Below are positions 1 to 64,000 of a stretch of 64,000 nucleotides of DNA, one piece after another. Positions within the stretch are counted from its first letter, which is position 1. Each line of letters begins with the position of its first letter. The DNA is from Dehalococcoidia bacterium (GTDB lineage: Bacteria; Chloroflexota; Dehalococcoidia; UBA6926). Under the pieces are notes generated by a model. It saw nothing but the letters and a program-made list of their open reading frames with translations, made no database searches and had not been told where the DNA came from. Position numbers and translations under genes: made by a program. The stretch spans positions 1,058,313 through 1,122,312 of the forward strand of contig OY762213.1 of assembly GCA_963665385.1 (NCBI GenBank), read 5' to 3'.

Positions 1-1337
1 GACGACGTCACTTCCGAACCGATTTCCAGACGCCACCGTTCAACTCCTTGCGGCACTATGTCCACGCCGCTAACACTTCCGCTATTGGCTGCTCCACCAC
101 GCGGCGTCGTCCACAACCCGTTGCCCGCTTGTGCTGTCAGCGTGGTTGTTGGGGGCCCGGTCAACAGGCCGGGAGGCGCGCCGCGGTCGTAGACGAACAG
201 TGCGAGAAGGGCAAGTACGGCAAAAGCGATTGCCCCGCGACGTATCCATTTCTTTTTGGTTCGGTTGCGTTGTGTTTGTTGGGCAAACGCCTCTCCCTCA
301 ATTCGATTCCGCACCGGGGTCTCTCGGATGTCCCGCCAGCACACGGCGCACCGAGTCACGCTTGCAAGATTGATAGTCAGGCACTCCCCGCAAACACGGA
401 ACTCACCCGTTCCATCCCCGTCCGCGCTCACACGCGACGGTTCGAATTGAGCGATGTCGTCCAGGATTTCCTGCCGCGCGGTCTCGTCGGGCACCACAAT
501 CTGCGCATCCGGCATGGAGAGATTGTTCCGAAACTCGAGGAGCGTTTCCCGCATCTCCTGGGCCGATGCGAAGCGTTCATTCGGATCCCACGCAAGCGCC
601 TTGCCGGCAATCTCGTCGAGCGCGGCGGGCAGTGCAGGATTCAGCGCAGTGAGCGGTGCGATGCGCCCCTCCTGCTGCTTCACCCGCACAGTGTCGCGAT
701 TGTTGCCGGTGAAGGGCAGGTGGCCTGTCAGCGTCTCATACAGCACCATCCCGAGTGAGAAGATATCCGACTTTGGCCCAGGCTCGGAACCACGGAGAAC
801 CTCCGGCGCCATGAACGCCGGCAGGGGGATCTGCAGAGACGACTGCAGGCCGCTCATGCTGATAGATAATTCGGACAGCCCGGCGTTCCGGAGTTGCGCG
901 CCGGATACGGGCGTGACGAAGACATCGCGAGAATTAACGTCACCGTGAATGAGACCCGCATCATGCAGCTCCTGCAGCCCCGACGCTGCCTGGGCTACGA
1001 GCTGCAGCGCCTCATCAAGTTGCAGTCCTCGTGTTAGCCATCCACGGAGTTGCTCGCCACGCGCCGGCTCATGCACCATCCAGAATGTCTCGCCATCCGG
1101 GTGGATTTCCAACAACCTGCCGAGATGTGCATGATGGACATCCAGATGCTGCTCCATGAGCGATCGAAAAGGCCCAAGTGTTGCCGCGTTTTCAAGGGCG
1201 CGGACCCGTGGCTCGCGGATTTCTACAGCATCGCCACTTTCGCGTTCGATGGCGGAATAGACTGAATACAGGGATGTCCCGGGCAGGGCGGCAATAATGT
1301 CGTATCGCTCTTGCAGCGACGAGGGCGATGATGTCAT
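1..1337 (-). CDS. Membrane-anchored Ser/Thr protein-kinase-like protein, probably a catalytically degenerate pseudokinase. Partial: the C-terminal extracellular part runs off the window start.
   Basis: My own minus-strand translation starts at an ATG (reverse complement of 1335-1337) and stays open through position 1. The ORF track omits it because it has no stop inside the window. It contains a kinase fold with the APE motif (MAPEVLRGSEPGPKSDIFSLGMVLYETLTG) and a C-helix region, but degenerate catalytic motifs: the G-loop is LPGTSLY, VAIK is replaced by VEIRE, HRD by HGDVNSRD, and there is no DFG. After the kinase domain come a CGEC...C..CW zinc ribbon and a TM helix (IAFAVLALLALFVY). The plus-strand ORFs at 48..758, 454..948 etc. 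lie antisense to this gene. Confidence 0.7.
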   Translation of the reverse strand, partial: MTSSPSSLQERYDIIAALPGTSLYSVYSAIERESGDAVEIREPRVRALENAATLGPFRSLMEQHLDVHHAHLGRLLEIHPDGETFWMVHEPARGEQLRGWLTRGLQLDEALQLVAQAASGLQELHDAGLIHGDVNSRDVFVTPVSGAQLRNAGLSELSISMSGLQSSLQIPLPAFMAPEVLRGSEPGPKSDIFSLGMVLYETLTGHLPFTGNNRDTVRVKQQEGRIAPLTALNPALPAALDEIAGKALAWDPNERFASAQEMRETLLEFRNNLSMPDAQIVVPDETARQEILDDIAQFEPSRVSADGDGTGEFRVCGECLTINLASVTRCAVCWRDIRETPVRNRIEGEAFAQQTQRNRTKKKWIRRGAIAFAVLALLALFVYDRGAPPGLLTGPPTTTLTAQAGNGLWTTPRGGAANSGSVSGVDIVPQGVERWRLEIGSEVTS

Positions 1338-1358
1338 AGGTGTTGCGGCATATTCTAC

Positions 1359-2468
1359 GTGGGTGCGCGTCGCGCGGCAATGTTGGGATTGGGGATTACG
1401 GTGCTGGAAATCTACTACGGCGAGGACGACTATTCCCGCAAGCGCGCCATCGATGCGCTCCGGGAACAGCTTGGCGACCCGGACATGGCCTCCCTCAATA
1501 CCGTGACCCTCAGCGCCACCGACACAACCCCCGCTGAGGTCATAGCCCAGGCCGGAGCGGTGCCTTTCCTGGCAAGCGGTCGCCTCGTCGTTGTTGAAGG
1601 GCTGCTGGCCGTGTTCGCTCGCTCGCAGGGCGGTGCAGGAGGAAGGACCGGGACGGGTGGACGTCGTTCCCGGCAAGCGGCTCTCGACGATTCTCAGCAA
1701 CAATCACCGGACCCATTCCGGGGATGGGGTCAATTGAAGGAGGTCGCTCCCAGCTTGCCGGAATCGAATATCCTCGTGCTCTCAGATGCAAATGCCACGG
1801 ACTCCAATCCGCTGCTCAAACATCTCGCGCCCGTGGCCACCGTCCGCGTATTTGCGCCCCTGAGAGGCAATGACCTGACCAACTGGATTGGCCGGAGCGT
1901 GCAGGAACGGGGAGGCCAAATGGACGGCGCGGCTCAGCGGGCTTTGGGGGACGCGCACGGCAGCAACCTTTGGGCGCTCTCCAATGAGATCGACAAGCTC
2001 ATGCTCTACGCAGGACCTGACAGGCCGATCACGGTTGAGGACGTCACCACAATGACCGGCGCAACGCGCGAGGAAAACATCTTCGCGATGGTTGATGACG
2101 TGATCGAGCGACGCTATCCTCGTGCCCGGGAACGAATCGAAAGGCTGCGGACGGACACCGGAGCGGCCGTACCGCAGATAATGGCCATGCTCGGCACGCA
2201 GGTGAGGCGACTTCTTGCCGCCAAGGACGCGACCGATCGCCACGTTTCACAGGCCGAATTGCAGGAGGCTATCGGCTCACGCTCGGATTTCGCCATCCGC
2301 AAGACCGTGAACCAGAGCCGCAGTTTCACGATGCCTCGCCTGCGTGAGATGCACCGCGCCATCCTGGACTACGATATCGCGCTCAAGACCGGCCAACTCA
2401 ACGAGGATACGGCAATGGAGCTGCTCATCGCAGATCTCTGCGGTGTAGGAGCGACCGGACGCCGTTAG
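1359..2468 (+). CDS. holA: DNA polymerase III delta subunit
   Basis: N-terminal IYYGEDDY...DALREQLG and the overall delta-subunit architecture. The true start may be GTG 1359 or ATG 1380. Divergent from the kinase-like gene. Confidence 0.8.
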   Translation: MGARRAAMLGLGITVLEIYYGEDDYSRKRAIDALREQLGDPDMASLNTVTLSATDTTPAEVIAQAGAVPFLASGRLVVVEGLLAVFARSQGGAGGRTGTGGRRSRQAALDDSQQQSPDPFRGWGQLKEVAPSLPESNILVLSDANATDSNPLLKHLAPVATVRVFAPLRGNDLTNWIGRSVQERGGQMDGAAQRALGDAHGSNLWALSNEIDKLMLYAGPDRPITVEDVTTMTGATREENIFAMVDDVIERRYPRARERIERLRTDTGAAVPQIMAMLGTQVRRLLAAKDATDRHVSQAELQEAIGSRSDFAIRKTVNQSRSFTMPRLREMHRAILDYDIALKTGQLNEDTAMELLIADLCGVGATGRR

Positions 2469-2477
2469 CGTCGAACG

Positions 2478-3473
2478 CTAGCTCGTTCGCTCCTCAGTGA
2501 GCGGGTTATAGCAGGCGAGGGTGTGGCCTTCGTCTATCGTCACCAGCGGCGGCATCGGATTTGTGCGGCAGACCACGGTTGCCTTGTTGCAGCGTGGCAG
2601 GAACGGGCATTCGTCAGGCGCGTCGAGCAGGTCCGGTGGCGCGCCCGGGATGCCGCGCAACGGCCTCATATCCCTGTCCAGACGGGGTATGGCGTTCAAC
2701 AGAGCCGCCGTATAGGGATGCTTGGGGTTGTGGAACAGCGTGACCGTGTCGGCGGACTCCACAATGCGGCCGCCGTACATGACGATCACGTTGTCCGCCG
2801 CACGAGCGAGGACGCCCATGTCGTGAGTGATAAGGATGACTGCTGTCCCCGAGTCTTTAGCCAGTCCCATGATTCGGTCCAGGATCTCGGACTGCAGCGT
2901 CACGTCAAGCGCCGAGGTGGGTTCATCAGCAATGAGGAGCTCAGGCTCCAGTACAAGCATCATTGCCAGCATCACCCTCTGACACATGCCGCCGCTCAAC
3001 TCCCATGGATAGCTCTGCATGACGTGCTCGGGGTCCGGCAGGCCGAGCGAGGAAAGCGCAACCAGCGTCTGTTCTTGAACCTCATCCGCGTCGACGCGCC
3101 CGTGGGCGTTGAATATCTCAGCGATTTGGTCGCCGATGGTGATGAGCGGGTTTAGCGCCGCCTGCGGGTCCTGGAAGATCATCGCCATGGCCTCGCCGCG
3201 CATGATTCGACGATCATCTTCATCCATGTCGTCGAGGTCGGTTCCCCGGAAGCGAATGCGCCCATCCACAACGCGGCCAGGGTAGGGTACGAGTCCCATT
3301 ATCGAGAGGCCGGCTGTCGTCTTGCCGCAGCCGCTCTCACCGACGATGCCCAGGATTTCCCCTGGCCGAACGACAAAGCTCGTATCCTGTACGGCCTTGA
3401 CCGTGCCGGCCTGCGTGAAAAAGGACGTGCGGAGATTCTCGACGCTGAGCAGCGGCTCGATTGACGCAGACAT
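2478..3473 (-). CDS. ABC transporter ATP-binding protein, oligopeptide/dipeptide (DppD/OppD) type with a C-terminal oligo_HPY tail. Orphan: no permease or substrate-binding protein genes adjacent.
   Basis: Walker A GESGCGKTT, signature LSGGMCQRV, Walker B LLIADEPTSALD, and the C-terminal HPYT...CPF..RC motif typical of DppD/OppD. Confidence 0.85.
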   Translation of the reverse strand: MSASIEPLLSVENLRTSFFTQAGTVKAVQDTSFVVRPGEILGIVGESGCGKTTAGLSIMGLVPYPGRVVDGRIRFRGTDLDDMDEDDRRIMRGEAMAMIFQDPQAALNPLITIGDQIAEIFNAHGRVDADEVQEQTLVALSSLGLPDPEHVMQSYPWELSGGMCQRVMLAMMLVLEPELLIADEPTSALDVTLQSEILDRIMGLAKDSGTAVILITHDMGVLARAADNVIVMYGGRIVESADTVTLFHNPKHPYTAALLNAIPRLDRDMRPLRGIPGAPPDLLDAPDECPFLPRCNKATVVCRTNPMPPLVTIDEGHTLACYNPLTEERTS

Positions 3474-3508
3474 GCGCTAAGGTTACGGCAAGGGGGCAAG
3501 GCGCGCCA

Positions 3509-3537
3509 TTGACATGAGCGCGCGCGCGTACATAGAG
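3509..3537 (+). promoter_or_regulatory. Candidate sigma70-like promoter of the nuo operon: TTGACA at 3509-3514, followed by an alternating GC tract and a weak -10.
   Basis: ttgacatgagcgcgcgcgcgtacatagag lies about 50 nt upstream of the nuoA start. -35 is perfect, -10 is poor. The alternating gcgcgcgcgcg tract is Z-DNA-prone. Confidence 0.3.
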
Positions 3538-3586
3538 TGGGCTATGGCGGCAAGCGGAACCCAACCTGCCTGAAGGAGCCACCAGC

Positions 3587-3979
3587 GTGGTTGAGAGTGG
3601 CAAGTATTGGATTATCGCGGCTATGGCAGTTGCCGCCGTTCTCGTTCCCCTGAGCCTCATGATTTTCTCCGGGATGCTTCAACGCATCCGAATTCGCCCT
3701 TCAACTCCCGCCGACCAGGAACCCCGTTTCATGCGAATGACGTATGAGTCCGGCATGGTTCCGACGGGCGATGCGAATGTCCAATTCAACTTCCGCTTCT
3801 ATCTTTTTGCTCTTCTCTTCGTCATCTTTGACGTTGAAGTGATTTTTCTCCTGCCTTGGGCAGCGCGATTCCTCTCAATGGGGTGGGTGGCGTTCATCGG
3901 CATGGCGATATTCTTACTACTTGTGCTCGTTGGATTTCTCTATGAATGGAAGAAGGAGGCGCTTGAGTGGCAGAAATGA
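3587..3979 (+). CDS. nuoA: NADH-quinone oxidoreductase subunit A
   Basis: NuoA signature [26 protein letters not shown]; first gene of the nuo cluster. Confidence 0.9.
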
Positions 3980-4632
3980 TTCCGACGCCGCCCGGGCCTG
4001 AACAGCTGCCGTCGCCCTACGGCATCCCCCTCACCGTCACAACCAACCAGATGGACAACGAGGAGGGGGAGGTCATCGAGAGGCTGCGGGCCCTCGCGAC
4101 AGAGCAGCATGTCGATGAGCCTATCGAGGTCCCGGAGTCACTAAAGCGATCCGTGCTCGTCACGTCGCTTGATGCGCTGCTGGATTGGGGACGCTCCAAC
4201 TCCGTGTGGCCGGTGACGCTCGGCCTCGCCTGCTGTGCCTTTGAAATGATTGCCGCTGTTATGCCGCGTTTCGACCAGGCGCGCTTCGGCATGGAGATAT
4301 TCCGGGCATCGCCGCGGCAGGCCGACTTGATGATTGTCTCCGGCACCGTGACGTGGAAGATGGCGCCCGTTGTCCGCCGCATCTATGAGCAGATGCCTAA
4401 TCCCAAGTGGGTTATCTCCATGGGCGTTTGCGCCACGAGCGGCGGGCCATATTTCCAGGGCTACAGCGTCGTTCCGGGCGTCAACCGGCTTGTGCCGGTT
4501 GACGTGTATGTGCCCGGCTGCCCGCCGCGGCCCGACGCGCTTCTCCACGGCTTACTCAAGCTCCAGGAAAAGATCAAGCGTGAATCGCTCGTCCGCGAGA
4601 AAGAGCCGCGCCTGAGAAAGCTCATCTCCTGA
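3967..4632 (+). CDS. nuoB: NADH-quinone oxidoreductase subunit B
   Basis: CCAFEM...[10 protein letters not shown]...VPGCPPRP Fe-S motifs of NuoB. GTG start overlaps the nuoA end and has a GGAGG Shine-Dalgarno. Confidence 0.92.
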
Positions 4633-4638
4633 GGCCGC

Positions 4639-5079
4639 ATGACAATCGCCCTTTCAGGTCACGACATAGCAGAGAAACTCCGCGCCGTCCTGCCGGATGC
4701 AGTCGAAGAGGAGCGCGAGGAGTGGGTCGTCGTTTCCCCTGATTCCATTGCCGAAGTCTGTCGGATCCTGCGCGACAACGATGAGACCGATTTCCGGATG
4801 CTGCGCTCGATCGATGCCGTCGACTTCATCGACCGTTTCGAGTTGCGCTACGGCCTCTTGTCGATCCGCCGAAATCAGGAGGCAACACTGAAAGTCCGCG
4901 TGTGGGGCAGGGACGAACTCAGCGTGCCATCGGTAACGCCGGTGTGGGAGGGGGCGAACCTCCAGGAACGCGAGATCTATGACCTATTTGGGATCGAATT
5001 CGAGGGCCACCCGAACATGAAGCGGATTCTGCTTTGGGAGGGGTTTCCAGGCCATCCTTTGAGGAAAGATTTCTCATAG
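4639..5079 (+). CDS. nuoC: NADH-quinone oxidoreductase subunit C (30 kDa)
   Basis: EREIYDLFGIEFEGHPNMKRILL...FPGHPLRKDF is the NuoC signature. Confidence 0.9.
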   Translation: MTIALSGHDIAEKLRAVLPDAVEEEREEWVVVSPDSIAEVCRILRDNDETDFRMLRSIDAVDFIDRFELRYGLLSIRRNQEATLKVRVWGRDELSVPSVTPVWEGANLQEREIYDLFGIEFEGHPNMKRILLWEGFPGHPLRKDFS

Positions 5080-5085
5080 GGCGGC

Positions 5086-6222
5086 ATGGCAGTGACCTCT
5101 GAAATGAACAGCGATAACGCCAACTACGATATCGAGCCGGTACTGCTCAACCTGGGGCCGCAGCACCCGTCCACACACGGCGTATTCCGCATCCGGGCGC
5201 TGTTGGACGGCGAGGAGGTCGTGGACGTTGAGCCGGTGTTCGGTTACCTGCATCGCGGCAGCTCCAAGCTCGCAGAGGAGCGCAGCTATACGCAGGTCAT
5301 CACACTGACGGATCGCCTGGATTACCTCTCCGGGATGACTAACAATCTGGCCTATGTTCGCGCCGTTGAGGCGTTGGCGGGCGTAGAGGTGCCGGAGCGG
5401 GCGCAGTATCTCCGCGTGATGACCGCCGAGCTGATGCGAATCGCCAGTCATCTGATGGCGCTCGGTTTTCTCATCAACGACCTCGGCGCGTGGGTCACTC
5501 CACTCATGCACATGTTCCGCGAACGTGAGAAGGTGCTCGATCTCTTTGAGATGATCTGCGGAGCGCGCATCACGTTCAGCTATATGAGGATCGGCGGCGT
5601 GTCCCATGACCTGCCGCCCGGATTTGACGTGGCCGTCAACGGATTCCTGGACGACTTCGAGGACCGCGTGGCGGAGTACGAGAAGCTGCTGCTTGGGAAC
5701 GAGATTCTCATCTCACGGATGAAGGGCATTGCGCCACTTACCGGCGAGCGCGCCATTGAATGCTCTGTCACCGGCCCCAACCTCCGCGCCTCCGGTGTTG
5801 ATTTCGATCTCCGTAAGCAGGCGCCGTATGAAGTCTACGACCGCATGAACTTTGACGTTCCCGTGACGCAGAATGGCGACAACTGGGACCGAATGTGGGT
5901 GCGGCTGCAGGAGATGAAAGAGTCGGCCAAGATGGTGCGGCAGTGCATGGCGGAATTGCCGGACGGCATCACGCGCACGGAGGCGGATTTTTTCATTCGC
6001 CCGCCCGTCGGTGAGGTCTACAGCGGCATTGAGGCCACCAAGGGAGAACTCGGCTTTTATCTCGTCAGCGACGGCACAATTGCGCCGTACCGCTGCGGCA
6101 TCCGTGCCCCTTCATTCATCAACCTCACCGTGCTACGCGAACTGTGCATCGGCTGGAAGTTGGCCGATCTCATCGTCAATTTCGGGACCCTGGATATCAA
6201 TGTTGGTGAGGTTGACCGATGA
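5086..6222 (+). CDS. nuoD: NADH-quinone oxidoreductase subunit D (49 kDa)
   Basis: LNLGPQHPSTHGVFRIRALLDGEEV...YLHRG is the NuoD signature. Followed directly by nuoH, with no nuoE/F/G. Confidence 0.93.
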   Translation: MAVTSEMNSDNANYDIEPVLLNLGPQHPSTHGVFRIRALLDGEEVVDVEPVFGYLHRGSSKLAEERSYTQVITLTDRLDYLSGMTNNLAYVRAVEALAGVEVPERAQYLRVMTAELMRIASHLMALGFLINDLGAWVTPLMHMFREREKVLDLFEMICGARITFSYMRIGGVSHDLPPGFDVAVNGFLDDFEDRVAEYEKLLLGNEILISRMKGIAPLTGERAIECSVTGPNLRASGVDFDLRKQAPYEVYDRMNFDVPVTQNGDNWDRMWVRLQEMKESAKMVRQCMAELPDGITRTEADFFIRPPVGEVYSGIEATKGELGFYLVSDGTIAPYRCGIRAPSFINLTVLRELCIGWKLADLIVNFGTLDINVGEVDR

Positions 6223-7382
6223 TTGCCGACCTCACTCGTGATTTTCTGGAAAACTATCTGTCGACCGACATTGTCGACATCCTGATGCCGCTGCTGGGCT
6301 TGTTTATCGTCGTCAATATTCTGCTCGGCAGCGCGGTTATGCTGACCTACGCCGAGCGCCGCCTCGTCGCCCGAATGCAGAATCGCATCGGCCCGAACCG
6401 GGTTGGTCCGTTCGGCCTGCTGCAGGGCGTGGCCGATCTCATGAAGCTGGTGCTCAAGGAAGACCTGACGCCGCGGGCGGCAGACAGGCTTGTCTTTCTC
6501 ATCGCGCCGATCCTCTTCTTTGCACCAGCCATCGCGCTATTTGCCGTCGTTCCGTTCTTTGATGGGTGGACCGTAGCCGATCTGGACGCGGGCATTGTCT
6601 ATGTGATTGCCGTAACGTCCATATCGTCACTTGCGGCGTTTGCGGCGGGGTGGGCCTCGAACAACAAGTACTCGCTGTACGGCGCAGTGCGCGGCGTGGC
6701 GCAGCTTGTCAGCTACGAAGTGCCGCTGATCCTTGCGGTCACATCCGTGATTCTCCTTTCCGGTTCGTTGAACCTGCAGGAGATCGTTGAAGCGCAGGGC
6801 ATCCCGTTCGTGCTGGTGCAGCCTCTTGGATTCCTCATCATGTTGATTGCTGTCACCGCGGAGCTGAACCGAACGCCCTTTGACATCAACGAAGCAGAGT
6901 CGGAGATCGTGGCCGGTTTCCACACGGAGTACACAGGCACCAAGTTCGCGCTCATCTACGGCGCGGAGTATGTGGCGGCACTGGGCTGGTCGGCGGTCAT
7001 CGTCACCCTGTTCTTCGCGGGCTGGAAGCCGGACCTTGGCGGCATCATCTGGTTCGGCATCAAGACGTCGGCGATTGTATTCCTGTTCTTCTGGTTCCGT
7101 GGCACGTGGCCGCGTGTACGCATCGACCAGATGTTGGCGCTTGCGTGGAAGCTTCTGTTCCCGCTGGCGACGATAAACATTCTCGTCACGGCGGGCGAGG
7201 TGCTGGCGATGCAGGCGCTGTTCTCGCTCGAGCCGGGCGAGGCTCTGCCGGTCGCTGCGTTGGCCATCATCGCCGCGATCAACATCGGCCTGACCGTCGC
7301 GGTGCTGGCGCTGCTTGCACGAGTGCCGGGCCTTGCGAAGTTCGATCAACAGCTGGCGGCCCCGGCCGGGGCGAAGGTGTAG
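6219..7382 (+). CDS. nuoH: NADH-quinone oxidoreductase subunit H
   Basis: TYAERRLVARMQNRIGPNRVGPFGLLQ...MKLVLKEDL is the NuoH/ND1 signature. Overlaps the nuoD stop. Confidence 0.93.
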   Translation: MIADLTRDFLENYLSTDIVDILMPLLGLFIVVNILLGSAVMLTYAERRLVARMQNRIGPNRVGPFGLLQGVADLMKLVLKEDLTPRAADRLVFLIAPILFFAPAIALFAVVPFFDGWTVADLDAGIVYVIAVTSISSLAAFAAGWASNNKYSLYGAVRGVAQLVSYEVPLILAVTSVILLSGSLNLQEIVEAQGIPFVLVQPLGFLIMLIAVTAELNRTPFDINEAESEIVAGFHTEYTGTKFALIYGAEYVAALGWSAVIVTLFFAGWKPDLGGIIWFGIKTSAIVFLFFWFRGTWPRVRIDQMLALAWKLLFPLATINILVTAGEVLAMQALFSLEPGEALPVAALAIIAAINIGLTVAVLALLARVPGLAKFDQQLAAPAGAKV

Positions 7383-7392
7383 GAGGCAGGCC

Positions 7393-7899
7393 ATGGCTCT
7401 ATTTGGCACGGGAGCGATCAAGGGGCTGATGGTGACGCTCGGCTACATCCGCCGCAAGCCGTTCACCACCCAATACCCGGAGGAAAAGCTGGAGCAGTCG
7501 CCACGATTCCGCGGCAACACATTCGTCTGGTACGAGGAGCGCTGCACCGGCTGCGCTACGTGCGCCAAGGGATGCCCGCTCGGCATCATCCGCATCGTCA
7601 CGCACCCGGAGCCGCACTCACAGGTCGGCAGCGACTATCACGTCGATGTTTTCGACATCGACACAGGTCGCTGCATGTTCTGCGCCCTGTGCGTTGAGGT
7701 CTGCCCCTACGACGCGTTGCACATGGGCGGTGATTTTGAGCAGGCGTCATATGGGCGTGAAGACATGGTTATTAGCGTTGAGGATCTCAAGGCGATGCCC
7801 AAGAAGCCGCGCACGCAATTCCGACCGCAGATGGAGATGATCGGCCACACGGGCAAGGACGAACTTGAGGAGCATGAGGCGGGGCGGTGGTCACTCTAG
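7393..7899 (+). CDS. nuoI: NADH-quinone oxidoreductase subunit I (2x[4Fe-4S] ferredoxin)
   Basis: CTGCATCAKGCP and CMFCALCVEVCP cluster motifs. ATG at 7393 is preceded by AGGAGG. The longer track ORF from 7315 is an in-frame upstream extension. Confidence 0.9.
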   Translation: MALFGTGAIKGLMVTLGYIRRKPFTTQYPEEKLEQSPRFRGNTFVWYEERCTGCATCAKGCPLGIIRIVTHPEPHSQVGSDYHVDVFDIDTGRCMFCALCVEVCPYDALHMGGDFEQASYGREDMVISVEDLKAMPKKPRTQFRPQMEMIGHTGKDELEEHEAGRWSL

Positions 7900-8390
7900 C
7901 GTTCTTCTTTCTAGCCACCGCAGCGATGATCGGCGCGCTTGCCGTCGTGACTGCGCGCAATCTTTTCTACGCGGCCCTCGGCCTGCTTGTCAGCCTGGCC
8001 GCCGTGGCGGGTATCTATATCACGCTTGATGCTGATTTCCTCGCGCTGGCGCAGTTCCTCATCTATGTGGGCGGCATCGCCGTCCTGATCGTGTTCGCCG
8101 TGATGATGACGGCGCAGATAAACCGCGCGAGCAGTTCGCATCGTCTCTGGCCGTTGGGACTACTGACCGGCGCGGCGACGCTGGCCGGGCTGGCCTACAT
8201 CATGATGACGACGGAATGGCGCAGCGAGGGCAGGGGCGAGACGATTTCGCCCATGGTGGGCGACGCTGCGTCCCCCGGCGTCCATCTACCGGATTTGTTG
8301 TTCAGCACGTATCTCTTGCCGTTTGAGTTGGCAGGACTTTTGCTACTTGTGGCGACGATTGGCGCGCTCGTGATCGCGCGGGAGCGGTGA
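7887..8390 (+). CDS. nuoJ: NADH-quinone oxidoreductase subunit J
   Basis: Hydrophobic NuoJ-like sequence (FLATAAMIGALAVVTARN...FLIYVGGIAVLIVF) in the correct operon position. Confidence 0.88.
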   Translation: MVTLAFFFLATAAMIGALAVVTARNLFYAALGLLVSLAAVAGIYITLDADFLALAQFLIYVGGIAVLIVFAVMMTAQINRASSSHRLWPLGLLTGAATLAGLAYIMMTTEWRSEGRGETISPMVGDAASPGVHLPDLLFSTYLLPFELAGLLLLVATIGALVIARER

Positions 8391-8404
8391 GGCAGGGCAG
8401 GGGA

Positions 8405-8716
8405 ATGGACACTCTCGCGCTCGAACACTATCTCCTGCTTTCAGTCGGGCTGTTCGCTGTTGGGCTGGTCGGAGTGCTCGCCAAGCGGAACGTCATCGTA
8501 ATCCTCATGTCCATTGAGCTGATGCTGAACGGTGTGAACGTGGCCCTGGTAGCGTTCTCGCGCTATTCGCCGGTGGATGAGCTGGCGGGCCATATCTTTG
8601 CGATATTCATCATCACCGTGGCGGCGGCTGAGGTTGCCATCGGCTTGGCGATTCTGCTGACTCTATTTGCGCGGCGGAACACGGTGGATGCGGCAGAGAT
8701 CAACTTGTTGAAGTGA
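8405..8716 (+). CDS. nuoK: NADH-quinone oxidoreductase subunit K
   Basis: ALEHYLLLSVGLFAVGLVGVLAKRNVIVILMSIELMLNGVN is the NuoK signature. ATG 8405 has a good Shine-Dalgarno; GTG 8387 is an alternative start. Confidence 0.9.
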   Translation: MDTLALEHYLLLSVGLFAVGLVGVLAKRNVIVILMSIELMLNGVNVALVAFSRYSPVDELAGHIFAIFIITVAAAEVAIGLAILLTLFARRNTVDAAEINLLK

Positions 8717-8732
8717 CGAACTGGAAAGAGAT

Positions 8733-8927
8733 ATGTGGGTTGAATTCAAACGGGTAAAGGGACTGAAGGCCGCGGAGATGTGGAAGACCCTCTACGAGGG
8801 AGAAGGGCTGCCGACCCGCATCATGCCCGACCGCGTGGAGCAGTGGGGCGACGAATTCGCCGAGTTCAAGGTCTGTGTCCCCCGCGCCCGGGAGCACGTC
8901 GCTGAAGAAATCGAGCGGAAGGTTTAG
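8733..8927 (+). CDS. Small hydrophilic hypothetical protein (64 aa) inserted between nuoK and nuoL
   Basis: Intact ORF MWVEFKRVKGLKAAEMWKTLYEGEGLPTRIMPDRVEQWGDEFAEFKVCVPRAREHVAEEIERKV. Same strand, starts 17 nt after nuoK, normal GC. I recognise no homology; coding status unproven. Confidence 0.4.
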   Translation: MWVEFKRVKGLKAAEMWKTLYEGEGLPTRIMPDRVEQWGDEFAEFKVCVPRAREHVAEEIERKV

Positions 8928-8963
8928 CACGACCCATGCTCAGCACACAGGGGAACCTTCACC

Positions 8964-9055
8964 GCCAAACGGTGGAACTAATGCGAGAGGCCCAGCTGAA
9001 CACGCAGCGAAATCTTCACCGCAGAACACTGAAAATAATGCAAGAGGCTAAAGCT
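8964..9055 (+). repeat. Two imperfect direct repeats of about 39 bp, spaced about 53 bp apart, in the nuoK-nuoL intergenic region
   Basis: aaccttcaccgccaaacggtggaactaatgcgagaggcc versus aatcttcaccgcagaacactgaaaataatgcaagaggct, about 30/39 identical. The first copy contains a short hairpin, caccg-ccaaa-cggtg. Confidence 0.5.
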
Positions 9056-9061
9056 TAAGAG

Positions 9062-11038
9062 ATGCCGGAAGCAGCAGTCTGGTTGATCATTGCCGCGCCG
9101 CTCGCGGCGGCCGTTTTCAACGGCCTGATCATCCGTCCCCTGTTTGGGCCGGTGTCACGGATTGGATTCGATGCCACCGTCGGCGCAATCGGCATATCGT
9201 TCCTTCTTTCGCTCTGGGCGTTGTCCGTCGTCTGGACAGACCAGGAGGTCGTCCTTCCCTTACACGAGATTATCCGCGTCGATGAGTTTTCGCTTCGAAT
9301 AGGATTGCTGTTGGACGGGCTGACGGCCATCATGCTGGTTGTCGTGACGTCTGTGAGCCTCCTTGTGCAAATCTACTCGCACGGCTACATGAAGGAGGAT
9401 CAGAGCTACGTCCGGTACTACACCTTCATGGCCATGTTCACGTCGGCGATGCTGACGTTGGTCCTGGCCAACAACCTGATCCTGCTGTTTGTTGGCTGGG
9501 AGCTTGTCGGACTGTGTTCGTACCTGCTGATCGGGTTCTGGTTCACGCGACCGAGCGCGGCGGCGGCTGCCAAGAAGGCCTTTATCATCACCCGCTTCGG
9601 CGACCTCTTTTTCCTGCTCGCAATCCTCGGTATCTTCCTGCTGTGGCCCGACGATACGCCTGTCACGTTCGCCCTCAGCGACCCGAATGCCTCCATCGAT
9701 CTGCTCAGCGCGGGCGGTGCGGCGCTGACAGGGACGGGTCTGACGCTCATCTGCCTGGGCATCATGGCAGGCGCGGCGGGCAAGAGCGCGCAATTCCCGT
9801 TGCACACGTGGCTGCCGGACGCGATGGAGGGCCCCACACCGGTCAGCGCGCTCATCCACGCCGCGACGATGGTCGCCGCAGGTGTCTTCCTCGTTGCGCG
9901 GTTCCTGCCGCTGTTCGAGGAGGCGGAGACTGCGCGGACCATCGTTGCACTCATCGGCGGATTCACGGTCGTCTTTGCGGCGTCGATGGGCCTTGTGATG
10001 AACGACATCAAGCGCGTGCTCGCCTATTCGACCGTGAGCCAGCTGGGTTATATGTTCCTAGCACTTGGGTTGGGGGCGCTCGGCCCGGCATTATTCCACC
10101 TGTTCAACCACGCATTCTTCAAGGCGTTGCTGTTCCTTGGCTCCGGTTCCGTCAACCACGCCACCGGAACGTTTGACATGCGCTTGATGGGCGGGCTGCG
10201 ACGCGTCATGCCGTGGACGTACGGCGTATTCTTCATCGGCTCGCTGAGCCTTGCCGGCATCCCACCGTTCTCCGGTTTCTGGAGCAAAGACGAGATACTC
10301 GGCATTGCGTGGTCGTATGGCGGCACGCTGGGCACGATTCTCTTCGTACTCGCGGTAGTCGGCGCGTTCATGACGGCCGCCTATATCTTCCGTGCACTGT
10401 TCATGACATTCCACGGCAAGTACCGGGGCGGCGAGGCGCAGGAGGCGCACGGCACCGTGGACGCGCATGAGACACACGACGAGGGGCACGGCGCGACCCC
10501 GCACGAATCGCCGTGGGTCATGGTTATTCCGATGGCGATTCTCGCCGTGCTGGCAATCGGCTCCTGGTTCATCAATTTCCCGGTAACGCACTGGTTCACC
10601 GACCTCTTAAAGCCGCTTGGCGCGCACGTGGAAGAGATCCAGATCGTTCCCGCTGCTATTGGACTTGTGGCGGGTTTGCTTGGCATCGCAGTAGCGACGG
10701 CGCTGTACCGGGGCGGCGCGGTGAGCGCCCCGTCCATCAGCGGACCACTCGCTCCCATCACTAATCTGCTAACCCGCAAGTACTACATGGATGAGTTTTA
10801 CGAGGGCGTGATTGTGCGCTCCGTACTTTACGAGCGTCTGTGGCGGTTCCTCGCGTGGTTCGACAGCGACAAGGGCGTTGTGGACAGGGCAGTCAACACG
10901 CTGGGGCTATTTGGGCGCAACCTCGGCAAGGGTATTCGCGTCGTCGAGAACGGCCAGCTGCAGATGTCGCTCACGGTGTTGTCCATCGGCGCGGTAATCA
11001 TCGTGGCCGCATACGTCGTGTGGGGAGGCGTGGGCTAG
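9062..11038 (+). CDS. nuoL: NADH-quinone oxidoreductase subunit L
   Basis: 658-aa antiporter-like subunit (WLPDAMEGPTPVSALIHAATMVAAG) with the long C-terminal region typical of NuoL. Confidence 0.93.
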   Translation: MPEAAVWLIIAAPLAAAVFNGLIIRPLFGPVSRIGFDATVGAIGISFLLSLWALSVVWTDQEVVLPLHEIIRVDEFSLRIGLLLDGLTAIMLVVVTSVSLLVQIYSHGYMKEDQSYVRYYTFMAMFTSAMLTLVLANNLILLFVGWELVGLCSYLLIGFWFTRPSAAAAAKKAFIITRFGDLFFLLAILGIFLLWPDDTPVTFALSDPNASIDLLSAGGAALTGTGLTLICLGIMAGAAGKSAQFPLHTWLPDAMEGPTPVSALIHAATMVAAGVFLVARFLPLFEEAETARTIVALIGGFTVVFAASMGLVMNDIKRVLAYSTVSQLGYMFLALGLGALGPALFHLFNHAFFKALLFLGSGSVNHATGTFDMRLMGGLRRVMPWTYGVFFIGSLSLAGIPPFSGFWSKDEILGIAWSYGGTLGTILFVLAVVGAFMTAAYIFRALFMTFHGKYRGGEAQEAHGTVDAHETHDEGHGATPHESPWVMVIPMAILAVLAIGSWFINFPVTHWFTDLLKPLGAHVEEIQIVPAAIGLVAGLLGIAVATALYRGGAVSAPSISGPLAPITNLLTRKYYMDEFYEGVIVRSVLYERLWRFLAWFDSDKGVVDRAVNTLGLFGRNLGKGIRVVENGQLQMSLTVLSIGAVIIVAAYVVWGGVG

Positions 11039-11041
11039 GTC

Positions 11042-12523
11042 ATGCAACCCTTCGACGGCCTCATAACGCTCATCGTCTTCCTGCCGGTCGCCGGCGCGGC
11101 AGTCATTGCGGTGGCGGGGCGCGAGCAGATGCTGGTGCGGCGCATCGCGCTCGGCGCCATGATCCTCAATCTCATTCTCGCCACCTACGCCTGGCTCTCG
11201 TACAGCGCCAACGGCCCGATCATCGAACAACTTGGGCAATATGGATCAAACCCGTGGATTCCGGGCGTCAACGCTTCCTATCTGCTGACTATCGACGGCC
11301 TCTCGATGCCGCTGGTCTTCCTCACGGCCCTGCTTGGAGTCGTGGCCGTGCTTGGGTCGTGGCACGTCAAGGAGCGAGTCCGCGAGTATCACGTCTGGCT
11401 GCTGATGCTCCTGACCGGTGTGCAGGGCGTGTTCGTGGCGGGCGACCTGCTCCTCTTCTTCCTGTTCTGGGAGGTGGAGTTGGTGCCAATGTATTTCCTC
11501 ATCGCGATGTGGGGCACTGGTCACCGCGAATACTCTGCGATGAAATTCGTTCTTTACACGCTCTTCGGGAGCGCGTTCATGTTGGTGGGAGTGCTCGCCC
11601 TGCGCTTCGCGATCGGGTCGTTTGACATGGGCGCAATGACGCTTGCGGGGCAGGAGGGCACACTGCGTGCCGCGTTCCTGAGCATGGACGTCATCTTCCT
11701 GATGTTCCTGGCAGCATTCGCCATAAAGCTCCCTGTCTGGCCGTTGCATACGTGGCTGCCGGACGCGCATACGGACGCGCCGACCGCCGTCAGCGTGCTG
11801 CTTGCGGGAGTGCTGCTAAAGATGGGCGGCTACGGCCTGATCCGCATCAACGTCGGAATGTTCCCGAGCGAGATGGAACAATGGGCGCCGCTGCTGGTCA
11901 TCTTCTCCGTCGTCAGCATCCTCTATGGCGCGGCGGTGGTGTTCAGACAAACAGATCTCAAACGGCTTGTCGCGTATTCGAGCGTCAGCCACATGGGACT
12001 CGTCTTATTGGGGGTGGCCTCATTGGGCGCCGTGAGTGTCACCGGCGCGGCGTTGCAGATGTTTGCGCACGGCACAATCACAGGCTTGCTGTTCCTCGTC
12101 GTTGGGATCATCTATGAAAACACTCACACGCGACATATCCCGGACCTTGGCGGCCTCTTCTCGCGGATGCCTGTGGTTGGCGCAGTATTTGTGTTTGCGG
12201 GACTCGCGAGCCTTGGCCTGCCGCTGCTTAGCGGATTTGCGGCGGAGTTGATGGTCTTCCTCGGCAGCTTCGACGCCTACCCATGGCAGACGGCCTTTGC
12301 CGTGCTGGGCATAGTGCTGACAGCAGGCTACATCCTGTGGACGGTGGAGCGCGTGTTGCTCGGCCCGCTCAAGGAAAGGTGGCAGTCCGTCAAGGACGCA
12401 TCACCCGCCGATTTCGTGGCGATGGCGCTGCTCGTGCTGCCGATCATCATCGTCGGTGTCTATCCGGCGTTGGTGGCCGACGTATTCCGCGACGCCGTGA
12501 CGCTGCTGGTGGGCGGAGGGTAG
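11042..12523 (+). CDS. nuoM: NADH-quinone oxidoreductase subunit M
   Basis: Antiporter-like subunit (WLPDAHTDAPTAVSVLLAGVLLKMGGYG) in the NuoM position. Confidence 0.92.
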   Translation: MQPFDGLITLIVFLPVAGAAVIAVAGREQMLVRRIALGAMILNLILATYAWLSYSANGPIIEQLGQYGSNPWIPGVNASYLLTIDGLSMPLVFLTALLGVVAVLGSWHVKERVREYHVWLLMLLTGVQGVFVAGDLLLFFLFWEVELVPMYFLIAMWGTGHREYSAMKFVLYTLFGSAFMLVGVLALRFAIGSFDMGAMTLAGQEGTLRAAFLSMDVIFLMFLAAFAIKLPVWPLHTWLPDAHTDAPTAVSVLLAGVLLKMGGYGLIRINVGMFPSEMEQWAPLLVIFSVVSILYGAAVVFRQTDLKRLVAYSSVSHMGLVLLGVASLGAVSVTGAALQMFAHGTITGLLFLVVGIIYENTHTRHIPDLGGLFSRMPVVGAVFVFAGLASLGLPLLSGFAAELMVFLGSFDAYPWQTAFAVLGIVLTAGYILWTVERVLLGPLKERWQSVKDASPADFVAMALLVLPIIIVGVYPALVADVFRDAVTLLVGGG

Positions 12524-12529
12524 GCGGCG

Positions 12530-14041
12530 ATGCCAACTCAGATTGACGCCGCCTCTCTGGGCATCGACTTCGGCCATCTCGCGCCGGAGATTATTCTCAC
12601 ACTGGCTGCCATCACCGTTGTGCTGGTTGACCTCGTCGCACGAGACAAGCGAGTTCTGGCGTGGCTGAGCGCCCTTGGAGTCGCCATGGCGGGCGGCGCT
12701 GCCGTCTGGCTTTGGACGTCCGACGCGTCCGGAACAAGTTACTCCGGCATAGTCATTACCGACCTGTTTGGCACGATGTTCAAACTCATCGTGCTTGGCG
12801 GCACGCTGCTGGCCATCCTCTTCTCACCCGCGTATGTTGAGCGCCGCCTTTCGCGTTTCCACGGTGAATACTACGGCCTTCTGTTGCTGGCTACCGTCGG
12901 CATGATGCTGCTCGTCTCGATGGGCGAGTTGATCTCTATCGTCCTTGCATTGGAGATTCAGACCTTCGCGCTGGTTGCGCTGATCGCGTTGCTCAAGGAT
13001 GCGAAATCCACTGAATCCGCGCTCAAGTTCTTGCTTCTCAGTGCGGTCGCGACGGCTGTCATGCTGTACGGAATGGCCATCTTGTTTGGCCTGACCGGCA
13101 CGACGTTCATCGCGGACATGCCGGGCGTGGTGGCGGAGCGTGTGGCTGAGGGCGGCTTGGCCAACAATCTCGCGCTGATCCTTGCCGCCGTTCTGCTCAT
13201 CGTGGGTTTCGGATTCAAGATTTCCAGCGTGCCGTTCCAAATGTGGGTCCCGCCGGTGTACGAGGGTGCTCCGACACCCATCGTCGGCTACCTTTCCGTA
13301 GTGTCCAAGGCGGCCGGATTTGCCGTGCTCATGCGACTGTTCGTCGTCGTGTTGGAGCAGGCGGGGCTGGATCTGCTGGACTGGCCGTTGCTTATCGGCG
13401 TGCTGGCCATTGCCTCCATGACCATCGGCAACGTTGTGGCCATCATTCAGACGAACATCAAGCGTCTGCTCGCGTACAGCACGATAGCCCAGGCCGGATA
13501 CATCCTCATTGGAGTAGCGGTGATGGGCAACGGTGGGGCTATCGTTTACGAGCTAGCGACGAGCGGTGTCATCTTCTATCTCGCCGCCTACACGTTCTCC
13601 AATCTGGCGGCATTCGGCGCGCTAATCGCCCTCAGCCGTCCCAACGGCAACGACTCCATAGAAGAGTTGACGGGCGGCTACTCACGGTCGCCACTTGCCG
13701 CCATTGTTCTGACGGTGGCGCTGATTTCCCTTGTCGGACTGCCGCCGACGGGCCTCTTTGTCGGCAAGATCTACCTCTTCTACGGGGCAGTGCAGGGCGA
13801 TCTGTGGTGGCTGGCCCTGGCGGGCGCCCTCAACAGCTTTGTATCCGCCTACTACTACCTGCGGCCTGTGCGCCGCCTCTGGCAGTCCGGCGGGCCGACT
13901 GACGTTGTTAGCGATACGGCGCGTTCCTTCTCATTGCGGGCCTCCATGGTGGTTAGCCTCATCGGCGTAATCGTTCTGGGTATCGTTCCGTTCTGGCTCA
14001 TTTCCCGTGCCACGGAGGCCGCCGCGTCCTTCACACCTTGA
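12530..14041 (+). CDS. nuoN: NADH-quinone oxidoreductase subunit N
   Basis: Antiporter-like subunit (PFQMWVPPVYEGAPTPIVGYLSVVSKAAGF); last gene of the nuo operon. Confidence 0.9.
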   Translation: MPTQIDAASLGIDFGHLAPEIILTLAAITVVLVDLVARDKRVLAWLSALGVAMAGGAAVWLWTSDASGTSYSGIVITDLFGTMFKLIVLGGTLLAILFSPAYVERRLSRFHGEYYGLLLLATVGMMLLVSMGELISIVLALEIQTFALVALIALLKDAKSTESALKFLLLSAVATAVMLYGMAILFGLTGTTFIADMPGVVAERVAEGGLANNLALILAAVLLIVGFGFKISSVPFQMWVPPVYEGAPTPIVGYLSVVSKAAGFAVLMRLFVVVLEQAGLDLLDWPLLIGVLAIASMTIGNVVAIIQTNIKRLLAYSTIAQAGYILIGVAVMGNGGAIVYELATSGVIFYLAAYTFSNLAAFGALIALSRPNGNDSIEELTGGYSRSPLAAIVLTVALISLVGLPPTGLFVGKIYLFYGAVQGDLWWLALAGALNSFVSAYYYLRPVRRLWQSGGPTDVVSDTARSFSLRASMVVSLIGVIVLGIVPFWLISRATEAAASFTP

Positions 14042-14157
14042 GTGGGGTTCCCAAATCACGGGGTACGGCTCGATACGTTATGATTTCCTAACGAGTGACG
14101 GCAACAGCGCGACACCCGCTGGGGCCTGATTAAACAACCTGTTGGAGGTAAGCAACT

Positions 14158-15204
14158 ATGTTTGACCGTGTCCACCACGCCGGAATCGCCGTAGGCGATC
14201 TCCAGGGAGCAACGGACATCTTTGCAGACGCGCTTGGGCTTCGCGTGGATGGGATTCGCTCTCCGCGACCCGAGGGGCGAGCGCAGCGTGGGGCGGACCC
14301 CACAGACATCATTGATATTCCCATTGGTCACTCCGAGCTTGAGCTGAACGCCGCCGCCGCAGAGGGCACGGGCGTCCACCGGTTTGTGGAATCACGCGGC
14401 GGACTCGGCGCGCTCCACCATGTGTGCCTGCACACCACCAACATGGCTGATGACGTTGGACACCTGCGTGCCTCCGGCCTCCAGCAAGTAGCCGCGCCGC
14501 CGGATGTCCTTGCCGAGAACGAGCCGTGGACTGACGTCGCATTCTTCCATCCGCGGGACTGCATGGGCATCCTGCTTGAGATATGGACCACGGAAGTTCA
14601 CCGCGTCGATATGCGCTACCAGGGCGAGGGTCTATTCACTCGCATGGCGCACATTGGTGTCGTCGCGTCGGATATCGAGAAGTCCCGTCACTTCTGGACG
14701 AATGTCATTGGCTTCCGCGTCGACATGTTCAAATCGAACGTCCTCAAGGGTGGCCGGCATGTGGACTCCGACAACGTGACCGTACTGGATCTGCCAATGG
14801 GCGACTCCGGCATCACGTGCGTCCATCCCAACGACAGCGAGAGCGGCACGGCGCGCTTCCTTGAGAAGTACGGCGCGCGGGCAGGGGGCACGATGCACCA
14901 CATCGCGCTTGCCACTGCCGACGTCAAGACCGCCGCGGACGTCGTTCAGTCGCGAGGGCTTCAGCTCATAGGCCCCGCGACTGATGACAGTGCGTGGATT
15001 CACCCGAAGAGCGCGGCCGGCGTCCTGATTGAGATCGTCAAGGACGATCTGGGTCAGCCCAGGCCCCTCAGCCGCTCAGAGCGAGCTCGAGCGATCCGAC
15101 AGGGCAAGGTGGTTGGTCGGACGAACCGGGAGCTTGCAAGCGAATACGGAGTGAGTGAAGCCGAGGTTGAGGCGATTCTGAGCGCGCAAGGGCCCCAGGA
15201 CTAG
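14158..15204 (+). CDS. Tandem double-VOC (glyoxalase/bleomycin-resistance/dioxygenase-family, methylmalonyl-CoA-epimerase-like) protein with a C-terminal HTH-like tail
   Basis: Two VOC modules (MFDRVHHAGIAVGDL..., then MAHIGVVASDIEKSRHFWTNVIGFRV...). Paralogous to 15287..16198, 49319..50119 and 50144..51025. Extra C-terminal segment GRTNRELASEYGVSEAEVEAIL resembles a helix-turn-helix. Confidence 0.7.
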   Translation: MFDRVHHAGIAVGDLQGATDIFADALGLRVDGIRSPRPEGRAQRGADPTDIIDIPIGHSELELNAAAAEGTGVHRFVESRGGLGALHHVCLHTTNMADDVGHLRASGLQQVAAPPDVLAENEPWTDVAFFHPRDCMGILLEIWTTEVHRVDMRYQGEGLFTRMAHIGVVASDIEKSRHFWTNVIGFRVDMFKSNVLKGGRHVDSDNVTVLDLPMGDSGITCVHPNDSESGTARFLEKYGARAGGTMHHIALATADVKTAADVVQSRGLQLIGPATDDSAWIHPKSAAGVLIEIVKDDLGQPRPLSRSERARAIRQGKVVGRTNRELASEYGVSEAEVEAILSAQGPQD

Positions 15205-15286
15205 CGGCGGCTGACAGAGCCAAGACTGAAAACGAAGTAGAAACCATCACCGATACGGACAACAGACAGAGTAAGGAATTTTAGAA

Positions 15287-16198
15287 TTGTTTGACAGAAT
15301 TCATCATGCAGGACTTGCCATAGCCGACCTGGTTTCAGCCAAAAGCGTCTTTGCGGACGCCCTTGGCCTACGCGTCGATGAGACTCGCTCCCCGCTGCCG
15401 GACGGCAACAAGCAGCGCGGCCCGGATCCGACGGACATACTGGACATCCCCATTGGCAATGCCGAACTTGAAATGAACGCGCCTCCGTCTGACGGCACGA
15501 CGCCCGGCGGCACACACCGATTCGTTGAGCAGCGAGGCGGCGCGGGTGCGCTCCATCACGTTTGTCTCCATTCCACCAATGTGCCGGATGACATTGCCCA
15601 CCTGCGCGCGGCCGGCCTACAGCAGATTGCCGCGCCACCGGAGGTCCTTGAGTCCAACGAGCCGTGGGATTCAGTCGCTTTCTTCCACCCGCGTGACTGC
15701 ATGGGCATCTTGCTGGAGATATGGTTTACCGATGACCATCATGTCGGCGCGCGTTACCAGGGCGAGGGTATTTTCACCCGCTTGAATCACATCGGTGTTG
15801 TATCCGGTGATCTGGACAAGGCGCGGCATTTCTGGACGAACGCAATCGGAATGCGCGTTGACATGCTCAAGACCAACGTTCTCAAGGGAGGGCTGAAGGT
15901 CGAATCTGACAACGTGCGGGTTCTCAACATTCCCATGGCTAACGGTAACAGTGGCGTCGTGGCCATCACACCGGAGGACGGTACAAGCGGCACCGCGCGT
16001 TTTCTTGAGAAGTATGGCGGCCGCGCCAATGGCACGATGCATCACCTCGCATTCGCGACCAAAGACGTGAAGACCGCTGCGGACTATGTACAGGGCAATG
16101 GCCTCAAGCTCATCGGCCAGCCCAACGATGAATTCGCGTGGATTCACCCCAAGAGCGCCGCGGGGGTGCTCATTCAGATTGTGAAAGACGAGGCATAG
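15287..16198 (+). CDS. Tandem double-VOC (methylmalonyl-CoA-epimerase-like) protein, paralog of the upstream gene
   Basis: MFDRIHHAGLAIADL...ALHHVCLHSTNVPDDIAHLRAAGLQQIAAPPEV is near-identical in architecture to 14158..15204. Second VOC module: LNHIGVVSGDLDKARHFW. Confidence 0.7.
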   Translation: MFDRIHHAGLAIADLVSAKSVFADALGLRVDETRSPLPDGNKQRGPDPTDILDIPIGNAELEMNAPPSDGTTPGGTHRFVEQRGGAGALHHVCLHSTNVPDDIAHLRAAGLQQIAAPPEVLESNEPWDSVAFFHPRDCMGILLEIWFTDDHHVGARYQGEGIFTRLNHIGVVSGDLDKARHFWTNAIGMRVDMLKTNVLKGGLKVESDNVRVLNIPMANGNSGVVAITPEDGTSGTARFLEKYGGRANGTMHHLAFATKDVKTAADYVQGNGLKLIGQPNDEFAWIHPKSAAGVLIQIVKDEA

Positions 16199-16293
16199 CG
16201 GCGGGGCAGGGACGCGGGACGGTTTCCACCTGATCCTGGAGACCGCGCCGACCGTCTGACGCCGCCGCGCAAGCTCGGCATAATGGCGTTCCC

Positions 16294-17178
16294 ATGAAAC
16301 GAGTCGGCATCCTCTACCAGACACGAACACCGGAACCGGAAACGGTCGCGGTGGTGTTGGCCGACCAGGCGCGGGCGTTGGGTCGCGATGTCTGGCTCCA
16401 ATCGTCATGGGATGACGGCGTCGATCAGATCAATGGCGATACTGATTTAATCATCAGCGTGGGCGGTGACGGAACGCTCCTGCGGGTCGCCCGCCTTGTG
16501 GCCCCTTCGGGTATCCCCATCCTCGGAGTCAACGCCGGCAGACTCGGGTTCCTAACGGAGATCGATGCATCCGACGCGACTGGCCTGCTTCCCCGTGCAT
16601 TGAATGGGGAAGGACGGATCGAAGAGAGGACAATGCTGGCCGTCGAGCATGACGGCGCATCGTCATACGCCCTCAATGACGCGATCATCAGCCGCGGTGG
16701 CCCTGCCCGAACCGTTCAGGTCGGCATCGACGTGAATGGCGCTGAATTTCTTGCCTTCCGCGGCGACGGCGTCGTTGTCGCCACGGCAACAGGCAGCACT
16801 GCGTATAATCTCTCCGCCGGCGGCCCGGTGTTGCCGCCCACGACGGCAGAGTTGATCATCAATCCCGTCTCCGCGCACCCCGCGTCTGAAGCTCCCGTCC
16901 TTGTTGAGCCAGACGCAAAGATTGTCATTCGAATCAGGACGGATCACGGCGCGGTCCTCAGCCTCGACGGGCAAGACGATTTCGACGTCCATGACGAAGC
17001 TATAATTACCGTCCGGCGGAGCCCTTATCTCGCGCGCCTGTTGCGGTTCAGCGACGCCGGTTACTTCTACCGCAGCCTCAGTGATCTTCTCAATCGCCGC
17101 CGCCGCCACCCGGATCTGCCGGATGTGGACGGCGCCAATGATGAGGTTGCCGCGCCGCAAGGAGTCACTGTGTCATGA
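16294..17178 (+). CDS. nadK: NAD(+) kinase
   Basis: GGDGTLL and NDAIISRGG motifs, DGQDDFDVH, and the expected length. Confidence 0.88.
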   Translation: MKRVGILYQTRTPEPETVAVVLADQARALGRDVWLQSSWDDGVDQINGDTDLIISVGGDGTLLRVARLVAPSGIPILGVNAGRLGFLTEIDASDATGLLPRALNGEGRIEERTMLAVEHDGASSYALNDAIISRGGPARTVQVGIDVNGAEFLAFRGDGVVVATATGSTAYNLSAGGPVLPPTTAELIINPVSAHPASEAPVLVEPDAKIVIRIRTDHGAVLSLDGQDDFDVHDEAIITVRRSPYLARLLRFSDAGYFYRSLSDLLNRRRRHPDLPDVDGANDEVAAPQGVTVS

Positions 17179-17753
17179 CCACTCTTGGCAAAACTCTTGC
17201 CGCAAGGGAGGCCGTCCTTAGGGAGCGGGGATTCCGGGTGCGCGATGCACGCCTGAGCGATGTGCCGCGAATGGCGGAGATGATCAACAACTTTGCCAGC
17301 CAGGGCGAAATGCTGCCGCGCAGCGCGTCCGAACTCTATGAGAATATCCGGGACTTCCTCATCATCGCCGACGCAAACGATGAGGTCGCCGCCACCGCCG
17401 CGCTCCATATCCTCTGGGACGACTTGGCTGAGATCAAATCCGTGGCAGTCAGCGAGGCGCTGCACGGGCAGGGCATTGGCGCTTACCTCGTGGAGAAGTG
17501 CGTTGAAGAGGCGGCGCGGATGGAGCTACCAACCGTCTTCGTCCTGACCCACAAGCCCGGCTTCTATGAGAAGCTGCAATTCGAGCGGGCAGACGTTCTC
17601 GCATTTCCGCGCAAGGTCTGGTCGGAGTGCATCCGCTGTCCCAAGTTCTCAAACTGCAACGAGATTGCGATGAGCAGGCCGGTGGCGCGGGAGTTCACGG
17701 CTGACCTGCCGGACGATGACGATCTGTTAGACCCTATTCCGAACCGGGCCTAG
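17175..17753 (+). CDS. argA: GNAT-family amino-acid N-acetyltransferase (short-form N-acetylglutamate synthase, ArgA-like)
   Basis: LHILWDDLAEIKSVAV, QGIGAYLVEKC and the C-terminal ECIRCPKFSNC segment closely resemble the mycobacterial-type short ArgA (LHVLWSDLGEIRTVAV...EMCRSYD). Overlaps the nadK stop. Confidence 0.65.
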   Translation: MTTLGKTLAAREAVLRERGFRVRDARLSDVPRMAEMINNFASQGEMLPRSASELYENIRDFLIIADANDEVAATAALHILWDDLAEIKSVAVSEALHGQGIGAYLVEKCVEEAARMELPTVFVLTHKPGFYEKLQFERADVLAFPRKVWSECIRCPKFSNCNEIAMSRPVAREFTADLPDDDDLLDPIPNRA

Positions 17754-17846
17754 GCTTCCTTCCGTCGTTCCCGGGAAAGCATGTCACGTACTCTGATACG
17801 GGGCAGGCATTTAGCCGGTCTAACCACAGAGCAATAGGAGAACGTA

Positions 17847-18380
17847 ATGGAACGCCTTTCACGCCGCGCCGTCTATGAGGGCCGCATTGTCACCGTCTAT
17901 GAAGACCACATGCAGCTGGACGGCGGGCGGGAGCAGATGTGGACGACAATTCAGCATCCGGGCGCAGTTGTCATGGTGCCTGTCGATCCTGACGGAAATA
18001 TTCTCCTGGTCCGCCAGCCTCGCCCGTCGGCCCGTGATGTCCTGCTGGAACTCCCGGCCGGAACACGCGAGGAAGGTGAGGAGCCTGTCGTGACCGCGCG
18101 ACGCGAGCTACAGGAAGAGATCGCCCACGATCCCGGAACGATGACGCCGCTCGGCGGCTTCTACAGCGCCCCCGGGTTCTGCGATGAGTTCCTGCACCTC
18201 TTTCTCGCTACGGACTTGAGTCCTGTCGAGGGGGTTGAGCCGGATGCGGACGAGGAGATTACCGTCGTACCCACTCCTCCTAGCGCCGTGCCGGATCTTA
18301 TCCGAAGCGGCGAAATCCGTGACGCCAAGTCCATCGCCGGTCTGCTGCGTTATCTCTACATGGAGGGCGGGCTCACTTAA
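17847..18380 (+). CDS. NUDIX hydrolase (ADP-ribose pyrophosphatase-like)
   Basis: Canonical Nudix box GTREEGEEPVVTARRELQEEIA (GX5EX7REUXEEXGU). Confidence 0.85.
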   Translation: MERLSRRAVYEGRIVTVYEDHMQLDGGREQMWTTIQHPGAVVMVPVDPDGNILLVRQPRPSARDVLLELPAGTREEGEEPVVTARRELQEEIAHDPGTMTPLGGFYSAPGFCDEFLHLFLATDLSPVEGVEPDADEEITVVPTPPSAVPDLIRSGEIRDAKSIAGLLRYLYMEGGLT

Positions 18381-18451
18381 GAGTGCCGCGTCTCCCCCCA
18401 ACACCTTCTCTCGTTGCGTTACTATGACAATGAATACAAGCGGAGGGCGCG

Positions 18452-18829
18452 ATGCTCTACATATTCCTGTGTACAGTCACGGAAGAGGGCCAGCAGGCAA
18501 TGCTGCGCGACCCGGAGATGTTTTCACATGTCGCCGACGACGTTAATGTGGACGGCACTCAGTTGCTCGCTCGCTATGCCGTTCTCGGACAATACGATTA
18601 CGTTGCCATGGTCGAGGCCCGCACCCACGAGGATGCCGCCCGCCTTTCCCTTGAACTTGGCGCACGCGCCCACGTCCACATAGAAACACTTGTCACTATT
18701 GCCGTCCGCCAGTTGGCAGACGGGCCCGATGGGGCGCTTGAGACGCTGACCTCCGTGCAACGTCCCGTTCTTGCCGGTGATGAAGGCAATGATCCGCCGG
18801 ACTTCGCGGGACCGATATCTACGTCATAG
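18452..18829 (+). CDS. GYD-domain protein
   Basis: LGQYDYVAMVEA motif characteristic of the GYD family; about 125 aa. Confidence 0.7.
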   Translation: MLYIFLCTVTEEGQQAMLRDPEMFSHVADDVNVDGTQLLARYAVLGQYDYVAMVEARTHEDAARLSLELGARAHVHIETLVTIAVRQLADGPDGALETLTSVQRPVLAGDEGNDPPDFAGPISTS

Positions 18830-18997
18830 CGGGGGAAGCTCTCTACTCGCCCCTCCAGTGTGTGAGTAAGTCGAGAGCAAGTTCAGCTTTCGCGGCAACA
18901 GCGGAATAACCTATACTTTGTTACAAGAATCACACGTTTCACGGAGGTCGCTTGGCCTCCCTTTTGATGACGTAAATGGGTAGGGGAGAAACACACA

Positions 18998-21229
18998 ATG
19001 ACAACAGCGCAGCAGCCTGCCGTCGGAGCGCCGATCGGTCGTAATGACGGCCCGGACAAGGTCACCGGTTTGGGGCAGTACTCACTTGACGTGACGCTTC
19101 CCGGGACCTTGTGGTGCAAGATTCTGCGCTCCCCGTATCCCCACGCCCGGGTCAAGTCCATAGACCCGTCGGCGGCGCTGGCGCTGCCCGGCGTTCATGC
19201 GGTTCTCACGCCGGATGAAGTGCAGGGACTGCGCTTCGGAAAGCGGATCATGGATGAGCATGTGTTGGCGTATGATTCTGCGCGCTACATCGGCGATACA
19301 ATCGCCGCCGTTGCCGCGGAGGACGAGGACATTGCGGAGCAGGCGCTGGCCCTCATTGACGTGGACTATGAGGAGCTGCCCAGCGCCGTCACGATGGACG
19401 AGGCGTTGTCGGCGGGTGCGCCGATTCTCCACCCGGAATTCAACTCATACGAGGGCATTCCTGCTGAGCAGGAATCACCGTCCAACATCTTCGCGAAGGG
19501 CACATGGGGCAAAGGTGACGTTGCCGAAGGATTCGCGGAGGCCGACCTGATCGTCGAGTACGAGTACACGACTCCACGCACGCACCAGGGTTATCTTGAG
19601 GTTCACAACACCATTGTCTGGATCGATGAGACCGGCCACGTGCAGGTCTGGCTCGGCTCAAAGTCGCCATTCGCGAACCGCCGCGCCATCGCGCTTGTTA
19701 TCGACGAGGACCCCGACAACATCACCGTCAACTATGCGTATGTGGGCGGGGACTTTGGTGGCAAAGGCGACATCACTGGCGTGCCAGTCTGCTATTTCCT
19801 TGCCAGGAAGACCGGAAGGCCCGTCAAGCTGGCGTTCGACTATTCAGAGGAGTTCTCGGCCATGAATCCCCGGCATGAGAGCACCATGCGCGTCAAGGCG
19901 GGCGTCAAGCGCGACGGCATTCTCACGGCATGGGAAGCTGAGGTCTATTTCAACTCCGGCGCGTACGGCGGCTACAAGCCCGTGCCCGGTTCCAACCTCC
20001 CCGGCATCGCGGAGATCGCGGGGCCGTATGTCATCCCACACGTTCAGATCGATGCCTACCAGGTCTACACCAACACCGTTCCCTGCGGATTCCACCGCTC
20101 ACCGGGAGAGGTGCAGGGCATCTTCGCGGGTGAGTCGCATATGGACCTCATCGCGCAGGAACTCGGCATGGACCCGCTGGAGCTCCGCATCAGGAACGTC
20201 CTGCATGACGGCGATGAGACTCCCGTAGGCCGCGTTTTCCTCGACGTGAAGGCGGAAGAGGTTCTGCGCGAGGCCGGTCGGCTGTCCCGCTGGGACACGC
20301 CTAAAGGCGACAATGTCGGACGGGGCATCGCGTTCGGCCATCGGACGCAGGGCGGCGGCCAGACAACCATCAATATCAGCGTCAACGCGGACGGCAGCGT
20401 TCTCGCCGCCAGCTCCATCTACGACCCCGGCATGGGGAATCACACCATGATGCAGCAGGTGACGGCGGATGAACTCGGCATCGACATCTCACGCGTGTCG
20501 GTTGTTCCGCTCAACACAGATCAAGCCGACTTTGACACAGGTGTCGGCGGCAGCCGCGGCAGCTTCATCATCACGGAGTCAGCATTCATGGCCGCAGATG
20601 ATGTCCGCGGCAAGCTTAAGAGACTCGCAGCCGAATTCAACGGTTGGGACGAGGAAATCGTGGAGTTCGAGTCGGGCGCGCTGGTCAACTCGCGAACCGG
20701 CGAGTCGGTCCCGATGGAGCGAATTGCTGAAAGATCCGGGGAGCCGGTGTTGGGGCTGGGGCGGCTGGAAGAGGCCGCGCAGAGCCCGTACACGTCTTTC
20801 GTGGCCCAGGTGGCGGAGGTGGAGGTCGACCGCGAGACGGGTGAGCCTCACGTCAAGGTCATTACTGCCGTTCACGACACCTCACGCATCATCAATCCCA
20901 TCGGGTTCTACGGGCAGATCGAAGGCGGCATGATCAACGCTTACGGCTTCGCCATGATGGAGGAGCTGACCGTCGATGAGGGCGGCCGCGTGACGAATCC
21001 CTCGTTCGCCGACTTCAAGATGCCGACAGAGCCGGACATCCCAGAACTTCGCATTGGCCTTGTCGAGACGAGCGAGGGCAGGGGTGCCTACCGCGTCAAG
21101 GCCGTCGGCGAGCACTCCAACCTCACAACGCTCCCGGCGATCGCAAACGCCATCGATGATGCTGTTGGCATCAGGGTGAACAGCGTCCCCTTCACCGCGG
21201 AAAAGCTCTACCAGGCCCTCAACGAGTAA
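18998..21229 (+). CDS. Xanthine dehydrogenase/aldehyde oxidase/CO-dehydrogenase-family molybdopterin-binding large subunit. Orphan: no FAD or 2Fe-2S subunit genes adjacent.
   Basis: 743 aa. N-terminal ...GRNDGPDKVTGLGQYSLDVTLPGTLWCKILRSPYPHARV (Ald_Xan_dh_C hammerhead), followed by MoCo-binding domains. Confidence 0.85.
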   Translation: MTTAQQPAVGAPIGRNDGPDKVTGLGQYSLDVTLPGTLWCKILRSPYPHARVKSIDPSAALALPGVHAVLTPDEVQGLRFGKRIMDEHVLAYDSARYIGDTIAAVAAEDEDIAEQALALIDVDYEELPSAVTMDEALSAGAPILHPEFNSYEGIPAEQESPSNIFAKGTWGKGDVAEGFAEADLIVEYEYTTPRTHQGYLEVHNTIVWIDETGHVQVWLGSKSPFANRRAIALVIDEDPDNITVNYAYVGGDFGGKGDITGVPVCYFLARKTGRPVKLAFDYSEEFSAMNPRHESTMRVKAGVKRDGILTAWEAEVYFNSGAYGGYKPVPGSNLPGIAEIAGPYVIPHVQIDAYQVYTNTVPCGFHRSPGEVQGIFAGESHMDLIAQELGMDPLELRIRNVLHDGDETPVGRVFLDVKAEEVLREAGRLSRWDTPKGDNVGRGIAFGHRTQGGGQTTINISVNADGSVLAASSIYDPGMGNHTMMQQVTADELGIDISRVSVVPLNTDQADFDTGVGGSRGSFIITESAFMAADDVRGKLKRLAAEFNGWDEEIVEFESGALVNSRTGESVPMERIAERSGEPVLGLGRLEEAAQSPYTSFVAQVAEVEVDRETGEPHVKVITAVHDTSRIINPIGFYGQIEGGMINAYGFAMMEELTVDEGGRVTNPSFADFKMPTEPDIPELRIGLVETSEGRGAYRVKAVGEHSNLTTLPAIANAIDDAVGIRVNSVPFTAEKLYQALNE

Positions 21230-21360
21230 CTGCGTTACGGCTCTCGGTTCGCGATGGGGTTGGGTGGTCCCTCACGTTAGGTTGCCGCGCCCCGGCTTGT
21301 TGACATCGTTCCACTTATCACTGAACCTCTCCCTCGAAAACGGGAGAGTGAGGAGAGCAA

Positions 21361-22077
21361 GTGAGTTTGATGAGTGTCTCTGTTGAGGCAGTCGTGCAGG
21401 CGTTGGAACGGGCCGAACGTCCGTTGCGCACCCCTGCAATGAGAGCGATTGCGAGGGACGCAGCCCGACAACTGACGCGTGAGCGTGTCGACGTTGAATC
21501 AGTTTTCGCGCTGTGCGATGCGCTGATTGACGCTGAATCCCAGACGGAAGGGGCGAGGACTGTCGCGTTCGAGATTTCCTATCGGCACCGCGGACTCAGG
21601 GACGCACTTGACCGCCGGAAACTGGAACAGTTGGGCCGCACGCTGGACGGCTGGGCATCGGTCGATCACTTTGCCCGCAAAGTGATCGACCCGGCTTGGC
21701 AACGGGGCCAGATTTCGGATTCCGCCGTGATGGCGTGGGCCCGTTCAAAAAACTTCTGGTGGCGTAGGGCAGGGCTGGTCTCGACCATCGCGCTGAATGA
21801 GCGGCATCTTGGCAGGGGAGATGCCGCACGTACGCTGGCAATCTGTGAGTTGTTCATCGACGAGAAGGCAGACCTGCATATCAAGGCGCTGAGCTGGGCG
21901 CTGCGTGAATTAGGTCAACGCGACCCGCAGCCTGTTCTGAAATTCATCGAGCGGCATGAGGTCAGGCTCGCGCCCCGCATCATCCGTGAGGTTCGGAACA
22001 AACTTACCACCGGCCACAAGATGGCCAGACCGTCGGAGGCGATGCAACGGCGGATGCAGGCTCGCGCTCGCCCGTGA
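21361..22077 (+). CDS. DNA alkylation repair protein (AlkD/AlkC-like HEAT-repeat DNA glycosylase family)
   Basis: WARSKNFWWRRAGLVSTIALN and KALSWALRELG are typical of PF08713. GTG start with a GAGGAGAG Shine-Dalgarno. Confidence 0.7.
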   Translation: MSLMSVSVEAVVQALERAERPLRTPAMRAIARDAARQLTRERVDVESVFALCDALIDAESQTEGARTVAFEISYRHRGLRDALDRRKLEQLGRTLDGWASVDHFARKVIDPAWQRGQISDSAVMAWARSKNFWWRRAGLVSTIALNERHLGRGDAARTLAICELFIDEKADLHIKALSWALRELGQRDPQPVLKFIERHEVRLAPRIIREVRNKLTTGHKMARPSEAMQRRMQARARP

Positions 22078-22089
22078 CACAATACCGGC

Positions 22090-23139
22090 ATGACGGAGCC
22101 AACCGAGGATCGATTAGTCGCACCTGAAACGCAGAACGAGGAAGGCGCACTTGAGAACGGCCTGCGCCCTCGCCGCCTGCCGGACTACGTCGGCCAAAGC
22201 CGCGTCATTGACAACCTCAAGGTCTCCATCCAGGCCGCGCTGCAGCGCAGTGAGCCGCTCGATCACGTTCTCTTGCATGGCCCGCCCGGCCTTGGCAAGA
22301 CCACGCTCGCCTTCATCATTGCCGCGGAGATGGGCGTCAGTGTCCGTGTCACCGCCGGACCGTCGTTCACACGCGCCGGCGATCTCGCGCAGATGCTTAC
22401 GCAACTCCGGCCTCATGATGTCCTCTTCGTGGATGAATTTCACCGCCTACCACGGTCAGTAGAAGAAGTCCTCTATCCCGTGATGGAGGACCACGTGCTG
22501 GACATCATGATCGGCAAGGGGCCCGGCGCGCATTCCGTTCGGGTCAGTCTGCCGCCGTTCACGCTCGTCGGCGCAACCACCCGCTACGCGCTACTCAGCA
22601 ACCCGCTGCGCGACCGTTTCGGCGCGACATACCGGCTGGATTTCTATACGCCGGAAGAGATTGGCAACATCCTCGTTCGCTCTGCCAAAGTGCTGAATGT
22701 TGATGCGACGGACGATGGGTTGGGCGAGATCGCCGGGCGGTCGCGTGGGACGCCGCGCGTGGCAAATCGACTACTGCGTCGCGTCCGCGACTACGCGCAA
22801 GTCAAGGGCGACGGTATCGTGACCGGAGAGGCGGCGCGTGAGGCGCTGGACAGTCTCGGCATCGACTCGCTCGGACTGGATGATACGGATCATCGCGTGC
22901 TGGACAGCCTGATCAATTCGTTTGGCGGCGGGCCTGTAGGGCTGGAAACCCTGGCATCGTCAATCGCGGAGGAGCCGGACACCGTCATGGATGTGTATGA
23001 GCCGTATCTACTGCAGCTGGGCTTCCTGGACAGGACACCGCGGGGTCGCCGAGCCACCCGCCGCGCCTATGAGCACCTCGGTGTCGAGCCACCTCCACAG
23101 AACGGCGGGCCCGACCCAAACCGCCCCCAATTGTTGTAG
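22090..23139 (+). CDS. ruvB: Holliday junction branch-migration ATPase RuvB
   Basis: [12 protein letters not shown]...[18 protein letters not shown] (Walker A), LFVDEFHRL, and the winged-helix C-terminus. Confidence 0.93.
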
Positions 23140-23171
23140 ATGGCCGCCCAATGAGGGCAGATGTACGCGCG

Positions 23172-23202
23172 TTTACACTCTGACTCCCGCCTGGCTTATA
23201 AT
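23172..23202 (+). promoter_or_regulatory. Candidate sigma70-like promoter upstream of def (TTTACA...TATAAT)
   Basis: tttaca (23172-23177), spacer about 19 nt, tataat (23197-23202), about 15 nt before the def ATG. Confidence 0.4.
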
Positions 23203-23216
23203 TTGAGTTGCCGCCT

Positions 23217-23837
23217 ATGACTGTCATTCCGGTTCGCCAAATACCTGACCCTGTCCTGCGCGAAAAGACGAAGCGCGTGCCAAGCATCACACCCGCGCTG
23301 CGTTCGCTTGTCGATGACATGATCGAGACCATGTACAAGGAGCATGGCGTCGGCATTGCCGCCAACCAGGTAGGGCGCAGCCTGCGTATCACCTATATCG
23401 AGATTCCTGAGGAGCGCGATGAGGACGGCAATGTCGTGCAGGAGCACTTGTCGCACATCCTGATTAACCCGGAGATCATCCGCCGCGTTGGTGAACGAGA
23501 GGTCGAGGAGGGCTGCCTGAGCCTCCCGGGCTGGCGCGGAAAGCTGATCCGCTCCGAGCGCGTGACGGCCAAGGCGCTTGACCTTGACGGGCGGGAGATC
23601 AGGATCAAGGCGGACGGACTGCTGGCGCAGGCGCTTGAGCATGAGACCGACCACCTCAACGGCATCGTGTACATAGACCGCATGGAGAACATCGAAGAGT
23701 TGTGTCCACTTGATTTGCGGGCCGATGAAGATGCTGAACGGCAAGCGTCCGAAAACGGGGAATCCAAGCCGCCGCCCGATCCCAACCTTGTGTGGCGACT
23801 GCGCCAGCCTGTCGCGCCGGTCGCGCGCCGACGATGA
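23217..23837 (+). CDS. def: Peptide deformylase with a C-terminal extension
   Basis: GIAANQVG, EGCLSLPG and HETDHLNG motifs. C-terminal tail of about 35 aa beyond the canonical fold. ATG 23217 preferred over TTG 23208. Confidence 0.9.
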   Translation: MTVIPVRQIPDPVLREKTKRVPSITPALRSLVDDMIETMYKEHGVGIAANQVGRSLRITYIEIPEERDEDGNVVQEHLSHILINPEIIRRVGEREVEEGCLSLPGWRGKLIRSERVTAKALDLDGREIRIKADGLLAQALEHETDHLNGIVYIDRMENIEELCPLDLRADEDAERQASENGESKPPPDPNLVWRLRQPVAPVARRR

Positions 23838-25384
23838 GCGTTAACGTGCCCCCCACCGACGTTCACGGGACATCTATCGGCGAGATGCTTGAGCGCGCTC
23901 GCGTCTTTCTTGCGAGCCAGCAGGTCGCCGCGTGGATGGTTGGCGGATCCGTCCGTGATATGCTCCTCGGCGTCCAAACTGCTGACGCCGATCTGGTAGT
24001 CGATGCGGCAAACGTTCCGGAGCTGGGCAGACGGTTCGCCGACGAGATCGGCGGTGCGTTTTATCAGCTTGACCAGGAACGGAACTATGTCCGCGTTCTT
24101 TCCGCAGAGGATGTGGAGGGGGAACGAACGCGGTTGGATGTCACGCCGCTTGGTGATCAAGATATTGCTACTGAACTGTCGCGGCGTGATTTCACGGTCA
24201 ACGCAATTGCGCTGCCGCTGGAGAACTGGCGGACGCCGGATAATCTCATCGACCCGCTCGACGGCTGCGCTGATCTCAGACGCCGTGTCCTCCGCGCCGT
24301 CACACCCACCATCTACACCGATGACGGTATCCGCCTCATGCGCCTGGCAAGACTGGCAGGGCAGTTGGGGTTCACTATCGAGGACGAAACGGCGGCATTG
24401 GCCAAACGCGACTCCGCTCATATCGGGGACGTTTCGCCCGATCGGCTGCGCGACGAATTCTGCAAGGTGTTAGGGCTTCGCGATGCGAAATCAGCCTTGC
24501 GCCTGCTCGATAATATCGGCGTGCTCAGCCGCATCATGCCGGAACTCGATGCCGCGCGCGGCGTGACACAGCCTGTCGAGCACTATTGGGACGTATTCAA
24601 CCATCTCATCGAGACCGTCGGATTCATGGACGATCTGCTTGACGCAGGCAGGCGCATGACCGACTCCACCCTCTCGCAAATGCCGTGGAGCGAGAACGTC
24701 GCTAACTATTTTGCAGAAGAGGTGTCCGGCGGCGCTGATCGCGCCACGCTGACCAAACTCGCCTGCCTGCTGCATGACATTGCCAAGCCTCAGACCAAGA
24801 CCGTGGAAGAGTCCGGCAAGACACGCTTTCTCGGCCACCCGGAGCAAGGAGCGGAAACGACGGAGGCGGTGATGGAGCGGCTGCATTTCAGCCGCCGAGC
24901 CAACGCCTACGTCACGCTGGCCGTTCGGCAGCACCTGCGACCCATGCAGCTCAGCAACAATCTTGAAACCCCAACGCGCCGCGCCCTCTATCGCTTCAAA
25001 CGTGATCTGGGGGATGCGGCAATCGGGGCAGTGTGGCTTGCCATGGCAGACTTTTTGGCCGCAAAGGGCCCCATGCTCGACCCTAATGAGTGGCGAAGGC
25101 GAGTCAGCCACTGTAGCCTAGTAATGGAGTCGATACTCGACGAGCCTGCTGATGACATGGCCGCGCCGCAGTTGGTGAATGGCCACATGCTCATGGAAGC
25201 GCTTGACGTTGGCCCCGGCCCACAGGTGGGGCAAATACTTGAGGCTGTCAGAGAGGCGTTGGCCGCCGACGAGGTGTCGAGTTCTGAGGAGGCATTAACG
25301 TTTGCCCGCCGGGAATGGGAGGCACGGTTCGGCCCCCTGGCAGGCGAGCGCGGGGAAGATGATGCAGTGAGGAGAGGAAACTGA
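23834..25384 (+). CDS. cca: tRNA nucleotidyltransferase (CCA-adding) / poly(A) polymerase family with HD domain
   Basis: GGSVRDMLLG...DADLVVD head-domain motifs and an HD region (LLHDIAKP). Start is uncertain: the track ORF begins at 23792, ATG 23834 overlaps the def stop. Confidence 0.85.
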   Translation: MSVNVPPTDVHGTSIGEMLERARVFLASQQVAAWMVGGSVRDMLLGVQTADADLVVDAANVPELGRRFADEIGGAFYQLDQERNYVRVLSAEDVEGERTRLDVTPLGDQDIATELSRRDFTVNAIALPLENWRTPDNLIDPLDGCADLRRRVLRAVTPTIYTDDGIRLMRLARLAGQLGFTIEDETAALAKRDSAHIGDVSPDRLRDEFCKVLGLRDAKSALRLLDNIGVLSRIMPELDAARGVTQPVEHYWDVFNHLIETVGFMDDLLDAGRRMTDSTLSQMPWSENVANYFAEEVSGGADRATLTKLACLLHDIAKPQTKTVEESGKTRFLGHPEQGAETTEAVMERLHFSRRANAYVTLAVRQHLRPMQLSNNLETPTRRALYRFKRDLGDAAIGAVWLAMADFLAAKGPMLDPNEWRRRVSHCSLVMESILDEPADDMAAPQLVNGHMLMEALDVGPGPQVGQILEAVREALAADEVSSSEEALTFARREWEARFGPLAGERGEDDAVRRGN

Positions 25385-25385
25385 G

Positions 25386-27095
25386 TTGGAGCGAGTGAGC
25401 GGCTTACTCGGTGCAGTCGCTAGTCGGCTGCAGAGATGGATCATTCCTGGTTTCATCGTTTTATTTGTCCTTTTTGCGGCGCTCAGCCTCATGCGAGATG
25501 AATGGCGCATTCCACTGACGGACATCGAGCGCGGCCAGCAGGATACACCGCTTGGCCTGACGCTCGGTCTGGATCTACAGGGCGGCGTCCACCTCGTATA
25601 TGAAACCGTCGATCCGAATCCCACTCCGGAACAGTTGAACGGTGTGGTGCAGATCATCCGCACGCGCGTCGACCAATTCGGAGTAGCGGAGCCCCTCATT
25701 CAGACGCTTGGCGCGAACCGCATCGTTGTTCAGCTGCCGGGCGTGCAGGACGTGCAGGCGGCCAAGGACCTCATCGGTGCGCCCGCCGTCCTCGATTTCC
25801 GTGAGCTTATCCCGATCCCAATCGAGCCCGGGGAAGATACGGGGGCCACAACCGACTCGGCATCTGATGACGCGACCGATGCGGAGGCAACTCCTGAACC
25901 AGAACCCACTATTGATGATGGCGCAGAATCAACACCTGTTCCGGCTGATCCAACGCCGTCCAGCGCTGCAGAGTCAACTGCGGGCCCGTCGGACGGAACA
26001 ACGTCTGCGCCTAAGTTGGCAAATGTCTCGCCATCTATAGCGGCTCAGACGACCCCCGAGCCAACTACAGTGACCACCCCTCTGCCATCCGCCACTGCGG
26101 TGACGACCCCGGAAACGACTGCTACAGAAGAGCCAACCCAACCCGTAGTAGAAACGCCGACGCCTGAGCCTGATGCTGAGTTCCGCCTTGAGTGGGAGAT
26201 CGCGACAGCGGTAGTTGACGGCGAAGAGGTTGAACTGACGGGAGACCGGCTGGAGCCCGGCTCCGCGCAGGTGGGATTCAACCCGACAACGGGCGCGCCA
26301 GAAGTGTATTTCCAGATGGACAGCCAGGGCAGGGAGGCGTTCCGCCTCGTTTCACGACGCCTGGTCGGCCAACTGATGGGGATCTTTCTTGACGATGAAG
26401 CCATATTGACGCCCCGCATACAGTCCGAGATTCCAACGAGCCCACGCATCACCGGACTCGATCTTGCAGAAGCGCAGATCCTCGCCATTCAGCTCAACGC
26501 GGGCGCGTTCCCAATCCCGCTGGAGAAGGAGCCGATCCTGGAGCGGGACGTGGACGCATTCCTTGGGGCCGACGCTCTTGAGCGGGGCCTGCGCGCCGGA
26601 ATGGTCGGCATCCTGCTTGTCGCACTGTTCATGGTGCTCTATTACCGCATGAACGGCGTCGTTGCGGCCGTCGCCCTCATCATCTACGCCATCCTTGTCC
26701 TCGGCACGTTCAAGTCGATTCCCGTCGTGCTAACCCTCTCCGGCCTCGCAGCATTCGTCCTCTCGTTTGGCTTTGCCGTCGACGCCAATGTCCTGATATT
26801 CGAGCGGATGAAGGAGGAATTGCGGGCAGGCCGCAGTATGGGCTCAGCGATCGACATCGGATTCAATCGTGCCTGGCCCGCTATCAGGGACGGCAACTTC
26901 ACGACGCTAATCATCGCCGCCATCCTCTTCTGGTTCGGCGAACGGCTGGGCGCGAGCCTCGTGCAGGGCTTTGCATTGACGCTGGCCATCGGCATCGTGC
27001 TCAGCATGTTCAGCGCGCTGGTCATCACGCGCCGCCTGCTGCGCCTGGTGACCAACTTTGAGCCGCTCCGCAAGACGAGGTTCTATATTCCGTAA
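25386..27095 (+). CDS. secD: Protein translocase subunit SecD, with a Pro/Thr/Glu/Ala-rich low-complexity insertion
   Basis: LGLDLQGGVHLVYE and the C-terminal TM bundle. About 140 aa of PEPTPEP/TTPETTATEEPT low complexity falls inside the periplasmic domain (about 25810..26240). Confidence 0.9.
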   Translation: MERVSGLLGAVASRLQRWIIPGFIVLFVLFAALSLMRDEWRIPLTDIERGQQDTPLGLTLGLDLQGGVHLVYETVDPNPTPEQLNGVVQIIRTRVDQFGVAEPLIQTLGANRIVVQLPGVQDVQAAKDLIGAPAVLDFRELIPIPIEPGEDTGATTDSASDDATDAEATPEPEPTIDDGAESTPVPADPTPSSAAESTAGPSDGTTSAPKLANVSPSIAAQTTPEPTTVTTPLPSATAVTTPETTATEEPTQPVVETPTPEPDAEFRLEWEIATAVVDGEEVELTGDRLEPGSAQVGFNPTTGAPEVYFQMDSQGREAFRLVSRRLVGQLMGIFLDDEAILTPRIQSEIPTSPRITGLDLAEAQILAIQLNAGAFPIPLEKEPILERDVDAFLGADALERGLRAGMVGILLVALFMVLYYRMNGVVAAVALIIYAILVLGTFKSIPVVLTLSGLAAFVLSFGFAVDANVLIFERMKEELRAGRSMGSAIDIGFNRAWPAIRDGNFTTLIIAAILFWFGERLGASLVQGFALTLAIGIVLSMFSALVITRRLLRLVTNFEPLRKTRFYIP

Positions 27096-27108
27096 GGGGA
27101 AGCCGAGA

Positions 27109-28077
27109 ATGATTAACTTTGCGAAATACCGGGCCACGTACTTCCTCTTTTCCCTCGTGCTTATCGTTGGCGGTTTGGCAGCCCTATTCCTCGGGCCCGG
27201 ACTGAGCTTCAGCATCGAATTCAGCAGTGGCGCGGCCGTTGATGCCACATTTGTCGCCCCGACTGAGCAGGAGGCCGTAGAGGAGGCCATCGATTCGCTG
27301 GGGTATGAAGGGGCACTAGTGCAGGGGATCGGCGACCGTGAGTTCTTCCTGCGACTGCCGTTGGCGGAACAATCCGAGCGGCAGCAGCTGGACGTGCGCA
27401 ATGCGCTTGAGGAATACGCCGGACCGCTGCAGGGCTACAGCTTTGACCTCGTCTCGCCTGCTGTCGCCCGCGAGACAGTGAGGAACGGCTTGTTTGCCGT
27501 CCTGATAGCCGTCGTCGGCATTCTCGGCTACATCGTCTACGCCTTCCGCAGCATCCGCCACCCGTTCCGCTACGGCATCGCAGCCATCATCGCCCTTGTG
27601 CATGACATCGCCGTTGCCTTTGCCCTGGCCGGACTGTTCATGCTGGTCGGTTCGCAATGGCTCCATCTGGAGATCAGCAGCATGTTCCTTGTCGGCGTCC
27701 TGACCCTGCTCGGCTACAGCATTAACGACACCATCGTCATCTTTGACCGCATCCGTGAGAACATCCTGCGTGATACGAACCGCGATATCGTCGCCACAAC
27801 CAACTACTCGATCATGGAGAGCATGGGGCGCTCCATCAACACGAGTTTCACGACGCTCGTTGTCTTGTTGGCCCTGTTCCTGCTTGGGCCGGTAACGATC
27901 CGGGATTTCCTATTCGTCATGATTATCGGCGTCGTGTCCGGGACATACAGCTCCATCTTCACCGCCTCACAAGTCATCGTTTCGTGGGAGACGCGGAGCT
28001 TTGGCAATATTCCGTTTATCGGCGGCGGGCGTGGCGGCTCGACGTCTTCAGCGGCCACGTCGCCTAGCGCCTCCTGA
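27109..28077 (+). CDS. secF: Protein translocase subunit SecF
   Basis: MINFAKYRATYFLFSLVLIVGG... with an AAGGGGA Shine-Dalgarno before ATG 27109, immediately after secD. Confidence 0.9.
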   Translation: MINFAKYRATYFLFSLVLIVGGLAALFLGPGLSFSIEFSSGAAVDATFVAPTEQEAVEEAIDSLGYEGALVQGIGDREFFLRLPLAEQSERQQLDVRNALEEYAGPLQGYSFDLVSPAVARETVRNGLFAVLIAVVGILGYIVYAFRSIRHPFRYGIAAIIALVHDIAVAFALAGLFMLVGSQWLHLEISSMFLVGVLTLLGYSINDTIVIFDRIRENILRDTNRDIVATTNYSIMESMGRSINTSFTTLVVLLALFLLGPVTIRDFLFVMIIGVVSGTYSSIFTASQVIVSWETRSFGNIPFIGGGRGGSTSSAATSPSAS

Positions 28078-28121
28078 TGCAGGGACGATAGCGAGGGCAG
28101 GGCGTTCACGGAGGCCAGACC

Positions 28122-28916
28122 ATGACCGTCACGACTGAACGCATCACCATAGACAGCGACGGCATTGAGCTGGTCGGTGCGATCTCCGTTCCTGACGGGC
28201 AGGGGCCGCATCCGGCAGTTGTTCTCTGCCATGGAATGCCCGCCGCCCGCCCTACGCCAACGGCAGACATCACGCTCTCTGCCCCAACCGATGACGGCCT
28301 CACATACGCCGAGATTGCAGAACTGTGCGCGCACCGCGGCCTCGCCGCAGTCATCTTCAACTTCCGCGGCACGGGCGAGAGCGACGGCAATTTCCATCCG
28401 CTGGGATGGGCGCAAGATTTGGAGGCCGTGTTGTCATGGGTGTGGGAACGTCCCGAGGTGGACATCGACCGCATCGGCGTGCTTGGCTCGAGTATGGGCG
28501 CTCGCGTGGCAATCCACGTTGCCGCACGCAGGCCAGAGGTGGCTGCAGTGCTTTCCTTCGCGTCACCGGCGCGCTCTCGGTGGAGCCGCTCGCCAGAAGA
28601 GATGGTGCAGAACGCGCGAGAAGTGGGAATCATCCGTGACCCCGACTTTCCTCCCTCGGCACAACGCTGGGCCGATGAGTACCAGGAGATGGACGTGACA
28701 CAGTCCGTTGGACGTGTTGCGCCACGTCCGTTGCTGCTGATGCACGGGGACGCAGATGACGTCGTGTCGCCGGACGACGCACACGCGCTCCTGGAGGCTT
28801 CCGATCAATCCGTGACGGAGCTGATGATGCTGCCGGGGGCGGGGCATCGATTCCGCAGCAACGTGGAAGCCGTGGACATCGCCGTCAACTGGCTGGTGAA
28901 GACGCTCTCGGCGTGA
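28122..28916 (+). CDS. Alpha/beta-hydrolase (dienelactone hydrolase / BAAT-like serine hydrolase)
   Basis: GSSMGARVA nucleophile elbow, and LLMHGDADDVV. Confidence 0.7.
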   Translation: MTVTTERITIDSDGIELVGAISVPDGQGPHPAVVLCHGMPAARPTPTADITLSAPTDDGLTYAEIAELCAHRGLAAVIFNFRGTGESDGNFHPLGWAQDLEAVLSWVWERPEVDIDRIGVLGSSMGARVAIHVAARRPEVAAVLSFASPARSRWSRSPEEMVQNAREVGIIRDPDFPPSAQRWADEYQEMDVTQSVGRVAPRPLLLMHGDADDVVSPDDAHALLEASDQSVTELMMLPGAGHRFRSNVEAVDIAVNWLVKTLSA

Positions 28917-28926
28917 CGGCTGGGAC

Positions 28927-29565
28927 ATGACCGGCCTTCTCGAAACGCTTGGCGGGTGGATCCAGGAAGTCATCCTCGCCATCGGTTACCCCGGAATAGT
29001 CTTTCTCATGGCCGCCGAAAACATCTTTCCACCTGTGCCGTCTGAGTTCGTGCTTCCATTCGCCGGCGCGTTGTCCGCAAATGACGAGCTGAATTTCTGG
29101 GGGGTTGTCGCGGCGGGCACTGCAGGCTCCGTCATTGGTGCACTGGTTCTCTACGCCGTCGGATACTTCGCCCGAGAAGCCGGCGTGCGCCGCATAGTCG
29201 TTACATATGGAAAATATGCGTTCATCTCGGAGAACGACCTTGACCGTGCCACTGCGTGGTTCGAACGCTACGGCGAAGCGGCAATCGTCTTTGGACGGCT
29301 GATTCCCATCATTCGCAGCGTGATTTCAATTCCGGCGGGCTATACCCGCATGAACCTTCTAAAGTTTCTCCTCTTTACCACCTTGGGAACATTCCTCTGG
29401 AGCCTGTTGCAGGTCTATATCGGCTGGGTGCTGGGCGAGAACTGGGAGAGGATCACGGAAATCACGGGCCCGTATCAAAACGCTACGCTGATACTGATGG
29501 CGGCGGGTGTCGTGGGTTTCTTCGGCTGGCGCGCCTACAAGTGGAGAAGGAACAGGAGTGATTAA
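28927..29565 (+). CDS. DedA/SNARE-associated (TVP38) family membrane protein
   Basis: GYPGIVFLMAAENIFPPVPSEFVLPFAGAL is the DedA signature. Confidence 0.85.
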   Translation: MTGLLETLGGWIQEVILAIGYPGIVFLMAAENIFPPVPSEFVLPFAGALSANDELNFWGVVAAGTAGSVIGALVLYAVGYFAREAGVRRIVVTYGKYAFISENDLDRATAWFERYGEAAIVFGRLIPIIRSVISIPAGYTRMNLLKFLLFTTLGTFLWSLLQVYIGWVLGENWERITEITGPYQNATLILMAAGVVGFFGWRAYKWRRNRSD

Positions 29566-29710
29566 GCGAACGCTCATCCTGATTTTCGGCATACTCATCG
29601 GCATCGTCCTGGCGTCATCGATGTGGCCAAAGAACCGCAGCCCTCTCGTCCAGTTCAACGCGAGGGGCATTGTGCGGATCGTCATTAATCGACCGGAGAG
29701 CGACGAGTGA
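29558..29710 (+). CDS. Possible 50-aa single-TM small protein overlapping the DedA stop
   Basis: GTG start with an AGGAACAGGA Shine-Dalgarno. Hydrophobic helix LILIFGILIGIVLASSMW. Speculative. Confidence 0.3.
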   Translation: MIKRTLILIFGILIGIVLASSMWPKNRSPLVQFNARGIVRIVINRPESDE

Positions 29711-29771
29711 AAATACTGGCGGTCATCTTTATCGTGACCGCCGTCACGTTCTCGTAGCAACGCGCTCCGAT

Positions 29772-31301
29772 TCAGTGGGCCAACGGCGAGAGATCAGGCA
29801 TGTGCTCCCCGGTGTGGCTTCGCGAGCGGCGCGCAACTCCTGTGCGGAGCGCCGCCTTGCTAACCGCCCGTGATACCGCAGTCACCACTCGTGAATTGAA
29901 GAGGCTCGGGATGATGTTCTCCTCGCTCAACTCACGATTAGAAACCACGGCGGCTAGGGCCTGCGCGGCAGCCATCTTCATCTCCTCATTGATGGTCCGC
30001 GCGCGGACATCCAGCACGCCGCGGAACATGCCGGGGAAGCAGAGGGCGTTGTTGATCTGATTCGGGTAGTCGGAGCGCCCCGTCGCCACCACGCGTACAT
30101 ATTGGTGCGCCTCTTCCGGCGACACTTCGGGGTCGGGGTTGGCCAACGCAAAGACGATGCTGTCACTGTTCATGCGCGCCAGATCTTTGGCCTCAATGAC
30201 TCCCGGCCCGGACAATCCAATGAAAAGGTCTGAGTCATTCAGTCCTGCGCGAATATCTCCGGCGAAGTTGCGCGGGTTTGTGTTCTCAGCAAGCCACATC
30301 TTGCCGGAGTTGCCCTCAATGTCGCCGCGATCGCGGTGAATCGCTCCTTGCCGGTCGAAAACGATGATGTCACGCAGGCCCGCAGCGACGAGCATCCGCG
30401 TGGTCGCCACGCCGCTCGCGCCGGCGCCGGTCATGACGGCGCGAAGCTCGCCGATATCCTTGCCGACGATCTTGAGCGCGTTTAGCAAGGCAGCCGTAAC
30501 CACGACTGCCGTACCGTGCTGATCGTCATGAAACACGGGGATATCCAGCTCCTCCTTCAGCCGCTCCTCGATCTCGAAGCAGCGCGGCGCGGAGATGTCC
30601 TCCAGGTTGATGCCGCCAAAGCCGACGGCCATCGCCTTGACTGTCTCCACTATCTGATCCGGGTCTCTGGTATCAAGGCAGATTGGCCAAGCATCCACGT
30701 CAGCGAGTTCCTTGAAGAGGATGGCTTTGCCCTCCATGACGGGCAGGGCGGCCTCCGGCCCAATGTTGCCGAGGCCCAGCACTGCTGTCCCGTCCGAGAC
30801 AACGGCCACCGTATTGGCCTTGGACGTAAGCGACCAAACAGACTCAGGGTTTTCGCCGATGAATGAGGCAACACGTCCCACGCCGGGCGTATACACCTGC
30901 GAGAGATCACGGTGATTCTCAACGGGTGTGCGGGTGTGCATCTCGATCTTGCCGCCTGTATGCACGAGGAACGAGGGATCTGTGAATGCGATGATCTTTG
31001 CGCCGGCCTTGCGCAGCGCCCGCGCGACGCGCTGTCCGTGCTCCATGTTCATCACACCGATGGTGAGATCACGGACGATACGTTTGCCACGCGTGCGGAC
31101 GAGATCGACGGCAGTGATGTCGGCCTCGTTGTCTCCGACTGTGGTCGTAATCATGCCGAGCATGCCGACCTTGTTCTGATACTCAAGGCGTATGGTGACG
31201 GTGTAACCGTATTCGGGATAGTCGGATGAGACCACGTACACCTCCCCCAGGCGCGTCGCGCTTGAGCAGTCAGTATAGCCGCCGCCGACCCACCGCGTCA
31301 T
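29772..31301 (-). CDS. NAD(P)-dependent malic enzyme with N-terminal ACT domain
   Basis: Malic enzyme core (YTPGVGRV...AVVSDGTAVLGLGNIGP...GINLEDISAPRCF) preceded by an ACT-like domain of about 75 aa. Confidence 0.88.
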   Translation of the reverse strand: MTRWVGGGYTDCSSATRLGEVYVVSSDYPEYGYTVTIRLEYQNKVGMLGMITTTVGDNEADITAVDLVRTRGKRIVRDLTIGVMNMEHGQRVARALRKAGAKIIAFTDPSFLVHTGGKIEMHTRTPVENHRDLSQVYTPGVGRVASFIGENPESVWSLTSKANTVAVVSDGTAVLGLGNIGPEAALPVMEGKAILFKELADVDAWPICLDTRDPDQIVETVKAMAVGFGGINLEDISAPRCFEIEERLKEELDIPVFHDDQHGTAVVVTAALLNALKIVGKDIGELRAVMTGAGASGVATTRMLVAAGLRDIIVFDRQGAIHRDRGDIEGNSGKMWLAENTNPRNFAGDIRAGLNDSDLFIGLSGPGVIEAKDLARMNSDSIVFALANPDPEVSPEEAHQYVRVVATGRSDYPNQINNALCFPGMFRGVLDVRARTINEEMKMAAAQALAAVVSNRELSEENIIPSLFNSRVVTAVSRAVSKAALRTGVARRSRSHTGEHMPDLSPLAH

Positions 31302-31351
31302 GAGATTGTGTCACATTTCCACTCTCACTGACGCCGCCGGTTCCTCCGGCC

Positions 31352-32521
31352 TCACTCCCCGAACGTCACCATCTGCGCCTCATCCGCGCTCATCCTGACT
31401 AACTCGTCAACATCAAGCGCCGCTTCCATGCGTTCCGCCTCAACAATGGATGACCGCAGAATGGGATGTTTCGGCACGAAGAGAGAGCAACAGTCCTCGT
31501 CCGGCAAGATTGATATATCAAACGTTTCTAATCGGCGTGCCTCGGTGATGATCTCCTGCTTGTCCATGCCGATAAGCGGCCTTAGCACGGGCATCCTCGC
31601 CACCGAATCAATCGTGGAAATATTCTCCACGGTCTGGCTGGCCACCTGTCCGATGCTCTCTCCGGTCACGAGGGCCAGCGCGTTTACTCGCCGCGCCAAC
31701 TCCTCCGCCACGCGCACCATGAATCGTCTGTAAGCGACCACTCGGTACGCCGGGTTGACCGCCGCGACGATCTGACGCTGCGCGTCCGCAAATGGCACAA
31801 GGTGCAGGCGTGATCCGAATTGTGATTCGTCCAGCACACGCACGAGGTCTCGCGCCTTGTCCCGCGACGAACCGTCCACGAGCGGGAAACTGTGAAAGTG
31901 AACAAAATCCACCGTGCATCCACGTCGGAACATGCGGGCCGCCGCGACCGGCGAGTCGATGCCGCCCGACAACAGCGCCATGACGTGGCCGGAACTGCCA
32001 ACCGGCAGCCCGCCCGCGCCGGGAACGGACTCCACGTAGACGAATGCGTCTCTCTCCCGCACGTCAACGCGCAGATCGATGTCTGCCCCTCGAAGCTTGA
32101 CCGCCGCACCCGTTTCCTCTTCTACGAGAGAGCCGATCTGTGTGTTCAGGTCAGCGGAGGTCATCGGGTAGCGCTTGTCAGCCCGTGATGCGGATACCCG
32201 AAAGGTCTTTGCGCCGTTCCACTCGGCGCGAATGGTTTCCCTGACACCGTCAACAATCTCGTCAAATGCCAGGCCGGTTCGGAGCGCCGGTGCGATTCGG
32301 GCGATCCCGTACACACGCGAAATGACTTTCAGGGCAGGGGAGGCATCGGACCCGTCGGGCAGATCAACACGAATCTGGCTGTGTTCCTGCCGAACAGGGT
32401 GGTCCAGCCCCGCCCGCGCCAGCGCCTTGCGCACGTTGGTGGCCAACGCGCCGACAAATACGCCGCGGTTCTTTCCCTTCAGTGCCACCTCGTGGTAGCG
32501 AATCAGCAGATGTCTTGACAT
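31352..32521 (-). CDS. thiI: tRNA 4-thiouridine(8) synthase ThiI
   Basis: HLLIRYHEVALKGKNR (N-terminal), THUMP region, and PP-loop LLSGGIDSPVAA. Start chosen at the MSRHLLIRY methionine; the track's longer ORF (to 32650) adds about 43 aa that look non-native. Confidence 0.85.
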   Translation of the reverse strand: MSRHLLIRYHEVALKGKNRGVFVGALATNVRKALARAGLDHPVRQEHSQIRVDLPDGSDASPALKVISRVYGIARIAPALRTGLAFDEIVDGVRETIRAEWNGAKTFRVSASRADKRYPMTSADLNTQIGSLVEEETGAAVKLRGADIDLRVDVRERDAFVYVESVPGAGGLPVGSSGHVMALLSGGIDSPVAAARMFRRGCTVDFVHFHSFPLVDGSSRDKARDLVRVLDESQFGSRLHLVPFADAQRQIVAAVNPAYRVVAYRRFMVRVAEELARRVNALALVTGESIGQVASQTVENISTIDSVARMPVLRPLIGMDKQEIITEARRLETFDISILPDEDCCSLFVPKHPILRSSIVEAERMEAALDVDELVRMSADEAQMVTFGE

Positions 32522-32642
32522 TCGCCTCGTGCCATTCCGTGTTCCATGACTGCTCATCAATACTAACGTGGTCAGCCCGGGGCACGCCTCGCTCCTTGAC
32601 ATGCAATTGGAGGGCGGCGTACAGTCGGCATGAATTATTGCC

Positions 32643-32876
32643 TTGGACACGCAGAAAGTGGGGGAGTGGGAGATGCCTGAAACAGATCCTGTTACCGGTT
32701 ACGAGTTTTCCGACAGCGAGGTTACGGAGATCGACAACGGCAACAACCGCGTCGGCACCAAGTTCCGGCACGATAGCAAGTGGTACTACTTCAGGAGCCT
32801 GTCTGAGCGGCAGAAGTTCATCGGCAACCCTGAGGCGTTCCTCGGCGGCGGCGAGGATTCTGACAGCAACGACTAG
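32643..32876 (+). CDS. Small YHS/TRASH-like domain protein lacking the usual cysteines
   Basis: KWYYFRSLSERQKFIGNPEAF resembles the YHS motif (xYYFCSxxCxxKFxxNPxxY) but with Ser in place of Cys. Alternative start ATG 32673 (MPETDPV). Divergent from thiI. Confidence 0.45.
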   Translation: MDTQKVGEWEMPETDPVTGYEFSDSEVTEIDNGNNRVGTKFRHDSKWYYFRSLSERQKFIGNPEAFLGGGEDSDSND

Positions 32877-32882
32877 GCGCCC

Positions 32883-34343
32883 TTACGCTGCGGGCGGGGG
32901 CACGAGTTCATCAACAAGGTCCCAATAAGCGGTCGACAGCGACGGATCTCGATCATTTAGGTAGTCGCCGAGAGTAGGGACTATCACTACGTTCGGCGCG
33001 ATTCCCGTCTCCTGGATTTGACGTCCTGACGGCGTGTGCCAGTTTGAGACGGTCACGTACAACGCGGAGCCGTCACTGAGTTCCTGGAACGCCTGCACGC
33101 TGCCCTTGCCGAATGTTCGAGTGCCGTACACAGTGGCGCGTTCATGATCCTGGAGCGCCCCGGCCACGACCTCCGACGCGCTGGCTGAGAACCCGTTGAC
33201 GAGCACAGAAAGGGGCAGTTCATAGGCCTGCCCATCCTTGTCTACCTCCCATTCGATGCGGCGGCCCTCCCGCGTTACCTCGTACATCGCGAGTCCCTCC
33301 GGCACGAATTCCCCGATGATGCTGACTGCACCCGACAGTGAACCGCCGGGGTTGGAGCGAACGTCCAGAATCAGCGCCTCGATGTTTCGCTCGAGCAGCG
33401 TGCTGAGCGCCTCATTGAAATCATCACCCGTTTCCCGGTGGAAGCGTTCCACCCGGATGTAGCCGATCAGCGGTCGTTCTGAGCCTTCGCCAAAGATTCG
33501 CGTCTCAAGGGATGTTGGCACCACTCCACGCACGACCGTAACGCTCATCCGGGCGGTCGGGTCGTCCCACGGCCGCCTTATCTCAAGCACAACCTCCGTG
33601 CCGCTCTCTCCCTTTACAATCTCCACCAGCTCATCGACGTCCATCTCAGTTACATCTATGCCGTTCACGGAGATGATGCCGTCGCCCGCCTGCAGGCCTG
33701 CCGCCTCCGCCGGGCCGCCAATGAATACGTCTGAGATCACGTTAATCTCGCTTGTGGTTCCAACACGGGCCCCAATGCCCTCATACGAGCTCTCCGCGAA
33801 GAACTCCTGGGCTTCCTCATACTGTCCCGAATCCAGGAACGTGAGGGCAGGGTCCTCTCCGCGCACAAACAGCCCCCGCCGGGCAGCCTCCGTGACTGCT
33901 TCGAGTGGCGCGTCAGGGAAATCTCGCTGGAGGATCTGCATCGCTCGCCAGATGTCCTCGAGGCCGGGCGGCACAGTTGATGGTACTCCTTCATCCGAAC
34001 TTTCCACTTCGGTAAGGATGCGGTCGGCTGTATTGAAGCCCCGCTCTCCGGTAGCCGCAATAGTCATGAAGTAGATGGTGCGGTCGATGTCGTCCTGGTT
34101 GGGACGGAGTGGAATGCCTGTGGTCTCTTCAAAGACACGTATCGCTTCAGTGAGAATGCCGAAGTTTCCCGACCCGCTGAACGATATTCGATCATCGCTT
34201 GGCGCAACGAACGTCTCACGAACGCCGGCAACCAGAACGATGAACATCAACAGCAAAGACAGTCCAACGGTGAACGACACCGCGCGGCCCGGGTTCTGTC
34301 GAGTCTCAGGGGGAAGTTCGGACTCAGGCTCGTAAAGATTCAT
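32883..34343 (-). CDS. ctpA: Carboxyl-terminal processing protease (peptidase S41) with PDZ domain and N-terminal TM anchor
   Basis: S41 motifs FNALSTLLERNIEALILDVRSNPGG and SASASEVVAGALQDHERATVYGTRTFGKGSVQ, plus a PDZ region (GIISVNGIDV). Confidence 0.88.
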   Translation of the reverse strand: MNLYEPESELPPETRQNPGRAVSFTVGLSLLLMFIVLVAGVRETFVAPSDDRISFSGSGNFGILTEAIRVFEETTGIPLRPNQDDIDRTIYFMTIAATGERGFNTADRILTEVESSDEGVPSTVPPGLEDIWRAMQILQRDFPDAPLEAVTEAARRGLFVRGEDPALTFLDSGQYEEAQEFFAESSYEGIGARVGTTSEINVISDVFIGGPAEAAGLQAGDGIISVNGIDVTEMDVDELVEIVKGESGTEVVLEIRRPWDDPTARMSVTVVRGVVPTSLETRIFGEGSERPLIGYIRVERFHRETGDDFNEALSTLLERNIEALILDVRSNPGGSLSGAVSIIGEFVPEGLAMYEVTREGRRIEWEVDKDGQAYELPLSVLVNGFSASASEVVAGALQDHERATVYGTRTFGKGSVQAFQELSDGSALYVTVSNWHTPSGRQIQETGIAPNVVIVPTLGDYLNDRDPSLSTAYWDLVDELVPPPAA

Positions 34344-34469
34344 TGCGTGTCCTCATTCTACGCGCGGCAAGCCACACCCACGAGGTGGGCTTGCTGCCGT
34401 TGCATCGTATACTTGAACGCATAACGACCCTTAACGGTTTCCCGTCTCGAGCGATTTAAGCGGAGGCAG

Positions 34470-35639
34470 ATGAGCAAGCGACGCAACGGCAGCAGTCCGG
34501 GATCAAACGGTCACGCAACGGCCCGGCCCGGCGAGCGTGCGCTGCTTATCGGCGCGGCAGTCAAGAGCAGGGGAGCGTCCTGGTCGCTCGATGAGTCCCT
34601 TGATGAACTCAATGCGCTTGTGCAGAGCGCCGGCGCAACTGTTGTGGCCGTTGAGCGCCAACGACTCGATCGATTCACCCCTCACTACATGGGCAGCGGC
34701 AAACTCGAAGAGATGCTTAGCCTCGCCCGTGATGAGGAGATATCCACCATCATCCTCGATGACGAGTTGACGCCAACCCAGCAGCGCAATCTCGAAGAGT
34801 CTTTCAAGGTCAAGGTACTGGATAGAACGGCGCTGATCCTGGATATCTTTGCGCAGCGCGCCCAATCCATGGAGGGGCGGCTGCAGGTTGAATTGGCGCA
34901 GCATGAATACCTCCTGCCGCGCATTCGCGGCCAATGGAGCCACCTTGAGCGACTTGGCGGCGGTATTGGGACACGAGGCCCCGGCGAATCGCAGTTGGAA
35001 ACGGATCGCCGCCTGGTCCGCAACCGCATCCACCGACTGAAGGGGCAGCTGGAGGACGTGCGCCGCCGTCGTGCTCAACATCGTGAATCCCGCAAAAACA
35101 AGGGCCTGCCCACGGTCTCCCTTATCGGCTATACGAACGCCGGCAAGAGCACACTGATGAACGCTCTGACACGTGCCGACGTGCTTGCGGAGGACAAACC
35201 ATTCGCAACACTGGACCCCGTAACGCGCATGATGCGGCTGGCCGGAGGCGAGGGACTGCTCACAGACACCGTCGGTTTCATCCAGAAGCTCCCACACAGC
35301 CTCGTCGCGGCTTTCCGCGCAACGCTTGAGGAATTGGAGGACGCCGACTTGCTCCTCCACGTAGCGGACGCCAACGCGCCTGCTGCGTCCATGCACTACA
35401 AATCGGTGCTCTCATTGCTGGACGAGCTTGAGGTGGCTGACAAGCCGCGCATCCTTGTTATGAACAAGATGGACCTTGTTGATGCCGAATCGTCGCCCGA
35501 GTACCGCGTCCTCGTGGATCAGGCTCTAAACAGGACGCCAGACCTCGCCATCATCCCCGTGTCGGCGCTTTCAGGACGCGGCCTTGACGACCTCCGCAGC
35601 GCGATCGAATTCAACCTCGCCTCCGCCGTCCGCGCCTAA
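34470..35639 (+). CDS. hflX: GTPase HflX
   Basis: N-terminal HflX domain and G-domain ([28 protein letters not shown]). Confidence 0.9.
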
Positions 35640-36088
35640 CCGCCCAGCCATTCCAGGTAAAGGCGCGTACAAAGCGACCCAAGCATTGCCGCCTCCTGCA
35701 GATCTTCCGGCGCGGCCCAACACCAGTCCTCGTAGAGCGTGACCGGGTCCCCCGAATCAACCTGGCGCACAGGCAGTGAGATGGGTAGGGGAGAGTTTTC
35801 GTCCCACAGCATCCCATAGACCGTCATTGATTGTGAATTCGCCCCGTCGTCGCGCTGCCCCTCATGGATCCTCATAAGACCTTCGATAGACACCTGAAGT
35901 CGCAACTTGTCCTTGAGGACACGTGACACGGCTTCTTCCTCTGATTCGCCGTCCCGTGCAGTGGCGGCTGGCAAGCCCCACAATCCGCCGAGCGGATCAT
36001 CCGGGACCTTTGGCCGCAACACAGCGACCACGCGCTCAGCGCCGCCGGGCTGCACGGAGCGAATCGCCACCGAGACAGAACGCTTCAC
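35636..36088 (-). CDS. NUDIX-fold protein with a degenerate Nudix box
   Basis: [30 protein letters not shown] aligns in shape to the Nudix box, but the REx2EE residues are replaced. Convergent 4-nt overlap with hflX. Confidence 0.5.
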
Positions 36089-36324
36089 GTCTAACGCCTT
36101 TCGCAGGGTTCAGGGTCAAAAACTGTCGGGCAGTGGACTAATGGCCCATTTTCGTTGCGGCACATCTTACTTCGCACAATAGATATTATGTTGTTTTCAA
36201 ATAGCTATGGGCGAGCGAGAGCCAAACTGAATCCGCTATCCCCGCCGTTGACATCCTCTAAGCTGTGACCCCACGATAATCTTCAGAGCGACTCGTACAC
36301 GTACAGTTCCGCTCCGACATCGTC

Positions 36325-36699
36325 ATGAACAAAGTCTACCGAAACTACATCATTGGCCTCGTGGCCGTCGGATTCATTGTTTTGAACCCGCTCCATCTGC
36401 CATGGTCGATGCAATGGTTCATTGAAAATCAAGCCGGTACAGCGCTGGGCGAATTCGTCGCCACGTACGAGTCACAGATCATCGTCGGCGCGACCGTTTA
36501 CTTCACGGCGGTGATGATTCCCGTCTACATCTGGCTGTGGCGTCGGAGGCGCAATGCCGGGCAAACTCCTAGACGAGAGGCCCCTGCACCGATTGAAAAC
36601 CCGGAGCCGGGCGAGCCGACCTACCGCGGCCCCGGTGGAGGCAAGCGCCTACCGCCAAGCATGAGGCCCAAAGCAAACCGACGCCGCCGCAGGCGCTAG
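36325..36699 (+). CDS. Hypothetical membrane protein (2 TM) with an Arg-rich C-terminal tail
   Basis: Hydrophobic segments IIGLVAVGFIVL and IIVGATVYFTAVMIPVYIWLW, followed by a RRRRNAG...ANRRRRRR tail. Preceded by an AT-rich intergenic region. Confidence 0.5.
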   Translation: MNKVYRNYIIGLVAVGFIVLNPLHLPWSMQWFIENQAGTALGEFVATYESQIIVGATVYFTAVMIPVYIWLWRRRRNAGQTPRREAPAPIENPEPGEPTYRGPGGGKRLPPSMRPKANRRRRRR

Positions 36700-36715
36700 A
36701 AGCCGCCCGCCTGCC

Positions 36716-37222
36716 ATGAGGCGTTACGAGCCGGAGACCGTTAAAGACATCGTTCTCGGCTACCTTGGGCGCGGTGGGTATATGCTGCCCACCAATGAAT
36801 CCGGCGAGGAACCGCCCATTGGCGACCTCGTTATCTTGCATGGGCGCGGCCACCGGGCCGTCGCGCGATTCGAGTTCGGCGTGTCGCCTGGAAAACTCGA
36901 ACCATCCGCTGTGGAGGAGTTCAGTAACCAAAAGGAGTCCTTACAGGCAACTGCCGCCTTTCTGATCACTGACGGAGAACTGTCGGACGCTGCGCGAGAG
37001 CGCGTAGAGGAGGCAGGTGTCACGGTCATCGCCGGCCAATCGTTGGAGAACCTGGTCGTGGCTTATTGTGGCGCGACGTGGCCTCCACTAAGGCGACCTG
37101 AGGAGCCGCTGCCGTTCCAGAAGTACATTCCGTGGTTCGTAGGAATCTCGCTGGTCGTGATCGTGGCCCTCGTTTTGGCTCTGATCTCAGCCGAATTGAC
37201 CATACGACCGCCGGATTGGTGA
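36716..37222 (+). CDS. Hypothetical protein with a restriction-endonuclease-like (Mrr_cat-like) N-domain and a C-terminal TM helix
   Basis: LGYLGRGGYML...GDLVILHGRGHRAVARFEFG...AFLITDGELSDAA loosely fits the PF04471 pattern. C-terminal TM WFVGISLVVIVALVLALI. Low certainty. Confidence 0.4.
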   Translation: MRRYEPETVKDIVLGYLGRGGYMLPTNESGEEPPIGDLVILHGRGHRAVARFEFGVSPGKLEPSAVEEFSNQKESLQATAAFLITDGELSDAARERVEEAGVTVIAGQSLENLVVAYCGATWPPLRRPEEPLPFQKYIPWFVGISLVVIVALVLALISAELTIRPPDW

Positions 37223-37224
37223 GG

Positions 37225-37689
37225 TTAGGCGCGTCTCGCCCGCTGCCTGTCCTCGCTGTCGATGATGATCGTCACGGGTCCATCGTTGACCAGCTCCACG
37301 TCCATCATCGCCCCGAATCGCCCCGTCTCAACGGTCAAACTCTGACTCCGCAATTCGGTAACTAGCAATTCATAGAGACGCTCTGCCTCCGCGGGTTGCG
37401 CCACTCCTTTGAAACTGGGTCTGCGCCCCTTGCGCGTATCCGCGTACAGCGTGAACTGGCTGACAACAAGCAACGAGCCGCCCGTCTCGGTCACGGAGCT
37501 CTCGAAATGCTTGTCACCGTCGGCGAAGATGCGAAGGTTAGGAATCTTCCCTGCGAGGTAACTGACGTCATCCTCAGTGTCGCCGTCCCTCACACCGGCA
37601 AGGATCAGCGCACCGTGCCCGATTTCCCCGACTATCTCGCCGTCAACGCGCACGCTCGCGCGTGAAACCCGCTGGACGACGAGGCGCAC
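37225..37689 (-). CDS. dtd: D-aminoacyl-tRNA deacylase
   Basis: MRLVVQRVSRASV...ILAGV...SQFTLYAD...GAMM are Dtd signatures. Confidence 0.9.
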   Translation of the reverse strand: MRLVVQRVSRASVRVDGEIVGEIGHGALILAGVRDGDTEDDVSYLAGKIPNLRIFADGDKHFESSVTETGGSLLVVSQFTLYADTRKGRRPSFKGVAQPAEAERLYELLVTELRSQSLTVETGRFGAMMDVELVNDGPVTIIIDSEDRQRARRA

Positions 37690-37695
37690 GCTGCG

Positions 37696-38016
37696 TTAGT
37701 GCGGATGCGGGTGTGGGTGCGGATGGGTGTGATCCGATGCGCCGGCGGAGGCATGGTCGTGATCGTCGCCACCGGAAGAATCCCCGCTGGAATCACCGCC
37801 GTCGTCAGAGTCCTTGGCAGGCGGTTGCCCGGTCTTTCTCCCGCCGTAGTCGTTCACATAGAAGCCGCTTCCCTTGAAGACAACGGCGGGCATGGAGATG
37901 CGCTGCTTCCCCTCGCCACCGCACTCAGGGCACGTCGCCTCTCGAGTGTCGTGATACCCCTGCCGCACGGCAAAGCGGTGTGAACATGATTGGCACATAT
38001 AGTCGTACATCGGCAT
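37696..38016 (-). CDS. FmdB-family zinc-ribbon protein with an acidic Ser/Gly/Asp region and a His-Pro repeat tail
   Basis: MPMYDYMCQSCSHRF...CPECGG (CxxC...CxxC, PF09723-like). C-terminus DHDHASAGASDHTHPHPHPHPH. Confidence 0.7.
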   Translation of the reverse strand: MPMYDYMCQSCSHRFAVRQGYHDTREATCPECGGEGKQRISMPAVVFKGSGFYVNDYGGRKTGQPPAKDSDDGGDSSGDSSGGDDHDHASAGASDHTHPHPHPHPH

Positions 38017-38086
38017 AGCTGGTATTCCCGTTGACTCGTGATTGAACCGAAAAAGTCTTTGTTGAGAGAGAGATGGCCCTCACAAA

Positions 38087-38353
38087 TTAGTAGGCGCCGA
38101 CTCCCGTGTCCGGATCCATCTTGCCCTGGTCTTCGGCTTCTCCTTTGCGATTCCAATAGCTGCCAAAGCCGGTCTTCTTCTGATCGCTCGTGTAGAACCC
38201 GTCCGCGTTGTACACAACCTGCGGAATATGGAGAACCCGCTTGCTCTCTGTCTCACAGGTCGGACAAGGCGCAACAGGTTCGGAATCGAAACTCTGTCGA
38301 AGCTCAAAGCGTTGTTCGCAGCTCGGGCAATCGTAATCGTATCGTGGCGCCAT
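38087..38353 (-). CDS. FmdB-family zinc-ribbon protein (tandem paralog)
   Basis: MAPRYDYDCPSCEQRFEL...CPTCE; same fold as the adjacent gene. Confidence 0.7.
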   Translation of the reverse strand: MAPRYDYDCPSCEQRFELRQSFDSEPVAPCPTCETESKRVLHIPQVVYNADGFYTSDQKKTGFGSYWNRKGEAEDQGKMDPDTGVGAY

Positions 38354-38554
38354 TATTTCCCCGTTCCCTCGTGGCCGCGCTGACGTGGATTCGCGTCAAC
38401 CGCCTACGGCCATACGGGCGCATTGCGTGTTCTTTTGTCCTGTTGGCGGCACATAAGATTGTATGTGTGGTCGTATCTGAGGTCAACCTAAGCATCTCAC
38501 GGCTCGCGTGCTATACTGAGCCAGATACACATTGCGGATTCAAAGGGGTGGCTC

Positions 38555-39376
38555 TTGACGACTGACGGTGGGACAACAACGGCCGGCGAGGAAACGGCGA
38601 CGATTCAGGCTGCGGCGGAAACGCCGCCAACTCCGGAAAACGGCGATAAGCCTGAAATCACCATGAAGACGCTGTTGGAGGCCGGAGTCCATTTTGGACA
38701 CCCCACCCGCCGCTGGCACCCCAAGATGAAGCCGTTTGTGTTTACACAGCGCAACGGTATCCACATCATCGATCTTCAGAAGACTCTCAACCGGCTTGAG
38801 GCCGCAGCTGAGTTCGTTCGTGAAGTTGCGTTGTCCGGCAAGAAGGTGCTTTTCGTCGGTACAAAGAAGCAGGCGCAGGACGCAGTTTCCTCAGAGGCAA
38901 CACGGGCCGACCAGCCTTGGGTCAACCAGCGATGGCTGGGCGGCACCCTCACCAATTTCCGCACCATCCAGTCACGGATTGACTACCTGGTGCGGCAGGA
39001 GGACCGCCGCTCGAAGGGAGAGTACGCCTTCCTGCCCAAGAAAGAGGCCGGACGCCTTGAGGACCGCATCGCCAAGCTCAATCGCTATCTCGGCGGCATC
39101 AAGGAGATGACAGAGATGCCCGGCGCAATCTTCATCATTGACGCCGCCCGCGAAAAGATCGCCATAGCTGAGGGGCGCAAGATGGGAATTCCCATCGTCG
39201 CCATCGCTGACACAGACTGTAACGTTGATCTCATTGACTACCCTATCCCCGGCAATGATGACGCCATTCGCGCCCTCCGCCTGATGACCGGCCACCTAGC
39301 CGACGCCATCATTGAGGGCGCCACCGAGGGACAGAACATGAGACAGGAGGGCGAGGCCGCAGCAGCGACCGCCTGA
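38555..39376 (+). CDS. rpsB: 30S ribosomal protein S2
   Basis: [24 protein letters not shown]...NGIHIIDL. Start uncertain: TTG 38555 has an AAGGGG Shine-Dalgarno; ATG 38666 would give the canonical length. Confidence 0.92.
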
Positions 39377-39508
39377 CCCCCCCGCCCTGATAGAACGACA
39401 TCAAGCAAATCCAGCCCTGCAATCGCGCGGGCTCAAACAAGAAACAGCAGGCACTGACCGCGCCGCCCGGGATGGATGGCGCGTGAACGATAACGACAGG
39501 AGTGTGGA

Positions 39509-40018
39509 GTGACGACAATCTCGGCTGACGCCATCAAGGAACTGCGGGAGCGCACCGGCGCCGGCATCATGGATTGCAAACGCGCCCTAGAGGACGCGCA
39601 GGGCGACATGGACAAGGCCAGTGACTTGCTCAAGGAGCGTGGCATCGCCACCGTCGCCAAGAAGGCCTCCCGAGCGGCAAATGAGGGACTCATCGAGACC
39701 TACATTCACGCTGGCGGTCGCATCGGCGTCATCGTTGAACTTAACTGCGAGACCGATTTCGTCGCCCGCACGGACGATTTCAGGGAGCTTGCCCACAACA
39801 TCGCCCTCCAGGTCGCCGCGATGAATCCGCAGGCCGTCGACGATGAAATTCCTCTTGATGATCTCGACACGTCGGAGGGAGAGCCCCGTCTGCTTCACCA
39901 GCCATTCGTCAAGGACGGAAGCCAAACGATCAGCAACCTTCTGACCGACGCCGTCGCCAAGGTAGGCGAAAACATCGTCATCAAGCGCTTCGCCCGCTAC
40001 GGCATCGGCGAGGAATAG
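39509..40018 (+). CDS. tsf: Elongation factor Ts (short form)
   Basis: ISADAIKELRERTGAGIMDCKRALEDAQGDMDKASDLL (UBA-like N-terminus) plus dimerisation core. Confidence 0.92.
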   Translation: MTTISADAIKELRERTGAGIMDCKRALEDAQGDMDKASDLLKERGIATVAKKASRAANEGLIETYIHAGGRIGVIVELNCETDFVARTDDFRELAHNIALQVAAMNPQAVDDEIPLDDLDTSEGEPRLLHQPFVKDGSQTISNLLTDAVAKVGENIVIKRFARYGIGEE

Positions 40019-40111
40019 AACGCGGACACGGAGACGCAGAGAAAAGAGGCTGCCACGCTGGACGGCGACACACCGCGGCGAGTCCTCCTAAAACTCAGTG
40101 GCGAGGCGCTG

Positions 40112-40789
40112 ATGGGTTCTCGCGCGTCCGGCATTGATGTCGATACCGTCCGTGTCGTCGCATCAGAGATCGTTGACGTACTGAATACCGGCGTCCAGAT
40201 GGGCATCGTCGTGGGTGGCGGAAACATCTGGCGCGGCAGAATCGCCGAGGAATCCGGCATGGATCGCGCCACAGCCGACTACTCCGGCATGTTGGCCACC
40301 GTCATCAACGCCCTTGCGCTCCAGAGCACGCTTGAGAGCCTTGGCGCGGACGTCCGCACCCTCTCCGCAATCGCCATCCAGGCTGTTGCAGAGCCGTATA
40401 TCCGCCGACGTTCCATACGTCACATGGAGAAGGGTCGCATCGTTATCTTCGCCGCCGGAACAGGCAATCCGTACATGACGACGGACACGGCGGCCTCCCT
40501 GCGTGCCGTGGAAGTTGGCGCGGACATCCTTCTTATGTCCAAGAACAAGGTGGACGGAATCTATGACGCCGATCCCAACGAGCACTCGGACGCGAAACGC
40601 TATTCCGCCATCAGCTATATGGAAGCGCTCAATCTTCGCCTCGGCGTCATGGACAGCACGGCGTTGACCCTTTGCATGGACAACAGCCTGCCCATCGTCG
40701 TCTTTGACATCTTTGACACGGGAAGTCTTGGCAGAATACTGAGTGGTGAGACGGTCGGTACGCTCGTCAACGCGAGCGGCTCGCGCTGA
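40112..40789 (+). CDS. pyrH: UMP kinase
   Basis: LLKLSGEAL...[11 protein letters not shown] motifs. The frame is open upstream to 40019, so the true (possibly non-ATG) start lies a few codons 5' of ATG 40112. Confidence 0.9.
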
Positions 40790-40816
40790 GCGCGCCCACC
40801 GGAGGGAGGACACGCC

Positions 40817-41374
40817 ATGACGCAACAGATTCTCGACGATGCCGAGCATCGAATGCAGGTCACTTGTGAGGTTCTTGACCGTGAATTGGCAGGAATCCGC
40901 ACCGGCCGCGCTTCCCCTACCCTGATCGAGGAATTGCGGGTCGATTACTACGGAACCCCCACCCCGCTCAAACAGCTTGCGACCATCACGGCTCCGGAAC
41001 CCCGCCTCCTTGTCGTCCAGCCCTACGACCGATCCGCAACGACAGCTATTGAGCGTGCCATCCTCCAGACGGATCTGGGGCTTTCACCCGTCGCGGACGG
41101 CCAACTGCTCCGCATCCCCATCCCGCACATGACGGAGGAACGCCGCAAGGAGATGAGTCGCTTGGTGCGTTCCAAGTCCGAGGATGAGCGTGTGGCCATT
41201 CGAAACGTCCGTCGCGACGCCATGGACCATCTGCGCCGCCTGCAGCGTGACAAGGATATATCCGAGGACGAAGAACATCGTGCGGCAGACCAGCTCCAGA
41301 AGATCACCGACCGCTACACAGGTAGGGTCGATGAGATGGGTGCGGCCAAGGAAGCCGCGGTCATGGAAGTCTAG
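40817..41374 (+). CDS. frr: Ribosome recycling factor
   Basis: Typical Frr sequence (LRTGRASPTLIEELRVDYYGTPTPLKQLATI). Confidence 0.93.
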   Translation: MTQQILDDAEHRMQVTCEVLDRELAGIRTGRASPTLIEELRVDYYGTPTPLKQLATITAPEPRLLVVQPYDRSATTAIERAILQTDLGLSPVADGQLLRIPIPHMTEERRKEMSRLVRSKSEDERVAIRNVRRDAMDHLRRLQRDKDISEDEEHRAADQLQKITDRYTGRVDEMGAAKEAAVMEV

Positions 41375-41397
41375 CGCCCGATTGGCCCGCGCCCCGC

Positions 41398-42123
41398 ATG
41401 ACACCGCCCAACAACGAACAGGACTCCGCCTCAACTCCCCGGCACGTCGCCATCGTCATGGATGGCAACGGACGGTGGGCGCGCGAACGAGAACTCCCAC
41501 GCGAACAGGGTCACCAGCATGGCCGCATCAAGCTGCATGATGTCGTCCGTGCGTTCTCTGAACGAGGCGTCCGCTATCTGACGCTCTACGCATTTTCCAC
41601 GGAGAATTGGCGGCGTCCGTCCGAAGAAGTCCAGGGTCTGATGACACTCGCCGCTGAGGCCATCAAGCAGGACGCCCCCCGCCTGCACCAGGAGGGCGCG
41701 CGCCTTCTTCATCTTGGACGCAAGGATCGCCTCGACCCCGACATTGCCGCCGCCATAGACCGCGTCGTTGACACCACGAAGGACAACACCGGCATCACGC
41801 TCAGCGTCGCGTTCGATTATGGAGGCCGCGAGGAGATCCTCGCGGCGGCAAGATCACTCATGCGCGACGGCGTGGCAGCCGACAGCATTGACGAATCTGC
41901 ATTCGAGAGCCGCCTGTTCACCAACGGTCTGCCGGACCCGGATCTGATCATACGCACCGGAGGAGAACTGCGTATCAGCAACTTCCTGCTGTGGCAGGCT
42001 GCCTACGCGGAGCTCTATTTCACGCCAACCCTATGGCCTGATTTCGGCCCTCAAGAGGTGACCAAAGCTCTCGACTCCTACGCCGCCCGCAAACGCCGCT
42101 TCGGCGGCGTAGAGGGAGAATAG
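41398..42123 (+). CDS. uppS: Undecaprenyl diphosphate synthase
   Basis: HVAIVMDGNGRWA and FSTENWRRP cis-prenyltransferase motifs. Confidence 0.93.
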   Translation: MTPPNNEQDSASTPRHVAIVMDGNGRWARERELPREQGHQHGRIKLHDVVRAFSERGVRYLTLYAFSTENWRRPSEEVQGLMTLAAEAIKQDAPRLHQEGARLLHLGRKDRLDPDIAAAIDRVVDTTKDNTGITLSVAFDYGGREEILAAARSLMRDGVAADSIDESAFESRLFTNGLPDPDLIIRTGGELRISNFLLWQAAYAELYFTPTLWPDFGPQEVTKALDSYAARKRRFGGVEGE

Positions 42124-42160
42124 GCCAACCTTCCTTACTCCCCTCCCCCATAATCTCTTT

Positions 42161-42841
42161 ATGGGAATGAAGCAGGAGGACGCAACCAGTAAGCGGGATT
42201 CACTGCCTCTACGGCTGGTCACAGCGGCCGCTGGCATCCCGATACTGGCTCTCGCCATCTGGTTGGGTGGCATACCCCTTTTGCTCGTTACCGGGGCGGC
42301 GGCGCTGGTGGCGATCTGGGAACTACGTGCCCTGCTCCGGCGCTTTGGCCTCATGCCGTGGTTGCTCGCATCTCTCTCCGTCGCCACGTTCCTCGCTGCC
42401 GGACTTGCGCTTCGAGATCTGGACAACGGCCTCGCCTGGCTGTCCTATGCCATCCTCATCACGTTCGCATCGGACACTGCCGCTTATGCCGTCGGCAGAC
42501 TCGTGGGTCGCCATCGACTCGCCCCCACCATCAGCCCCGGCAAGACGTGGGAGGGCACAGTGGGCGGAATCATCGGCGCGGCGGCAGTGAGCGCCGTCTT
42601 TGCGTGGTTCATCGAACTAGATTCCCTGCCGCTTATGGCAGCCACACTACTTGGCGCGGGGCTATCCGTGCTTGGCCAGCTGGGAGACCTGACCGAGTCC
42701 TGGCTCAAGCGAAAGGCGGGCGTCAAGGACTCCGGAAACCTGCTTCCCGGGCATGGCGGCATCCTTGATCGACTCGATTCCCTGCTGCCGATTCTCCCCG
42801 CTGTATTTGTCTATGTGACCATCGTCACTACTATGGAATGA
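42161..42841 (+). CDS. cdsA: Phosphatidate cytidylyltransferase
   Basis: CDS family motif SWLKRKAGVKDSGNLLPGHGGILDRLDS. Confidence 0.9.
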   Translation: MGMKQEDATSKRDSLPLRLVTAAAGIPILALAIWLGGIPLLLVTGAAALVAIWELRALLRRFGLMPWLLASLSVATFLAAGLALRDLDNGLAWLSYAILITFASDTAAYAVGRLVGRHRLAPTISPGKTWEGTVGGIIGAAAVSAVFAWFIELDSLPLMAATLLGAGLSVLGQLGDLTESWLKRKAGVKDSGNLLPGHGGILDRLDSLLPILPAVFVYVTIVTTME

Positions 42842-42842
42842 C

Positions 42843-43955
42843 ATGAACCACTCTCAGAAACGCATCGCAGTCCTTGGATCAACGGGGTCTATCGGCACGC
42901 AGACGTTGGACATTGTCCGCCGTCACCCTGACCGATTCCGCGTCGTCGGTCTTGCAGCGGGACACAACAGCGATGCCTTTCAGACGCAGGTGGCGGAGTT
43001 TCTTCCCACCCTGTCAGCCACTGGTGACGCTGCGACGCCGGAGGGACTTGCCCACATCGCGGGTAGCTCAAGCGTGGACGCCGTAGTCCTCGCCATACCG
43101 GGCCTCGCCGCACTTGCCCCTGCCCTTGCCGCCATCAAGGAAGGCAAGACAGTCGCCCTTGCGAGCAAGGAAGTCCTCGTTGTAGCGGGTGAACTCGTGA
43201 TGAGCGAGGTGGCCCGTACCGGCGCGGCGCTCCTCCCTGTTGACAGCGAACACAGTGCTCTCTGGCAATGTTTGGCGGGAGAGCCGAGCGATGCCGTTAG
43301 CCGCCTGATCCTCACAGCCTCGGGCGGCCCGTTCTTTAGGCGCAGCAATGAGGAGCTTGAATCGGTCACGCCCGAAGAGGCCCTCGCTCATCCAACGTGG
43401 CGCATGGGACCCAAGGTCACCACTGATTCCGCCACCCTGATGAACAAGGCATTTGAGGTCATGGAGGCGCGTTGGCTCTATGACATCGATTACGACCACA
43501 TCGATGTCATGATTCATCGACAGAGCATCGTCCACTCGATGGTTGAGTTCACCAACGGCACGCTCAAGGCGCAGCTCTCGATGCCGGACATGCGCCTCCC
43601 CATCCAGTACGCGCTCGCCTACCCGGAGCGTATCGAGCGCCCCTCAGATTGGCGGGAGATGGACTATTCCGTTGAACAGACTTTCGAAGAACTGGACCGC
43701 GACCGTTTCCCATGCTTCTGGATTGCAATTGATGCTGCCCGAAGCGGTAAGACATACCCCGCCGTCCTCAATGCCGCCGACGAAATCGCCGTTGAACTCT
43801 TCCTCTCCGGCGCCATCCCCTTCAACTCCATAGCAACTCTGATTAGGGACGCGCTAGACTCCCACACGCCTGTGAATCAGCCTACTCTTGACGACCTGCT
43901 TGCGGCTGACACGTGGGCGCGCGACCACGTCCGGAACGCGGCGAGAGAGCGCTGA
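42843..43955 (+). CDS. dxr: 1-deoxy-D-xylulose-5-phosphate reductoisomerase
   Basis: IAVLGSTGSIGTQTLDIV NADPH-binding motif and the Dxr C-terminal domain. Confidence 0.93.
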   Translation: MNHSQKRIAVLGSTGSIGTQTLDIVRRHPDRFRVVGLAAGHNSDAFQTQVAEFLPTLSATGDAATPEGLAHIAGSSSVDAVVLAIPGLAALAPALAAIKEGKTVALASKEVLVVAGELVMSEVARTGAALLPVDSEHSALWQCLAGEPSDAVSRLILTASGGPFFRRSNEELESVTPEEALAHPTWRMGPKVTTDSATLMNKAFEVMEARWLYDIDYDHIDVMIHRQSIVHSMVEFTNGTLKAQLSMPDMRLPIQYALAYPERIERPSDWREMDYSVEQTFEELDRDRFPCFWIAIDAARSGKTYPAVLNAADEIAVELFLSGAIPFNSIATLIRDALDSHTPVNQPTLDDLLAADTWARDHVRNAARER

Positions 43956-43956
43956 C

Positions 43957-45024
43957 GTGTCGATCCTCATCACCATCGCCGCATTTGCGGTCGTGCTCAG
44001 CTTCCTTGTGCTCATTCATGAGCTCGGACATTTCTGGGCGGCGCGTCTGCTCGGCATTCGCGTCCGGGAGCTCGGCATCGGCTTTCCGCCCCGCGCCAAG
44101 GGTTTCTGGCGTAACGGCATCGTCTATTCCCTGAATTGGCTGCCCGTCGGCGGGTTTGTCCGGCTTGAAGGTGAAAGCGACCCGACCGTGCCCGACGGCT
44201 ACGCGGGCAAGCCCGTATGGGCGCGGGTCACTGTTCTCGTGGCCGGCTCCGCCATGAACATCCTGCTCGCGTGGTTCATCTTCAGCGCCCTAGCTTCCCT
44301 GCCCGTCGACCGGCTCGTCGACAGCGAGATCATGATCGAAGAAGTGGTGCCCGGTTCCCCTGCGGACGAGGCCGGCCTGCGTGTCGGCGATGTCATCCGT
44401 GGCGTGGACGGTCAGGACATATTGACACTGGGGCAGCTCTCCGACCGCATCAACCGCGCGGACGGCGACGAAGTTGTGTTGCGCGTACTGCGTGGAACCG
44501 TCCCGCTTGCCGTCTACCTTGCTCCCCGTGCAAACCCCCCGCCCGGTGAAGGGCCCATGGGCGTGTCGATACGGCTTCTGAACCCCGTTTTTGAACGCAG
44601 CGCCGCGCCGGTCTGGCAGGCGCCATGGAATAGCATCGTCCTCATGGGCAATGTCATCACAAGCACCGCGACGGAGATCCAGCGCGTGGTCGGATCCTCT
44701 AGCAACCCCGGCATCGCCGGGCCGGTGGGTATTGCACAGGCAACGGGCGAAGCGGCGCAGGATGGGCCGATTTCCCTGCTGATCATCGTCGCCCTGCTGA
44801 GCCTCAACCTGGGCATCCTGAACCTGCTGCCCATCCCTGCCCTGGACGGCGGCCGCATCCCGTTCCTCATCCTGGAAGTTGTTCGACGCGGACGTCGCCT
44901 CTCGCCCGAGCGCGAGAACGTGGTCCACCTAATCGGCTTCGTCTTCCTGCTTTCAATGGTCCTCTTCGTCACCGTCGGCATCGACCTCCCCCGCCTCCTG
45001 GGCGGAGAATCAGTACTGCCGTAA
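43957..45024 (+). CDS. rseP: Regulated intramembrane proteolysis zinc metalloprotease (site-2 protease, M50) with PDZ domain
   Basis: HELGHFWAAR (HExxH), PDZ (GDVIRGVDG), and the LDGG motif region. GTG 43957 directly follows the dxr stop. Confidence 0.9.
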   Translation: MSILITIAAFAVVLSFLVLIHELGHFWAARLLGIRVRELGIGFPPRAKGFWRNGIVYSLNWLPVGGFVRLEGESDPTVPDGYAGKPVWARVTVLVAGSAMNILLAWFIFSALASLPVDRLVDSEIMIEEVVPGSPADEAGLRVGDVIRGVDGQDILTLGQLSDRINRADGDEVVLRVLRGTVPLAVYLAPRANPPPGEGPMGVSIRLLNPVFERSAAPVWQAPWNSIVLMGNVITSTATEIQRVVGSSSNPGIAGPVGIAQATGEAAQDGPISLLIIVALLSLNLGILNLLPIPALDGGRIPFLILEVVRRGRRLSPERENVVHLIGFVFLLSMVLFVTVGIDLPRLLGGESVLP

Positions 45025-45088
45025 ACAACCTCCGTTCCCCGTAAGACCCTCGGTTCACCCTGAGCATAGCGAACAATTTAAAGACGCA

Positions 45089-45117
45089 TTGCTACTCACA
45101 CAAATGTTCGCTAGAAT
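45089..45117 (+). promoter_or_regulatory. Near-consensus sigma70-like promoter (TTGCTA-N17-TAGAAT) driving the low-GC islet gene
   Basis: ttgcta (45089-45094), 17-nt spacer, tagaat (45112-45117), lying in a locally AT-rich intergenic region. Confidence 0.45.
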
Positions 45118-45201
45118 TTAGTCGTCAGAATGGAGAGTGCCGCGCCTGAGGCAGATGCTGCGCCAGCAACGCGGTTAGTGAGCAGAGAATCGCGGGGGTA
45201 G

Positions 45202-46209
45202 GTGAGGCAAATGATGGCAAGCTACCAGCCTAATGCAGACGACTATATCTGGCCGGGCTTTCCCTGCGTTACTTTTCCAGGAGGAGGTCTCAACGGAATC
45301 GTCCAAGTTGAAGACTCCCCGAGATCAGGTGGGGGTTACACGATTGATTTTGTTGGCAGGATGAGAATTCAAGATCGTAATCTCCTTCTTCATCATCGCG
45401 CTCTTTTGACTTCAATGCTGATTGACTTGCGGGAGCAAGGTGAGCAGTGGCCACAGGTAACAGTCGATCTAATCAACAGAGCAATTTCGGCTCAACCAAT
45501 GTCAGTAGATGAGCGGGCAGTTAGACTCCTTCGCTTCTTAGCAGGCTCGACCACCGAAATAGGCAAGGCATATAACATAGATCGTGGTATGCACCAATTG
45601 CTCGCTTGGTCAGAATCCACGAGCGCAGGCGAAGTTGGTTACTTAGTAGACTATCTCATTAATCAAGAATGGCTCGCTGGAGTTGCAGGAGCTAAGGCGC
45701 GCTATGGTGATTACCTAGTCCCTAGTGATATCAGAGTCACAGTCAGCGGACACCGGAAAGTCGCGAATGAGAGTGCGCTAGTTCAATCTGCTCAAGGATT
45801 TGTCGCAATGTGGTTGGGTGAATCTATAGCGGATGTGTACGAGAGCGGAATTCGGCCCGCCATAGATGATTCAGGCTTCAAGCCGATGCGAATAGACCAA
45901 GAGAACTTCACTGAGAGAATCGAAGACAGAATCATCGCAGAAATACGGCGGTCGCGATTTCTGGTAGCCGACTTTACACATGATGCAAGAGGGGCTCGTG
46001 GCAGTGTCTATTATGAGGCCGGTTTTGCACATGGGCTTGGCTTAGACGTTATCTTCACTTGTCAACGTGACCAGGTGGACGAGCTTCACTTTGATACTAG
46101 TCACTACCCACACATCACCTGGACATCTCCCGAAGATCTACGAAACCAACTTACGACTCGTATTCTGGCGGTAATCGGAGAAGGGCCCCTAACGCAGTCC
46201 GTTCAATAA
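45202..46209 (+). CDS. Low-GC acquired gene: an unknown N-terminal domain of about 210 aa fused to a C-terminal DNPH1/Rcl/nucleoside-2-deoxyribosyltransferase-like (TIR-related Rossmannoid) domain
   Basis: Codon and GC composition are clearly lower than the flanks (about 40-50% versus about 65%). The C-terminus has RSRFLVADFT...GSVYYEAGFAHGLGLDVIF, matching the NDT/DNPH1 catalytic-glutamate motif (ADVVVAEVT...GVGYELGRAVA). I recognise nothing in the N-terminal half. Confidence 0.6.
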   Translation: MRQMMASYQPNADDYIWPGFPCVTFPGGGLNGIVQVEDSPRSGGGYTIDFVGRMRIQDRNLLLHHRALLTSMLIDLREQGEQWPQVTVDLINRAISAQPMSVDERAVRLLRFLAGSTTEIGKAYNIDRGMHQLLAWSESTSAGEVGYLVDYLINQEWLAGVAGAKARYGDYLVPSDIRVTVSGHRKVANESALVQSAQGFVAMWLGESIADVYESGIRPAIDDSGFKPMRIDQENFTERIEDRIIAEIRRSRFLVADFTHDARGARGSVYYEAGFAHGLGLDVIFTCQRDQVDELHFDTSHYPHITWTSPEDLRNQLTTRILAVIGEGPLTQSVQ

Positions 46210-46318
46210 CCCCCACCCCTGACATCCAGTCTCACTTCCACTGATTCTCACGCCCCCTATGGTATGGTGGAAGTAAGCATTAGGAAGAAATCGACGCGCG
46301 CGGACAGGAGTAGGTCCG

Positions 46319-47467
46319 ATGAATCAAAGACGTCTTTCCCGGCAGATCCAGGTAGGTGATGTCCCCGTCGGTGGCGATGCTCCCATTGCCATCCAGTCCA
46401 TGACCAAGACGGACACACGGGACGCCGAAGCAACAATCTCCCAGATATATGAGGTCGCCGCAGCCGGATGTGACATCATCCGCCTCGCAGTGCCCAACAT
46501 GGACGCCGCCGCGGCCCTCAAAGAGATCTGCAGCCGCGCTCCCATCCCCGTTGTCGCAGACATCCACTTCCATCACCTGCTGGCGCTTGAGGCCATCAAG
46601 AATGGCGTCAGCGGCATCCGACTGAACCCCGGCAACATCCGCGACGCCGACAAGGTGCGTGAGGTCACGACCCTCGCCAAGGAATACGACATTCCAATTC
46701 GAATTGGCGTCAACTTCGGTTCCCTGCCGCCCATCGGCGGCATCGGCAAGACCGGTGATTTCCACCGCCTTGCGGACGGCGTCAACAAGCTCGCCAAGGC
46801 CAGCCAGGAGGGCGAAGGCGACTACACCGTCGTCGACCACATGGTGGCAACCGCCCTGTGGGAAGTCGGAATCCTGGAGGAATTGGGATTCGACCAGATC
46901 AAGATCTCCGTCAAGGGATTCGATGTTCCCATGACAGTCCAGGCCTATCAGCGGGTCGCCGAGCAGGTCGACTATCCCCTGCACTTGGGAATCACCGAGG
47001 CGGGCACGCCGTTTGGCGGCTCGATCCGCAGCGCCATCGGCATTGGACACCTGCTCCACGAGGGCATCGGTGATACCATCCGCGTCTCGCTCGCCGGAGA
47101 CCCCGTGAAGGAGGTCGAGGCCGGTTGGGAGATCCTCAAGTCGCTTAATCTTCGCAACAAGGGCGTCACGCTCATCGCCTGCCCGTCCTGCGGCCGCGCC
47201 GACGTTGACATCATCAAGTACTCACAGATGGTGGACGAGGCTCTCAAGCAGGTCGACAAGCCCGTTCGCGTGGCCGTCATGGGCTGTGAAGTCAACGGCC
47301 CCGGCGAGGCAAAGGATGCCGACGTGGGAATCGCTGCGGGCAATGGCCGCGGCATCATCTTCCGCAAGGGCGAGAAGGTCCGAGTCGTTCCTGAGGACGA
47401 GTTCGTCTCTGCCCTCATGGAGGAGATCGAGAAGATCGAAGTCGATCCCGAGCTCGCCGCAACCTAG
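46319..47467 (+). CDS. ispG: 4-hydroxy-3-methylbut-2-en-1-yl diphosphate synthase (flavodoxin/ferredoxin)
   Basis: GcpE motifs (IQSMTKTDTRD, CPSCGR). Confidence 0.93.
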   Translation: MNQRRLSRQIQVGDVPVGGDAPIAIQSMTKTDTRDAEATISQIYEVAAAGCDIIRLAVPNMDAAAALKEICSRAPIPVVADIHFHHLLALEAIKNGVSGIRLNPGNIRDADKVREVTTLAKEYDIPIRIGVNFGSLPPIGGIGKTGDFHRLADGVNKLAKASQEGEGDYTVVDHMVATALWEVGILEELGFDQIKISVKGFDVPMTVQAYQRVAEQVDYPLHLGITEAGTPFGGSIRSAIGIGHLLHEGIGDTIRVSLAGDPVKEVEAGWEILKSLNLRNKGVTLIACPSCGRADVDIIKYSQMVDEALKQVDKPVRVAVMGCEVNGPGEAKDADVGIAAGNGRGIIFRKGEKVRVVPEDEFVSALMEEIEKIEVDPELAAT

Positions 47468-47579
47468 AGCCCCCTTCCACGCCCCAACTGACAACGGCGA
47501 CGTTGCCGCTGTATCCTATTCGCAATAGATTCGCGCGTAGGCTGCGACGCCTGCGTGTGCCCAATGGGAGGATCAGCCC

Positions 47580-49244
47580 GTGACTAACGGTTCAAACATG
47601 TCCAAGCAGGAGTGGCTGGAGAGCGTCTACGGCCCCGCCGTCGCCCGCAATAAGGAACGGCAGGAGCGATTCGAGACCACCTCTGAAATCGAGATCGATC
47701 CGCTATACGACCCCAGCGACGTTACTGAATCTGAATTCGCCAGCAAGGTTGGCTACCCTGCCCGCTTCCCCTTCACCCGCGGCGTCCAGCCCACCATGTA
47801 TCGTGGCCGACTCTGGACCATGCGCCAATACGCCGGATTCGCCTCAGCCGAGGAGACCAACCGCCGTTACCAGTACCTTCTTGAGCAGGGCCAGACCGGC
47901 CTCTCCATGGCCTTTGACCTTCCCACGCAAACGGGTTACGACTCCGATGCCCCTCTCGCCCTCGGTGAGGTCGGTAAGGTCGGCGTACCAGTCGCGCACG
48001 TTGAGGATATGGCTATCGTCTTTGACGGCATCGACCTCGCCAAGGTCTCAACGTCCATGACCATCAACGCCACCGCGTCGATCCTTCTCGCCTATTACAT
48101 CGCCGTGGCCCGCCGTGAGGGCGTCCCCACCAAGGAACTCCGCGGCACCGTCCAGAATGACATCCTCAAGGAGTACATCGCGCGAGGCACCTACATATAT
48201 CCCCCTGCCCCGTCCATGCGTCTCATCACGGACCTCTTTGAGTACTGCGCCACTGAGACCCCCGCGTGGAACACCATTTCCATCAGCGGCTACCACATGC
48301 GCGAGGCCGGCAGCACAGCTGCCCAGGAGATCGCGTTCACTATTGCGGACGCCATAGCATATGTTGATGCTGCCATCGCGGCCGGGCTCAAGGTAGACGA
48401 CTTCGGTCCGCAGCTCTCCTTCTTCTTTGTCGCCCAATCCAACCTCCTTGAAGAGGTCGCCAAGTACCGCGCCGCGCGACGCCTGTGGGCGAAGATCATG
48501 GTCGAGCGGTTCGGATCAGAGAACCCTCGCTCCCAGATGCTCCGCTTCCACACACAGACCGCCGGTGTCACACTCACCGCGCAGCAGCCGGATAACAACG
48601 TCGTCCGCTCCACCCTTCAGGCACTCGCCGCCGTTCTCGGCGGAACACAGTCCCTGCACGTCAACTCCAAGGATGAGGCCCTTGCCCTGCCCTCGGAGGA
48701 CGCCGTCACGCTCTCGCTCCGCACCCAGCAGGTTCTCGCGTACGAGTCCGGCGTCACGGACACTGTCGACCCGCTCGCCGGCTCCTACTTCGTAGAGGCC
48801 ATGACGGACAAGTTGGAAGAAGAGGCGCGCGCCTACATCGAGCGCATCGACAAGATGGGCGGCGCAGTCCGGGCCATTGAGAACGGATTCCCGCAGCAGG
48901 AGATCGGCGACGCCTCATACAAGTACCAGACGCAGGTTGAGAGCCGAGAGCGCACCGTCGTCGGCGTCAACTCCTTCACATCCGGCGACGAAACACCCAT
49001 GGAGATTCTCCGCATCAACCCCGAGGAAACGAAGCGCCAGGTTGACCGCCTTGAGCGCGTCCGCCGTGAGCGAGACGGCCACAAGGCGCAGTCAACTCTT
49101 GAGCACCTTGAAGCCGTCGCAAAGAGTTCAGACAACACCATGCCCGCCATCATCGACTGCGTGGAAGCCGGAGCCACCACCGGCGAGATCTGTGACGTGC
49201 TCCGCGGCGTATTCGGCATGCACAAGGAGCTCCTGGTCGTCTAA
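47580..49244 (+). CDS. Methylmalonyl-CoA mutase catalytic (N-terminal TIM-barrel) subunit; no fused B12 domain
   Basis: [55 protein letters not shown] is the MCM substrate-domain signature. It ends before the B12-binding domain, which is encoded at 51072..51488. Confidence 0.9.
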
Positions 49245-49318
49245 CTACACATACCAACAACACCCTCTGCCTAAAGGAGAGGGTTGGGTGAGGGGAAAGC
49301 AGGGAGGATAACCAACGG

Positions 49319-50119
49319 ATGTTTAAGAGAATCGACCATATCGGCGTCGTCGTCCGCGACATCAAAGAGGCAACGGACGCCTACGAAAGGCTATTTGGCC
49401 TGAAAGTCGCCGCCCAGGAGACCATTGAGGAACGCGGGCTCATCGCCGCCCTCGTGCCCACGTCAAACGTGCGCTTTGAGATTATGCAGCCCATCAACCC
49501 GGAGAGCGCCGTCGGACGGTTTATCGAGCGCCGTGGTGAGGGCATCCAGCACATCTGCTTTGAGGTCGAGGACATCCGCGCCACCATCGCGACACTCAAG
49601 GAGCGCGAAGTGCAACTCATCCAGGGCGAGCCGGAAGGCGGATTCGTCGGTGAGGTCGAGTTCATCCACCCCCGCGCCGCCAACGGCGTCCTTACGGAGA
49701 TCGCGCAGGTCACCCGCCACACCCCAACCGAGCATGATCTTCGCGTCCATCACGTTACTATCGCCGCCACGGACCGCGACGCCGCCGTCGAGAATTGGTC
49801 AAAGAGCTTTGACCTCAAGCTGAACCGAATGTCGGAACGAGAGAGTGCCGGAATCATCGCCGGCTGGCTTGACGCGGGTGACGCAGAGGTTGAATTCGCT
49901 CAGCAGACCTCAGACGAAGGCCCGCTTGCCAGGTTCATTGAGGAGCGAGGCGCCGGCGTCTTTGGCATCGTCCTGGAGACAGATGACGCGGAGGGCCTGA
50001 CCGAACACGTCAGAAGCCAGGGCTTGCGCGTGATAGAAGACCCCGAGGGCGACAACGTCATCCGCGTCGTCCATCCCCAGGACTTCTTCGGCACCCTCAT
50101 CATGATCAACCAACGCTGA
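49319..50119 (+). CDS. Methylmalonyl-CoA epimerase-like protein with duplicated VOC domain
   Basis: N-terminal domain MFKRIDHIGVVVRDI...GIQHICFEVEDI is a full MCE-like VOC. A second complete VOC domain follows (LRVHHVTIAATD...). Confidence 0.75.
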   Translation: MFKRIDHIGVVVRDIKEATDAYERLFGLKVAAQETIEERGLIAALVPTSNVRFEIMQPINPESAVGRFIERRGEGIQHICFEVEDIRATIATLKEREVQLIQGEPEGGFVGEVEFIHPRAANGVLTEIAQVTRHTPTEHDLRVHHVTIAATDRDAAVENWSKSFDLKLNRMSERESAGIIAGWLDAGDAEVEFAQQTSDEGPLARFIEERGAGVFGIVLETDDAEGLTEHVRSQGLRVIEDPEGDNVIRVVHPQDFFGTLIMINQR

Positions 50120-50143
50120 CAGCCGCTCTGAAAGGCAACAACA

Positions 50144-51025
50144 ATGACAGACCAGCAAGATCTTCTGCTACAGCGATTTGACCAGGTAGGCCTCCTTGTC
50201 CGGGACATCGATGAAGCCGCTCAGAAAGTGGAGGATGTCCTCGGACTGAGCGCCACCGTCAAACGTGACGCCTACGACGAGGGCTATCGCGCCGCAATCA
50301 TCCCGTTGCGCGTCGGCCGCCTGATTCTGCTCCAACCCACAACCGACGACAGCCCCTTGGCCAAACAGCTTGAGGAACGCGGCGAGGGCATGCACCACGT
50401 CAGCTTCCACGTTGATGACATCGAGCAGGCTACAGAGGAGATCCAGAGCCGTGGCGGAGAGTTCATCGTCCATAGCCCCCAACAGGGCATCACGGGCAAG
50501 AACACCATCATCAGCCCTGCCAGCACCGGCGGCGTCCCCGTGGAGATCAAGGAAACTACCCTCTTCACACCCGGCACGTCGCGGGACATCGGCCTCCACC
50601 ACGTCACCATCCGCACCTATGACGTGGGCACGGCCTCGGCGACATGGCAGCATCTCTTCCGGATGCCCCTCAAGCGGCGTGCCGTCTCCGAGGGCTTCGG
50701 CATGGACACCGCGTGGCTCGACGCCGGCGACGCCGAAGTCGAATTCGCCCAGGACCTCAATGAGAACGGCCCCGTCTCCCGCGCCCTCAAGCTCATGGGT
50801 GAGGGCCTCCATGCCGTCGTGCTTGAATCTGACGACCCCGAGGCCGTCGAGGAGCGCGTTCGCGCTGCCGGCGTCCGCATGATTGTGGACGACGGCGAGC
50901 CAACCAACGTTCTCCGCGCCGTCCATCCCCTTGATTTTCTCGGTACTCTGGTATTGATAGCGCAGCGTGACGCGGCCCATGCGGGGATGAACCGCACGCA
51001 GCCCGCGGACGACACGGCGCACTAA
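50144..51025 (+). CDS. Second tandem double-VOC (MCE-like) paralog
   Basis: FDQVGLLVRDIDEA...GMHHVSFHVDDI, then LHHVTIRTYDV...; same architecture as 49319..50119. Confidence 0.7.
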   Translation: MTDQQDLLLQRFDQVGLLVRDIDEAAQKVEDVLGLSATVKRDAYDEGYRAAIIPLRVGRLILLQPTTDDSPLAKQLEERGEGMHHVSFHVDDIEQATEEIQSRGGEFIVHSPQQGITGKNTIISPASTGGVPVEIKETTLFTPGTSRDIGLHHVTIRTYDVGTASATWQHLFRMPLKRRAVSEGFGMDTAWLDAGDAEVEFAQDLNENGPVSRALKLMGEGLHAVVLESDDPEAVEERVRAAGVRMIVDDGEPTNVLRAVHPLDFLGTLVLIAQRDAAHAGMNRTQPADDTAH

Positions 51026-51071
51026 GGGCGAGCGTCACTAAACGCCCGCGCCACGGAGAGGAGTCACAACA

Positions 51072-51488
51072 ATGACAACAGCAACAGCCCCAGCCCGAGT
51101 CCTGATCGCCAAGCCCGGCCTTGACGGACACGATCGCGGCGCAAAGGTCGTCGCCCGCGCCCTGCGTGACGCCGGCTTTGAAGTCATCTACACCGGCATC
51201 CGCCAAACCCCTGAGATGATTGTGCAGGCCGCCGTGCAGGAGGACGTGGACGCCATCGGCCTTAGCATCCTCTCCGGCGCGCACCTTGATCTCCTCCCTG
51301 CCATCGTCAACGGACTGCGCGAGAACGGCCTTGATATCCCCGTCTTCTCCGGCGGCATCATTCCCAAGGAAGACTACGAAGCCCTAAAGGGAATGGGCAT
51401 CACGGCCATCTTCGGCCCGGGAACCAGCCTTAAGGACATCGTCGACTTCACCCGTGAAGTCACGGGCACACCCTCCCCCGAAGACTAA
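51072..51488 (+). CDS. Methylmalonyl-CoA mutase cobalamin (B12)-binding small subunit
   Basis: [35 protein letters not shown]...[12 protein letters not shown] is the B12-binding (DxHxxG) domain. Confidence 0.9.
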
Positions 51489-51543
51489 GCCCGCCACCTC
51501 ACCGGTCCGGCCCCGTCATTCTCGCGTAGGCGGGAATCCAGAA

Positions 51544-52134
51544 ATGGAGCGTATCCACTTAAGCTGGAACGCGGCCACCAAACTCCATAGACCCACCAGA
51601 CATTATTCGCGAAATTCAAAGATGTTAGTGAACGTCAGCGGCCTCATACAAGAGCCTATCGGCGCGCGCCGATCCTACGGCTTCATCGGAGAAGATGTCG
51701 GGAGCGCCCTCGTCAACTGTGAGGTCGAGCTTATGCGCACTGATGCCGGCATCCTCGTCTCCGCCACCTGCGACTGCGAACAACAACTGACCTGCTCGCT
51801 GTGTCTCGAGCCCTACCGGCAGAAGCTCAGCTTCTCGTTCGACGAGGAATACTTCCCGATCATCGACATCGCAACCGGCCGCAAGATGCCGGAACGCGAC
51901 ACATCGGAAGACCTGCAGATCAACGAACAGCATCACCTTGATGTCGGCGATGCCGTTCGTCAGTACCTCATCATGCATGAGCCTCAGAACCCAGTCTGCA
52001 AAACTGACTGCCTTGGCCTTTGTCCGCAGTGCGGAGTCGACCGCAATACGGTATCCTGCAAGTGTCCGCCCATTCCCGCTCGTAGTGAGTGGGCCAAGCT
52101 GCAAGAGCTTTGGGCCGACAAATCTAACGACTGA
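51544..52134 (+). CDS. yceD: YceD/DUF177 family protein (large-subunit rRNA accumulation protein)
   Basis: Cys-rich C-terminus (CKTDCLGLCPQCGVDRN...CKC) and its position immediately upstream of rpmF. Start at ATG 51544 or 51622. Confidence 0.75.
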   Translation: MERIHLSWNAATKLHRPTRHYSRNSKMLVNVSGLIQEPIGARRSYGFIGEDVGSALVNCEVELMRTDAGILVSATCDCEQQLTCSLCLEPYRQKLSFSFDEEYFPIIDIATGRKMPERDTSEDLQINEQHHLDVGDAVRQYLIMHEPQNPVCKTDCLGLCPQCGVDRNTVSCKCPPIPARSEWAKLQELWADKSND

Positions 52135-52202
52135 TTTACGTAGAGAACGGAAAGATTAGGCTGAGGCAATTTAGCCGCCATAGCCGGAAAGGTCTTTAAG
52201 AA

Positions 52203-52394
52203 ATGCCGCCACTACCTAAGAGGCGACGCTCCCGCGCCCGCCAGAACAAGCGCATGGCACACACTGCCAAGTCGCCCATCCTCACATCGCAGTGCCCCAA
52301 CTGCGGCAACGCGAGGGTTGCTCATCGTGCCTGCCCTTCCTGCGGCACCTACAATGGCAGGCAGGTCGTCACGCCCCGCCGCACCGCCGAATAG
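52203..52394 (+). CDS. rpmF: 50S ribosomal protein L32
   Basis: MPPLPKRRRSRARQNKRMAH...CPNCG...CPSCG. Confidence 0.9.
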   Translation: MPPLPKRRRSRARQNKRMAHTAKSPILTSQCPNCGNARVAHRACPSCGTYNGRQVVTPRRTAE

Positions 52395-52421
52395 CCGCGA
52401 ACAAGAAGGGAGCAGTTGAAA

Positions 52422-53342
52422 ATGACAATCGCGTATCTCTTTCCCGGCCAGGGCGCCCAGGCAGTCGGCATGGGTAAGGACCTCTATGATGCCGTCCCTG
52501 CCGCCAAAGCCATATTTGACGAGGCCGATCAGGCTCTCGGGTTCTCACTCTCCCAGCTCTGCTTTGAAGGCCCCATGGAGGATCTGACGCAGACAATCAA
52601 CACCCAGCCCGCCATCCTCACCGCGTCCGTCGCCGCGCTTGAAGCCGCGCGGGAAGTGCTCGGTGACAAGGGCCTCACCCCGTCATTCGCTGCCGGTCAC
52701 AGTCTCGGTGAATATTCCGCGCTTGTTGCCTCCGGTTCGATGACCTTCTCCGATGCCGTCAAGCTCGTCCGTGAGCGCGGCCGCCTCATGCAGGCCGCAG
52801 GAGATGCGGCAGAGGGCGCGATGGCAGCCGTCATGGGAATGCCCGAAGACCAGCTGCAGGCCATCTGTGAGGCCAACGGCGTGGACATGGCCAATCTGAA
52901 CTCCGCTGAACAGATTGTCATCAGCGGCTCAAAGACAGGTGTCGAGGCGGCACAGAAAGCCGCTGAGGAAGGCGGTGCCCGCCGCGTCGTGCCGTTGCCG
53001 GTCAGCGCGGCGTTCCATTCCTCGCTCATGGACCCAGCCGTCCCCGGCATGCGCACCGCCCTTGAAGGCGCATCCATCTCCGCGCCCACCTACCCTGTCG
53101 TCGGCAACGTCACCGCCCAACCGCTCGAAACGGCCGATGAGGTCGTCGATGAGCTTGCCCGCCAGATCCGCAGCTCCGTCCAATGGTTCCGCACCGTGGA
53201 GTACCTGCGTGACAACGGCGTCGCCACGTTCATTGAGATCGGACCAGGCAAGGTTCTCACCGGCCTCGTCAAGCGGACCTTCGATGGTGCGGAGACCGTC
53301 AACATCGGCAACCTGGAGGAGCTTGAGGCTCTCCGAGCCTAG
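52422..53342 (+). CDS. fabD: Malonyl CoA-acyl carrier protein transacylase
   Basis: YLFPGQGAQAVGMG and GHSLGEYSALV active-site motifs. ATG 52422 preferred over TTG 52416. Confidence 0.92.
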   Translation: MTIAYLFPGQGAQAVGMGKDLYDAVPAAKAIFDEADQALGFSLSQLCFEGPMEDLTQTINTQPAILTASVAALEAAREVLGDKGLTPSFAAGHSLGEYSALVASGSMTFSDAVKLVRERGRLMQAAGDAAEGAMAAVMGMPEDQLQAICEANGVDMANLNSAEQIVISGSKTGVEAAQKAAEEGGARRVVPLPVSAAFHSSLMDPAVPGMRTALEGASISAPTYPVVGNVTAQPLETADEVVDELARQIRSSVQWFRTVEYLRDNGVATFIEIGPGKVLTGLVKRTFDGAETVNIGNLEELEALRA

Positions 53343-53355
53343 GCAATCGTCGGTC

Positions 53356-53817
53356 GTGTCCCAAGCGCCTGCGGACGGCGGAGCCGTCGAACGATTCGCC
53401 GAGTCGCGCCGCAGCGCCCGCGCCATTGCGCTCCAGGCGCTTTATGAGTGGGACGCCGTCAGGCATCCGCCCGCCGACTCCGTAGGCCGAATCGCCGACG
53501 ATTTCCTTGAGGACTCGGGCCGGGATTCTATCCTGTCTTACGCCGCAGCCCTCGTGGATGATGTGCAGCAGGACGAGGCTCGCCTTGATCGCCTGATCCA
53601 GGAACACGCGACCGCCTACCCCGTTAGCCAGCTTGCTACTGTCGACCGCAACGCTATCCGCCTCGCGCTTTCCGAAATAACGAATGCGCGTGTGCCAGTG
53701 GCGATTGCCATCGACGAGGCCGTCGAACTCGCTCGGACATACGGCGCGGAATCCTCTGCCCGTTTCGTTCACGGCGTATTGGGGGGCGTGCTTGCGGAAC
53801 TCTCGATTGACCCCTAA
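53356..53817 (+). CDS. nusB: Transcription antitermination factor NusB
   Basis: RRSARAIALQALYEWD...AIDEAVELARTYG. GTG start 53356. The longer track ORF (52915..53817) overlaps fabD in another frame and is an artefact. Confidence 0.85.
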   Translation: MSQAPADGGAVERFAESRRSARAIALQALYEWDAVRHPPADSVGRIADDFLEDSGRDSILSYAAALVDDVQQDEARLDRLIQEHATAYPVSQLATVDRNAIRLALSEITNARVPVAIAIDEAVELARTYGAESSARFVHGVLGGVLAELSIDP

Positions 53818-53861
53818 TGTAAGTCTAGGAAGCAATACTCAGCGCAGGGAGGAAATATCAC

Positions 53862-54122
53862 GTGGCTACCGTTGAAGAGAGAGTCAAAGAGGTCATCGTT
53901 GCGCAGCTTGGCGTCGAAACGGAAAACGTCACCCTCGGAGCGTCTTTCACTGAGGATCTCAACGTCGATTCGCTCGATATGGTTGAACTCGTGATGGCGT
54001 TCGAAGAGGAATTTGAGAAGAGCGCCGAATTCTCCATATCTGATGAGGACGCCGAGAAGATTCTCACGGTGCAGGACGCGATCAACTACTTCAAGGATGA
54101 GGTTGGAATCGCTGACGAGTAG
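53862..54122 (+). CDS. acpP: Acyl carrier protein
   Basis: [27 protein letters not shown] with the phosphopantetheine serine in DSLD. Confidence 0.9.
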
Positions 54123-54190
54123 ACCCGGACTTCAGTGTAGGGGCTTTGGGACTGGGTTTATGACTAGCGTCGAACCCATCCCAATCCGTT

Positions 54191-54871
54191 GTGGCTATGG
54201 CCTCCCCTGCTGCTGATGCGGCGGAGGCCCTCCGCGCCATTGCCCTCGAAATCTCGGCCTGCACGGAGTGCCGACTCTCTGAAGGCCGCACGAACGCTGT
54301 CCCCGGTGAGGGCGCGCCGGACGCTGATGTCATGTTCATCGGCGAAGGGCCGGGTTTCTACGAGGATCAGCAAGGTCGGCCTTTCGTGGGCGCCGCCGGC
54401 AAGTTCCTGGATGAGCTACTTGCCACCATCGGCTTGGAGCGCAAGGACGTCTACATCACCAACACCGTCAAGTGCCGCCCGCCGGATAACCGAGACCCCC
54501 GTGATGACGAGCTCGACACCTGCGAGTCCCTCTACCTCCGCAGACAGCTCCAACTCGTGAACCCTACCCTGCTCGTGACACTGGGGCGCTTCTCACTTAC
54601 CCGTCTCTTCCCGGGGCAGGCCATATCCCGCGCCCGCGGCCAACTCCTCTACAAGGACGGCCTTGCCGTCTACCCCGTCTATCACCCCGCCGCCGCCCTT
54701 CACCAGCAGCGCTTGCGAGATGTCATCGTGGAGGACTTTCGCAACATACCAACGGTCCTTGAAACTGCCAAACGCCGCCTGACCGGCGCAGTGGCGGACC
54801 AGCAGGCCGGCTATGGCTCCGACGAAACAGACACCAGCGAGAGCTCCGGAGAACAATTGAGCCTCCTCTAG
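54191..54871 (+). CDS. Uracil-DNA glycosylase, family 4 (Fe-S)
   Basis: CTECRLSEGRTNAVPGEGAPDADVMFIGEGPG...NTVKCRPP motifs. Confidence 0.88.
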   Translation: MAMASPAADAAEALRAIALEISACTECRLSEGRTNAVPGEGAPDADVMFIGEGPGFYEDQQGRPFVGAAGKFLDELLATIGLERKDVYITNTVKCRPPDNRDPRDDELDTCESLYLRRQLQLVNPTLLVTLGRFSLTRLFPGQAISRARGQLLYKDGLAVYPVYHPAAALHQQRLRDVIVEDFRNIPTVLETAKRRLTGAVADQQAGYGSDETDTSESSGEQLSLL

Positions 54872-54875
54872 GCCC

Positions 54876-56567
54876 GTGGTCACCATGTCTACTTCTAGCC
54901 CCCCACTCCGCATCATTCCGCTCGGCGGCCTTGGCGAAATCGGCAAGAACATGATGGCCATCGAGTACGGCGACGACATCCTGATAATCGATTGCGGTCT
55001 TATGTTCCCGGATGAGGCGCACCACGGTGTCGATATCGTTCTGCCGGACGCTCAATATGTCATCGACCGCGCCGAGCATGTTGTCGGCGTCGTCATCACC
55101 CACGGCCATGAGGATCACATCGGCGGCCTGTCCCACATCCTTCCGGAGCTCGGCGTGTCCGTCTATGGCACCGCCCTCACTATCGGGCTTGTCTCCGTCA
55201 AGCTCCGCGAGTCCCGGCGTCTTCGCGGCATCACCCTCGAAACCGTCGAACCGGGGGACACGTTCGGCCTGGGCGTTTTTGACGTCACCCTTTTCCGCGT
55301 CAACCACTCCATCCCTGATGCAACCGGAGTCATCATTGACACTCCCGTCGGAACGGTCGTCCACACGGGTGATTTCAAACTTGACCACACGCCCGTGGAC
55401 GGCAAACCGACGGACTTTCAACGCCTCGCCCAGGCGGGAGAGGACGGAGTTCTCCTGCTGTTGTCAGATTCCACATATGCCGACGTCTCTGGCCACACGC
55501 CTTCGGAAGCTGTGGTGGGAACGGCACTGGCCCGCTACATCGGTGAAGCGGAAGGCCGCGTCATAGTCGCCAGCTTTGCCTCCCTCATCTCTCGCATCCA
55601 GCAGGTAGCGGATGCCGCCGCCGCCCATGGGCGCAGGCTCGGCATCATCGGTCGCAGCATGGTTGATAACGTCCGTCTAGCAACGGAGCTCGGCTATCTC
55701 CGCATCCCGGACGGACTGCTCATCCCCGCCAATCAGCTCGACTCCAGCGTGCCCGAGGAAACCGTCATCATGACCACTGGCGCGCAGGGTGAGCCAACCT
55801 CCGCCCTCGTCCGCATGGCTCGCGGCACTCATCAGCAGGTTCACATCGAGCCCGGCGACACCGTGATTCTCTCCTCCAACCCCATCCCCGGCAACGAGGC
55901 CGTTGTTGGCCAGACCATTGACGGCCTATTCCGACTCGGCGCGGACGTCCTCTACAGCCGCACGGAGCAGGTCCACGTCCGCGGCCACGCCAGCCAGGAA
56001 GACCTCAAGCTCATGATGCGCCTCACCAAGCCGCGCTATTTCGTTCCTGTCCACGGTGACTTCCGCCACCTCGTCCACCACACCCGCCTCGCAGAATCCG
56101 TCGGTATCCCGGAGGACAACATATTCCTCATGAACGATGGCGACGTGCTTGAGATCGATGATGTGGGCGATGCCAGGATTGCTGAGAGTCTTGACCTGCG
56201 CGACAGGTTTGTTTCCGGCATCCACGTTGGCAGTGTTGACAATGAGGTTCTGCGTGAGCGCGCCGCCCTCTCCCGCAACGGAATCGTCACTGTCTCTGTG
56301 CCAATCGATTCTGAGACCTATGACCTCGTGGGCGACCCGGTGATCTCCATGATCGGCTTCCTTGACCAGGAGCGCGCCGATGACCTCTGCATCCGCCTCG
56401 TAGAAGTGGTGGAGGATGCTGTCGCCAAGGCCCAGGACGCCGCCGTTTCCAAACCTGCTGCCGGCCTCAGCGCTATTGAATCCGCCGTCCGCGAAGAACT
56501 CAACAACGTCATCTACAAAGACACCCGCCGCCGCCCCCGCCTCCTCATCCAAACCACACCGCTCTAG
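54876..56567 (+). CDS. rnj: Ribonuclease J (beta-CASP metallo-beta-lactamase)
   Basis: ITHGHEDHIGG, beta-CASP region, and RNase J C-terminal domain. Confidence 0.9.
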   Translation: MVTMSTSSPPLRIIPLGGLGEIGKNMMAIEYGDDILIIDCGLMFPDEAHHGVDIVLPDAQYVIDRAEHVVGVVITHGHEDHIGGLSHILPELGVSVYGTALTIGLVSVKLRESRRLRGITLETVEPGDTFGLGVFDVTLFRVNHSIPDATGVIIDTPVGTVVHTGDFKLDHTPVDGKPTDFQRLAQAGEDGVLLLLSDSTYADVSGHTPSEAVVGTALARYIGEAEGRVIVASFASLISRIQQVADAAAAHGRRLGIIGRSMVDNVRLATELGYLRIPDGLLIPANQLDSSVPEETVIMTTGAQGEPTSALVRMARGTHQQVHIEPGDTVILSSNPIPGNEAVVGQTIDGLFRLGADVLYSRTEQVHVRGHASQEDLKLMMRLTKPRYFVPVHGDFRHLVHHTRLAESVGIPEDNIFLMNDGDVLEIDDVGDARIAESLDLRDRFVSGIHVGSVDNEVLRERAALSRNGIVTVSVPIDSETYDLVGDPVISMIGFLDQERADDLCIRLVEVVEDAVAKAQDAAVSKPAAGLSAIESAVREELNNVIYKDTRRRPRLLIQTTPL

Positions 56568-56672
56568 CCAACCCCTCGCCGTTCGCCCTGAGCTTGTCGA
56601 AGGACATGAGCGCACCCCCGCCCCTCAAACACCGCTACAATCACTTACAGGAAACTTGGGGGGACGGAAACA

Positions 56673-59099
56673 ATGACGGGTACGAACGACAACGGCAATT
56701 CCAACACCGATCAACAGGGCGCGCTCAACCACCTGCGAATCATCGAGTACGGTGACATTCCCGCCTCATACGCCGCACGATGGCTTGGCGACCTCGGCGC
56801 GGACATCATAAAAGTTGAGCCGCCCGGCGGTGATCCCAACCGTCACCTGCCCCCATTCGCCGGCAACGTCCAGGACCCGGAGCGCAGCCTCGCGTTCATC
56901 AACGCCAACCTCAACAAGCGTTCCATCGTGCTCGACATCATTGACTCCGATGCCGACCGCCAAAGCTTTGTCGACCTGCTGGTGGGTGCTGACGCCCTAA
57001 TCGAGGCCACGCCCCCAGGCACACTCGAGTCCATCGGCCTCACACAGGAGTCGTTGCTGGGGCGCAATCCCCACCTCGTCACAACATCAATGACCCCATT
57101 CGGCCAGTGGGGCCCCTATTCCGATTACAAGGGCAGCCACGCCGTCATTGAAGCCATCTCCGGATTCATGAGCGCCCACGGTGATGACACAATGCCGCCG
57201 GTCGCGACACCCGCCCACCAGACCTACCAGGTCGCCGCCGTCCATGCCGCCTACCTCACACTTGCCGGCATCCGCCATGCCCGCCTCACCGGCGCAGGAC
57301 AGCGCATCGATCTCTCCATCGCAGAGGCCACAACCTACATGGGTTCCAGCGCCATCGCCCGATACACGCAACGCAGCGAGATTGTGGAGCGCAACGGCTC
57401 CAAGCCCCAGGGCGGCGCATCAAACATCTTCCGCTGCAGGGACGGCCGCTACGTCTATCTCTCCATCTACATCCTCCCCCACTGGCACCTAATCACGCGT
57501 GAATGGATGGAGGATGCCGTCCTCTCCGCTCCCGAGTGGGACGACCAGGAATATCGCGGCGCGAACGATGACGTCATCAACGCCATATTCCAGTCGTTCA
57601 TCGAGCAGTTCGACGCCGATGAGTTCGTGGAGGAATGTCAGCGCCGTGGCCTGCCCTGCGCACCCGTCAACACGCCCGGCGATTTCCTTACCAGCCCGCA
57701 GCTCACCCACCGCCAATGGATCCAGGAGCTGGAGCATCCCGTCATTGGCAAGTACCGCGCCCCCGGCTTCCTCTTCAAGATGAATGAGACGCCAATGCGC
57801 GCATGGCGACACTCACCCAAGCTTGGTGAGCACCAGCAGGAAATCCTGGCCGAAGCGCAAAACAAACGGCAACCCATCGCCGCCTCCGCCTCTCGCAACG
57901 GCCACGCGCAGGATGAATCCATGCTCGCCGGTGTCCGCGTTGCCGACCTCACCCGCTTCTTTGCAGGCCCCATCGGCACCATGTTCCTTGGCTTCTACGG
58001 CGCGGAGGTCATCAAGGTTGAATCGGAGCTGCTCGTCGCCAATCGTGACGCCAATGGCCCCCTCTACCCTGACATGAACCGCAACAAACTCAGCGCGACC
58101 ATCGATCTGCGTCATGAGGACGGCAAGAAACTCATGGACAGCCTGCTCAAGGAGAGTGATGTCTTCGTTGACAATTTTTCTCCGCGCGTGATCGACCGCC
58201 TTGGCTTTGGGTGGGAGCACAACCGTGAGGTCAACCCCGGTGTCGTCCAGATTACCGCGCCCGGCATGGGGCTGGACGGTCCCCTCACCTCGTGGGTCAC
58301 GTGGGGCAATCAACTCGTCGCCTACACCGGCCTCTGCTCCATGTGGGGATTCAAGGAATCGGAGATGGCCGCGCACGGCAAGCTCGTCATACCGGACTAT
58401 CTCGGCGCCAGCCTCATCGCCCTATCATCCATCTCTGCGCTCGAATACCGCGACCGCACCGGCAAGGGACAGTTTATTGAACTCGCGCAGGTGGAGGCGC
58501 AGGGCGCAATCATGGGCCCAGCCATCCTGGATTCCACTGTCAACGGAAACGAATGGGAAGCGATGGGCTACAACGAGGTCCTCGGCAGACACTACGCTCC
58601 CTACGGGGCATATCCCTGCAAGGGCGACGATGAATGGATTGTCGTAGCCGTAGAGACAGACGAGGAGTGGCAGGGTTTCGTGCAGGCGATGGGTTCACCG
58701 ACCTGGGCACAGGATCCCGCCTACTCCACCCATGGCGGCCGTGTTGCCGCAAAAGACGATCTCGACGCACAGATCGGCGATTGGACGCGCGCCTACACCA
58801 AGCGGCAGGCCATGCGAATCCTGCAGAAGAACGGCGTCCCGGCCGCCGCCAAGTATACCGGCGAAGACCTCTATTCAGACGTCCACTTCCGCCAGCGCGG
58901 ACACATCGTCGATGTCCATGAGCCGCCGTGGGGCGACCTCTCCCACCAGGGCCTCCCGGGCATCCCCTCGCTGGCCGAAGCGCACGGCGACGGCCCCCCG
59001 CCCTGGATCGGCGTTCACAACGACTACGTCTTCAAGACCCTGCTGAGCCTCACCGACGAAGACTACGCAGAAGGCCAAAACTCCGGCGCCATCCGCTAA
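56673..59099 (+). CDS. Fusion of two family III CoA-transferase (CaiB/BaiF) domains
   Basis: Two consecutive CoA_transf_3 units: LRIIEYGDIPASYAARWLGDLGADIIKVEPPGG..., and LAGVRVADLTRFFAGPIGTMFLGFYGAEVIKVES...; 808 aa. Confidence 0.8.
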   Translation: MTGTNDNGNSNTDQQGALNHLRIIEYGDIPASYAARWLGDLGADIIKVEPPGGDPNRHLPPFAGNVQDPERSLAFINANLNKRSIVLDIIDSDADRQSFVDLLVGADALIEATPPGTLESIGLTQESLLGRNPHLVTTSMTPFGQWGPYSDYKGSHAVIEAISGFMSAHGDDTMPPVATPAHQTYQVAAVHAAYLTLAGIRHARLTGAGQRIDLSIAEATTYMGSSAIARYTQRSEIVERNGSKPQGGASNIFRCRDGRYVYLSIYILPHWHLITREWMEDAVLSAPEWDDQEYRGANDDVINAIFQSFIEQFDADEFVEECQRRGLPCAPVNTPGDFLTSPQLTHRQWIQELEHPVIGKYRAPGFLFKMNETPMRAWRHSPKLGEHQQEILAEAQNKRQPIAASASRNGHAQDESMLAGVRVADLTRFFAGPIGTMFLGFYGAEVIKVESELLVANRDANGPLYPDMNRNKLSATIDLRHEDGKKLMDSLLKESDVFVDNFSPRVIDRLGFGWEHNREVNPGVVQITAPGMGLDGPLTSWVTWGNQLVAYTGLCSMWGFKESEMAAHGKLVIPDYLGASLIALSSISALEYRDRTGKGQFIELAQVEAQGAIMGPAILDSTVNGNEWEAMGYNEVLGRHYAPYGAYPCKGDDEWIVVAVETDEEWQGFVQAMGSPTWAQDPAYSTHGGRVAAKDDLDAQIGDWTRAYTKRQAMRILQKNGVPAAAKYTGEDLYSDVHFRQRGHIVDVHEPPWGDLSHQGLPGIPSLAEAHGDGPPPWIGVHNDYVFKTLLSLTDEDYAEGQNSGAIR

Positions 59100-59155
59100 C
59101 CACAGTACCCTCCCCCCCTCTGTGCTACAGTACCAGCGCAAAAGGACGTGCTCAG

Positions 59156-62104
59156 ATGCCCCCCACGGCCCGGATAACCTTTACGCTCGCCGCTGCATTG
59201 GCGGCGCTGATTCTCGTACTGGCCGCGTGCGAAAGCCCAACCCCAACTCCGACACCTCCCCCCTCCCCAACCCCAACGCCTGAGCCGACACCTGAGCCGG
59301 CCCCCGTGGAGCGTCTGGCCTGGTTCGATGCGCCGACAGATGTCCCGCATTGGGTCGCGTGGAGCGCGCTTCGCCGAATGGCTATTGACGACGAGCCCCT
59401 GAGCCAGCAGATAGCCTCGCTCGAGTGGGTGATTGACGGCATAACCGCCGAAGAGGCCGGTGCCCTCGACGACTTATCTTGGCTTCTTCGAGAGAATCCT
59501 GACATCGCTGCTACAGCCCTGAACCTGCCGTGGATGGCGACGAACGGCGACATTACCCCGGATGACCGGCGCGCCATCCGCGCCGCAGCGGATGCCGACG
59601 CCGAACTCGGCGCTGAGCTTGCCGCCTACGGCTGGCTCCCGGATGGAGCCACGACAGTTGAAGCCGATGCATTGGAAACCCTCGGAGAAATCGTTGCTCC
59701 CGGATTCACCACCCAGACCGCTACCGGCATCGGCGCGATGCGAATAGACCGCTCCGACAGTGGTGCACCGCCATTAGTCTCCCCTGGAAGGCTTGAATTC
59801 GCCTTGTCTCTCTCTCAATTCTCCTGGATGCAAGACGACGTAACATCGCCTGAAAGTGAATTTATCGCCAACCTCAGCGAATTCACTGAAACGGTCGGCA
59901 GCCACCATGCTGACGCGGTGGACACTATCGCGTCCTATGACTGGGTCCAGGACGGGATAGCAACGGACGAGCCTGATTCGCTGTTGAGCTATGGGCCCCT
60001 CTTCGAGGCTGCAGGCGAGGAAGACGGCGATGTACTGGAGATCATCCTCGAATACGAGTGGATTGCAGATAACCTGCTTTCAACTGAAACGCGCTATGTT
60101 GGGATACTCACTTCCCTCCTCAACGCCGGTTCTGCTGATGATGCCGACGTAATTCGAACAATGGTTAGCTACCGTTGGCTCGCGGGCTCGATCAATCCCC
60201 CTGAATATGTCCTGCTCAATGAATTCACCAATCTTCTGCGCGTGGAGGAAACCGAAGGAGCGGATTATCGTCAAGACATACTGGGTTTTGACTGGCTCTC
60301 GGACGAAGTCACCACCGAAGAAATCGCCGGTTTCCAGCTCCTGTCCAATTCCGTCGAACACCTCTTGCCGCAACGCCCGGACGCCCTGGATTCCCTGCTC
60401 GCATATGAATGGCTGCAGGATGATGTCCGGGAAGACGAAGTTTCCTCAATCCGCGCATTGGGGCGAGTTATTGGACACTACGGTGTCGATACCGACGACT
60501 TCATCGGCGCTTTAGTCGCACGACCCTGGCTGCGCGACGGCGTACAGGAGAACGAAGATCGGCTTCTGGACGAATACGACGACTACTTGTCTTATGAACG
60601 TCCTCCTGACACTACCGTGCCGTCGCGCCTCGCAACGTACCCGTGGCTGGATGATGGTATAGCAGACATTGAATTGTGGTTCATTGACTCAGCAATGACC
60701 TTCCATCGTGAGTTCTCCTCAATCGCTCCCGAAACCGCTAATGCCATCATCCAGAATTCAGGATTGGATCCTGATTCCCTTGAAGGTGTTATAGACATAT
60801 TCTGGAACTTCAGAGAGGTCGTAGCTGCATCCAATTCAGTGTATGACGGCAACCTTACTCTCGAAATTACTCGCCTCCCCTGGTTGTTTGATGGCATGGA
60901 ACGTTTGGAAGGTCGGTGGTTGTCCGAATACGCCTGGCTCTTGCGTGAGCTCGATGGAGGGAACGAGGAATTGGCGCGTTCCCTACTCGCTCGGCCGTGG
61001 GCTCGCGACGGAATCTCAGCCCAGGAGCAGGAATGGACGCATCAGTATCGCCGCCTTTTGGAGGAAATACCCGCAGAATCCCGCGGAATGGCACTCGAAT
61101 TCGCTGACTTCCCTTGGTTTCAGGAGCAGATTGATTTCATGGCGGCGGGAATCATGGGCAGAGTGGCCCTCCTCGCCCTCAATAACGATCCGGTTATTAC
61201 TGACCAGAATTGGTTCGGTGAAGGGATCAGCGAGTCGGACGTGATTAGGCTAATTGCCCTCCTTGACGCGAAAGCCCGTTCCAAATTCCAGTACGAGGAT
61301 CTATTGGAACAGAACCATATTGCTCAACGGACTGTAACACTCCCACTCGCCGGTGACGTTGGGCTGTACGTCGTACGGCACACGGAGTTCCCGGATGACG
61401 ACCCCACGCTTGACTTGATGGAGCAGGTTATCGTGCACCTCGAAGAGTTCATGGGCGTGCCGTTTCCCCGCAATCCATCCATCACACTGATTATCGAACC
61501 CAGCACTCGGGCGGGAGAAACGCCGCAATTCGGCGTGGCGTACGCCGCCTTATCGCACATTGTTTCCTCCGCCCCTCGCCATAACCCCGGCTTCCATCTT
61601 GCCATCTTTCATGAAATGTCCCACCTGTATTGGGGGGGCCACAACGGCGCCCTGCCATGGTGGAATGAAGGCGCGGCGGGCTTTCTGCCGGACATCGCGC
61701 GGGACGCGCTGGGACATGAAACCCTGGAAGAGCGGCACCATCAACTGCTGTGGGACACGCGAAACGGTTGCTGGCATCAGGGCGTCACTACTATTTCCAG
61801 GTTTTACCACTTGCAGAAAACGCAGCCGCAAGTTGCGCGAGATCGCGGAATCTGCATCTACGCCCTTGGCGAGATATTCCTGATGGAGATGTACCTGCTA
61901 TTGGGTCGGGATGCCACATCCGCCGCGATGCGACAGATATACGTTGATGCCCGTGACTCCGGTTGGCTTGATCCCATCACGGATCAGCAAATCTATGACG
62001 CGTTTCGGGCCAACACGCCGGATGATAAATTCGATGACTTCCGCAGATTGTTCCTGCGCCTCCACGGCGGCTCCCGCGTCGACCTCTCCGAATCGGCCCC
62101 CTAG
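59156..62104 (+). CDS. Large secreted lipoprotein with about 17 copies of a short W-x-D-G repeat and a C-terminal M1-like gluzincin metallopeptidase domain
   Basis: Signal peptide plus lipobox (ALILVLAAC) and a Pro/Thr linker. Repeats of the form Y/F-x-W-[LVI]-x-D-G-[IV]-x-x-x-E (for example YDWVQDGIATDE, YEWLQDDVREDE, RPWLRDGVQENE). C-terminal HEMSHLYW...WWNEGAAGF matches the M1 HExxH-x(n)-E (HELAHQW...WLNEGFA) signature. The repeat region is low-GC. ATG 59156 chosen over the track's 58928, which overlaps the CaiB gene. Confidence 0.7.
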   Translation: MPPTARITFTLAAALAALILVLAACESPTPTPTPPPSPTPTPEPTPEPAPVERLAWFDAPTDVPHWVAWSALRRMAIDDEPLSQQIASLEWVIDGITAEEAGALDDLSWLLRENPDIAATALNLPWMATNGDITPDDRRAIRAAADADAELGAELAAYGWLPDGATTVEADALETLGEIVAPGFTTQTATGIGAMRIDRSDSGAPPLVSPGRLEFALSLSQFSWMQDDVTSPESEFIANLSEFTETVGSHHADAVDTIASYDWVQDGIATDEPDSLLSYGPLFEAAGEEDGDVLEIILEYEWIADNLLSTETRYVGILTSLLNAGSADDADVIRTMVSYRWLAGSINPPEYVLLNEFTNLLRVEETEGADYRQDILGFDWLSDEVTTEEIAGFQLLSNSVEHLLPQRPDALDSLLAYEWLQDDVREDEVSSIRALGRVIGHYGVDTDDFIGALVARPWLRDGVQENEDRLLDEYDDYLSYERPPDTTVPSRLATYPWLDDGIADIELWFIDSAMTFHREFSSIAPETANAIIQNSGLDPDSLEGVIDIFWNFREVVAASNSVYDGNLTLEITRLPWLFDGMERLEGRWLSEYAWLLRELDGGNEELARSLLARPWARDGISAQEQEWTHQYRRLLEEIPAESRGMALEFADFPWFQEQIDFMAAGIMGRVALLALNNDPVITDQNWFGEGISESDVIRLIALLDAKARSKFQYEDLLEQNHIAQRTVTLPLAGDVGLYVVRHTEFPDDDPTLDLMEQVIVHLEEFMGVPFPRNPSITLIIEPSTRAGETPQFGVAYAALSHIVSSAPRHNPGFHLAIFHEMSHLYWGGHNGALPWWNEGAAGFLPDIARDALGHETLEERHHQLLWDTRNGCWHQGVTTISRFYHLQKTQPQVARDRGICIYALGEIFLMEMYLLLGRDATSAAMRQIYVDARDSGWLDPITDQQIYDAFRANTPDDKFDDFRRLFLRLHGGSRVDLSESAP

Positions 62105-62114
62105 CCCCGGGCTG

Positions 62115-62444
62115 TCATTCTGAGCGCAACTCCCCGTCCAGGTGCCGCAGATACTGGAACGTGAAGATTCCCGTTTCATGCGCGTCCGACCATAGGAACT
62201 GCACCGCGTACCGCCCCACCTGCATCCAGTCGATAGCGATCACATCCTCAGGCACGTCGTCCTCAAAGACCACGCGCTGATTCGTCCCCTCCAACACGCA
62301 CATCGCACACGGGCAATTCCCCCGCAGGAACCGATACGGATAATGGCTCCCGTGCCCGTCCTCCCATACCGCGTGGATGCCGTCCGGCTCCAGCCGCAGG
62401 ATCGTGATGCCCGGAAACCGCTCGGGATTCTGTCGCGTCGTCAT
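62115..62444 (-). CDS. DUF971 (gamma-butyrobetaine-hydroxylase-like N-terminal domain) protein
   Basis: ILRLEPDGIHAVWEDGHGSHYPYRFLRGNCPCAMC is the DUF971 signature. Start set at the MTTRQ methionine; the track's longer ORF extends 49 aa upstream. Confidence 0.65.
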   Translation of the reverse strand: MTTRQNPERFPGITILRLEPDGIHAVWEDGHGSHYPYRFLRGNCPCAMCVLEGTNQRVVFEDDVPEDVIAIDWMQVGRYAVQFLWSDAHETGIFTFQYLRHLDGELRSE

Positions 62445-62524
62445 GCGCTCAGTGTACGTCACGCCGTACAATTGACGCATCGAGGCAGACTCTTGAACAA
62501 CGAAGCCACGGGGAGGACGAAACG

Positions 62525-63013
62525 GTGACAGCAGGAAGCAGGCCAATCGGCGAGCCGGGCATCGCGGAGCTGCCAGAGCAGCGAGTCGCATACATCAACA
62601 TGCGTGGTCCGTACGAGCAGTTCCCGGAGGCGATGCACCGCCTCCTCGCGTGGATAGAATCCGCGGGCGCGCAGATAATCGGCCCTCCCGGCGGCACCTA
62701 CAAGGACGACCCCTCCACTACCCCGCCCGACCAACTGAATTGGGACGCATGGGCGCCCATCGCTCCGACAACTCCCGAACAGGACAAGAACGACGATGGC
62801 ATCGGCGTCATCAACGTCCCCGCCGGCCGCTACGCCAGCGTTCTCCATAAAGGGCCATACGATGGCATCCCTGCCTCATACGGCCTGCTCTTCACATGGC
62901 TCGCCCAGCAGCAGATCCAACCCGCCGCCCCGCCCATGGAGGTCTACTTCTCAGACCCGGCCAACACTGCTGAGGCAGACCTAATCACAGAAGTCCGCGT
63001 ACTTATCATGTAG
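62525..63013 (+). CDS. GyrI-like small-molecule-binding domain protein
   Basis: VAYINMRGPYEQ...AGRYASVLHKGPYDGIPASYGLLFTWL...EVYFSDP is typical of the GyrI-like (AraC effector-binding) fold. GTG start. Confidence 0.6.
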   Translation: MTAGSRPIGEPGIAELPEQRVAYINMRGPYEQFPEAMHRLLAWIESAGAQIIGPPGGTYKDDPSTTPPDQLNWDAWAPIAPTTPEQDKNDDGIGVINVPAGRYASVLHKGPYDGIPASYGLLFTWLAQQQIQPAAPPMEVYFSDPANTAEADLITEVRVLIM

Positions 63014-63024
63014 TTCGCCGAACG

Positions 63025-63453
63025 ATGCTCGCACGCGTCTCTACTGCGGCGATCTTCATCGGGTTCGCACTCCTCTGTATGGCGTGCTCTGATGAGTGGA
63101 AACAGGTTGAAGTCGAAGACGCGTTGGCGGCAGGCCCACCAACAGGCCTCGAACCGGCCTCTCCTGAACAGGTTGCTCAACTCGCCCTGCAGCGCGCCGA
63201 CCGTATACCGTCGACTACAATTTCTGTCAAAAAGATGACCAGAGAGGAACTCTCCTTCTCGCGTCTGATAACTGTAGACATTCCTGACGATTCCCTCGTG
63301 TGGGTAGTTCTCTATGGCGGCCCTGTGCCGGATGATGCTTCGCGTGTCTATCAGCAAGTCTGCGTACTTGACGTGAGAACTTTGGCAGATCACGGCTGCC
63401 AATACACTGCCAAGCGCATGCCACCCGTCGCGCGGACGGCCCTGGCAGGCTAG
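63025..63453 (+). CDS. Hypothetical lipoprotein
   Basis: Signal peptide with a lipobox-like LLCMACS. No recognisable domain. Confidence 0.5.
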   Translation: MLARVSTAAIFIGFALLCMACSDEWKQVEVEDALAAGPPTGLEPASPEQVAQLALQRADRIPSTTISVKKMTREELSFSRLITVDIPDDSLVWVVLYGGPVPDDASRVYQQVCVLDVRTLADHGCQYTAKRMPPVARTALAG

Positions 63454-63467
63454 CCGGCCCTTATTCC

Positions 63468-64000
63468 TTACGTCAGCGCCGGCGCCAACGACGGCGACCT
63501 GCGGTGTTTCGTCCCCTGCTCGAAGGCAAACGCGTAGTTGAGAAGCGTCGCCTCCGTCCACGGCGTGGAGATCATCTCCAAACCAACAGGATGACCGTCC
63601 ACCGTATACCCGGCCGGTACCGTAATGGCGGGATAGCCGCTCCACGCAGAGAGATGACAGTTACTCCCCGTCTGGGCTTTGCCGATCGGCGCAGGCGGCA
63701 AACTCAACGTCGGATACACAAGCGCATCCAGGTTGTGCTCTGCCATCGCAGACTGGACCGCGGTCTGCGTGAATTCCGTGCTCTCAGCCAACGCCTTCAA
63801 TGCCTCCGGCGAATTCGTTCCGCCAGTCGGCGTGTACGGCATGATAAGCGGCGCGCCGGAATCAATCTCTCGCAACTCCTCATAGGTCACCGGCGCGAGA
63901 TCGCCAAGACCCTTGAGATACGCATCGAGAGCATCGCCGTTCTCATACAGCCAGCGCCCCCACGTATTGTCGCCTTGCGAGAGGATGGTCTCTCCATGCA
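63468..64000 (-). CDS. Amidase-signature family amidase (C-terminal part; the gene continues beyond the window end)
   Basis: My minus-strand translation is open to position 64000. The C-terminal region GYPAITVPAGYTVDGHPVGLEMISTPWTEATLLNYAFAFEQ is typical of AS-family amidases (GatA-like). Confidence 0.7.
   Translation of the reverse strand, partial: HGETILSQGDNTWGRWLYENGDALDAYLKGLGDLAPVTYEELREIDSGAPLIMPYTPTGGTNSPEALKALAESTEFTQTAVQSAMAEHNLDALVYPTLSLPPAPIGKAQTGSNCHLSAWSGYPAITVPAGYTVDGHPVGLEMISTPWTEATLLNYAFAFEQGTKHRRSPSLAPALT

Follow-up and report, generated by a model that had tools for sequence, protein, structure and literature searches.

Two tandem pairs of fused, two-barrel methylmalonyl-CoA epimerase-like VOC genes beside the complex I operon and within the split mutase locus of a Dehalococcoidia genome

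A 64,000-nucleotide stretch of a Dehalococcoidia genome (hereafter the window, meaning the whole stretch of DNA that was analyzed) contains four genes for VOC proteins that resemble methylmalonyl-CoA epimerase (MCE) at twice its usual length. Two of them follow a complex I operon and two lie inside the locus of a split methylmalonyl-CoA mutase (MCM). This arrangement raises the question of whether the four genes are genuine double-length paralogs, whether they stem from one expansion, and which of their products could act as epimerases. All four open reading frames described in a first-pass annotation of this DNA were confirmed at their given coordinates as continuous and without internal stops, and each is preceded by a Shine-Dalgarno-like motif. 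The genes and domains discussed below are as follows.

12530..14041, + strand: nuoN, last gene of an 11-subunit nuoABCDHIJKLMN operon (3587-14041), directly upstream of V1
14158..15204, + strand: V1, 348 aa, fused two-domain MCE-like VOC protein
14158-14628 (aa 1-157), + strand: V1 N-domain (V1N), ligands H7/E62/H88/E141
14629-15051 (aa 158-298), + strand: V1 C-domain (V1C), ligands H165/T220/H248/E292
15052..15204 (aa 299-348), + strand: V1 C-terminal extension of ~50 aa
15287..16198, + strand: V2, 303 aa, V1 paralog with a TTG start; ligands HEHE in the N-half and HVHQ in the C-half
16294..18380, + strand: NAD kinase, GNAT acetyltransferase and NUDIX hydrolase, conserved downstream neighbors of V1/V2
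47580..49244, + strand: MCM large (catalytic) subunit, split type, with motifs RQYAGF, MAFD and IARGTY
49319..50119, + strand: V3, 266 aa, fused MCE
49319-49726 (aa 1-136), + strand: V3 N-domain (V3N), HEHE (H7/E54/H78/E127), canonical MCE by score
aa 137-266 of V3, + strand: V3 C-domain (V3C), HEGM, apparently a degenerate pseudo-domain
50144..51025, + strand: V4, 293 aa, tandem paralog of V3; ligands Q/I/H/E in the N-half and H/E/A/L in the C-half
51072..51488, + strand: MCM B12-binding small subunit

The proposed gene order also held: V1 and V2 directly follow the nuo operon, with a gap of 116 bp between nuoN and V1, and V3 and V4 lie between the genes for the catalytic and B12-binding subunits of the mutase. 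Promoter and terminator scans of both loci gave no signal over shuffled expectation. Scans of the entire 64-kb window with Rfam and for tRNAs returned no matches, and thus no B12 riboswitch ahead of the mutase. The window is a 100% match to a Dehalococcoidia MAG. The host genome is SAR202-like, and an association with sponges is probable.

Each of V1-V4 contains two stretches matched by the Pfam Glyoxalase/Glyoxalase_4 families and two matched by the NCBIfam MCE model (TIGR03081), and at 266-348 aa the proteins are indeed double the length of solved MCEs (130-160 aa). AlphaFold2 (AF2) models of V1 (pLDDT 86.4) and V4 (pLDDT 88.5, with the final ~14 aa predicted to be disordered) each contain two consecutive VOC barrels made of four β-α-β-β-β modules per chain, which places these proteins in the VOC superfamily. 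Foldseek searches with both models matched VOC enzymes, the best whole-chain superpositions being to hydroxymandelate synthase (HMS) and 4-hydroxyphenylpyruvate dioxygenase (HPPD) (TMq 0.60-0.76). The description of each protein as two complete VOC domains is accurate for the fold but not for the metal sites, where several halves have lost ligands.

V1 and V2 share 69% identity in protein and 71% in DNA, V3 and V4 share 39% protein identity, and between the two pairs protein identity is 20-26% with no detectable DNA similarity. Given the unbroken reading frames, the paralog DNA identities of at most 71%, the confident two-barrel models and the same-length orthologs found in dozens of independent assemblies, we regard as negligible the chance that single-domain genes were read as double or that the copies are assembly duplications, and we rejected both. 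The genes are diverged paralogs, in line with the proposal of a lineage-specific expansion of a VOC family, but they form two unrelated tandem pairs rather than a single expansion. Profile-profile scores from hhalign (V1N-V1C, 146; V1C-V3C, 60; V3N-single-domain MCE, 304) suggest that domain doubling occurred independently in the V1/V2 and V3/V4 lineages, although this signal could be a long-branch artefact of the degenerate C-halves of V3 and V4. A literature search found no reports of fused or pseudo-dimeric MCE, SAR202 papers doing no more than list MCE as present, and neither V3 nor P0130 (identical to V2) was on record when looked up by exact sequence. On balance, we favor a reading in which the window carries two independent pairs of fused two-barrel MCE-like proteins, with V3 acting as an epimerase, V4 as its partner, and V1/V2 as a separate proton-transfer subfamily.

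To assign metal ligands in each half, we aligned the sequences to 3RMU, 3OA4 and 6WF6, taking the MCE ligands to be His/Glu(Gln)/His/Glu on strands β1, β4, β5 and β8 (P. shermanii MCE positions). The H/E/H/E check that the first-pass annotation had called for was positive in V1N, V2N and V3N and negative in the other five halves (V1C, HTHE; V2C, HVHQ; V3C, HEGM; V4N, QIHE; V4C, HEAL). TIGR03081 is the top NCBIfam family for all eight halves, and V3N alone exceeds its equivalog cut-off (121.9 vs 114.95 bits); the remaining halves score 92.0 (V4N), 66.7 (V1C), 64.8 (V1N), 60.7 (V2C), 58.8 (V3C), 55.7 (V2N) and 48.4 bits (V4C). The whole V1 and V4 proteins pass the cut-off only because the scores of their two halves add up.

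These patterns bear on the earlier suggestion that the paralogs are epimerases for more than one acyl-CoA, which is unlikely for V4 because complete H/E/H/E sets are confined to V1N, V2N and V3N, and no more than tentative for V1/V2. In its widest form, this idea would make all four proteins active epimerases with two working sites each, together acting on a wider set of 2-substituted acyl-CoAs, among them methylmalonyl- and ethylmalonyl-CoA. It draws on the shared top family of the eight halves, on the breakdown of methylated and odd-chain fatty acids through propionyl-CoA that has been described for SAR202-type genomes, and on the finding that, of 13 loci with a standalone V2-like copy, 8 have family-III CoA-transferase genes no more than ~5 kb away. 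We consider it quite unlikely, as seven of the eight halves fall between 48 and 92 bits, V4 has no complete ligand set, V3C has lost two ligands, V1C and V2C are without the second-position (L2) carboxylate, and V3C evolves at nearly double the rate of V3N. The neighbors of standalone V2-like genes show just a weak association with CoA-transferases, and proximity to them counts for little in a lineage rich in such paralogs.

The four ligands of V3N are retained in essentially all V3 orthologs, and the best PDB matches of this half are MCE-family chains. Mean pairwise identity among V3 orthologs is 0.70 in the N-half and 0.40 in the C-half, and with two ligands lost V3C appears to be a fast-evolving pseudo-domain. 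We propose that V3 is a working (2R/2S)-methylmalonyl-CoA epimerase that would feed the flanking split B12-dependent mutase. Catalysis would take place in the N-terminal barrel, where a divalent metal held by the His/Glu/His/Glu set would bind the substrate carboxylate and two bases would exchange the α-proton; the C-terminal barrel would be a copy without catalytic activity that stands in for the partner subunit of the usual homodimer, giving a built-in pseudo-dimer. The second catalytic Glu of actinobacterial MCE is not conserved in V3N, which is uninformative because human MCEE and 3OA4 are also without it.

In this reading, V3 and V4 would serve the propionyl-CoA/methylmalonyl-CoA pathway. 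To distinguish MCM from HCM/ICM, we looked for the presence of Tyr89 and Arg207 (P. shermanii numbering), which we take to be the residues that contact the substrate carboxylate in MCM, together with the absence of Asp at the position of HcmA Asp117. The RQYAGF, MAFD and IARGTY motifs of the window's mutase are those of human and M. tuberculosis MCM; the corresponding motifs of HcmA (4R3U) are RQIAGF, TDFD and MAQKEY, with Ile, Asp and Gln at the sites that are Tyr, Ala and Arg in the flanking mutase. A 2-hydroxyisobutyryl-CoA mutase was considered, since HcmA is the top-scoring PDB chain overall, and is ruled out by these specificity residues. V3 and V4 are thus associated with an MCM, unlike V1, V2 and single V2-like genes elsewhere. 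A MeaB GTPase gene is not part of the mutase cluster, as had been noted, and a tblastn search with MeaB-MCE fusion proteins found no MeaB/ArgK-like segment in the 64 kb. This absence is not unusual, because meaB is adjacent in only 3 of ~80 comparable loci.

The premise that a single mce gene is the usual arrangement between the mutase subunits was borne out by a mutL-single mce-mutS order in most of 80 metagenome loci. Other loci depart from it: in one (L062), mutL is followed by an intact mce of 132 aa and then by a separate, degenerate mce-like gene and mutS, and another (L002) has one fused gene. V4 directly follows V3 in all eight loci examined for this order (the window, L001, L049, L050 and L129-132), the called V3 and V4 genes of L129-132 sharing coordinate 5001. 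Among V4 orthologs, the C-half is better conserved than the N-half (mean pairwise identity 0.68 vs 0.51) and its HEAL pattern is invariant (28/28), while the N-site reads HEHE (12), HIHE (9), Q[IL]HE (the window and 2 orthologs), YAHA or HQDS. The window's V4 has lost two ligands from each half.

V4 would have arisen by tandem duplication of an already fused gene. Given its constant place beside V3, the repeated decay of its N-site ligands and the conservation of its C-half, V4 is probably not a second epimerase but a partner of V3, either non-canonical or non-catalytic. V4 may instead have a chemistry of its own that has gone unrecognized, as it is kept as an intact reading frame down to 40% identity with an invariant His/Glu pair in the C-half. 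The ligands that the window's V4 retains belong to modules 2 and 3, and a module pairing of the glyoxalase-I type could combine them into one full site. The AF2 model speaks against this pairing, which we regard as unlikely, because it superposes in sequence order on the two-barrel HMS/HPPD structures (TMq 0.76, rmsd 3.7 Å over 322 columns).

V1 and V2 belong to a narrow family, with 8 representatives at E≤1e-30 among 1.84 billion. H7, E62, H88, E141, H165 and H248 are invariant in 42 V1/V2-family sequences, full HEHE occurs in the C-half of 4 of 14 V1 orthologs, and codon differences from a 95% ortholog are 115 synonymous and 10 non-synonymous, indicating purifying selection. Profile searches with both halves of V1/V2 found only MCE-family chains among solved structures. 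Of 39 species-level loci, 24 show the order nuoM-nuoN-V1-V2-NADK, in most cases with the GNAT and NUDIX genes downstream; a single V1-like gene follows nuoN in 3 further loci, and the nuoN-V1-V2-NADK order recurs in Tara marine contigs. We conclude that V1/V2 are a separate, strongly constrained subfamily, probably with a doubling of its own. Their N-barrel, which keeps the invariant four-ligand site, and their C-barrel, with His/His plus Glu (V1) or Gln (V2), suggest metal-dependent proton transfer (an epimerase or isomerase) on some carboxylate or thioester substrate.

V1/V2 could alternatively be VOC enzymes of another chemistry, dioxygenase-type or glyoxalase-like, tied to the neighboring respiratory chain or to NAD(P) metabolism. 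V1C keeps His/x/His/Glu, which we take to be the positions that bind the metal in extradiol dioxygenases and HPPD, but the carboxylate position of V2C is Gln and some V1 orthologs have the C-half HEHE noted above. The whole-chain fold is nearest to HMS/HPPD and there are weak partial matches to HPPD, HpaD and catechol dioxygenase models, yet these families score 15-27 bits against cut-offs of 277-321, the PDB profile search finds MCE-family chains only, and the invariant N-site is of the MCE/glyoxalase type. V1/V2 never adjoin a mutase, and their position between nuoN and NAD kinase is kept down to ~47% NuoN identity; V2-like copies also occur away from nuo, however, and the synteny may stem from slow rearrangement of the genome and not from function. 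Taken together, we view a different chemistry as possible but doubtful. A further proposal, that V1/V2 are accessory proteins or partners of the 11-subunit complex I without NuoEFG, acting for example on a quinone- or NAD-related small molecule rather than as metabolic epimerases, would explain their fixed place between nuoN and NAD kinase across Dehalococcoidia. We consider it very improbable. A less striking idea, that V4 is a dedicated pseudoenzyme subunit of an obligate V3-V4 epimerase complex with the split mutase, is more likely than this accessory role.

The first-pass annotation had also described a helix-turn-helix (HTH)-like tail on V1. The tail exists, is present in 16 species-level genomes and is absent from more distant orthologs; its codon differences (18 synonymous vs 8 non-synonymous) indicate that it is translated and constrained, and AF2 places three short helices in it (306-318, 323-330 and 334-342). 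Its pattern, LS.SER.RAI.QGK.VGRTN.ELASEYGVSEAEV, resembles the LS.RE.E.L...G.T..EIA..LG(I/V)SE..V of LuxR/GerE domains, and the best PDB match of the tail profile is the HTH of RhlR (7R3G, C-terminal domain; E 0.069), with weak alignment to HTH_23 (15.7 bits, E 0.014) and GerE (12.7 bits, E 0.1). These features would fit a DNA-binding tail that turns V1 into a one-component regulator whose VOC domain senses a metabolite. We find this improbable, as all matches are sub-threshold (E 0.014-0.1; 12.7-15.9 bits vs ~24, the Pfam gathering scores being 24.6 bits for HTH_23 and 23.5 bits for GerE), the tail ends after the third helix without the fourth helix of GerE domains, and the would-be recognition helix (SEAEVEAIL) is acidic, with no basic residues, rather than basic/polar. 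Orthologs at 83-89% identity (L025-L028, L036) that otherwise share the same context are also without the tail.

The double-length MCE-like pairs vary a well-known enzyme fold in a real but modest, lineage-specific way, and they do not overturn the understanding of VOC enzymes or of the methylmalonyl pathway. Proteins of this kind are labeled "methylmalonyl-CoA epimerase" or "VOC family protein" by automated annotation, and because sub-threshold domains sum past the equivalog cut-off in doubled proteins, reconstructions of metabolism in SAR202/Dehalococcoidia would count too many epimerases. The V3/V4 series, from single gene to tandem genes, fused pseudo-dimer and duplicated fused gene with decaying sites, illustrates the passage from a homodimer to an asymmetric single chain and a probable pseudoenzyme partner. 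V1/V2 provide a defined biochemical target: a small, constrained family beside complex I genes in an abundant uncultured marine and sponge-associated lineage.

Among known systems, MCE (EC 5.1.99.1; TIGR03081; PDB 1JC5, 3RMU, 6WF6, 3OA4) is the family closest in sequence to all eight halves. Its four ligands are all present in V3N, which passes its equivalog score and sits between MCM subunit genes in the manner of a single-domain mce. Canonical MCE is a single barrel of ~130-150 aa that forms a homodimer, whereas the proteins described here have two barrels per chain, of which the second (in V4, both) is missing metal ligands; V1/V2 differ further in per-domain scores far under the equivalog cut-off and in not being linked to a mutase. 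Glyoxalase I (TIGR00068) gives only partial matches of 16-30 bits against a cut-off of 120. HPPD and HMS (2R5V, 7YVV, 1T47) likewise have two barrels per chain, one vestigial and one catalytic, but identity to them is 11-17%, TIGR01263 gives 15-64 bits where its cut-off is 277, and only V1C has His/x/His/Glu, which V2C, V3C and V4C do not. The catalytic barrel of HPPD is C-terminal, with a His/His/Glu triad at its Fe(II) site, whereas the intact site of V3 is N-terminal and has four ligands. The nearest parallel to V3 in gene arrangement is L062, in which the same slot between mutL and mutS holds an intact MCE followed by a copy without His ligands, as two separate genes of ~132-140 aa rather than one fused reading frame; this locus resembles either an intermediate in evolution or a solution reached in parallel.

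We found all four double-length VOC genes exactly at the positions proposed by the first-pass annotation.

Double-length VOC genes in the window, with residues at metal-ligand columns L1-L4 and TIGR03081 scores of the separately scored N-terminal (N) and C-terminal (C) halves
V1: 14158-15204, + strand, 348 aa; V1N HEHE, 64.8 bits; V1C HTHE, 66.7 bits
V2: 15287-16198, + strand, 303 aa, TTG start; V2N HEHE, 55.7 bits; V2C HVHQ, 60.7 bits
V3: 49319-50119, + strand, 266 aa; V3N HEHE, 121.9 bits; V3C HEGM, 58.8 bits
V4: 50144-51025, + strand, 293 aa; V4N QIHE, 92.0 bits; V4C HEAL, 48.4 bits

Each gene is preceded by a Shine-Dalgarno-like motif and has the codon-position GC pattern usual for genes in the window. 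Two stretches of each protein match Pfam Glyoxalase/Glyoxalase_4 and the NCBIfam methylmalonyl-CoA epimerase (MCE) model TIGR03081, and as solved MCEs are 134-161 aa long, all four are double-length. V1 and V2 are 69% identical in protein and 71% in DNA, V3 and V4 are 39% identical in protein, and the two pairs are 20-26% identical to each other with no DNA similarity. The near-identical DNA expected of an assembly duplication, a possibility raised at first pass, is therefore not seen (the highest DNA identity between paralogs is 71%), and this divergence in both protein and DNA rules out such an artefact. V1-V4 are diverged paralogs.

Alignment of each of the eight halves with human MCEE (3RMU), B. 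halodurans 3OA4 and S. coelicolor MCE (6WF6) located the four ligand columns, which we take to be those of P. shermanii MCE His12/Gln65/His91/Glu141. The MCE mechanism employs Glu/Glu bases, with the substrate carboxylate bound to the metal (PMC8142540). Confident AlphaFold2 models built from ortholog alignments (V1: pLDDT 86.4, pTM 0.80; V4: pLDDT 88.5, pTM 0.87) contain four b-a-b-b-b modules per chain. The claim that each protein comprises two complete VOC domains thus holds for the predicted fold but not for the metal sites, as HEHE is complete in V1N, V2N and V3N and incomplete in the other five halves. Against the curated TIGR03081 cut-off of 114.95 bits, V3N is the sole half to pass when scored separately; whole V1 passes (125.7) only because two sub-threshold halves sum, a hazard in annotating doubled domains generally.

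V3 and V4 are flanked by a split acyl-CoA mutase, with a 554-aa large subunit (mutL, 47580-49244) and a 138-aa B12-binding subunit (mutS). The best PDB match of the large subunit is the 2-hydroxyisobutyryl-CoA mutase HcmA (4R3U, 568 bits; human methylmalonyl-CoA mutase (MCM), 479), and a naive best-hit annotation would mislabel it. At the specificity positions it carries RQ-Y-AGF, M-A-FD and IA-R-GTY, matching MCM from human and mycobacteria; the HcmA residues are Ile, Asp and Gln. These residues rule out a 2-hydroxyisobutyryl-CoA mutase, and we therefore assign the enzyme as MCM. A single ~130-aa mce gene is present in most of 80 metagenome loci encoding V3 relatives and usually adjoins mutL and/or mutS where flanking sequence suffices, bearing out the view that this is the usual arrangement. 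MeaB is absent from the window cluster, as had been noted, which is unremarkable because it is adjacent in only 3 of the 80 loci. At one comparison locus (L058, 3846-4991), a 381-aa ORF that reads by sequence as an acyl-CoA dehydrogenase lies between mutL and a single-domain mce; gaps of similar size (~1.2 kb) occupy that position at L061, L063, L065, L076, L079, L080, L082, L088, L090 and L101. Elsewhere in the window, a 335-aa ORF (45202-46209, + strand) flanked by genes for an M50 peptidase and ispG has a GC3 of 0.45 (neighbours, about 0.7-0.8). Its C-terminal region matches a PADLOC model of TIR-type defence effectors (PDLC00733, E 8.8e-8), with a weak Pfam Nuc_deoxyrib_tr match besides; the gene is probably defence-related and was probably acquired horizontally.

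Variants of the V3/V4 locus form a series. At L062 (5001-5832), mutL is followed by an intact 132-aa mce and then, before mutS, by a second mce-like ORF with both His ligand positions replaced (F/E/R/E in its translation); the two separate genes look like the V3 pseudo-dimer in unfused form. L002 carries a single fused double gene, and fused V3 is directly followed by V4 in the window, L001, L049, L050 and L129-L132 (in the last four, the gene calls for V3 and V4 have coordinate 5001 in common). As V3C and V4C are mutual closest relatives (hhalign 215) with common derived motifs, the fusion is older than the V3/V4 duplication. Mean pairwise identity in the V3 family is 0.70 for the N-half and 0.40 for the C-half, and in the V4 family the reverse (0.51 and 0.68). 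At the V4 N-site, which decays towards the window lineage, 12 distant orthologs have HEHE, 9 have HIHE, and 2 share Q[IL]HE with the window; YAHA and HQDS arise independently elsewhere. The C-half HEAL is invariant (28/28). Wherever V4 was seen, V3 lies immediately upstream. We read V3 as an epimerase with a built-in pseudo-partner domain and V4 as a non-canonical partner that has been retained and is probably either a pseudoenzyme or a neo-functionalised copy. A glyoxalase-I-type site formed by the surviving V4 ligands (modules 2 and 3) is unsupported, as the predicted model superposes in order on HPPD-type enzymes.

V1 and V2 form a separate subfamily. By profile, the solved relatives of both halves are MCE-family chains only, and the halves score about 56-67 bits on the MCE model. 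All four N-site ligands and C-half His165 and His248 are invariant in 42 family members; the residue at C-half L2 can be V, E or T, and that at L4 is Glu in V1 and Gln in most V2. The N-site could tentatively be assigned metal-dependent proton-transfer chemistry (epimerase or isomerase), and a non-epimerase VOC function, as the first-pass annotation had also considered, is a live rival. Purifying selection is strong, with 115 synonymous and only 10 non-synonymous codon differences from a 95%-identical ortholog. The family is narrow: among 1.84 billion, 8 representatives reach E<=1e-30 and 38 reach E<=1e-10. hhalign scores of 146-156 for V1N-V1C versus 45-64 against V3C/V4C, with 278-304 for V3N/V4N against single-domain MCE, suggest that V1/V2 doubled independently of V3/V4, although long branches could distort such profile-profile scores.

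The ~50-aa C-terminal tail of V1 is found in 16 species-level genomes; orthologs 83-89% identical lack it. Its 45 compared codons show 18 synonymous versus 8 non-synonymous differences, and divergence climbs sharply just 3' of the stop codon, indicating that the tail is translated and constrained. AlphaFold2 predicts three short helices. The label HTH-like is fair, but every HTH match is below threshold (RhlR LuxR-type HTH, E 0.069; HTH_23, E 0.014; GerE, E 0.1). The tail follows the RhlR pattern, but its third helix (SEAEVEAIL) has no basic residues, and DNA binding is doubtful.

The order nuoM-nuoN-V1-V2-NADK, mostly with GNAT and NUDIX genes next, is found in 24/39 species-level loci and on Tara marine contigs; in 3/39 nuoN is followed by one V1-like gene only, and 12/39 have a single V2-like copy elsewhere. 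One species genome has a ~2.6-kb insertion between nuoN and V1 (L017, 3362-6001), so this junction is not absolutely fixed. The nuo operon (3587-14041, + strand) encodes 11 subunits (nuoABCDHIJKLMN, with nuoD and nuoH overlapping) and lacks nuoE/F/G; it therefore does not encode the electron-input module. A promoter/terminator scan gave no signal above chance, so that co-transcription is no more than a possibility. Between nuoK and nuoL the window has a 64-aa ORF (8733-8927, + strand). A gene of equal length, without a Pfam family, is called at L003 (646-840), and at the start of Tara loci L004-L007 the truncated end of a 64-residue product immediately precedes nuoL; the ORF may encode an unannotated small complex I-associated protein. 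Near standalone V2-like genes (L008 and L039-L046), a homologous ~430-aa gene lies within about 5 kb in 8/13 loci. The one copy checked for family (L008, 11232-12912) belongs to the family-III CoA-transferases (PF02515); the proximity hints weakly at acyl-CoA chemistry and could be chance in a paralog-rich lineage.

In a genome scan the window matched contig CBDBLR010000003.1 of a Dehalococcoidia MAG at 100%. Close relatives come from marine metagenomes and have bin names that look sponge- or coral-derived (APA_bin_32, SB0661/SB0666, Plut); SAR202 cluster bacterium is among the source names of homologs. In the literature searched, fused MCEs are not mentioned, and SAR202 papers merely list MCE as present. 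What the window adds is a variation on a familiar theme: a fused, pseudo-dimeric MCE whose tandem paralog is decaying, and an uncharacterised, clade-restricted MCE-like subfamily fixed beside complex I genes. These genes have value for annotation and as an illustration of evolution, and would not surprise a specialist.

The VOC superfamily is well known for duplicated and fused domains and for vestigial barrels, as in the two-barrel dioxygenases. Foldseek superposes the full V1 and V4 chains, without reordering their sequence, on hydroxymandelate synthase and HPPD (V1, TMq 0.60-0.62; V4, TMq 0.71-0.76), two-barrel VOC enzymes whose chain plan both models share. In other metagenomic organisms, ~450-aa proteins (P0095, P0100, P0103, P0106, P0115, P0116) fuse an N-terminal MeaB/ArgK GTPase to a C-terminal single-domain MCE, physically linking parts of the methylmalonyl pathway by a different route.

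Follow-up and report, generated by a model that had tools for sequence, protein, structure and literature searches.

Defence genes of bacteria can gather in hotspots that are flanked by core genes and lack mobility genes, and abortive-infection genes can reside within restriction-modification operons, as PrrC does in type Ic operons. TIR, CAP12-TIR, Abi_C and Schlafen/AbiC are known abortive-infection or NADase effector domains, and Rossmannoid SLOG/TIR-like domains are ligand sensors in some systems. The type II retron effectors (Retron-Eco1/Ec86) combine an N-terminal nucleoside 2-deoxyribosyltransferase (NDT)-like domain with a winged-helix DNA-binding domain (PMC7736814), and the NDT-like effector of retron Ec86 depletes adenine derivatives (10.1101/2023.08.16.553469). 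In the DUF4062/NIR domain a catalytic Glu is used for NAD+ depletion (10.64898/2026.09.04.749371).

In this report, a one-gene islet between rseP and ispG of a Dehalococcoidia bacterium is described. The window is the whole stretch of 64,000 nucleotides that was analysed, and the features discussed are listed in Table 1. A first-pass annotation of this DNA had proposed that the islet is a horizontally acquired conflict system consisting of a single gene.

The rseP-ispG junction as a cargo hotspot

In 47 of 48 genomes whose IspG is less than 80% identical to that of the window, the gap between rseP and ispG is <300 bp (median 48 bp), and the claim that the two genes are normally neighbours is thereby confirmed. 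Of 14 close species-level Dehalococcoidia genomes, 10 carry inserts of 885-2095 bp at the same junction; in the other four the site is empty and the gap measures 105-127 bp. Adjacency without the cargo gene, which a synteny comparison had been expected to reveal, is therefore seen in four close genomes and in most distant ones. The closest relatives (IspG 89-100% identical) have other cargo or nothing at the junction. The IspG of L009 is 100% identical to that of the window, yet DUF4238 takes the place of the window gene. L001 is the sole other genome with the window gene at the hotspot (62% identical). No relative carries the gene at this locus with native composition, since this only other carrier has a low-GC copy too.

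The cargo found at the hotspot includes Phd-like antitoxin and PIN pairs, DUF4238 (E 1e-29), an Abi_C/AbiJ-like gene in L017 (E 1.3e-26 with Pfam and 5.9e-11 with PADLOC), a trypsin-like PDC-S45 gene (E 4.5e-25) and, in some close genomes, unknown genes. The GC content of all hotspot cargo is 50-57% compared with 62-64% in the flanks. Variable defence and toxin-antitoxin genes at one core junction and an atypical composition are the operational marks of defence-hotspot cargo, and both are seen here. The AbiJ-like cargo of L017 was considered as kin of the N-terminal module of the window protein and no link was found. A literature search found no paper describing a hotspot at rseP-ispG.

Composition, borders and origin of the islet

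The window as a whole averages 60.6% GC, with an sd of 2.0% among segments as long as the islet, whereas the islet has 50.3% (z = -5.2), the lowest value anywhere in the 64 kb. The dip reported at first pass is real and the strongest in the window, but the figures given for it (about 40% against 65-70%) were too extreme, the true ones being about 50% and 61%. The GC3 of the cargo ORF is 44.9% compared with 70-79% in frr, uppS, cdsA, dxr, rseP, ispG and mcm.

In alignments to relatives, homology between genomes stops at the rseP stop codon, which is the left junction, and on the right 94.7% identity to L009 picks up again at 46207. The conserved block upstream of ispG is found in all relatives, empty-site genomes included. 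The window rseP, whose ORF as listed opens at 43888 (TTG), is 98% identical to the copies of L009 and L010 and 67% identical to that of L001, and the window IspG is 92% identical to its L001 counterpart. In L001 the gene at the rseP position has PF02163/PDZ Pfam matches and the gene at the IspG position has a GcpE match.

The claimed absence of an integrase, a tRNA and a target-site duplication held. No tRNA genes lie within the 64-kb window, its ORF list contains no integrase, and neither a target-site duplication nor an att site was found at the islet junctions, the right-hand conserved block having no second copy at the left. Additionally, the ORF list shows no phage genes inside or adjoining the islet, a search of the islet for remnants of Phd/PIN or DUF4238 cargo returned none, and the islet holds no second ORF, thus no small antitoxin gene was found. 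An Rfam search of the islet gave no match and a terminator scan found no terminator.

Horizontal acquisition, as proposed at first pass, is favoured by the other or missing cargo of the closest relatives and by the composition of the family, whose members have 49-53% GC in hosts of 57-63% GC. Between the window and L001 copies of the cargo gene, dN and dS are equal to those of rseP and dxr; vertical inheritance of the two copies would be compatible with these values and is conceivable. Against a long residence, GC3 has not been ameliorated (45-52% vs 70-79%) and the intervening relatives are without the gene.

Table 1. Features at the rseP-ispG junction, in window coordinates.
Feature	Position	Strand	Remarks
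rseP, left core flank	43963..45024	+	Site-2 protease, Peptidase_M50 + PDZ
Low-GC cargo islet, ~1.19 kb	45025..46212	.	From GC and alignment junctions
Degenerate partial copy of dispersed palindromic repeat, CACCCTGAGCCTGTCGAAGGGTG	45055..45077	+	
Inverted repeat TAGCGAACAATT / AAATGTTCGCTA	45067..45113	+	Brackets -35 box; overlaps spacer and -10
Putative sigma-70-like promoter, TTGCTA-17-TAGAAT	45089..45117	+	9/12 positions match
Shine-Dalgarno-like AGGTGAGG	45200-45207	+	5' of cargo start
Cargo CDS, 331 aa	45214..46209	+	ATG start; 100% identical to database protein P0001
Small four-stranded beta subdomain, aa 1-45	45214..45348	+	Invariant W13, R37; motif SPRAGGxY
Helical segment then winged helix-turn-helix, aa 46-176	45349..45741	+	Winged helix ~aa 98-176
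Linker helix, aa 177-193	45742..45792	+	Between sensor-like module and effector domain
NDT/DNPH1/TIR-like Rossmannoid domain, aa 194-320	45793..46173	+	Presumed N-glycosidase effector
Codon GAG for E268	46015..46017	+	Invariant Glu in GGVYYEAGFAxGLG; candidate catalytic nucleophile
Conserved block 5' of ispG, CCCCTGAYAWCCAGTCTCA ... TATGGTAT ...	46213..46318	+	Right edge of hotspot
ispG (GcpE), right core flank	46319..47467	+	100% identical to Dehalococcoidia MAG DAOUHQ010000002.1

The cargo gene and its upstream region

A palindromic repeat is the only left-side element common to the hotspot junctions. Its intact form occurs at the hotspot and elsewhere in related genomes, and the window contains no full copy. 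The inverted repeat around the -35 box could be an operator, but neither L001 nor L012 has kept it. The near-consensus promoter noted at first pass stands in so far as it is kept 5' of the L001 orthologue and, with 86% identity over 37 nt, 5' of another cargo gene in L012, but shuffled sequence likewise yields one such promoter-like site, so that their number is that expected by chance. The 5' leader folds no better than its shuffles (z = -0.34).

The cargo gene could also start at 45211 (ATG) or 45202 (GTG). The ORF is intact and all family-invariant residues are kept, and a dN/dS of ~0.14 against the L001 copy indicates purifying selection. An NCBIfam search with the cargo protein gave no match, and none of its matches reaches a curated family threshold. 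Searches of PDB sequences with full-length and C-domain profiles returned chance matches only (ParA, Nup98 and CFAP115; E 0.7-1.7). The confident AF2 model of the full-length protein (pLDDT 89.8) has three parts, which are an N-terminal beta/helical part, a winged helix and a C-terminal NDT/TIR-like Rossmannoid domain.

The N-terminal module

The AF2 model of the N-terminal module has a pLDDT of 93.5, and residues 46-176 contain the conserved motifs ARLTT, ERAxRLLRF and AWSES. A BFVD fold search with the module found nothing at E < 0.008. A profile search with the module retrieved 1,219 protein clusters (50% identity clusters). It was determined that the module is fused to TIR_2/TIR in 9 clusters checked, to CAP12/Pycsar-TIR (E 3e-39) in some clusters, and also to Abi_C and to SLFN_AlbA_2 with putAbiC. 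The first-pass annotation had called the N-terminal half unrecognised and novel. It is a widespread module that is also joined to other effectors; for its residues 1-45 no structural match was found.

The C-terminal domain

The C-terminal domain had been assigned to the NDT/DNPH1/TIR kind, and both structure and profile searches support this. In a Foldseek search with the AF2 model, the domain has a Rossmannoid flavodoxin-like fold that can be superposed on solved NDTs. The top PDB matches are of the NDT/DNPH1/BcmB kind (2a0k, 8qc0, 9emx, 6qai, 7o62, 4jen and 8rpt), with a probability of 1.00, target-normalised TM scores of 0.5-0.72 and modest E values of 3.5e-4 to 5e-3. TIR folds are also matched, namely the SfSTING TIR (7un8, E 9.9e-4), SPARTA TIR-APAZ (8i87, 8ifl and 8oz6) and SARM1 (9ugj). 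The order of the matches is NDTs first, then SfSTING-TIR, SPARTA TIR-APAZ, BcmB, DNPH1 and SARM1.

The PADLOC model PDLC00733 (388 positions, described as 'TIR') is matched by all 70 family members analysed (best E 1.7e-13), so the C-terminal domain is shared by a model that derives from a catalogued defence effector; the match is limited to the C-terminal 110 positions of the model and leaves its first 258 positions unmatched. The model is named 'Effector', which we take to denote CBASS-type effector clusters. The matches to PF05014 and DNPH1 that had been expected both appear, in Pfam and Foldseek respectively, but PF05014 stays below its gathering threshold: the score of the window protein is 14.1 bits (E 0.053), the threshold being 28.8, and the weak matches of 68 of the 70 members (best E 6.3e-6) are all below it too. 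The weak match covers the strand-loop-Glu region. With E <= 1 allowed for the window protein and E <= 0.1 for any of the 70 members, none of the TIR profiles PF13676, PF01582, PF08937 and PF10137 was matched, and DUF4062 (PF13271) is absent from the Pfam results of all of them. By curated thresholds, the window protein is outside the Pfam NDT and TIR families.

The Glu of YYEAG, E268 (E272 if numbered from the GTG start), is invariant in 70/70 family members, as the first-pass annotation anticipated. D238, D253 and R262 are also invariant, and the invariant Arg residues of the domain are R226, R245, R246, R248 and R262. E268 aligns with E98 of LlNDT, which is named as catalytic (10.1101/2023.08.16.553469), and with E104 of DNPH1; the equivalence holds at the level of the motif only, since it comes from low-probability hhalign runs with manually entered reference sequences. 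The residues of LlNDT that contact the deoxyribose, Tyr7, Asp72 and Asp92, were also compared. In a weak hhalign alignment, again to a manually entered reference sequence, Tyr7 falls on Gly or Ala and Asp92 on the invariant R262, and for this reason classical NDT chemistry appears unlikely in the window protein.

Relatives and their neighbourhoods

For the full-length protein, 2,913 homologues could be detected; the family extends over Chloroflexota, Pseudomonadota, Bacillota and Spirochaetota and also occurs on plasmids and viral contigs. Relatives lie directly 3' of hsdS within type I restriction-modification operons (L002/L003 and L005), next to hsdM and a Schlafen ATPase (L008), in a DndB/HSDR_N/SMODS/BrxC island (L139), beside HigB (L004) and, on a Leptospira plasmid, between a SEFIR protein and a large methyltransferase (L090). 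The relatives in L138, L140 and L006 stand alone among housekeeping genes, which is neutral evidence. The gene neighbours of family members differ from genome to genome. A 234-aa protein was considered as an obligate partner and rejected; it is encoded 3' of the gene in L002/L003 and L139 (59% identical) and not elsewhere. Additionally, relatives occur on 46 viral contigs of IMG/VR and PHROG phrog_16139 is matched (E 3e-33), and a tblastn search of GenBank phages gave no match to the cargo protein.

RefSeq names the plasmid relatives 'nucleoside 2-deoxyribosyltransferase'. The cluster names of ten NCBI/ENA relatives were checked and none carries a name. No family name was found in the profile libraries searched or in the literature, and a name may already exist.

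Proposed function and alternative explanations

A foreign-looking insert, a gene that joins a module to an effector domain, and the defence and toxin cargo of relatives together make the islet a promising candidate for an antiphage system that is new and consists of one protein. Both the cargo at the hotspot and the location of relatives in restriction-modification operons and defence islands strengthen the first-pass reading as a conflict system, which would fit the sequence evidence. We consider it rather probable that the islet is clade-specific hotspot cargo encoding a stand-alone, one-polypeptide sensor-effector of abortive infection or defence that acts by NAD+ or nucleotide cleavage. 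The data show the composition, the junctions, the variability of the hotspot, the fold class, the conservation of residues, the exchange of effectors on one N-terminal module and the defence-type neighbourhoods; we infer the defence function, the sensor role, the substrate and the activation mode of the window protein.

According to this explanation, the islet would have arrived by recombination via its conserved flanks, with no dedicated integrase. The N-terminal module (beta subdomain and winged helix) would be a sensor or regulator that keeps the NDT/TIR-like domain inactive until an infection cue binds; the likeliest cue would be a nucleotide-type ligand or a nucleic acid. Oligomerisation, as in NDTs and TIRs, would probably activate the protein, and its E268 would cleave N-glycosidic bonds, with NAD+ as the favoured substrate and (deoxy)nucleotides as the alternative. 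The infected cell and phage replication would be arrested as a result. Instead of sensing, the role of the winged helix could just as well be autoregulation or DNA targeting.

The alternative that survives best keeps the architecture and the defence role and changes the chemistry, and we regard it as possible though on the unlikely side. The effector would be a nucleotide N-glycosidase of the DNPH1/BcmB/MilB type and not an NADase; it would cleave (deoxy)nucleoside monophosphates, possibly phage-modified, or remove bases from nucleic acid held on the winged helix, and phage replication would be starved or damaged. NDTs, BcmB (a CMP N-glycosidase) and DNPH1 are the best matches in both sequence and fold, level with or above the TIRs, the GxxYExGxA motif is NDT/DNPH1-like, and the five invariant Arg residues could bind phosphate. 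The Ec86 retron provides the precedent of an NDT-like effector that depletes adenine derivatives, and embedding in restriction-modification operons would suit the targeting of modified-DNA phages that escape restriction. However, paralogues fill the same slot with canonical TIR or CAP12-TIR, whose known defence activity is on NAD+, the matching PADLOC model is labelled TIR, and the sugar-contact residues of NDTs appear unconserved in the weak alignment.

A wider version, in which the N-terminal module is an unrecognised and widely shared infection sensor for interchangeable effectors (NDT-like, TIR, CAP12-TIR, Abi_C and Schlafen/AbiC) and the NDT-like version cleaves (modified) deoxynucleotides or excises bases, and not NAD+, seems doubtful to us. 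Within this sensor reading, it is similarly speculative that a conserved nucleic-acid or nucleotide signal is recognised and that the NDT-like chemistry complements the restriction-modification operons that harbour relatives. We would also give only limited credence to the notion, again within the sensor reading, that base excision or deoxynucleotide cleavage by a stand-alone protein would be new as a defence chemistry.

It is improbable that the protein is no effector and instead a winged-helix transcription factor that regulates itself or its neighbours, with the NDT/SLOG-like domain serving only as a sensor of a nucleotide ligand. In its favour are the winged helix, the inverted repeat around the window promoter and the use of Rossmannoid SLOG/TIR-like domains for ligand sensing in some systems. 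However, the Glu and its motif are invariant in all 70 members as expected of a catalytic site, the inverted repeat is missing from L001 and L012, and the partners swapped onto the module (TIR, Abi_C and Schlafen/AbiC) are toxic effectors and not sensors. Additionally, there is no fixed regulon, since the neighbours differ in every genome.

Still more improbable is that the gene stems from a phage or is selfish, for instance as a prophage moron, a solitary toxin remnant or a gene for superinfection exclusion, and passes through the hotspot with no benefit to the host. The relatives on viral contigs and in phrog_16139, and the toxin-antitoxin modules that also gather at the hotspot, agree with such traffic. 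The lack of phage genes in or beside the islet, the intact ORF with its family-invariant residues, the low dN/dS and a conserved putative promoter of its own speak against it. This explanation overlaps with the preferred sensor-effector, since a prophage-borne exclusion gene would still have a defence function.

A housekeeping NDT for salvage that is merely richer in AT than its surroundings is scarcely credible, as the RefSeq name of relatives and the weak PF05014 match are outweighed by a score below the Pfam threshold, absence from the closest relatives in favour of toxin-antitoxin or Abi-type cargo, a GC3 of 45% vs 70-79% in neighbours, fusion to a 190-aa module that also occurs with TIR and Abi effectors, sugar-binding positions that appear changed in the weak alignment, and relatives in restriction-modification operons and defence islands.

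Implications

If the sensor-effector is confirmed, an unnamed and widespread family will join the catalogue of single-protein antiphage systems. A new sensor module would come with it, and five effector types would be available for the study of its trigger. Whether NAD+ or nucleotides are the target of NDT-like domains outside retrons could then be tested as well. In the streamlined genomes (~1.9-2.4 Mb) of uncultured Dehalococcoidia, the rseP-ispG junction forms a compact natural 'cassette site', and it shows how defence genes are exchanged there without integrases. It is also a simple handle for mining more of the uncharacterised inserts, among them the 365-aa and 413-aa genes of L014 and L012.

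Comparison with known systems

Two kinds of system can be set apart by gene content. No small antitoxin gene adjoins the window gene and the islet holds no Phd/PIN remnant, unlike type II toxin-antitoxin systems. No cyclase-like ORF is present between dxr and mcm, unlike CBASS and Pycsar systems, and the PADLOC match covers an effector domain only.

The type II retron effectors share with the window protein a divergent NDT-like Rossmannoid domain and a winged helix in one polypeptide, and they serve abortive infection with the NDT-like domain as the toxic part (PMC7736814; 10.1101/2023.08.16.553469). The domain order is reversed, as the NDT domain is N-terminal in the retron effectors and C-terminal after the winged helix in the window protein; compared with the retron effectors, the window protein has one more subdomain, the beta/helical one at its N-terminus. 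The window gene has no reverse transcriptase or msr/msd beside it (Rfam gave no match), and the protein matches neither a PADLOC retron model nor, by sequence, the solved Ec86 effector structures.

The NADases used for comparison were the TIR effectors of Thoeris (ThsB), SPARTA (TIR-APAZ), CBASS (TIR-STING) and CAP12/Pycsar-TIR and the NIR/DUF4062 effectors of Avs2, Vulcan and Vesta. Like these, the window protein has a domain of the Rossmannoid fold class with a candidate catalytic Glu that follows a beta-strand and a loop. This domain is likewise swappable behind a sensor-like module, and paralogues carry TIR or CAP12-TIR in its place. Unlike them, it matches none of PF13676, PF01582, PF10137, PF08937 and PF13271, the gene has no partner such as ThsA, Argonaute or a cyclase, and the motif is closer to that of NDT/DNPH1. 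The NDT, DNPH1 and BcmB/MilB N-glycosidases provide the top structural matches (2a0k, 8qc0, 4jen and 8rpt) and a weak but consistent PF05014 match. The window protein differs from them in its sub-threshold Pfam score, in sugar-binding positions that appear unconserved in the weak alignment and in the fusion to a 190-aa sensor-like module, and it differs from salvage NDTs in being encoded by a sporadic, horizontally moving gene tied to defence islands.

The locus itself resembles other core-flanked defence hotspots in its fixed core flanks and its variable, low-GC defence and toxin-antitoxin cargo. Unlike them, the rseP-ispG site is tiny, with one or two genes in a segment of ~10-20 bp, and it is confined to one Dehalococcoidia clade. 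Relatives of the window gene are inserted between hsdS and hsdR in an arrangement like the embedding of PrrC.

A single gene of foreign composition, with its own promoter-like site, occupies the rseP-ispG junction of the window, and this hotspot otherwise carries toxin-antitoxin, Abi and candidate defence genes. The first-pass annotation put the islet at about 40% GC against 65-70% around it. The GC trough is real but its size was overstated, as a sliding-window profile gives 49-52% GC at 45.0-46.3 kb versus 60-65% on both sides, and the insert has 50.3% GC, the minimum among same-size windows over 64 kb (mean 60.6%, sd 2.0%, z = -5.2). The GC3 of the cargo ORF, the single long ORF of the region, is 44.9% versus 70-79% in frr, uppS, cdsA, dxr, rseP, ispG and the downstream mutase gene. 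The 331-aa version of its product is identical to the database protein P0001. A motif scan located the TTGCTA-N17-TAGAAT promoter-like site that had been claimed; no terminator-like site was found in the scan of the islet, no Rfam match in the islet and no tRNA gene in the 64-kb window.

Islet composition and junctions

In the junction alignments, inter-genome homology ends at the rseP stop codon and restarts ~105 bp before ispG, in a conserved block (CCCCTGAYAWCCAGTCTCA ... TATGGTAT ...), and these two points define the insert; at empty sites only ~10-20 bp separate the stop codon from the block. No copy of the right-hand block was found on the left side in these alignments, and no integrase, tRNA or target-site duplication was found at the islet junctions, in agreement with the initial reading. 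Homologous recombination in the conserved flanks, with replacement of the cargo, would be the most economical mechanism. The cassette promoter and leader are recognisably common to the window, L001 (a metagenomic contig with the same cargo; counterpart at ~9870-9910) and L012 (a locus with different cargo), and over 37 nt that include the promoter, L012:4124-4160 matches window 45085-45121 at 86% identity. This hints at a resident promoter with exchangeable downstream cargo genes.

Related genomes have, in intergenic DNA on either side of ispG, a dispersed palindromic repeat (CACCCTGAGCCTGTCGAAGGGTG) that often adjoins GTCATTCCCGCGAAAGCGGG-type palindromes and could be a REP-like element aiding recombination at the hotspot. 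In the leader of the cargo gene no unusual RNA structure was detected (z = -0.34), and a 23-codon upstream ORF (MESAAPEADAAPATRLVSRESRG) stops at the putative ribosome-binding site. The -35 box of the promoter is flanked by the arms of a 12-nt inverted repeat (TAGCGAACAATT / AAATGTTCGCTA, 92% complementary), which also extends into the -10 region. Autoregulation via the winged helix could use it as an operator, but the repeat is conserved in neither L001 nor L012. The second-lowest GC of the window (53-55%, ~59600-61000) lies inside an ORF whose start resembles a signal peptide and which also encodes a Pro/Thr-rich linker, numerous acidic repeats rich in W and D and, at the C-terminus, an HExxH-like motif (FHEMSH). 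A secreted repeat protein or metalloprotease is a possible product, with a composition that would be foreign or repeat-driven.

Features of the islet, the cargo protein and related loci (L, loci from other genomes or contigs; P, database proteins with the same N-terminal module; [gene], the NDT-like gene)
Feature	Location	Strand	Details
Insert	window 45025 to ~46212		junction alignments
Palindromic repeat, degenerate copy	window 45055-45077		
Inverted repeat	window 45067-45078 / 45102-45113		
Promoter-like TTGCTA-17-TAGAAT	window 45089-45117	+	motif scan of islet
Upstream ORF	window 45131-45202		
Cargo ORF	window, starts 45202 GTG / 45211 ATG / 45214 ATG, end 46209	+	ORF scan
Four-stranded beta subdomain	aa 1-45		AlphaFold2 model
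Helices, then winged helix	about aa 46-176		AlphaFold2 model
Linker helix	aa 177-193		AlphaFold2 model
Rossmannoid alpha/beta domain	aa 194-320		AlphaFold2 model
1058-aa ORF	window 58928-62104		
Palindromic repeat	L014:4467-4489, 7321-7343; L017:4720-4742, 7345-7367; L015:2597-2619; L012:11217-11239		
Gap cargo	L010, L011, L013, L064		Phd/YefM-like antitoxin + PIN toxin
Gap cargo	L009		DUF4238 protein (E 1e-29) + orphan Phd-like antitoxin
Gap cargo	L018		DUF4238 + Phd + PIN
Gap cargo	L012:4249-5490		413-aa coiled-coil/membrane protein (weak LeoBC, ZorA similarity) + Phd-like gene
Gap cargo	L014:4793-5890		365-aa protein without match
Gap cargo	L015		trypsin-like protein, candidate defence family PDC-S45 (E 4.5e-25)
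Gap cargo	L017		Abi_C/AbiJ-like protein (E 1.3e-26 Pfam; 5.9e-11 PADLOC)
Phd/YefM-like gene adjoining ispG	L009:5598-5882; L012:5595-5885; also L010, L011, L013, L018, L064		orphan (no PIN toxin) in L009 and L012
Neighbourhood	L002/L003		hsdM ... hsdS-[gene]-234 aa-ThsB_TIR-8xMP-HSDR_N-hsdR
Neighbourhood	L005		hsdS-[gene]-MNT/HepT; gene overlaps hsdS by 4 bp
Neighbourhood	L008		hsdM, transposase, Schlafen/HATPase gene just upstream
Neighbourhood	L139		DndB-[gene]-234 aa-HSDR_N, then SMODS + BrxC
Neighbourhood	L004		HigB + unknown gene upstream
Neighbourhood	L090		Leptospira plasmid: SEFIR protein-[gene]-large methyltransferase
Neighbourhood	L091		Bacillus mycoides megaplasmids; near IS6 element + integrase
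Solitary among housekeeping genes	L006/L007, L138, L140		
234-aa protein	L002:9107-9811; L139:9184-9888		59% identical
Module + TIR_2/TIR	P0123, P0142, P0152, P0174, P0176, P0190, P0198, P0232, P0242		
Module + CAP12/Pycsar-type TIR	P0209		E 3e-39
Module + Abi_C	P0128		
Module + Schlafen AlbA_2 + putAbiC	P0228		

The rseP-ispG gap across genomes

Dxr, RseP, the cargo protein and IspG were placed by tblastn in 80 related loci. The window's IspG matches that of the Dehalococcoidia MAG DAOUHQ010000002.1 at 100% identity and those of a set of Dehalococcoidia genomes of ~1.9-2.4 Mb at 89-99%. Where IspG is less than 80% identical (48 genomes), the median rseP-ispG gap is 48 bp and 47 of the gaps are <300 bp, so the two genes are normally adjacent, as had been proposed. 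In the close clade the gap is empty (105-127 bp) in 4 of 14 species-level genomes (L016, L019, L020, L024) and filled by 885-2095 bp of other DNA in the remaining 10. None of these ten encodes the cargo protein, including L009 (IspG 100%, RseP 98% identical to the window) and L010 (99% and 98%).

The ORFs in the filled gaps were scanned against Pfam and PADLOC, and every gap cargo has 50-57% GC versus 62-64% in its own flanks. The rseP-ispG junction of the close clade is a cargo hotspot. Neither Pfam nor PADLOC gave an informative match for the 365-aa and 413-aa cargo genes, which are further candidate defence genes because of their location. A Phd/YefM-like antitoxin gene adjoins ispG repeatedly in the clade; where it stands beside newer cargo as an orphan it may be a trace left by successive insertions.

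The more distant L001 has the cargo gene, 62% identical, at the same junction (IspG 92%, RseP 67% and Dxr 71% identical to the window). The same gene with native composition was not seen at this locus in close relatives, as the close clade lacks it and the L001 copy is also low in GC (48-53% versus about 60%). Between window and L001 the cargo gene has a dN of 0.25 and a saturated dS of about 1.75, the same as those of rseP and dxr, and the omega of about 0.14 indicates purifying selection. The two copies may reflect old residence with repeated loss or separate acquisitions. Old residence is at odds with the unameliorated GC3 and with the fact that all intervening relatives lack the gene, and for these reasons we favour turnover.

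The cargo protein and its relatives

Detected homologues of the full-length cargo protein number 2,913; the top 120 are full-length and 44-62% identical, and none is named. In an alignment of 70 homologues the C-terminal half is very conserved, with the motifs FVAMWF, KIDDEIIAEIRRSRFLVADFT, GARGGVYYEAGFAHGLGLPVIF and LHFDT and invariant residues that include D238, D253, R262, E268 (the Glu of YYEAG, numbered from the ATG at 45214) and D294. The AlphaFold2 model from this alignment is confident (pLDDT 89.8, pTM 0.70). The C-terminal domain had been annotated as NDT/DNPH1/TIR-like, which was borne out by a Foldseek search against the PDB, where nucleoside 2-deoxyribosyltransferases (NDTs) came top (2a0k, E 3.5e-4; 8qc0), followed by SfSTING-TIR, SPARTA TIR-APAZ, the CMP N-glycosidase BcmB, DNPH1 and SARM1. 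The expected PF05014 match was found in 68 of 70 relatives but is sub-threshold in the cargo protein, where it is the sole Pfam match (14.1 bits versus a cut-off of 28.8). All 70 members match the C-terminal 110 positions of PADLOC PDLC00733 ('Effector', 'TIR'; best E 1.7e-13). In low-probability hhalign runs with approximate reference sequences, E268 falls opposite DNPH1 E104 and L. leichmannii NDT E98, the NDT catalytic residue (10.1101/2023.08.16.553469), and R262 falls at the position of NDT Asp92; by these alignments, the sugar-contact positions of NDT seem not to be retained. Given the fold matches, the retained Glu and the sub-threshold Pfam score, the domain belongs to the NDT/TIR fold class, outside the curated NDT and TIR families.

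The N-terminal half, said at first to match nothing recognisable, is indeed unnamed but is a widespread module. Its profile matched 1,219 clusters among 1.84 billion representative proteins, most of them the same NDT-like fusion or its fragments, and it was also found in proteins with TIR, CAP12-TIR, Abi_C and Schlafen-AbiC effectors (module matches at E 1e-45 to 1e-66). Sensor-effector defence proteins are usually built in this way, with one constant N-terminal module and swappable toxic C-terminal domains. Since TIR and CAP12-TIR domains are joined to the same module, the NDT-like domain occupies the slot filled elsewhere by known NADase domains.

Family members have 49-53% GC in hosts of 57-63%. 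Relatives at 32-51% identity are present on 46 IMG/VR contigs and in PHROG 16139, and GenBank phages gave no match. RefSeq names the plasmid relatives 'nucleoside 2-deoxyribosyltransferase' or 'hypothetical protein'. In two unrelated restriction-modification-linked islands a 234-aa protein without a Pfam match lies 3' of the NDT-like gene and 5' of HSDR_N-domain genes; none of the other loci has this protein, so its link is probably with the restriction-modification context and not with the NDT-like gene.

Proposed function

The horizontal one-gene conflict system proposed from the sequence gains support from the hotspot cargo, the effector swapping and the relatives in restriction-modification and defence islands, and we consider it likely that the cargo gene serves in defence or conflict. 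With less assurance, we lean towards a full sensor-effector N-glycosidase account, in which the protein would be a stand-alone abortive-infection or defence factor. Its N-terminal module would detect an infection cue, perhaps a nucleic acid or nucleotide to judge from its winged helix and the many invariant Arg residues, and would then free the C-terminal domain or assemble it into an active oligomer. E268-dependent N-glycosidic cleavage would halt the infected cell, with NAD+ as the favoured substrate and nucleotides as the alternative.

Comparison with known systems

The retron Ec86 NDT-like effector depletes adenine derivatives (10.1101/2023.08.16.553469), and DUF4062/NIR NADases use a catalytic Glu (10.64898/2026.09.04.749371). 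TIR NADases likewise offer a precedent for a catalytic Glu, for which the invariant E268 is the candidate in the cargo protein, and Metis is a precedent for a single-protein 'ligand sensor + NAD-degrading effector' system. However, the cargo protein is below the Pfam NDT threshold and has no profile match to TIR or DUF4062. Unlike type II retrons, the gene has no reverse transcriptase or ncRNA, and the domain order of the retron effectors (PMC7736814) is the reverse of its own. No cyclase, ThsA or antitoxin partner accompanies it. The family has no name in the PADLOC 2.0, Pfam, NCBIfam or PHROGs models, though it may have been named recently, and no description of it was found in the literature. 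By analogy, the cargo protein would work like these known systems yet falls outside the definition of each, and we rate it as a putative single-protein sensor-effector defence with a Rossmannoid N-glycosidase. The family is large, its putative sensor module is both new and modular, and in this uncultured lineage the hotspot offers a neat site for mining.

Follow-up and report, generated by a model that had tools for sequence, protein, structure and literature searches.

A predicted lipoprotein of Dehalococcoidia joining a 39-residue helical repeat array to a divergent M1-like peptidase domain

Background

The M1 metallopeptidases (MEROPS M1, Pfam PF01433; e.g., E. coli PepN, ERAP1 and LTA4 hydrolase) carry the zinc-binding HExxH motif on the active-site helix and a Glu ligand on the following helix, with 18 residues between them, and their catalytic Tyr lies within a Y-x-x-G...L-L-G context (Y381 in PepN, Y383 in LTA4 hydrolase). 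They also possess an N-terminal beta-sandwich domain I, the GxMEN exopeptidase motif, and C-terminal helical repeats (ERAP1_C or LTA4H_C). The M61 glycyl aminopeptidases and the M4 thermolysin family are the other closest known systems on the peptidase side. Alpha-solenoids of the ARM, HEAT and PUF types are built of tandem units of about 36-42 residues, each with two or three helices, which stack into a superhelix.

Here, we describe a Dehalococcoidia gene, found in a 64-kb window (the whole 64,000-nt stretch of DNA analyzed), whose product combines features of both groups in an arrangement that is new among M1 relatives: an N-terminal solenoid, no domain I, no GxMEN, and a shorter metal-ligand spacing. 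The product is probably a surface-tethered zinc peptidase carried on a variable, acidic, lysine-free solenoid.

Results

Gene model and export signals

The enclosing open reading frame spans 58928..62104 (+), and translation from the ATG at 59156 yields a product of 982 aa. This start is favored because it is preceded by a Shine-Dalgarno-like site, opens a signal peptide, and gives exactly the 982-aa sequence already on record in a public protein collection. The features of the 5' part are as follows.

59142..59146, + strand: Shine-Dalgarno-like site (AAGGA) lying 9 nt before the ATG (read from the sequence)
59156..62104, + strand: whole gene, 982 codons plus stop (ORF list)
59156..59230, + strand: signal peptide with lipobox L22-A23-A24-C25, the lipobox at nt 59219-59230 (sequence)
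59231..59305, + strand: Pro/Thr-rich linker, residues 26-50 (sequence)

The N-terminus reads MPPTAR-ITFTLAAALAALILV-LAAC, with the positively charged n-region, hydrophobic h-region and lipobox ([LVI][ASTVI][GAS]C) of a lipoprotein. Nearly all full-length homologs retain a [LVF][ATF][AG]C motif with a P/T linker behind it, and thus the lipoprotein signal and Pro/Thr linker named in the preliminary description were both confirmed. These features are consistent with an exported, surface-tethered lipoprotein. Within the linker, Tandem Repeats Finder (TRF) detected a 6-nt CCCAAC periodicity at 59236-59277. A promoter and terminator scan gave no signal exceeding shuffle expectation, and no second copy of the gene was found in the window.

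A 39-residue helical repeat

Downstream of the linker, the protein is dominated by tandem units, which we delimited with a family-wide HMM.

59306..59707, + strand: conserved N-terminal helical part, residues 51-184 (HMM, invariant columns, all-alpha AF2 model), containing repeat units 1-3, of which two are significant (82-111, 149-178) and one, around W126, is degenerate
59711..59743, + strand: invariant loop motif Q-T-A-T-G-I-G-A-M-R, residues 186-196
59783..61069, + strand: core 39-aa repeat array, residues 210-638 (HMM i-E 1e-8 to 1e-12, spacing, AF2), with ten significant units (214-243, 252-283, 291-322, 330-361, 369-398, 408-437, 447-478, 488-513, 567-596, 604-635) and one degenerate unit around residues 522-561
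61070..61300, + strand: degenerate terminal units (W654, W686) and connecting helix toward the peptidase domain, residues 639-715 (sequence, model)

The repeat period is exactly 39 aa, judged from the spacing of the anchor Trp residues (224, 263, 302, 341, 380, 419, 458, 497 and 576, 615, 654), and this spacing predominates across the family. In total, 12 units were significant (i-E 1e-8 to 1e-12), and about four more degenerate units lie near W126, 536, 654 and 686; the array proposed in the preliminary description therefore stands, while its count of about 17 units and its period of about 40 aa needed revision. The units are only 20-35% identical to one another, i.e., old and diverged, which argues against a recent expansion, and TRF detected no 117-nt DNA periodicity in the repeat region. 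The repeats contain no Lys over 650 residues and have a net charge of -88.

Structure prediction, which the preliminary description had proposed as a check, was run with AF2 separately on two halves, the solenoid and the peptidase domain. The repeat array was modeled as all-alpha with three helices per unit (pLDDT 81.8), and in this model the similar-length tandem units and the recurring three-helix pattern are those of a generic alpha-solenoid. Confidence was lower in the connecting region (model helices H590-600 to H643-662, pLDDT 54-66), and the QTATGIGAMR motif sits in the single long loop that the model predicts with low confidence (model residues 135-155, pLDDT < 50). A QTATGIGAxR loop motif was found in 33 close homologs and is missing from the wider superfamily.

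Among PDB structures, the solenoid matched designed repeat proteins only, the closest being rod-like or flat designed helical repeats, and it did not superpose onto solved natural members of the known alpha-solenoid families. No profile for ARM, HEAT, TPR, PUF, Sel1 or similar repeats matched in a Pfam search at E = 10, which returned only sub-threshold, unrelated matches (Lpg0393_VPS9, 23.9 bits, below its threshold of 27; Ribonucleas_3_2), and an NCBIfam search returned zero matches. The predicted likeness to ARM, HEAT and PUF solenoids thus lies in the tandem helical units, here with three helices per 39 aa. Judged from these sequence comparisons, the W-x-x-D-G-x-x-x-x-E helical repeat appears to be previously undescribed and has no Pfam model, in agreement with the preliminary view that it belongs to no named family.

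A divergent M1-like peptidase domain

The remainder of the protein contains the hallmarks of a gluzincin.

61301..62101, + strand: M1-like gluzincin catalytic domain, residues 716-982
61610..61624, + strand: HEMSH, residues 819-823, two presumed zinc-binding His and the catalytic Glu (invariant in homologs; PepN alignment)
61667..61669, + strand: E838 of WWNEG, presumed third zinc ligand (invariant; aligned with PepN E320)
61769..61855, + strand: span from C872 to C900, probable disulfide (Cys positions)
61859..61861, + strand: Y902 in C-I-Y-A-L-G-E...L-L-L-G, presumed transition-state-stabilizing Tyr (aligned with PepN Y381)

The H, E, H and E-G residues are invariant in all 26 homologs containing the domain (26/26), as is xEGxAGF, while Y902 is conserved in at least 90% of homologs. 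HExxH and xEGxAGF are also kept in distant members (e.g., P0031-P0033). C872 and C900, both invariant, are the only Cys residues besides that of the lipobox. The AF2 model of this domain reached pLDDT 85.9 and pTM 0.85, and its fold is that of a thermolysin-like catalytic domain with M1 enzymes as the closest structural relatives.

We further compared the domain with M1 enzymes. Aligned to E. coli PepN, the domain profile scored 22.8, compared with 13.5 +/- 2.0 (maximum 19) for 100 shuffles, and the alignment paired HEMSH with HEYFH (H297-E298-x-x-H301), E838 with E320, and Y902 with Y381. The domain thus shares with M1 enzymes the HExxH helix, the Glu ligand on the following helix, the catalytic Tyr (CIYALGE...LLLG here, V-Y-E-K-G...TLLG in PepN), and the company of a helical-repeat domain. 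In contrast, the ligand spacing is HExxH-x14-E rather than x18 (x10-14 over the superfamily; 10-13 in distant relatives), and the region equivalent to GxMEN reads A-G-E-T-P-Q-F-G-V-A-Y, of which G88, E89 and P91 (domain numbering) are conserved in the close family only, the wider superfamily having G-x-H-[IV]. Moreover, the prediction is all-alpha for the entire part ahead of the catalytic domain, with no beta-sandwich domain I; the helical repeats precede that domain instead of following it and are of the 39-aa type rather than ERAP1_C or LTA4H_C; and the protein is probably lipid-anchored. With a spacing of 14 instead of 18 and no GxMEN, the domain must position its substrate differently from M1 enzymes, and activity is not to be assumed.

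Peptidase_M1 (PF01433) matched neither the full protein nor the isolated C-domain even at E = 10, although two distant relatives exceed its gathering threshold of 27.7 bits (P0196, 30.6; P0199, 31.4). Searches of Pfam, NCBIfam, PADLOC, PHROGs and PDB sequences, using single sequences and a profile of 22 C-domains, gave nothing meaningful for the full protein, the C-domain or the repeat region; the sole matches paired the low-complexity P/T linker with internalin K and TonB. Hence the M1-like signature of the preliminary description (HEMSH with WWNEGAAGF, residues 835-843) is present, invariant and alignable with PepN, but the canonical x18 spacing, GxMEN and a PF01433 score are not found. Taken together, sequence and model suggest that the C-domain is related, though divergently, to the catalytic domain of M1 aminopeptidases and is a predicted zinc metallopeptidase.

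A repeat-plus-peptidase family in Chloroflexota

An exhaustive search with a two-unit repeat alignment retrieved 1,502 protein clusters from public metagenomes (clusters defined at 50% identity); a word-indexed search with the same alignment gave no matches, which we attribute to a limit of that tool. Among the best repeat-bearing clusters, 125 of 145 (86%) carried the same C-domain with intact HExxH, mostly straight after the repeats. The repeat and the peptidase domain thus form one module, almost always seen together across about 1,500 clusters that have so far been annotated as hypothetical. All named family members belong to Chloroflexota, and the repeat-plus-peptidase proteins of Chloroflexota MAGs, which share both the repeat and the peptidase domain behind it, are this gene's own family. 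Within it, the subfamily of the window protein (about 30 clusters) is set apart by its strict 39-aa spacing, the QTATGIGAxR motif and a fixed syntenic slot, and the close family is limited to Dehalococcoidia MAGs. Annotations read 'hypothetical protein' and, once, 'M1 family metallopeptidase' (MXY35671.1); a literature search found no description of a repeat-plus-peptidase family. Accessory domains of the relatives include PPC, LRR (some as arrays) and Peptidase_M60, a set of the kind common in secreted proteases and in binding proteins.

A fast-evolving gene in a conserved slot

The gene lies in the order RNase J, CoA-transferase, target gene, GBBH-like, GyrI-like, and the same order was found in six other Dehalococcoidia genomes (the neighborhood look-up used the contig of P0001, a 90% identical homolog). 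The neighbors are housekeeping genes, and no mobile-element genes flank the target. As the preliminary description had remarked, the repeat region is low in GC (0.53-0.55 over 59750-61250, compared with 0.60-0.65 in the flanks). Synonymous sites account for part of this dip, with GC3 at 0.59 in the repeats and 0.63 over the whole gene, compared with a window mean of 0.724 (sd 0.064). Such values could point to a recently acquired foreign island, and horizontal acquisition had been suggested before. This origin now appears hardly credible, as the gene occupies an identical slot with identical neighbors in the other genomes, the GC3 dip is seen in every syntenic ortholog and so is not specific to this genome, and GC3 falls just about 1.5 sd below the window mean. 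The absence of flanking mobile-element genes, the restriction of the close family to Dehalococcoidia MAGs, and the finding that the observed exchange involves diverged alleles of this one gene also count against it. On conserved synteny and the shared dip, we reject recent horizontal transfer as the probable cause of the low GC.

The target gene diverges 5-20 times faster than its neighbors, with a dN/dS of 0.235 compared with 0.01-0.09 for the neighbors at similar dS; as dN/dS is below 1 everywhere, relaxed constraint and diversifying selection are not separable in these values. Divergence peaks in the repeat region, with 29% identity to the ortholog L007, whose neighbors are 91-94% identical. 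Repeat number varies from 9 to 17 across the family (HMM), and a mosaic breakpoint was detected in the gene. From these sequence data, the locus is a fast-evolving, recombining hotspot within a highly conserved housekeeping neighborhood.

At this syntenic position, a complete chromosome carries an ortholog, L006 (704 aa), that consists of the solenoid only; other solenoid-only forms are P0028-P0030. The repeats of L006 have a dN/dS of 0.25, close to that of the other orthologs, and still look constrained. Because constraint persists without the peptidase, the solenoid appears to function in its own right, with the peptidase possibly secondary. A further relative, L011 (APA_bin_32), has a near-identical gene context, and its MAG name matches the naming of MAGs from the sponge Aplysina aerophoba (a literature link).

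Discussion

We propose that the lipoprotein would be exported, lipid-anchored at Cys25 and kept off the membrane by the Pro/Thr linker. Its body would be an elongated, rigid and strongly acidic alpha-solenoid in which some 16 three-helix units of 39 residues follow one another; the Trp is predicted to lie in the repeat core, Asp-Gly to terminate the short middle helix, and [ST]-x-x-Glu to cap the long helix. As the conserved repeat residues are structural, the exposed positions are free to vary. The solenoid appears to join the peptidase domain directly, without a flexible linker; there, H819, H823 and E838 would bind zinc, with E820 as the general base and Y902 stabilizing the transition state. 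Because the M1 beta domain and GxMEN are both missing, cutting inside polypeptides is likelier than N-terminal trimming. The solenoid most likely serves two purposes, projecting the enzyme off the cell surface and offering a variable surface that may capture a target or partner. The cell-wall-binding role offered in the preliminary description finds nothing in the analysis that speaks for it.

How the two parts share the work can be read differently. A possible, though less likely, alternative is that function resides mainly in the solenoid. It would then be a variable adhesin or receptor at the cell surface that recognizes a host or partner, in a role comparable with that of the eukaryote-like repeat proteins of sponge symbionts, and the peptidase would be an optional accessory effector. 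The solenoid-only gene in the same slot, its similar counterparts elsewhere and its ordinary repeat dN/dS would fit this well, as would the exceptional divergence of the repeats beside well-conserved neighbors, the changes in repeat number, the mosaic recombination, the Lys-free and strongly negative surface, the LRR arrays of some relatives and the sponge-MAG style name of L011. Yet the peptidase domain with intact HExxH accompanies the repeats in 86% of the top repeat-bearing proteins, its invariant catalytic residues argue that proteolysis is central rather than optional, and the sponge origin of the window is presumed. At the other extreme, the array could be a passive spacer or stalk for a nutrient-scavenging extracellular peptidase, with no binding specificity. 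All conserved repeat positions are structural (the W core, the D-G turn and the S/T-x-x-E cap), the nearest structural matches are rod-like or flat, unit number varies freely and a P/T linker is present, all as expected of a stalk; this account is nevertheless improbable, since it leaves unexplained the persistence of solenoid-only variants, the invariant QTATGIGAxR loop motif, the extreme charge and missing Lys, and the tight pairing of repeat and peptidase in about 1,500 clusters.

The same catalytic residues bear on whether the C-domain might be a catalytically dead pseudo-peptidase that serves in binding, as the M1-like fold of TAF2 does. Although the non-canonical His-to-Glu spacing, the missing GxMEN and the lack of a Pfam M1 match in the window protein could be read in this way, H, E, H, E and Y are invariant or nearly so over homologs just 42-90% identical overall and the catalytic residues are kept in distant superfamily members, whereas pseudo-enzymes usually lose such residues, so that we consider a dead domain very unlikely. 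Our preferred reading thus remains that of a probable peptidase borne on a variable solenoid. More speculatively, and with somewhat less likelihood than the adhesin alternative, the W-x-x-D-G-x-x-x-x-E solenoid might be a new hypervariable surface-display scaffold of Chloroflexota, in which an acidic, Lys-free, recombining surface would set host, partner or phage recognition, the M1-like peptidase would be losable cargo, and QTATGIGAxR might act as a latch or maturation site controlling that cargo.

Neither part of the window protein is covered by a Pfam or NCBIfam model, and the gene offers a candidate for studies of host, phage or protein-substrate interactions in uncultured Chloroflexota. 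The regular 39-residue unit, with designed repeat proteins as its nearest structural neighbors, may also interest protein engineers as a natural scaffold. The lineage that carries the gene belongs to Dehalococcoidia with small genomes and has a close relative among the MAGs of the sponge Aplysina aerophoba.

Gene, start codon and genomic slot

The gene under study and the features discussed with it are:
58928..62104 (+), the single long open reading frame at the locus in the ORF list of the window
59156-62104 (+), the coding region from ATG 59156
59306-61255 (+), the repeat array (residues 51-700)
59711-59743 (+), a conserved ten-residue loop motif (residues 186-196)
56673-59099 (+), the upstream neighbour, 808 aa, with two CoA-transferase family III domains in one chain
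45202-46209 (+), a separate ORF of 335 aa

We placed the start at ATG 59156, which gives the 982-aa product named in the preliminary description, because an AAGGA site precedes it by 9 nt, an N-terminal signal peptide follows and an identical 982-aa sequence is present in a public protein collection. Residues MPPTAR-ITFTLAAALAALILV-LAAC form the N-terminus and precede a Pro/Thr linker of 25 residues. Nearly all full-length homologs have a comparable lipobox and linker, in agreement with the lipoprotein signal and linker first proposed. Housekeeping genes surround the locus, with ACP, uracil-DNA glycosylase, RNase J and the double CoA-transferase III upstream, and a convergent GBBH-like gene and a GyrI-like gene downstream. 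This gene order recurs in six other genomes, and no functional link between the target and its neighbours was apparent. The CoA-transferase neighbour is 87-98% identical across related genomes.

A distant relative of the M1 catalytic domain

The C-terminal domain (residues 716-982) carries HEMSH at 819-823 and WWNEGAAGF at 835-843, the motif pair that had been read as an M1-type zinc signature, and both are invariant across homologs. Searches with this domain against Pfam and NCBIfam gave no match, and neither single-sequence nor profile queries against PDB sequences returned one that recognised it. An AlphaFold2 model of residues 700-982 (22 homologs, pLDDT 85.9, pTM 0.85) displayed a thermolysin-like gluzincin layout, with a five-stranded sheet, HEMSH on the active-site helix and E838 on the next helix. 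Foldseek matched this model in the PDB to ERAP1, an M61 enzyme, a two-domain M1 enzyme of D. radiodurans and LTA4 hydrolase (probability 1.0, TM 0.5-0.6, identity 12-16%); as modelled, the domain structurally adjoins M1.

We further compared a profile built from 137 C-domains across the wider family with E. coli PepN, aligning it to PepN residues 190-460. In this alignment, H819/E820/H823 paired with H297/E298/H301, E838 with E320, and Y902 in C-I-Y-A-L-G-E...L-L-L-G with Y381 in V-Y-E-K-G...T-L-L-G, at a score of 22.8 compared with 13.5 +/- 2.0 (maximum 19.0) in 100 shuffles. The domain is thus genuinely, though remotely, related to the catalytic domain of M1 enzymes, and its catalytic residues are all present. 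It differs from M1 in its His-to-Glu spacing (14 rather than 18; 10-13 in distant relatives), in lacking the GxMEN motif and in lacking the N-terminal beta domain, the modelled solenoid being all-helical. The target domain gave no score against PF01433. In the equivalent domain, P0196 and P0199, two distant relatives in the superfamily, narrowly exceeded the Pfam M1 threshold, and another relative is labelled 'M1 family metallopeptidase' by NCBI. C872 and C900, the sole cysteines besides that of the lipobox, are both invariant and would fit a disulfide of an exported protein.

The 39-residue repeat array

Anchor tryptophans occur at residues 224, 263, 302, 341, 380, 419, 458 and 497, and again at 576, 615 and 654, with a Trp-to-Trp spacing of exactly 39 residues. 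The regular tandem repeat of the preliminary description thus stands, but its roughly 17 copies of about 40 aa are revised to 12 significant units (i-E 1e-8 to 1e-12, HMM trained on the whole family) and about four degenerate ones. By the family-wide HMM, homologs contain 9-17 units, and 39 is by far the commonest interval across the family (265 of about 430). No DNA-level repeat was found in the target, so the units are old.

The predicted structure of residues 51-716 (pLDDT 81.8, pTM 0.70) was wholly helical, each unit repeating three helices in order: one of about 10 residues, a short one of 4-5 that bears the Trp, and one of about 15. Residue frequencies by position in 470 units were 99% for W, 93% for D, 60% for G and 88% for E; hydrophobic residues recurred with a helical period, and entropy was high everywhere else. 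By established principles of helix capping, D-G stops a helix and [ST]-x-x-E forms a capping box; the conservation of the motif would therefore be structural, and the exposed surface may vary freely. The array is strongly acidic (650 residues, Asp+Glu 19.4%, net charge -88, pI 4.05) and contains no lysine, compared with about 14 expected from the mean of the other window ORFs (2.16%). Low lysine is general to the family (0.1-1.3%).

Within the sole long low-confidence loop of the solenoid model, predicted to be disordered, lies the motif Q-T-[AV]-T-G-I-G-A-x-R. It is invariant in 33 of 33 close homologs, including those that consist of the solenoid only, whereas the wider superfamily lacks it. 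The motif may mark a maturation site or function in latching or docking.

Family size and distribution

A word-indexed search with the target recovered roughly 30 close and three distant homologs; the distant proteins have extra thioredoxin-like or LRR domains alongside a retained core of repeats and C-domain. In GTDB genomes, the close family was confined to Dehalococcoidia/Chloroflexota MAGs, sometimes with 2-3 paralogs per genome. Paralogs outside the conserved slot were seen in some Dehalococcoidia genomes, at L009 (3114-5894 and 7247-9550), L014, L005 and L008, and include a pair near each other on a single contig. An exhaustive profile search of 1.84 billion representative proteins with a two-unit repeat alignment returned 1,502 clusters at E <= 1e-3 (955 at E <= 1e-10; 260 at E <= 1e-30), whereas the word-indexed protein search with the same alignment returned none; the initial count of 34 homologs is thus far below the family size.

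Among the top 145 proteins, 125 (86%) matched the C-domain HMM, nearly always directly C-terminal of the repeats; most had HExxH, many had a lipobox, and a few had either repeats flanking the C-domain or a second peptidase domain. Extra Pfam domains in 37 long members were LRR (4), PPC (3) and Peptidase_M60 (1), and all members with a source name were Chloroflexota. The metagenomic protein P0031 (1705 aa), one of the distant relatives, combines an AhpC/redoxin domain, a repeat array and the C-domain with two more HExxH...EG domains (HELLH, HELVH) that the family C-domain profile barely detected.

Rapid divergence, mosaicism and solenoid-only variants

The target diverges far faster than its neighbour genes. 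Relative to the window, locus L011 retains 96-99% amino acid identity in the neighbours and about 60% in the target, and locus L007 91-94% and 43% (repeats, 29%), respectively. Against the closest genome (L002), dS was similar for all genes (0.19-0.36), while dN/dS reached 0.235 in the target compared with 0.01-0.09 in the neighbours. In a sliding-window comparison with the ortholog at L004 (4001-6958), pS was 0.06-0.25 up to about residue 520 and 0.68-0.82 from there to the end, with dS of about 0.32 in the flanking genes. This abrupt change, near residues 520-560, indicates a recombination breakpoint, with replacement of the 3' half by another allele.

The array also varies in length. The L011 ortholog (4001-6604, 868 aa) has about three whole 39-aa units fewer (approximately residues 281-397 of the window protein). 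On the complete chromosome OZ243973.1, the slot gene (L006, 4010-6124) encodes a solenoid-only protein of 704 aa that stops exactly at the end of the array, with the peptidase domain cleanly absent, a gene end 16 bp from the convergent neighbour and dN/dS of 0.25 in the repeats. The homologs P0028-P0030 resemble this form.

Proposed function and alternatives

The best-supported reading is a predicted lipid-anchored, surface-exposed protein, in which a rigid acidic solenoid would carry an M1-derived predicted zinc peptidase at its distal end and might serve as both spacer and variable capture surface. Since it lacks both of the M1 elements that shut off the S1 side and hold the amino terminus of the substrate, the peptidase would probably act as an endopeptidase. 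The main rival makes the solenoid the primary, recognition-type module and the peptidase a dispensable cargo. Solenoid-only variants favour this possibility, but the 86% co-occurrence of peptidase and repeats, together with the invariance of the catalytic residues, speaks against it. A passive stalk role for the array and a pseudo-enzyme as C-domain are both less likely. The system does not fall into a new category. It represents a divergent metallopeptidase of M1-like type in which the accessory repeat and the order of domains are new, and its large family lacks both a model and any characterised member.

Recent horizontal transfer is also less likely; the preliminary description had raised horizontal acquisition as a possibility. 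The low-GC region that it reported was recovered (0.53-0.55, compared with 0.60-0.65 in the flanks), but GC3 is 0.61-0.68 in every ortholog compared with 0.69-0.82 in neighbour genes; the dip is thus long-standing in this gene and does not signal recent transfer. A much stronger composition outlier is the 335-aa ORF at 45202-46209, whose GC3 of 0.45 is far below that of every other ORF in the window (mean 0.72). The MAG behind L011, APA_bin_32, bears a name that follows the genome naming for Aplysina aerophoba sponge symbionts cited in PMC11706023, which makes a sponge symbiont a probable close relative of the window organism.
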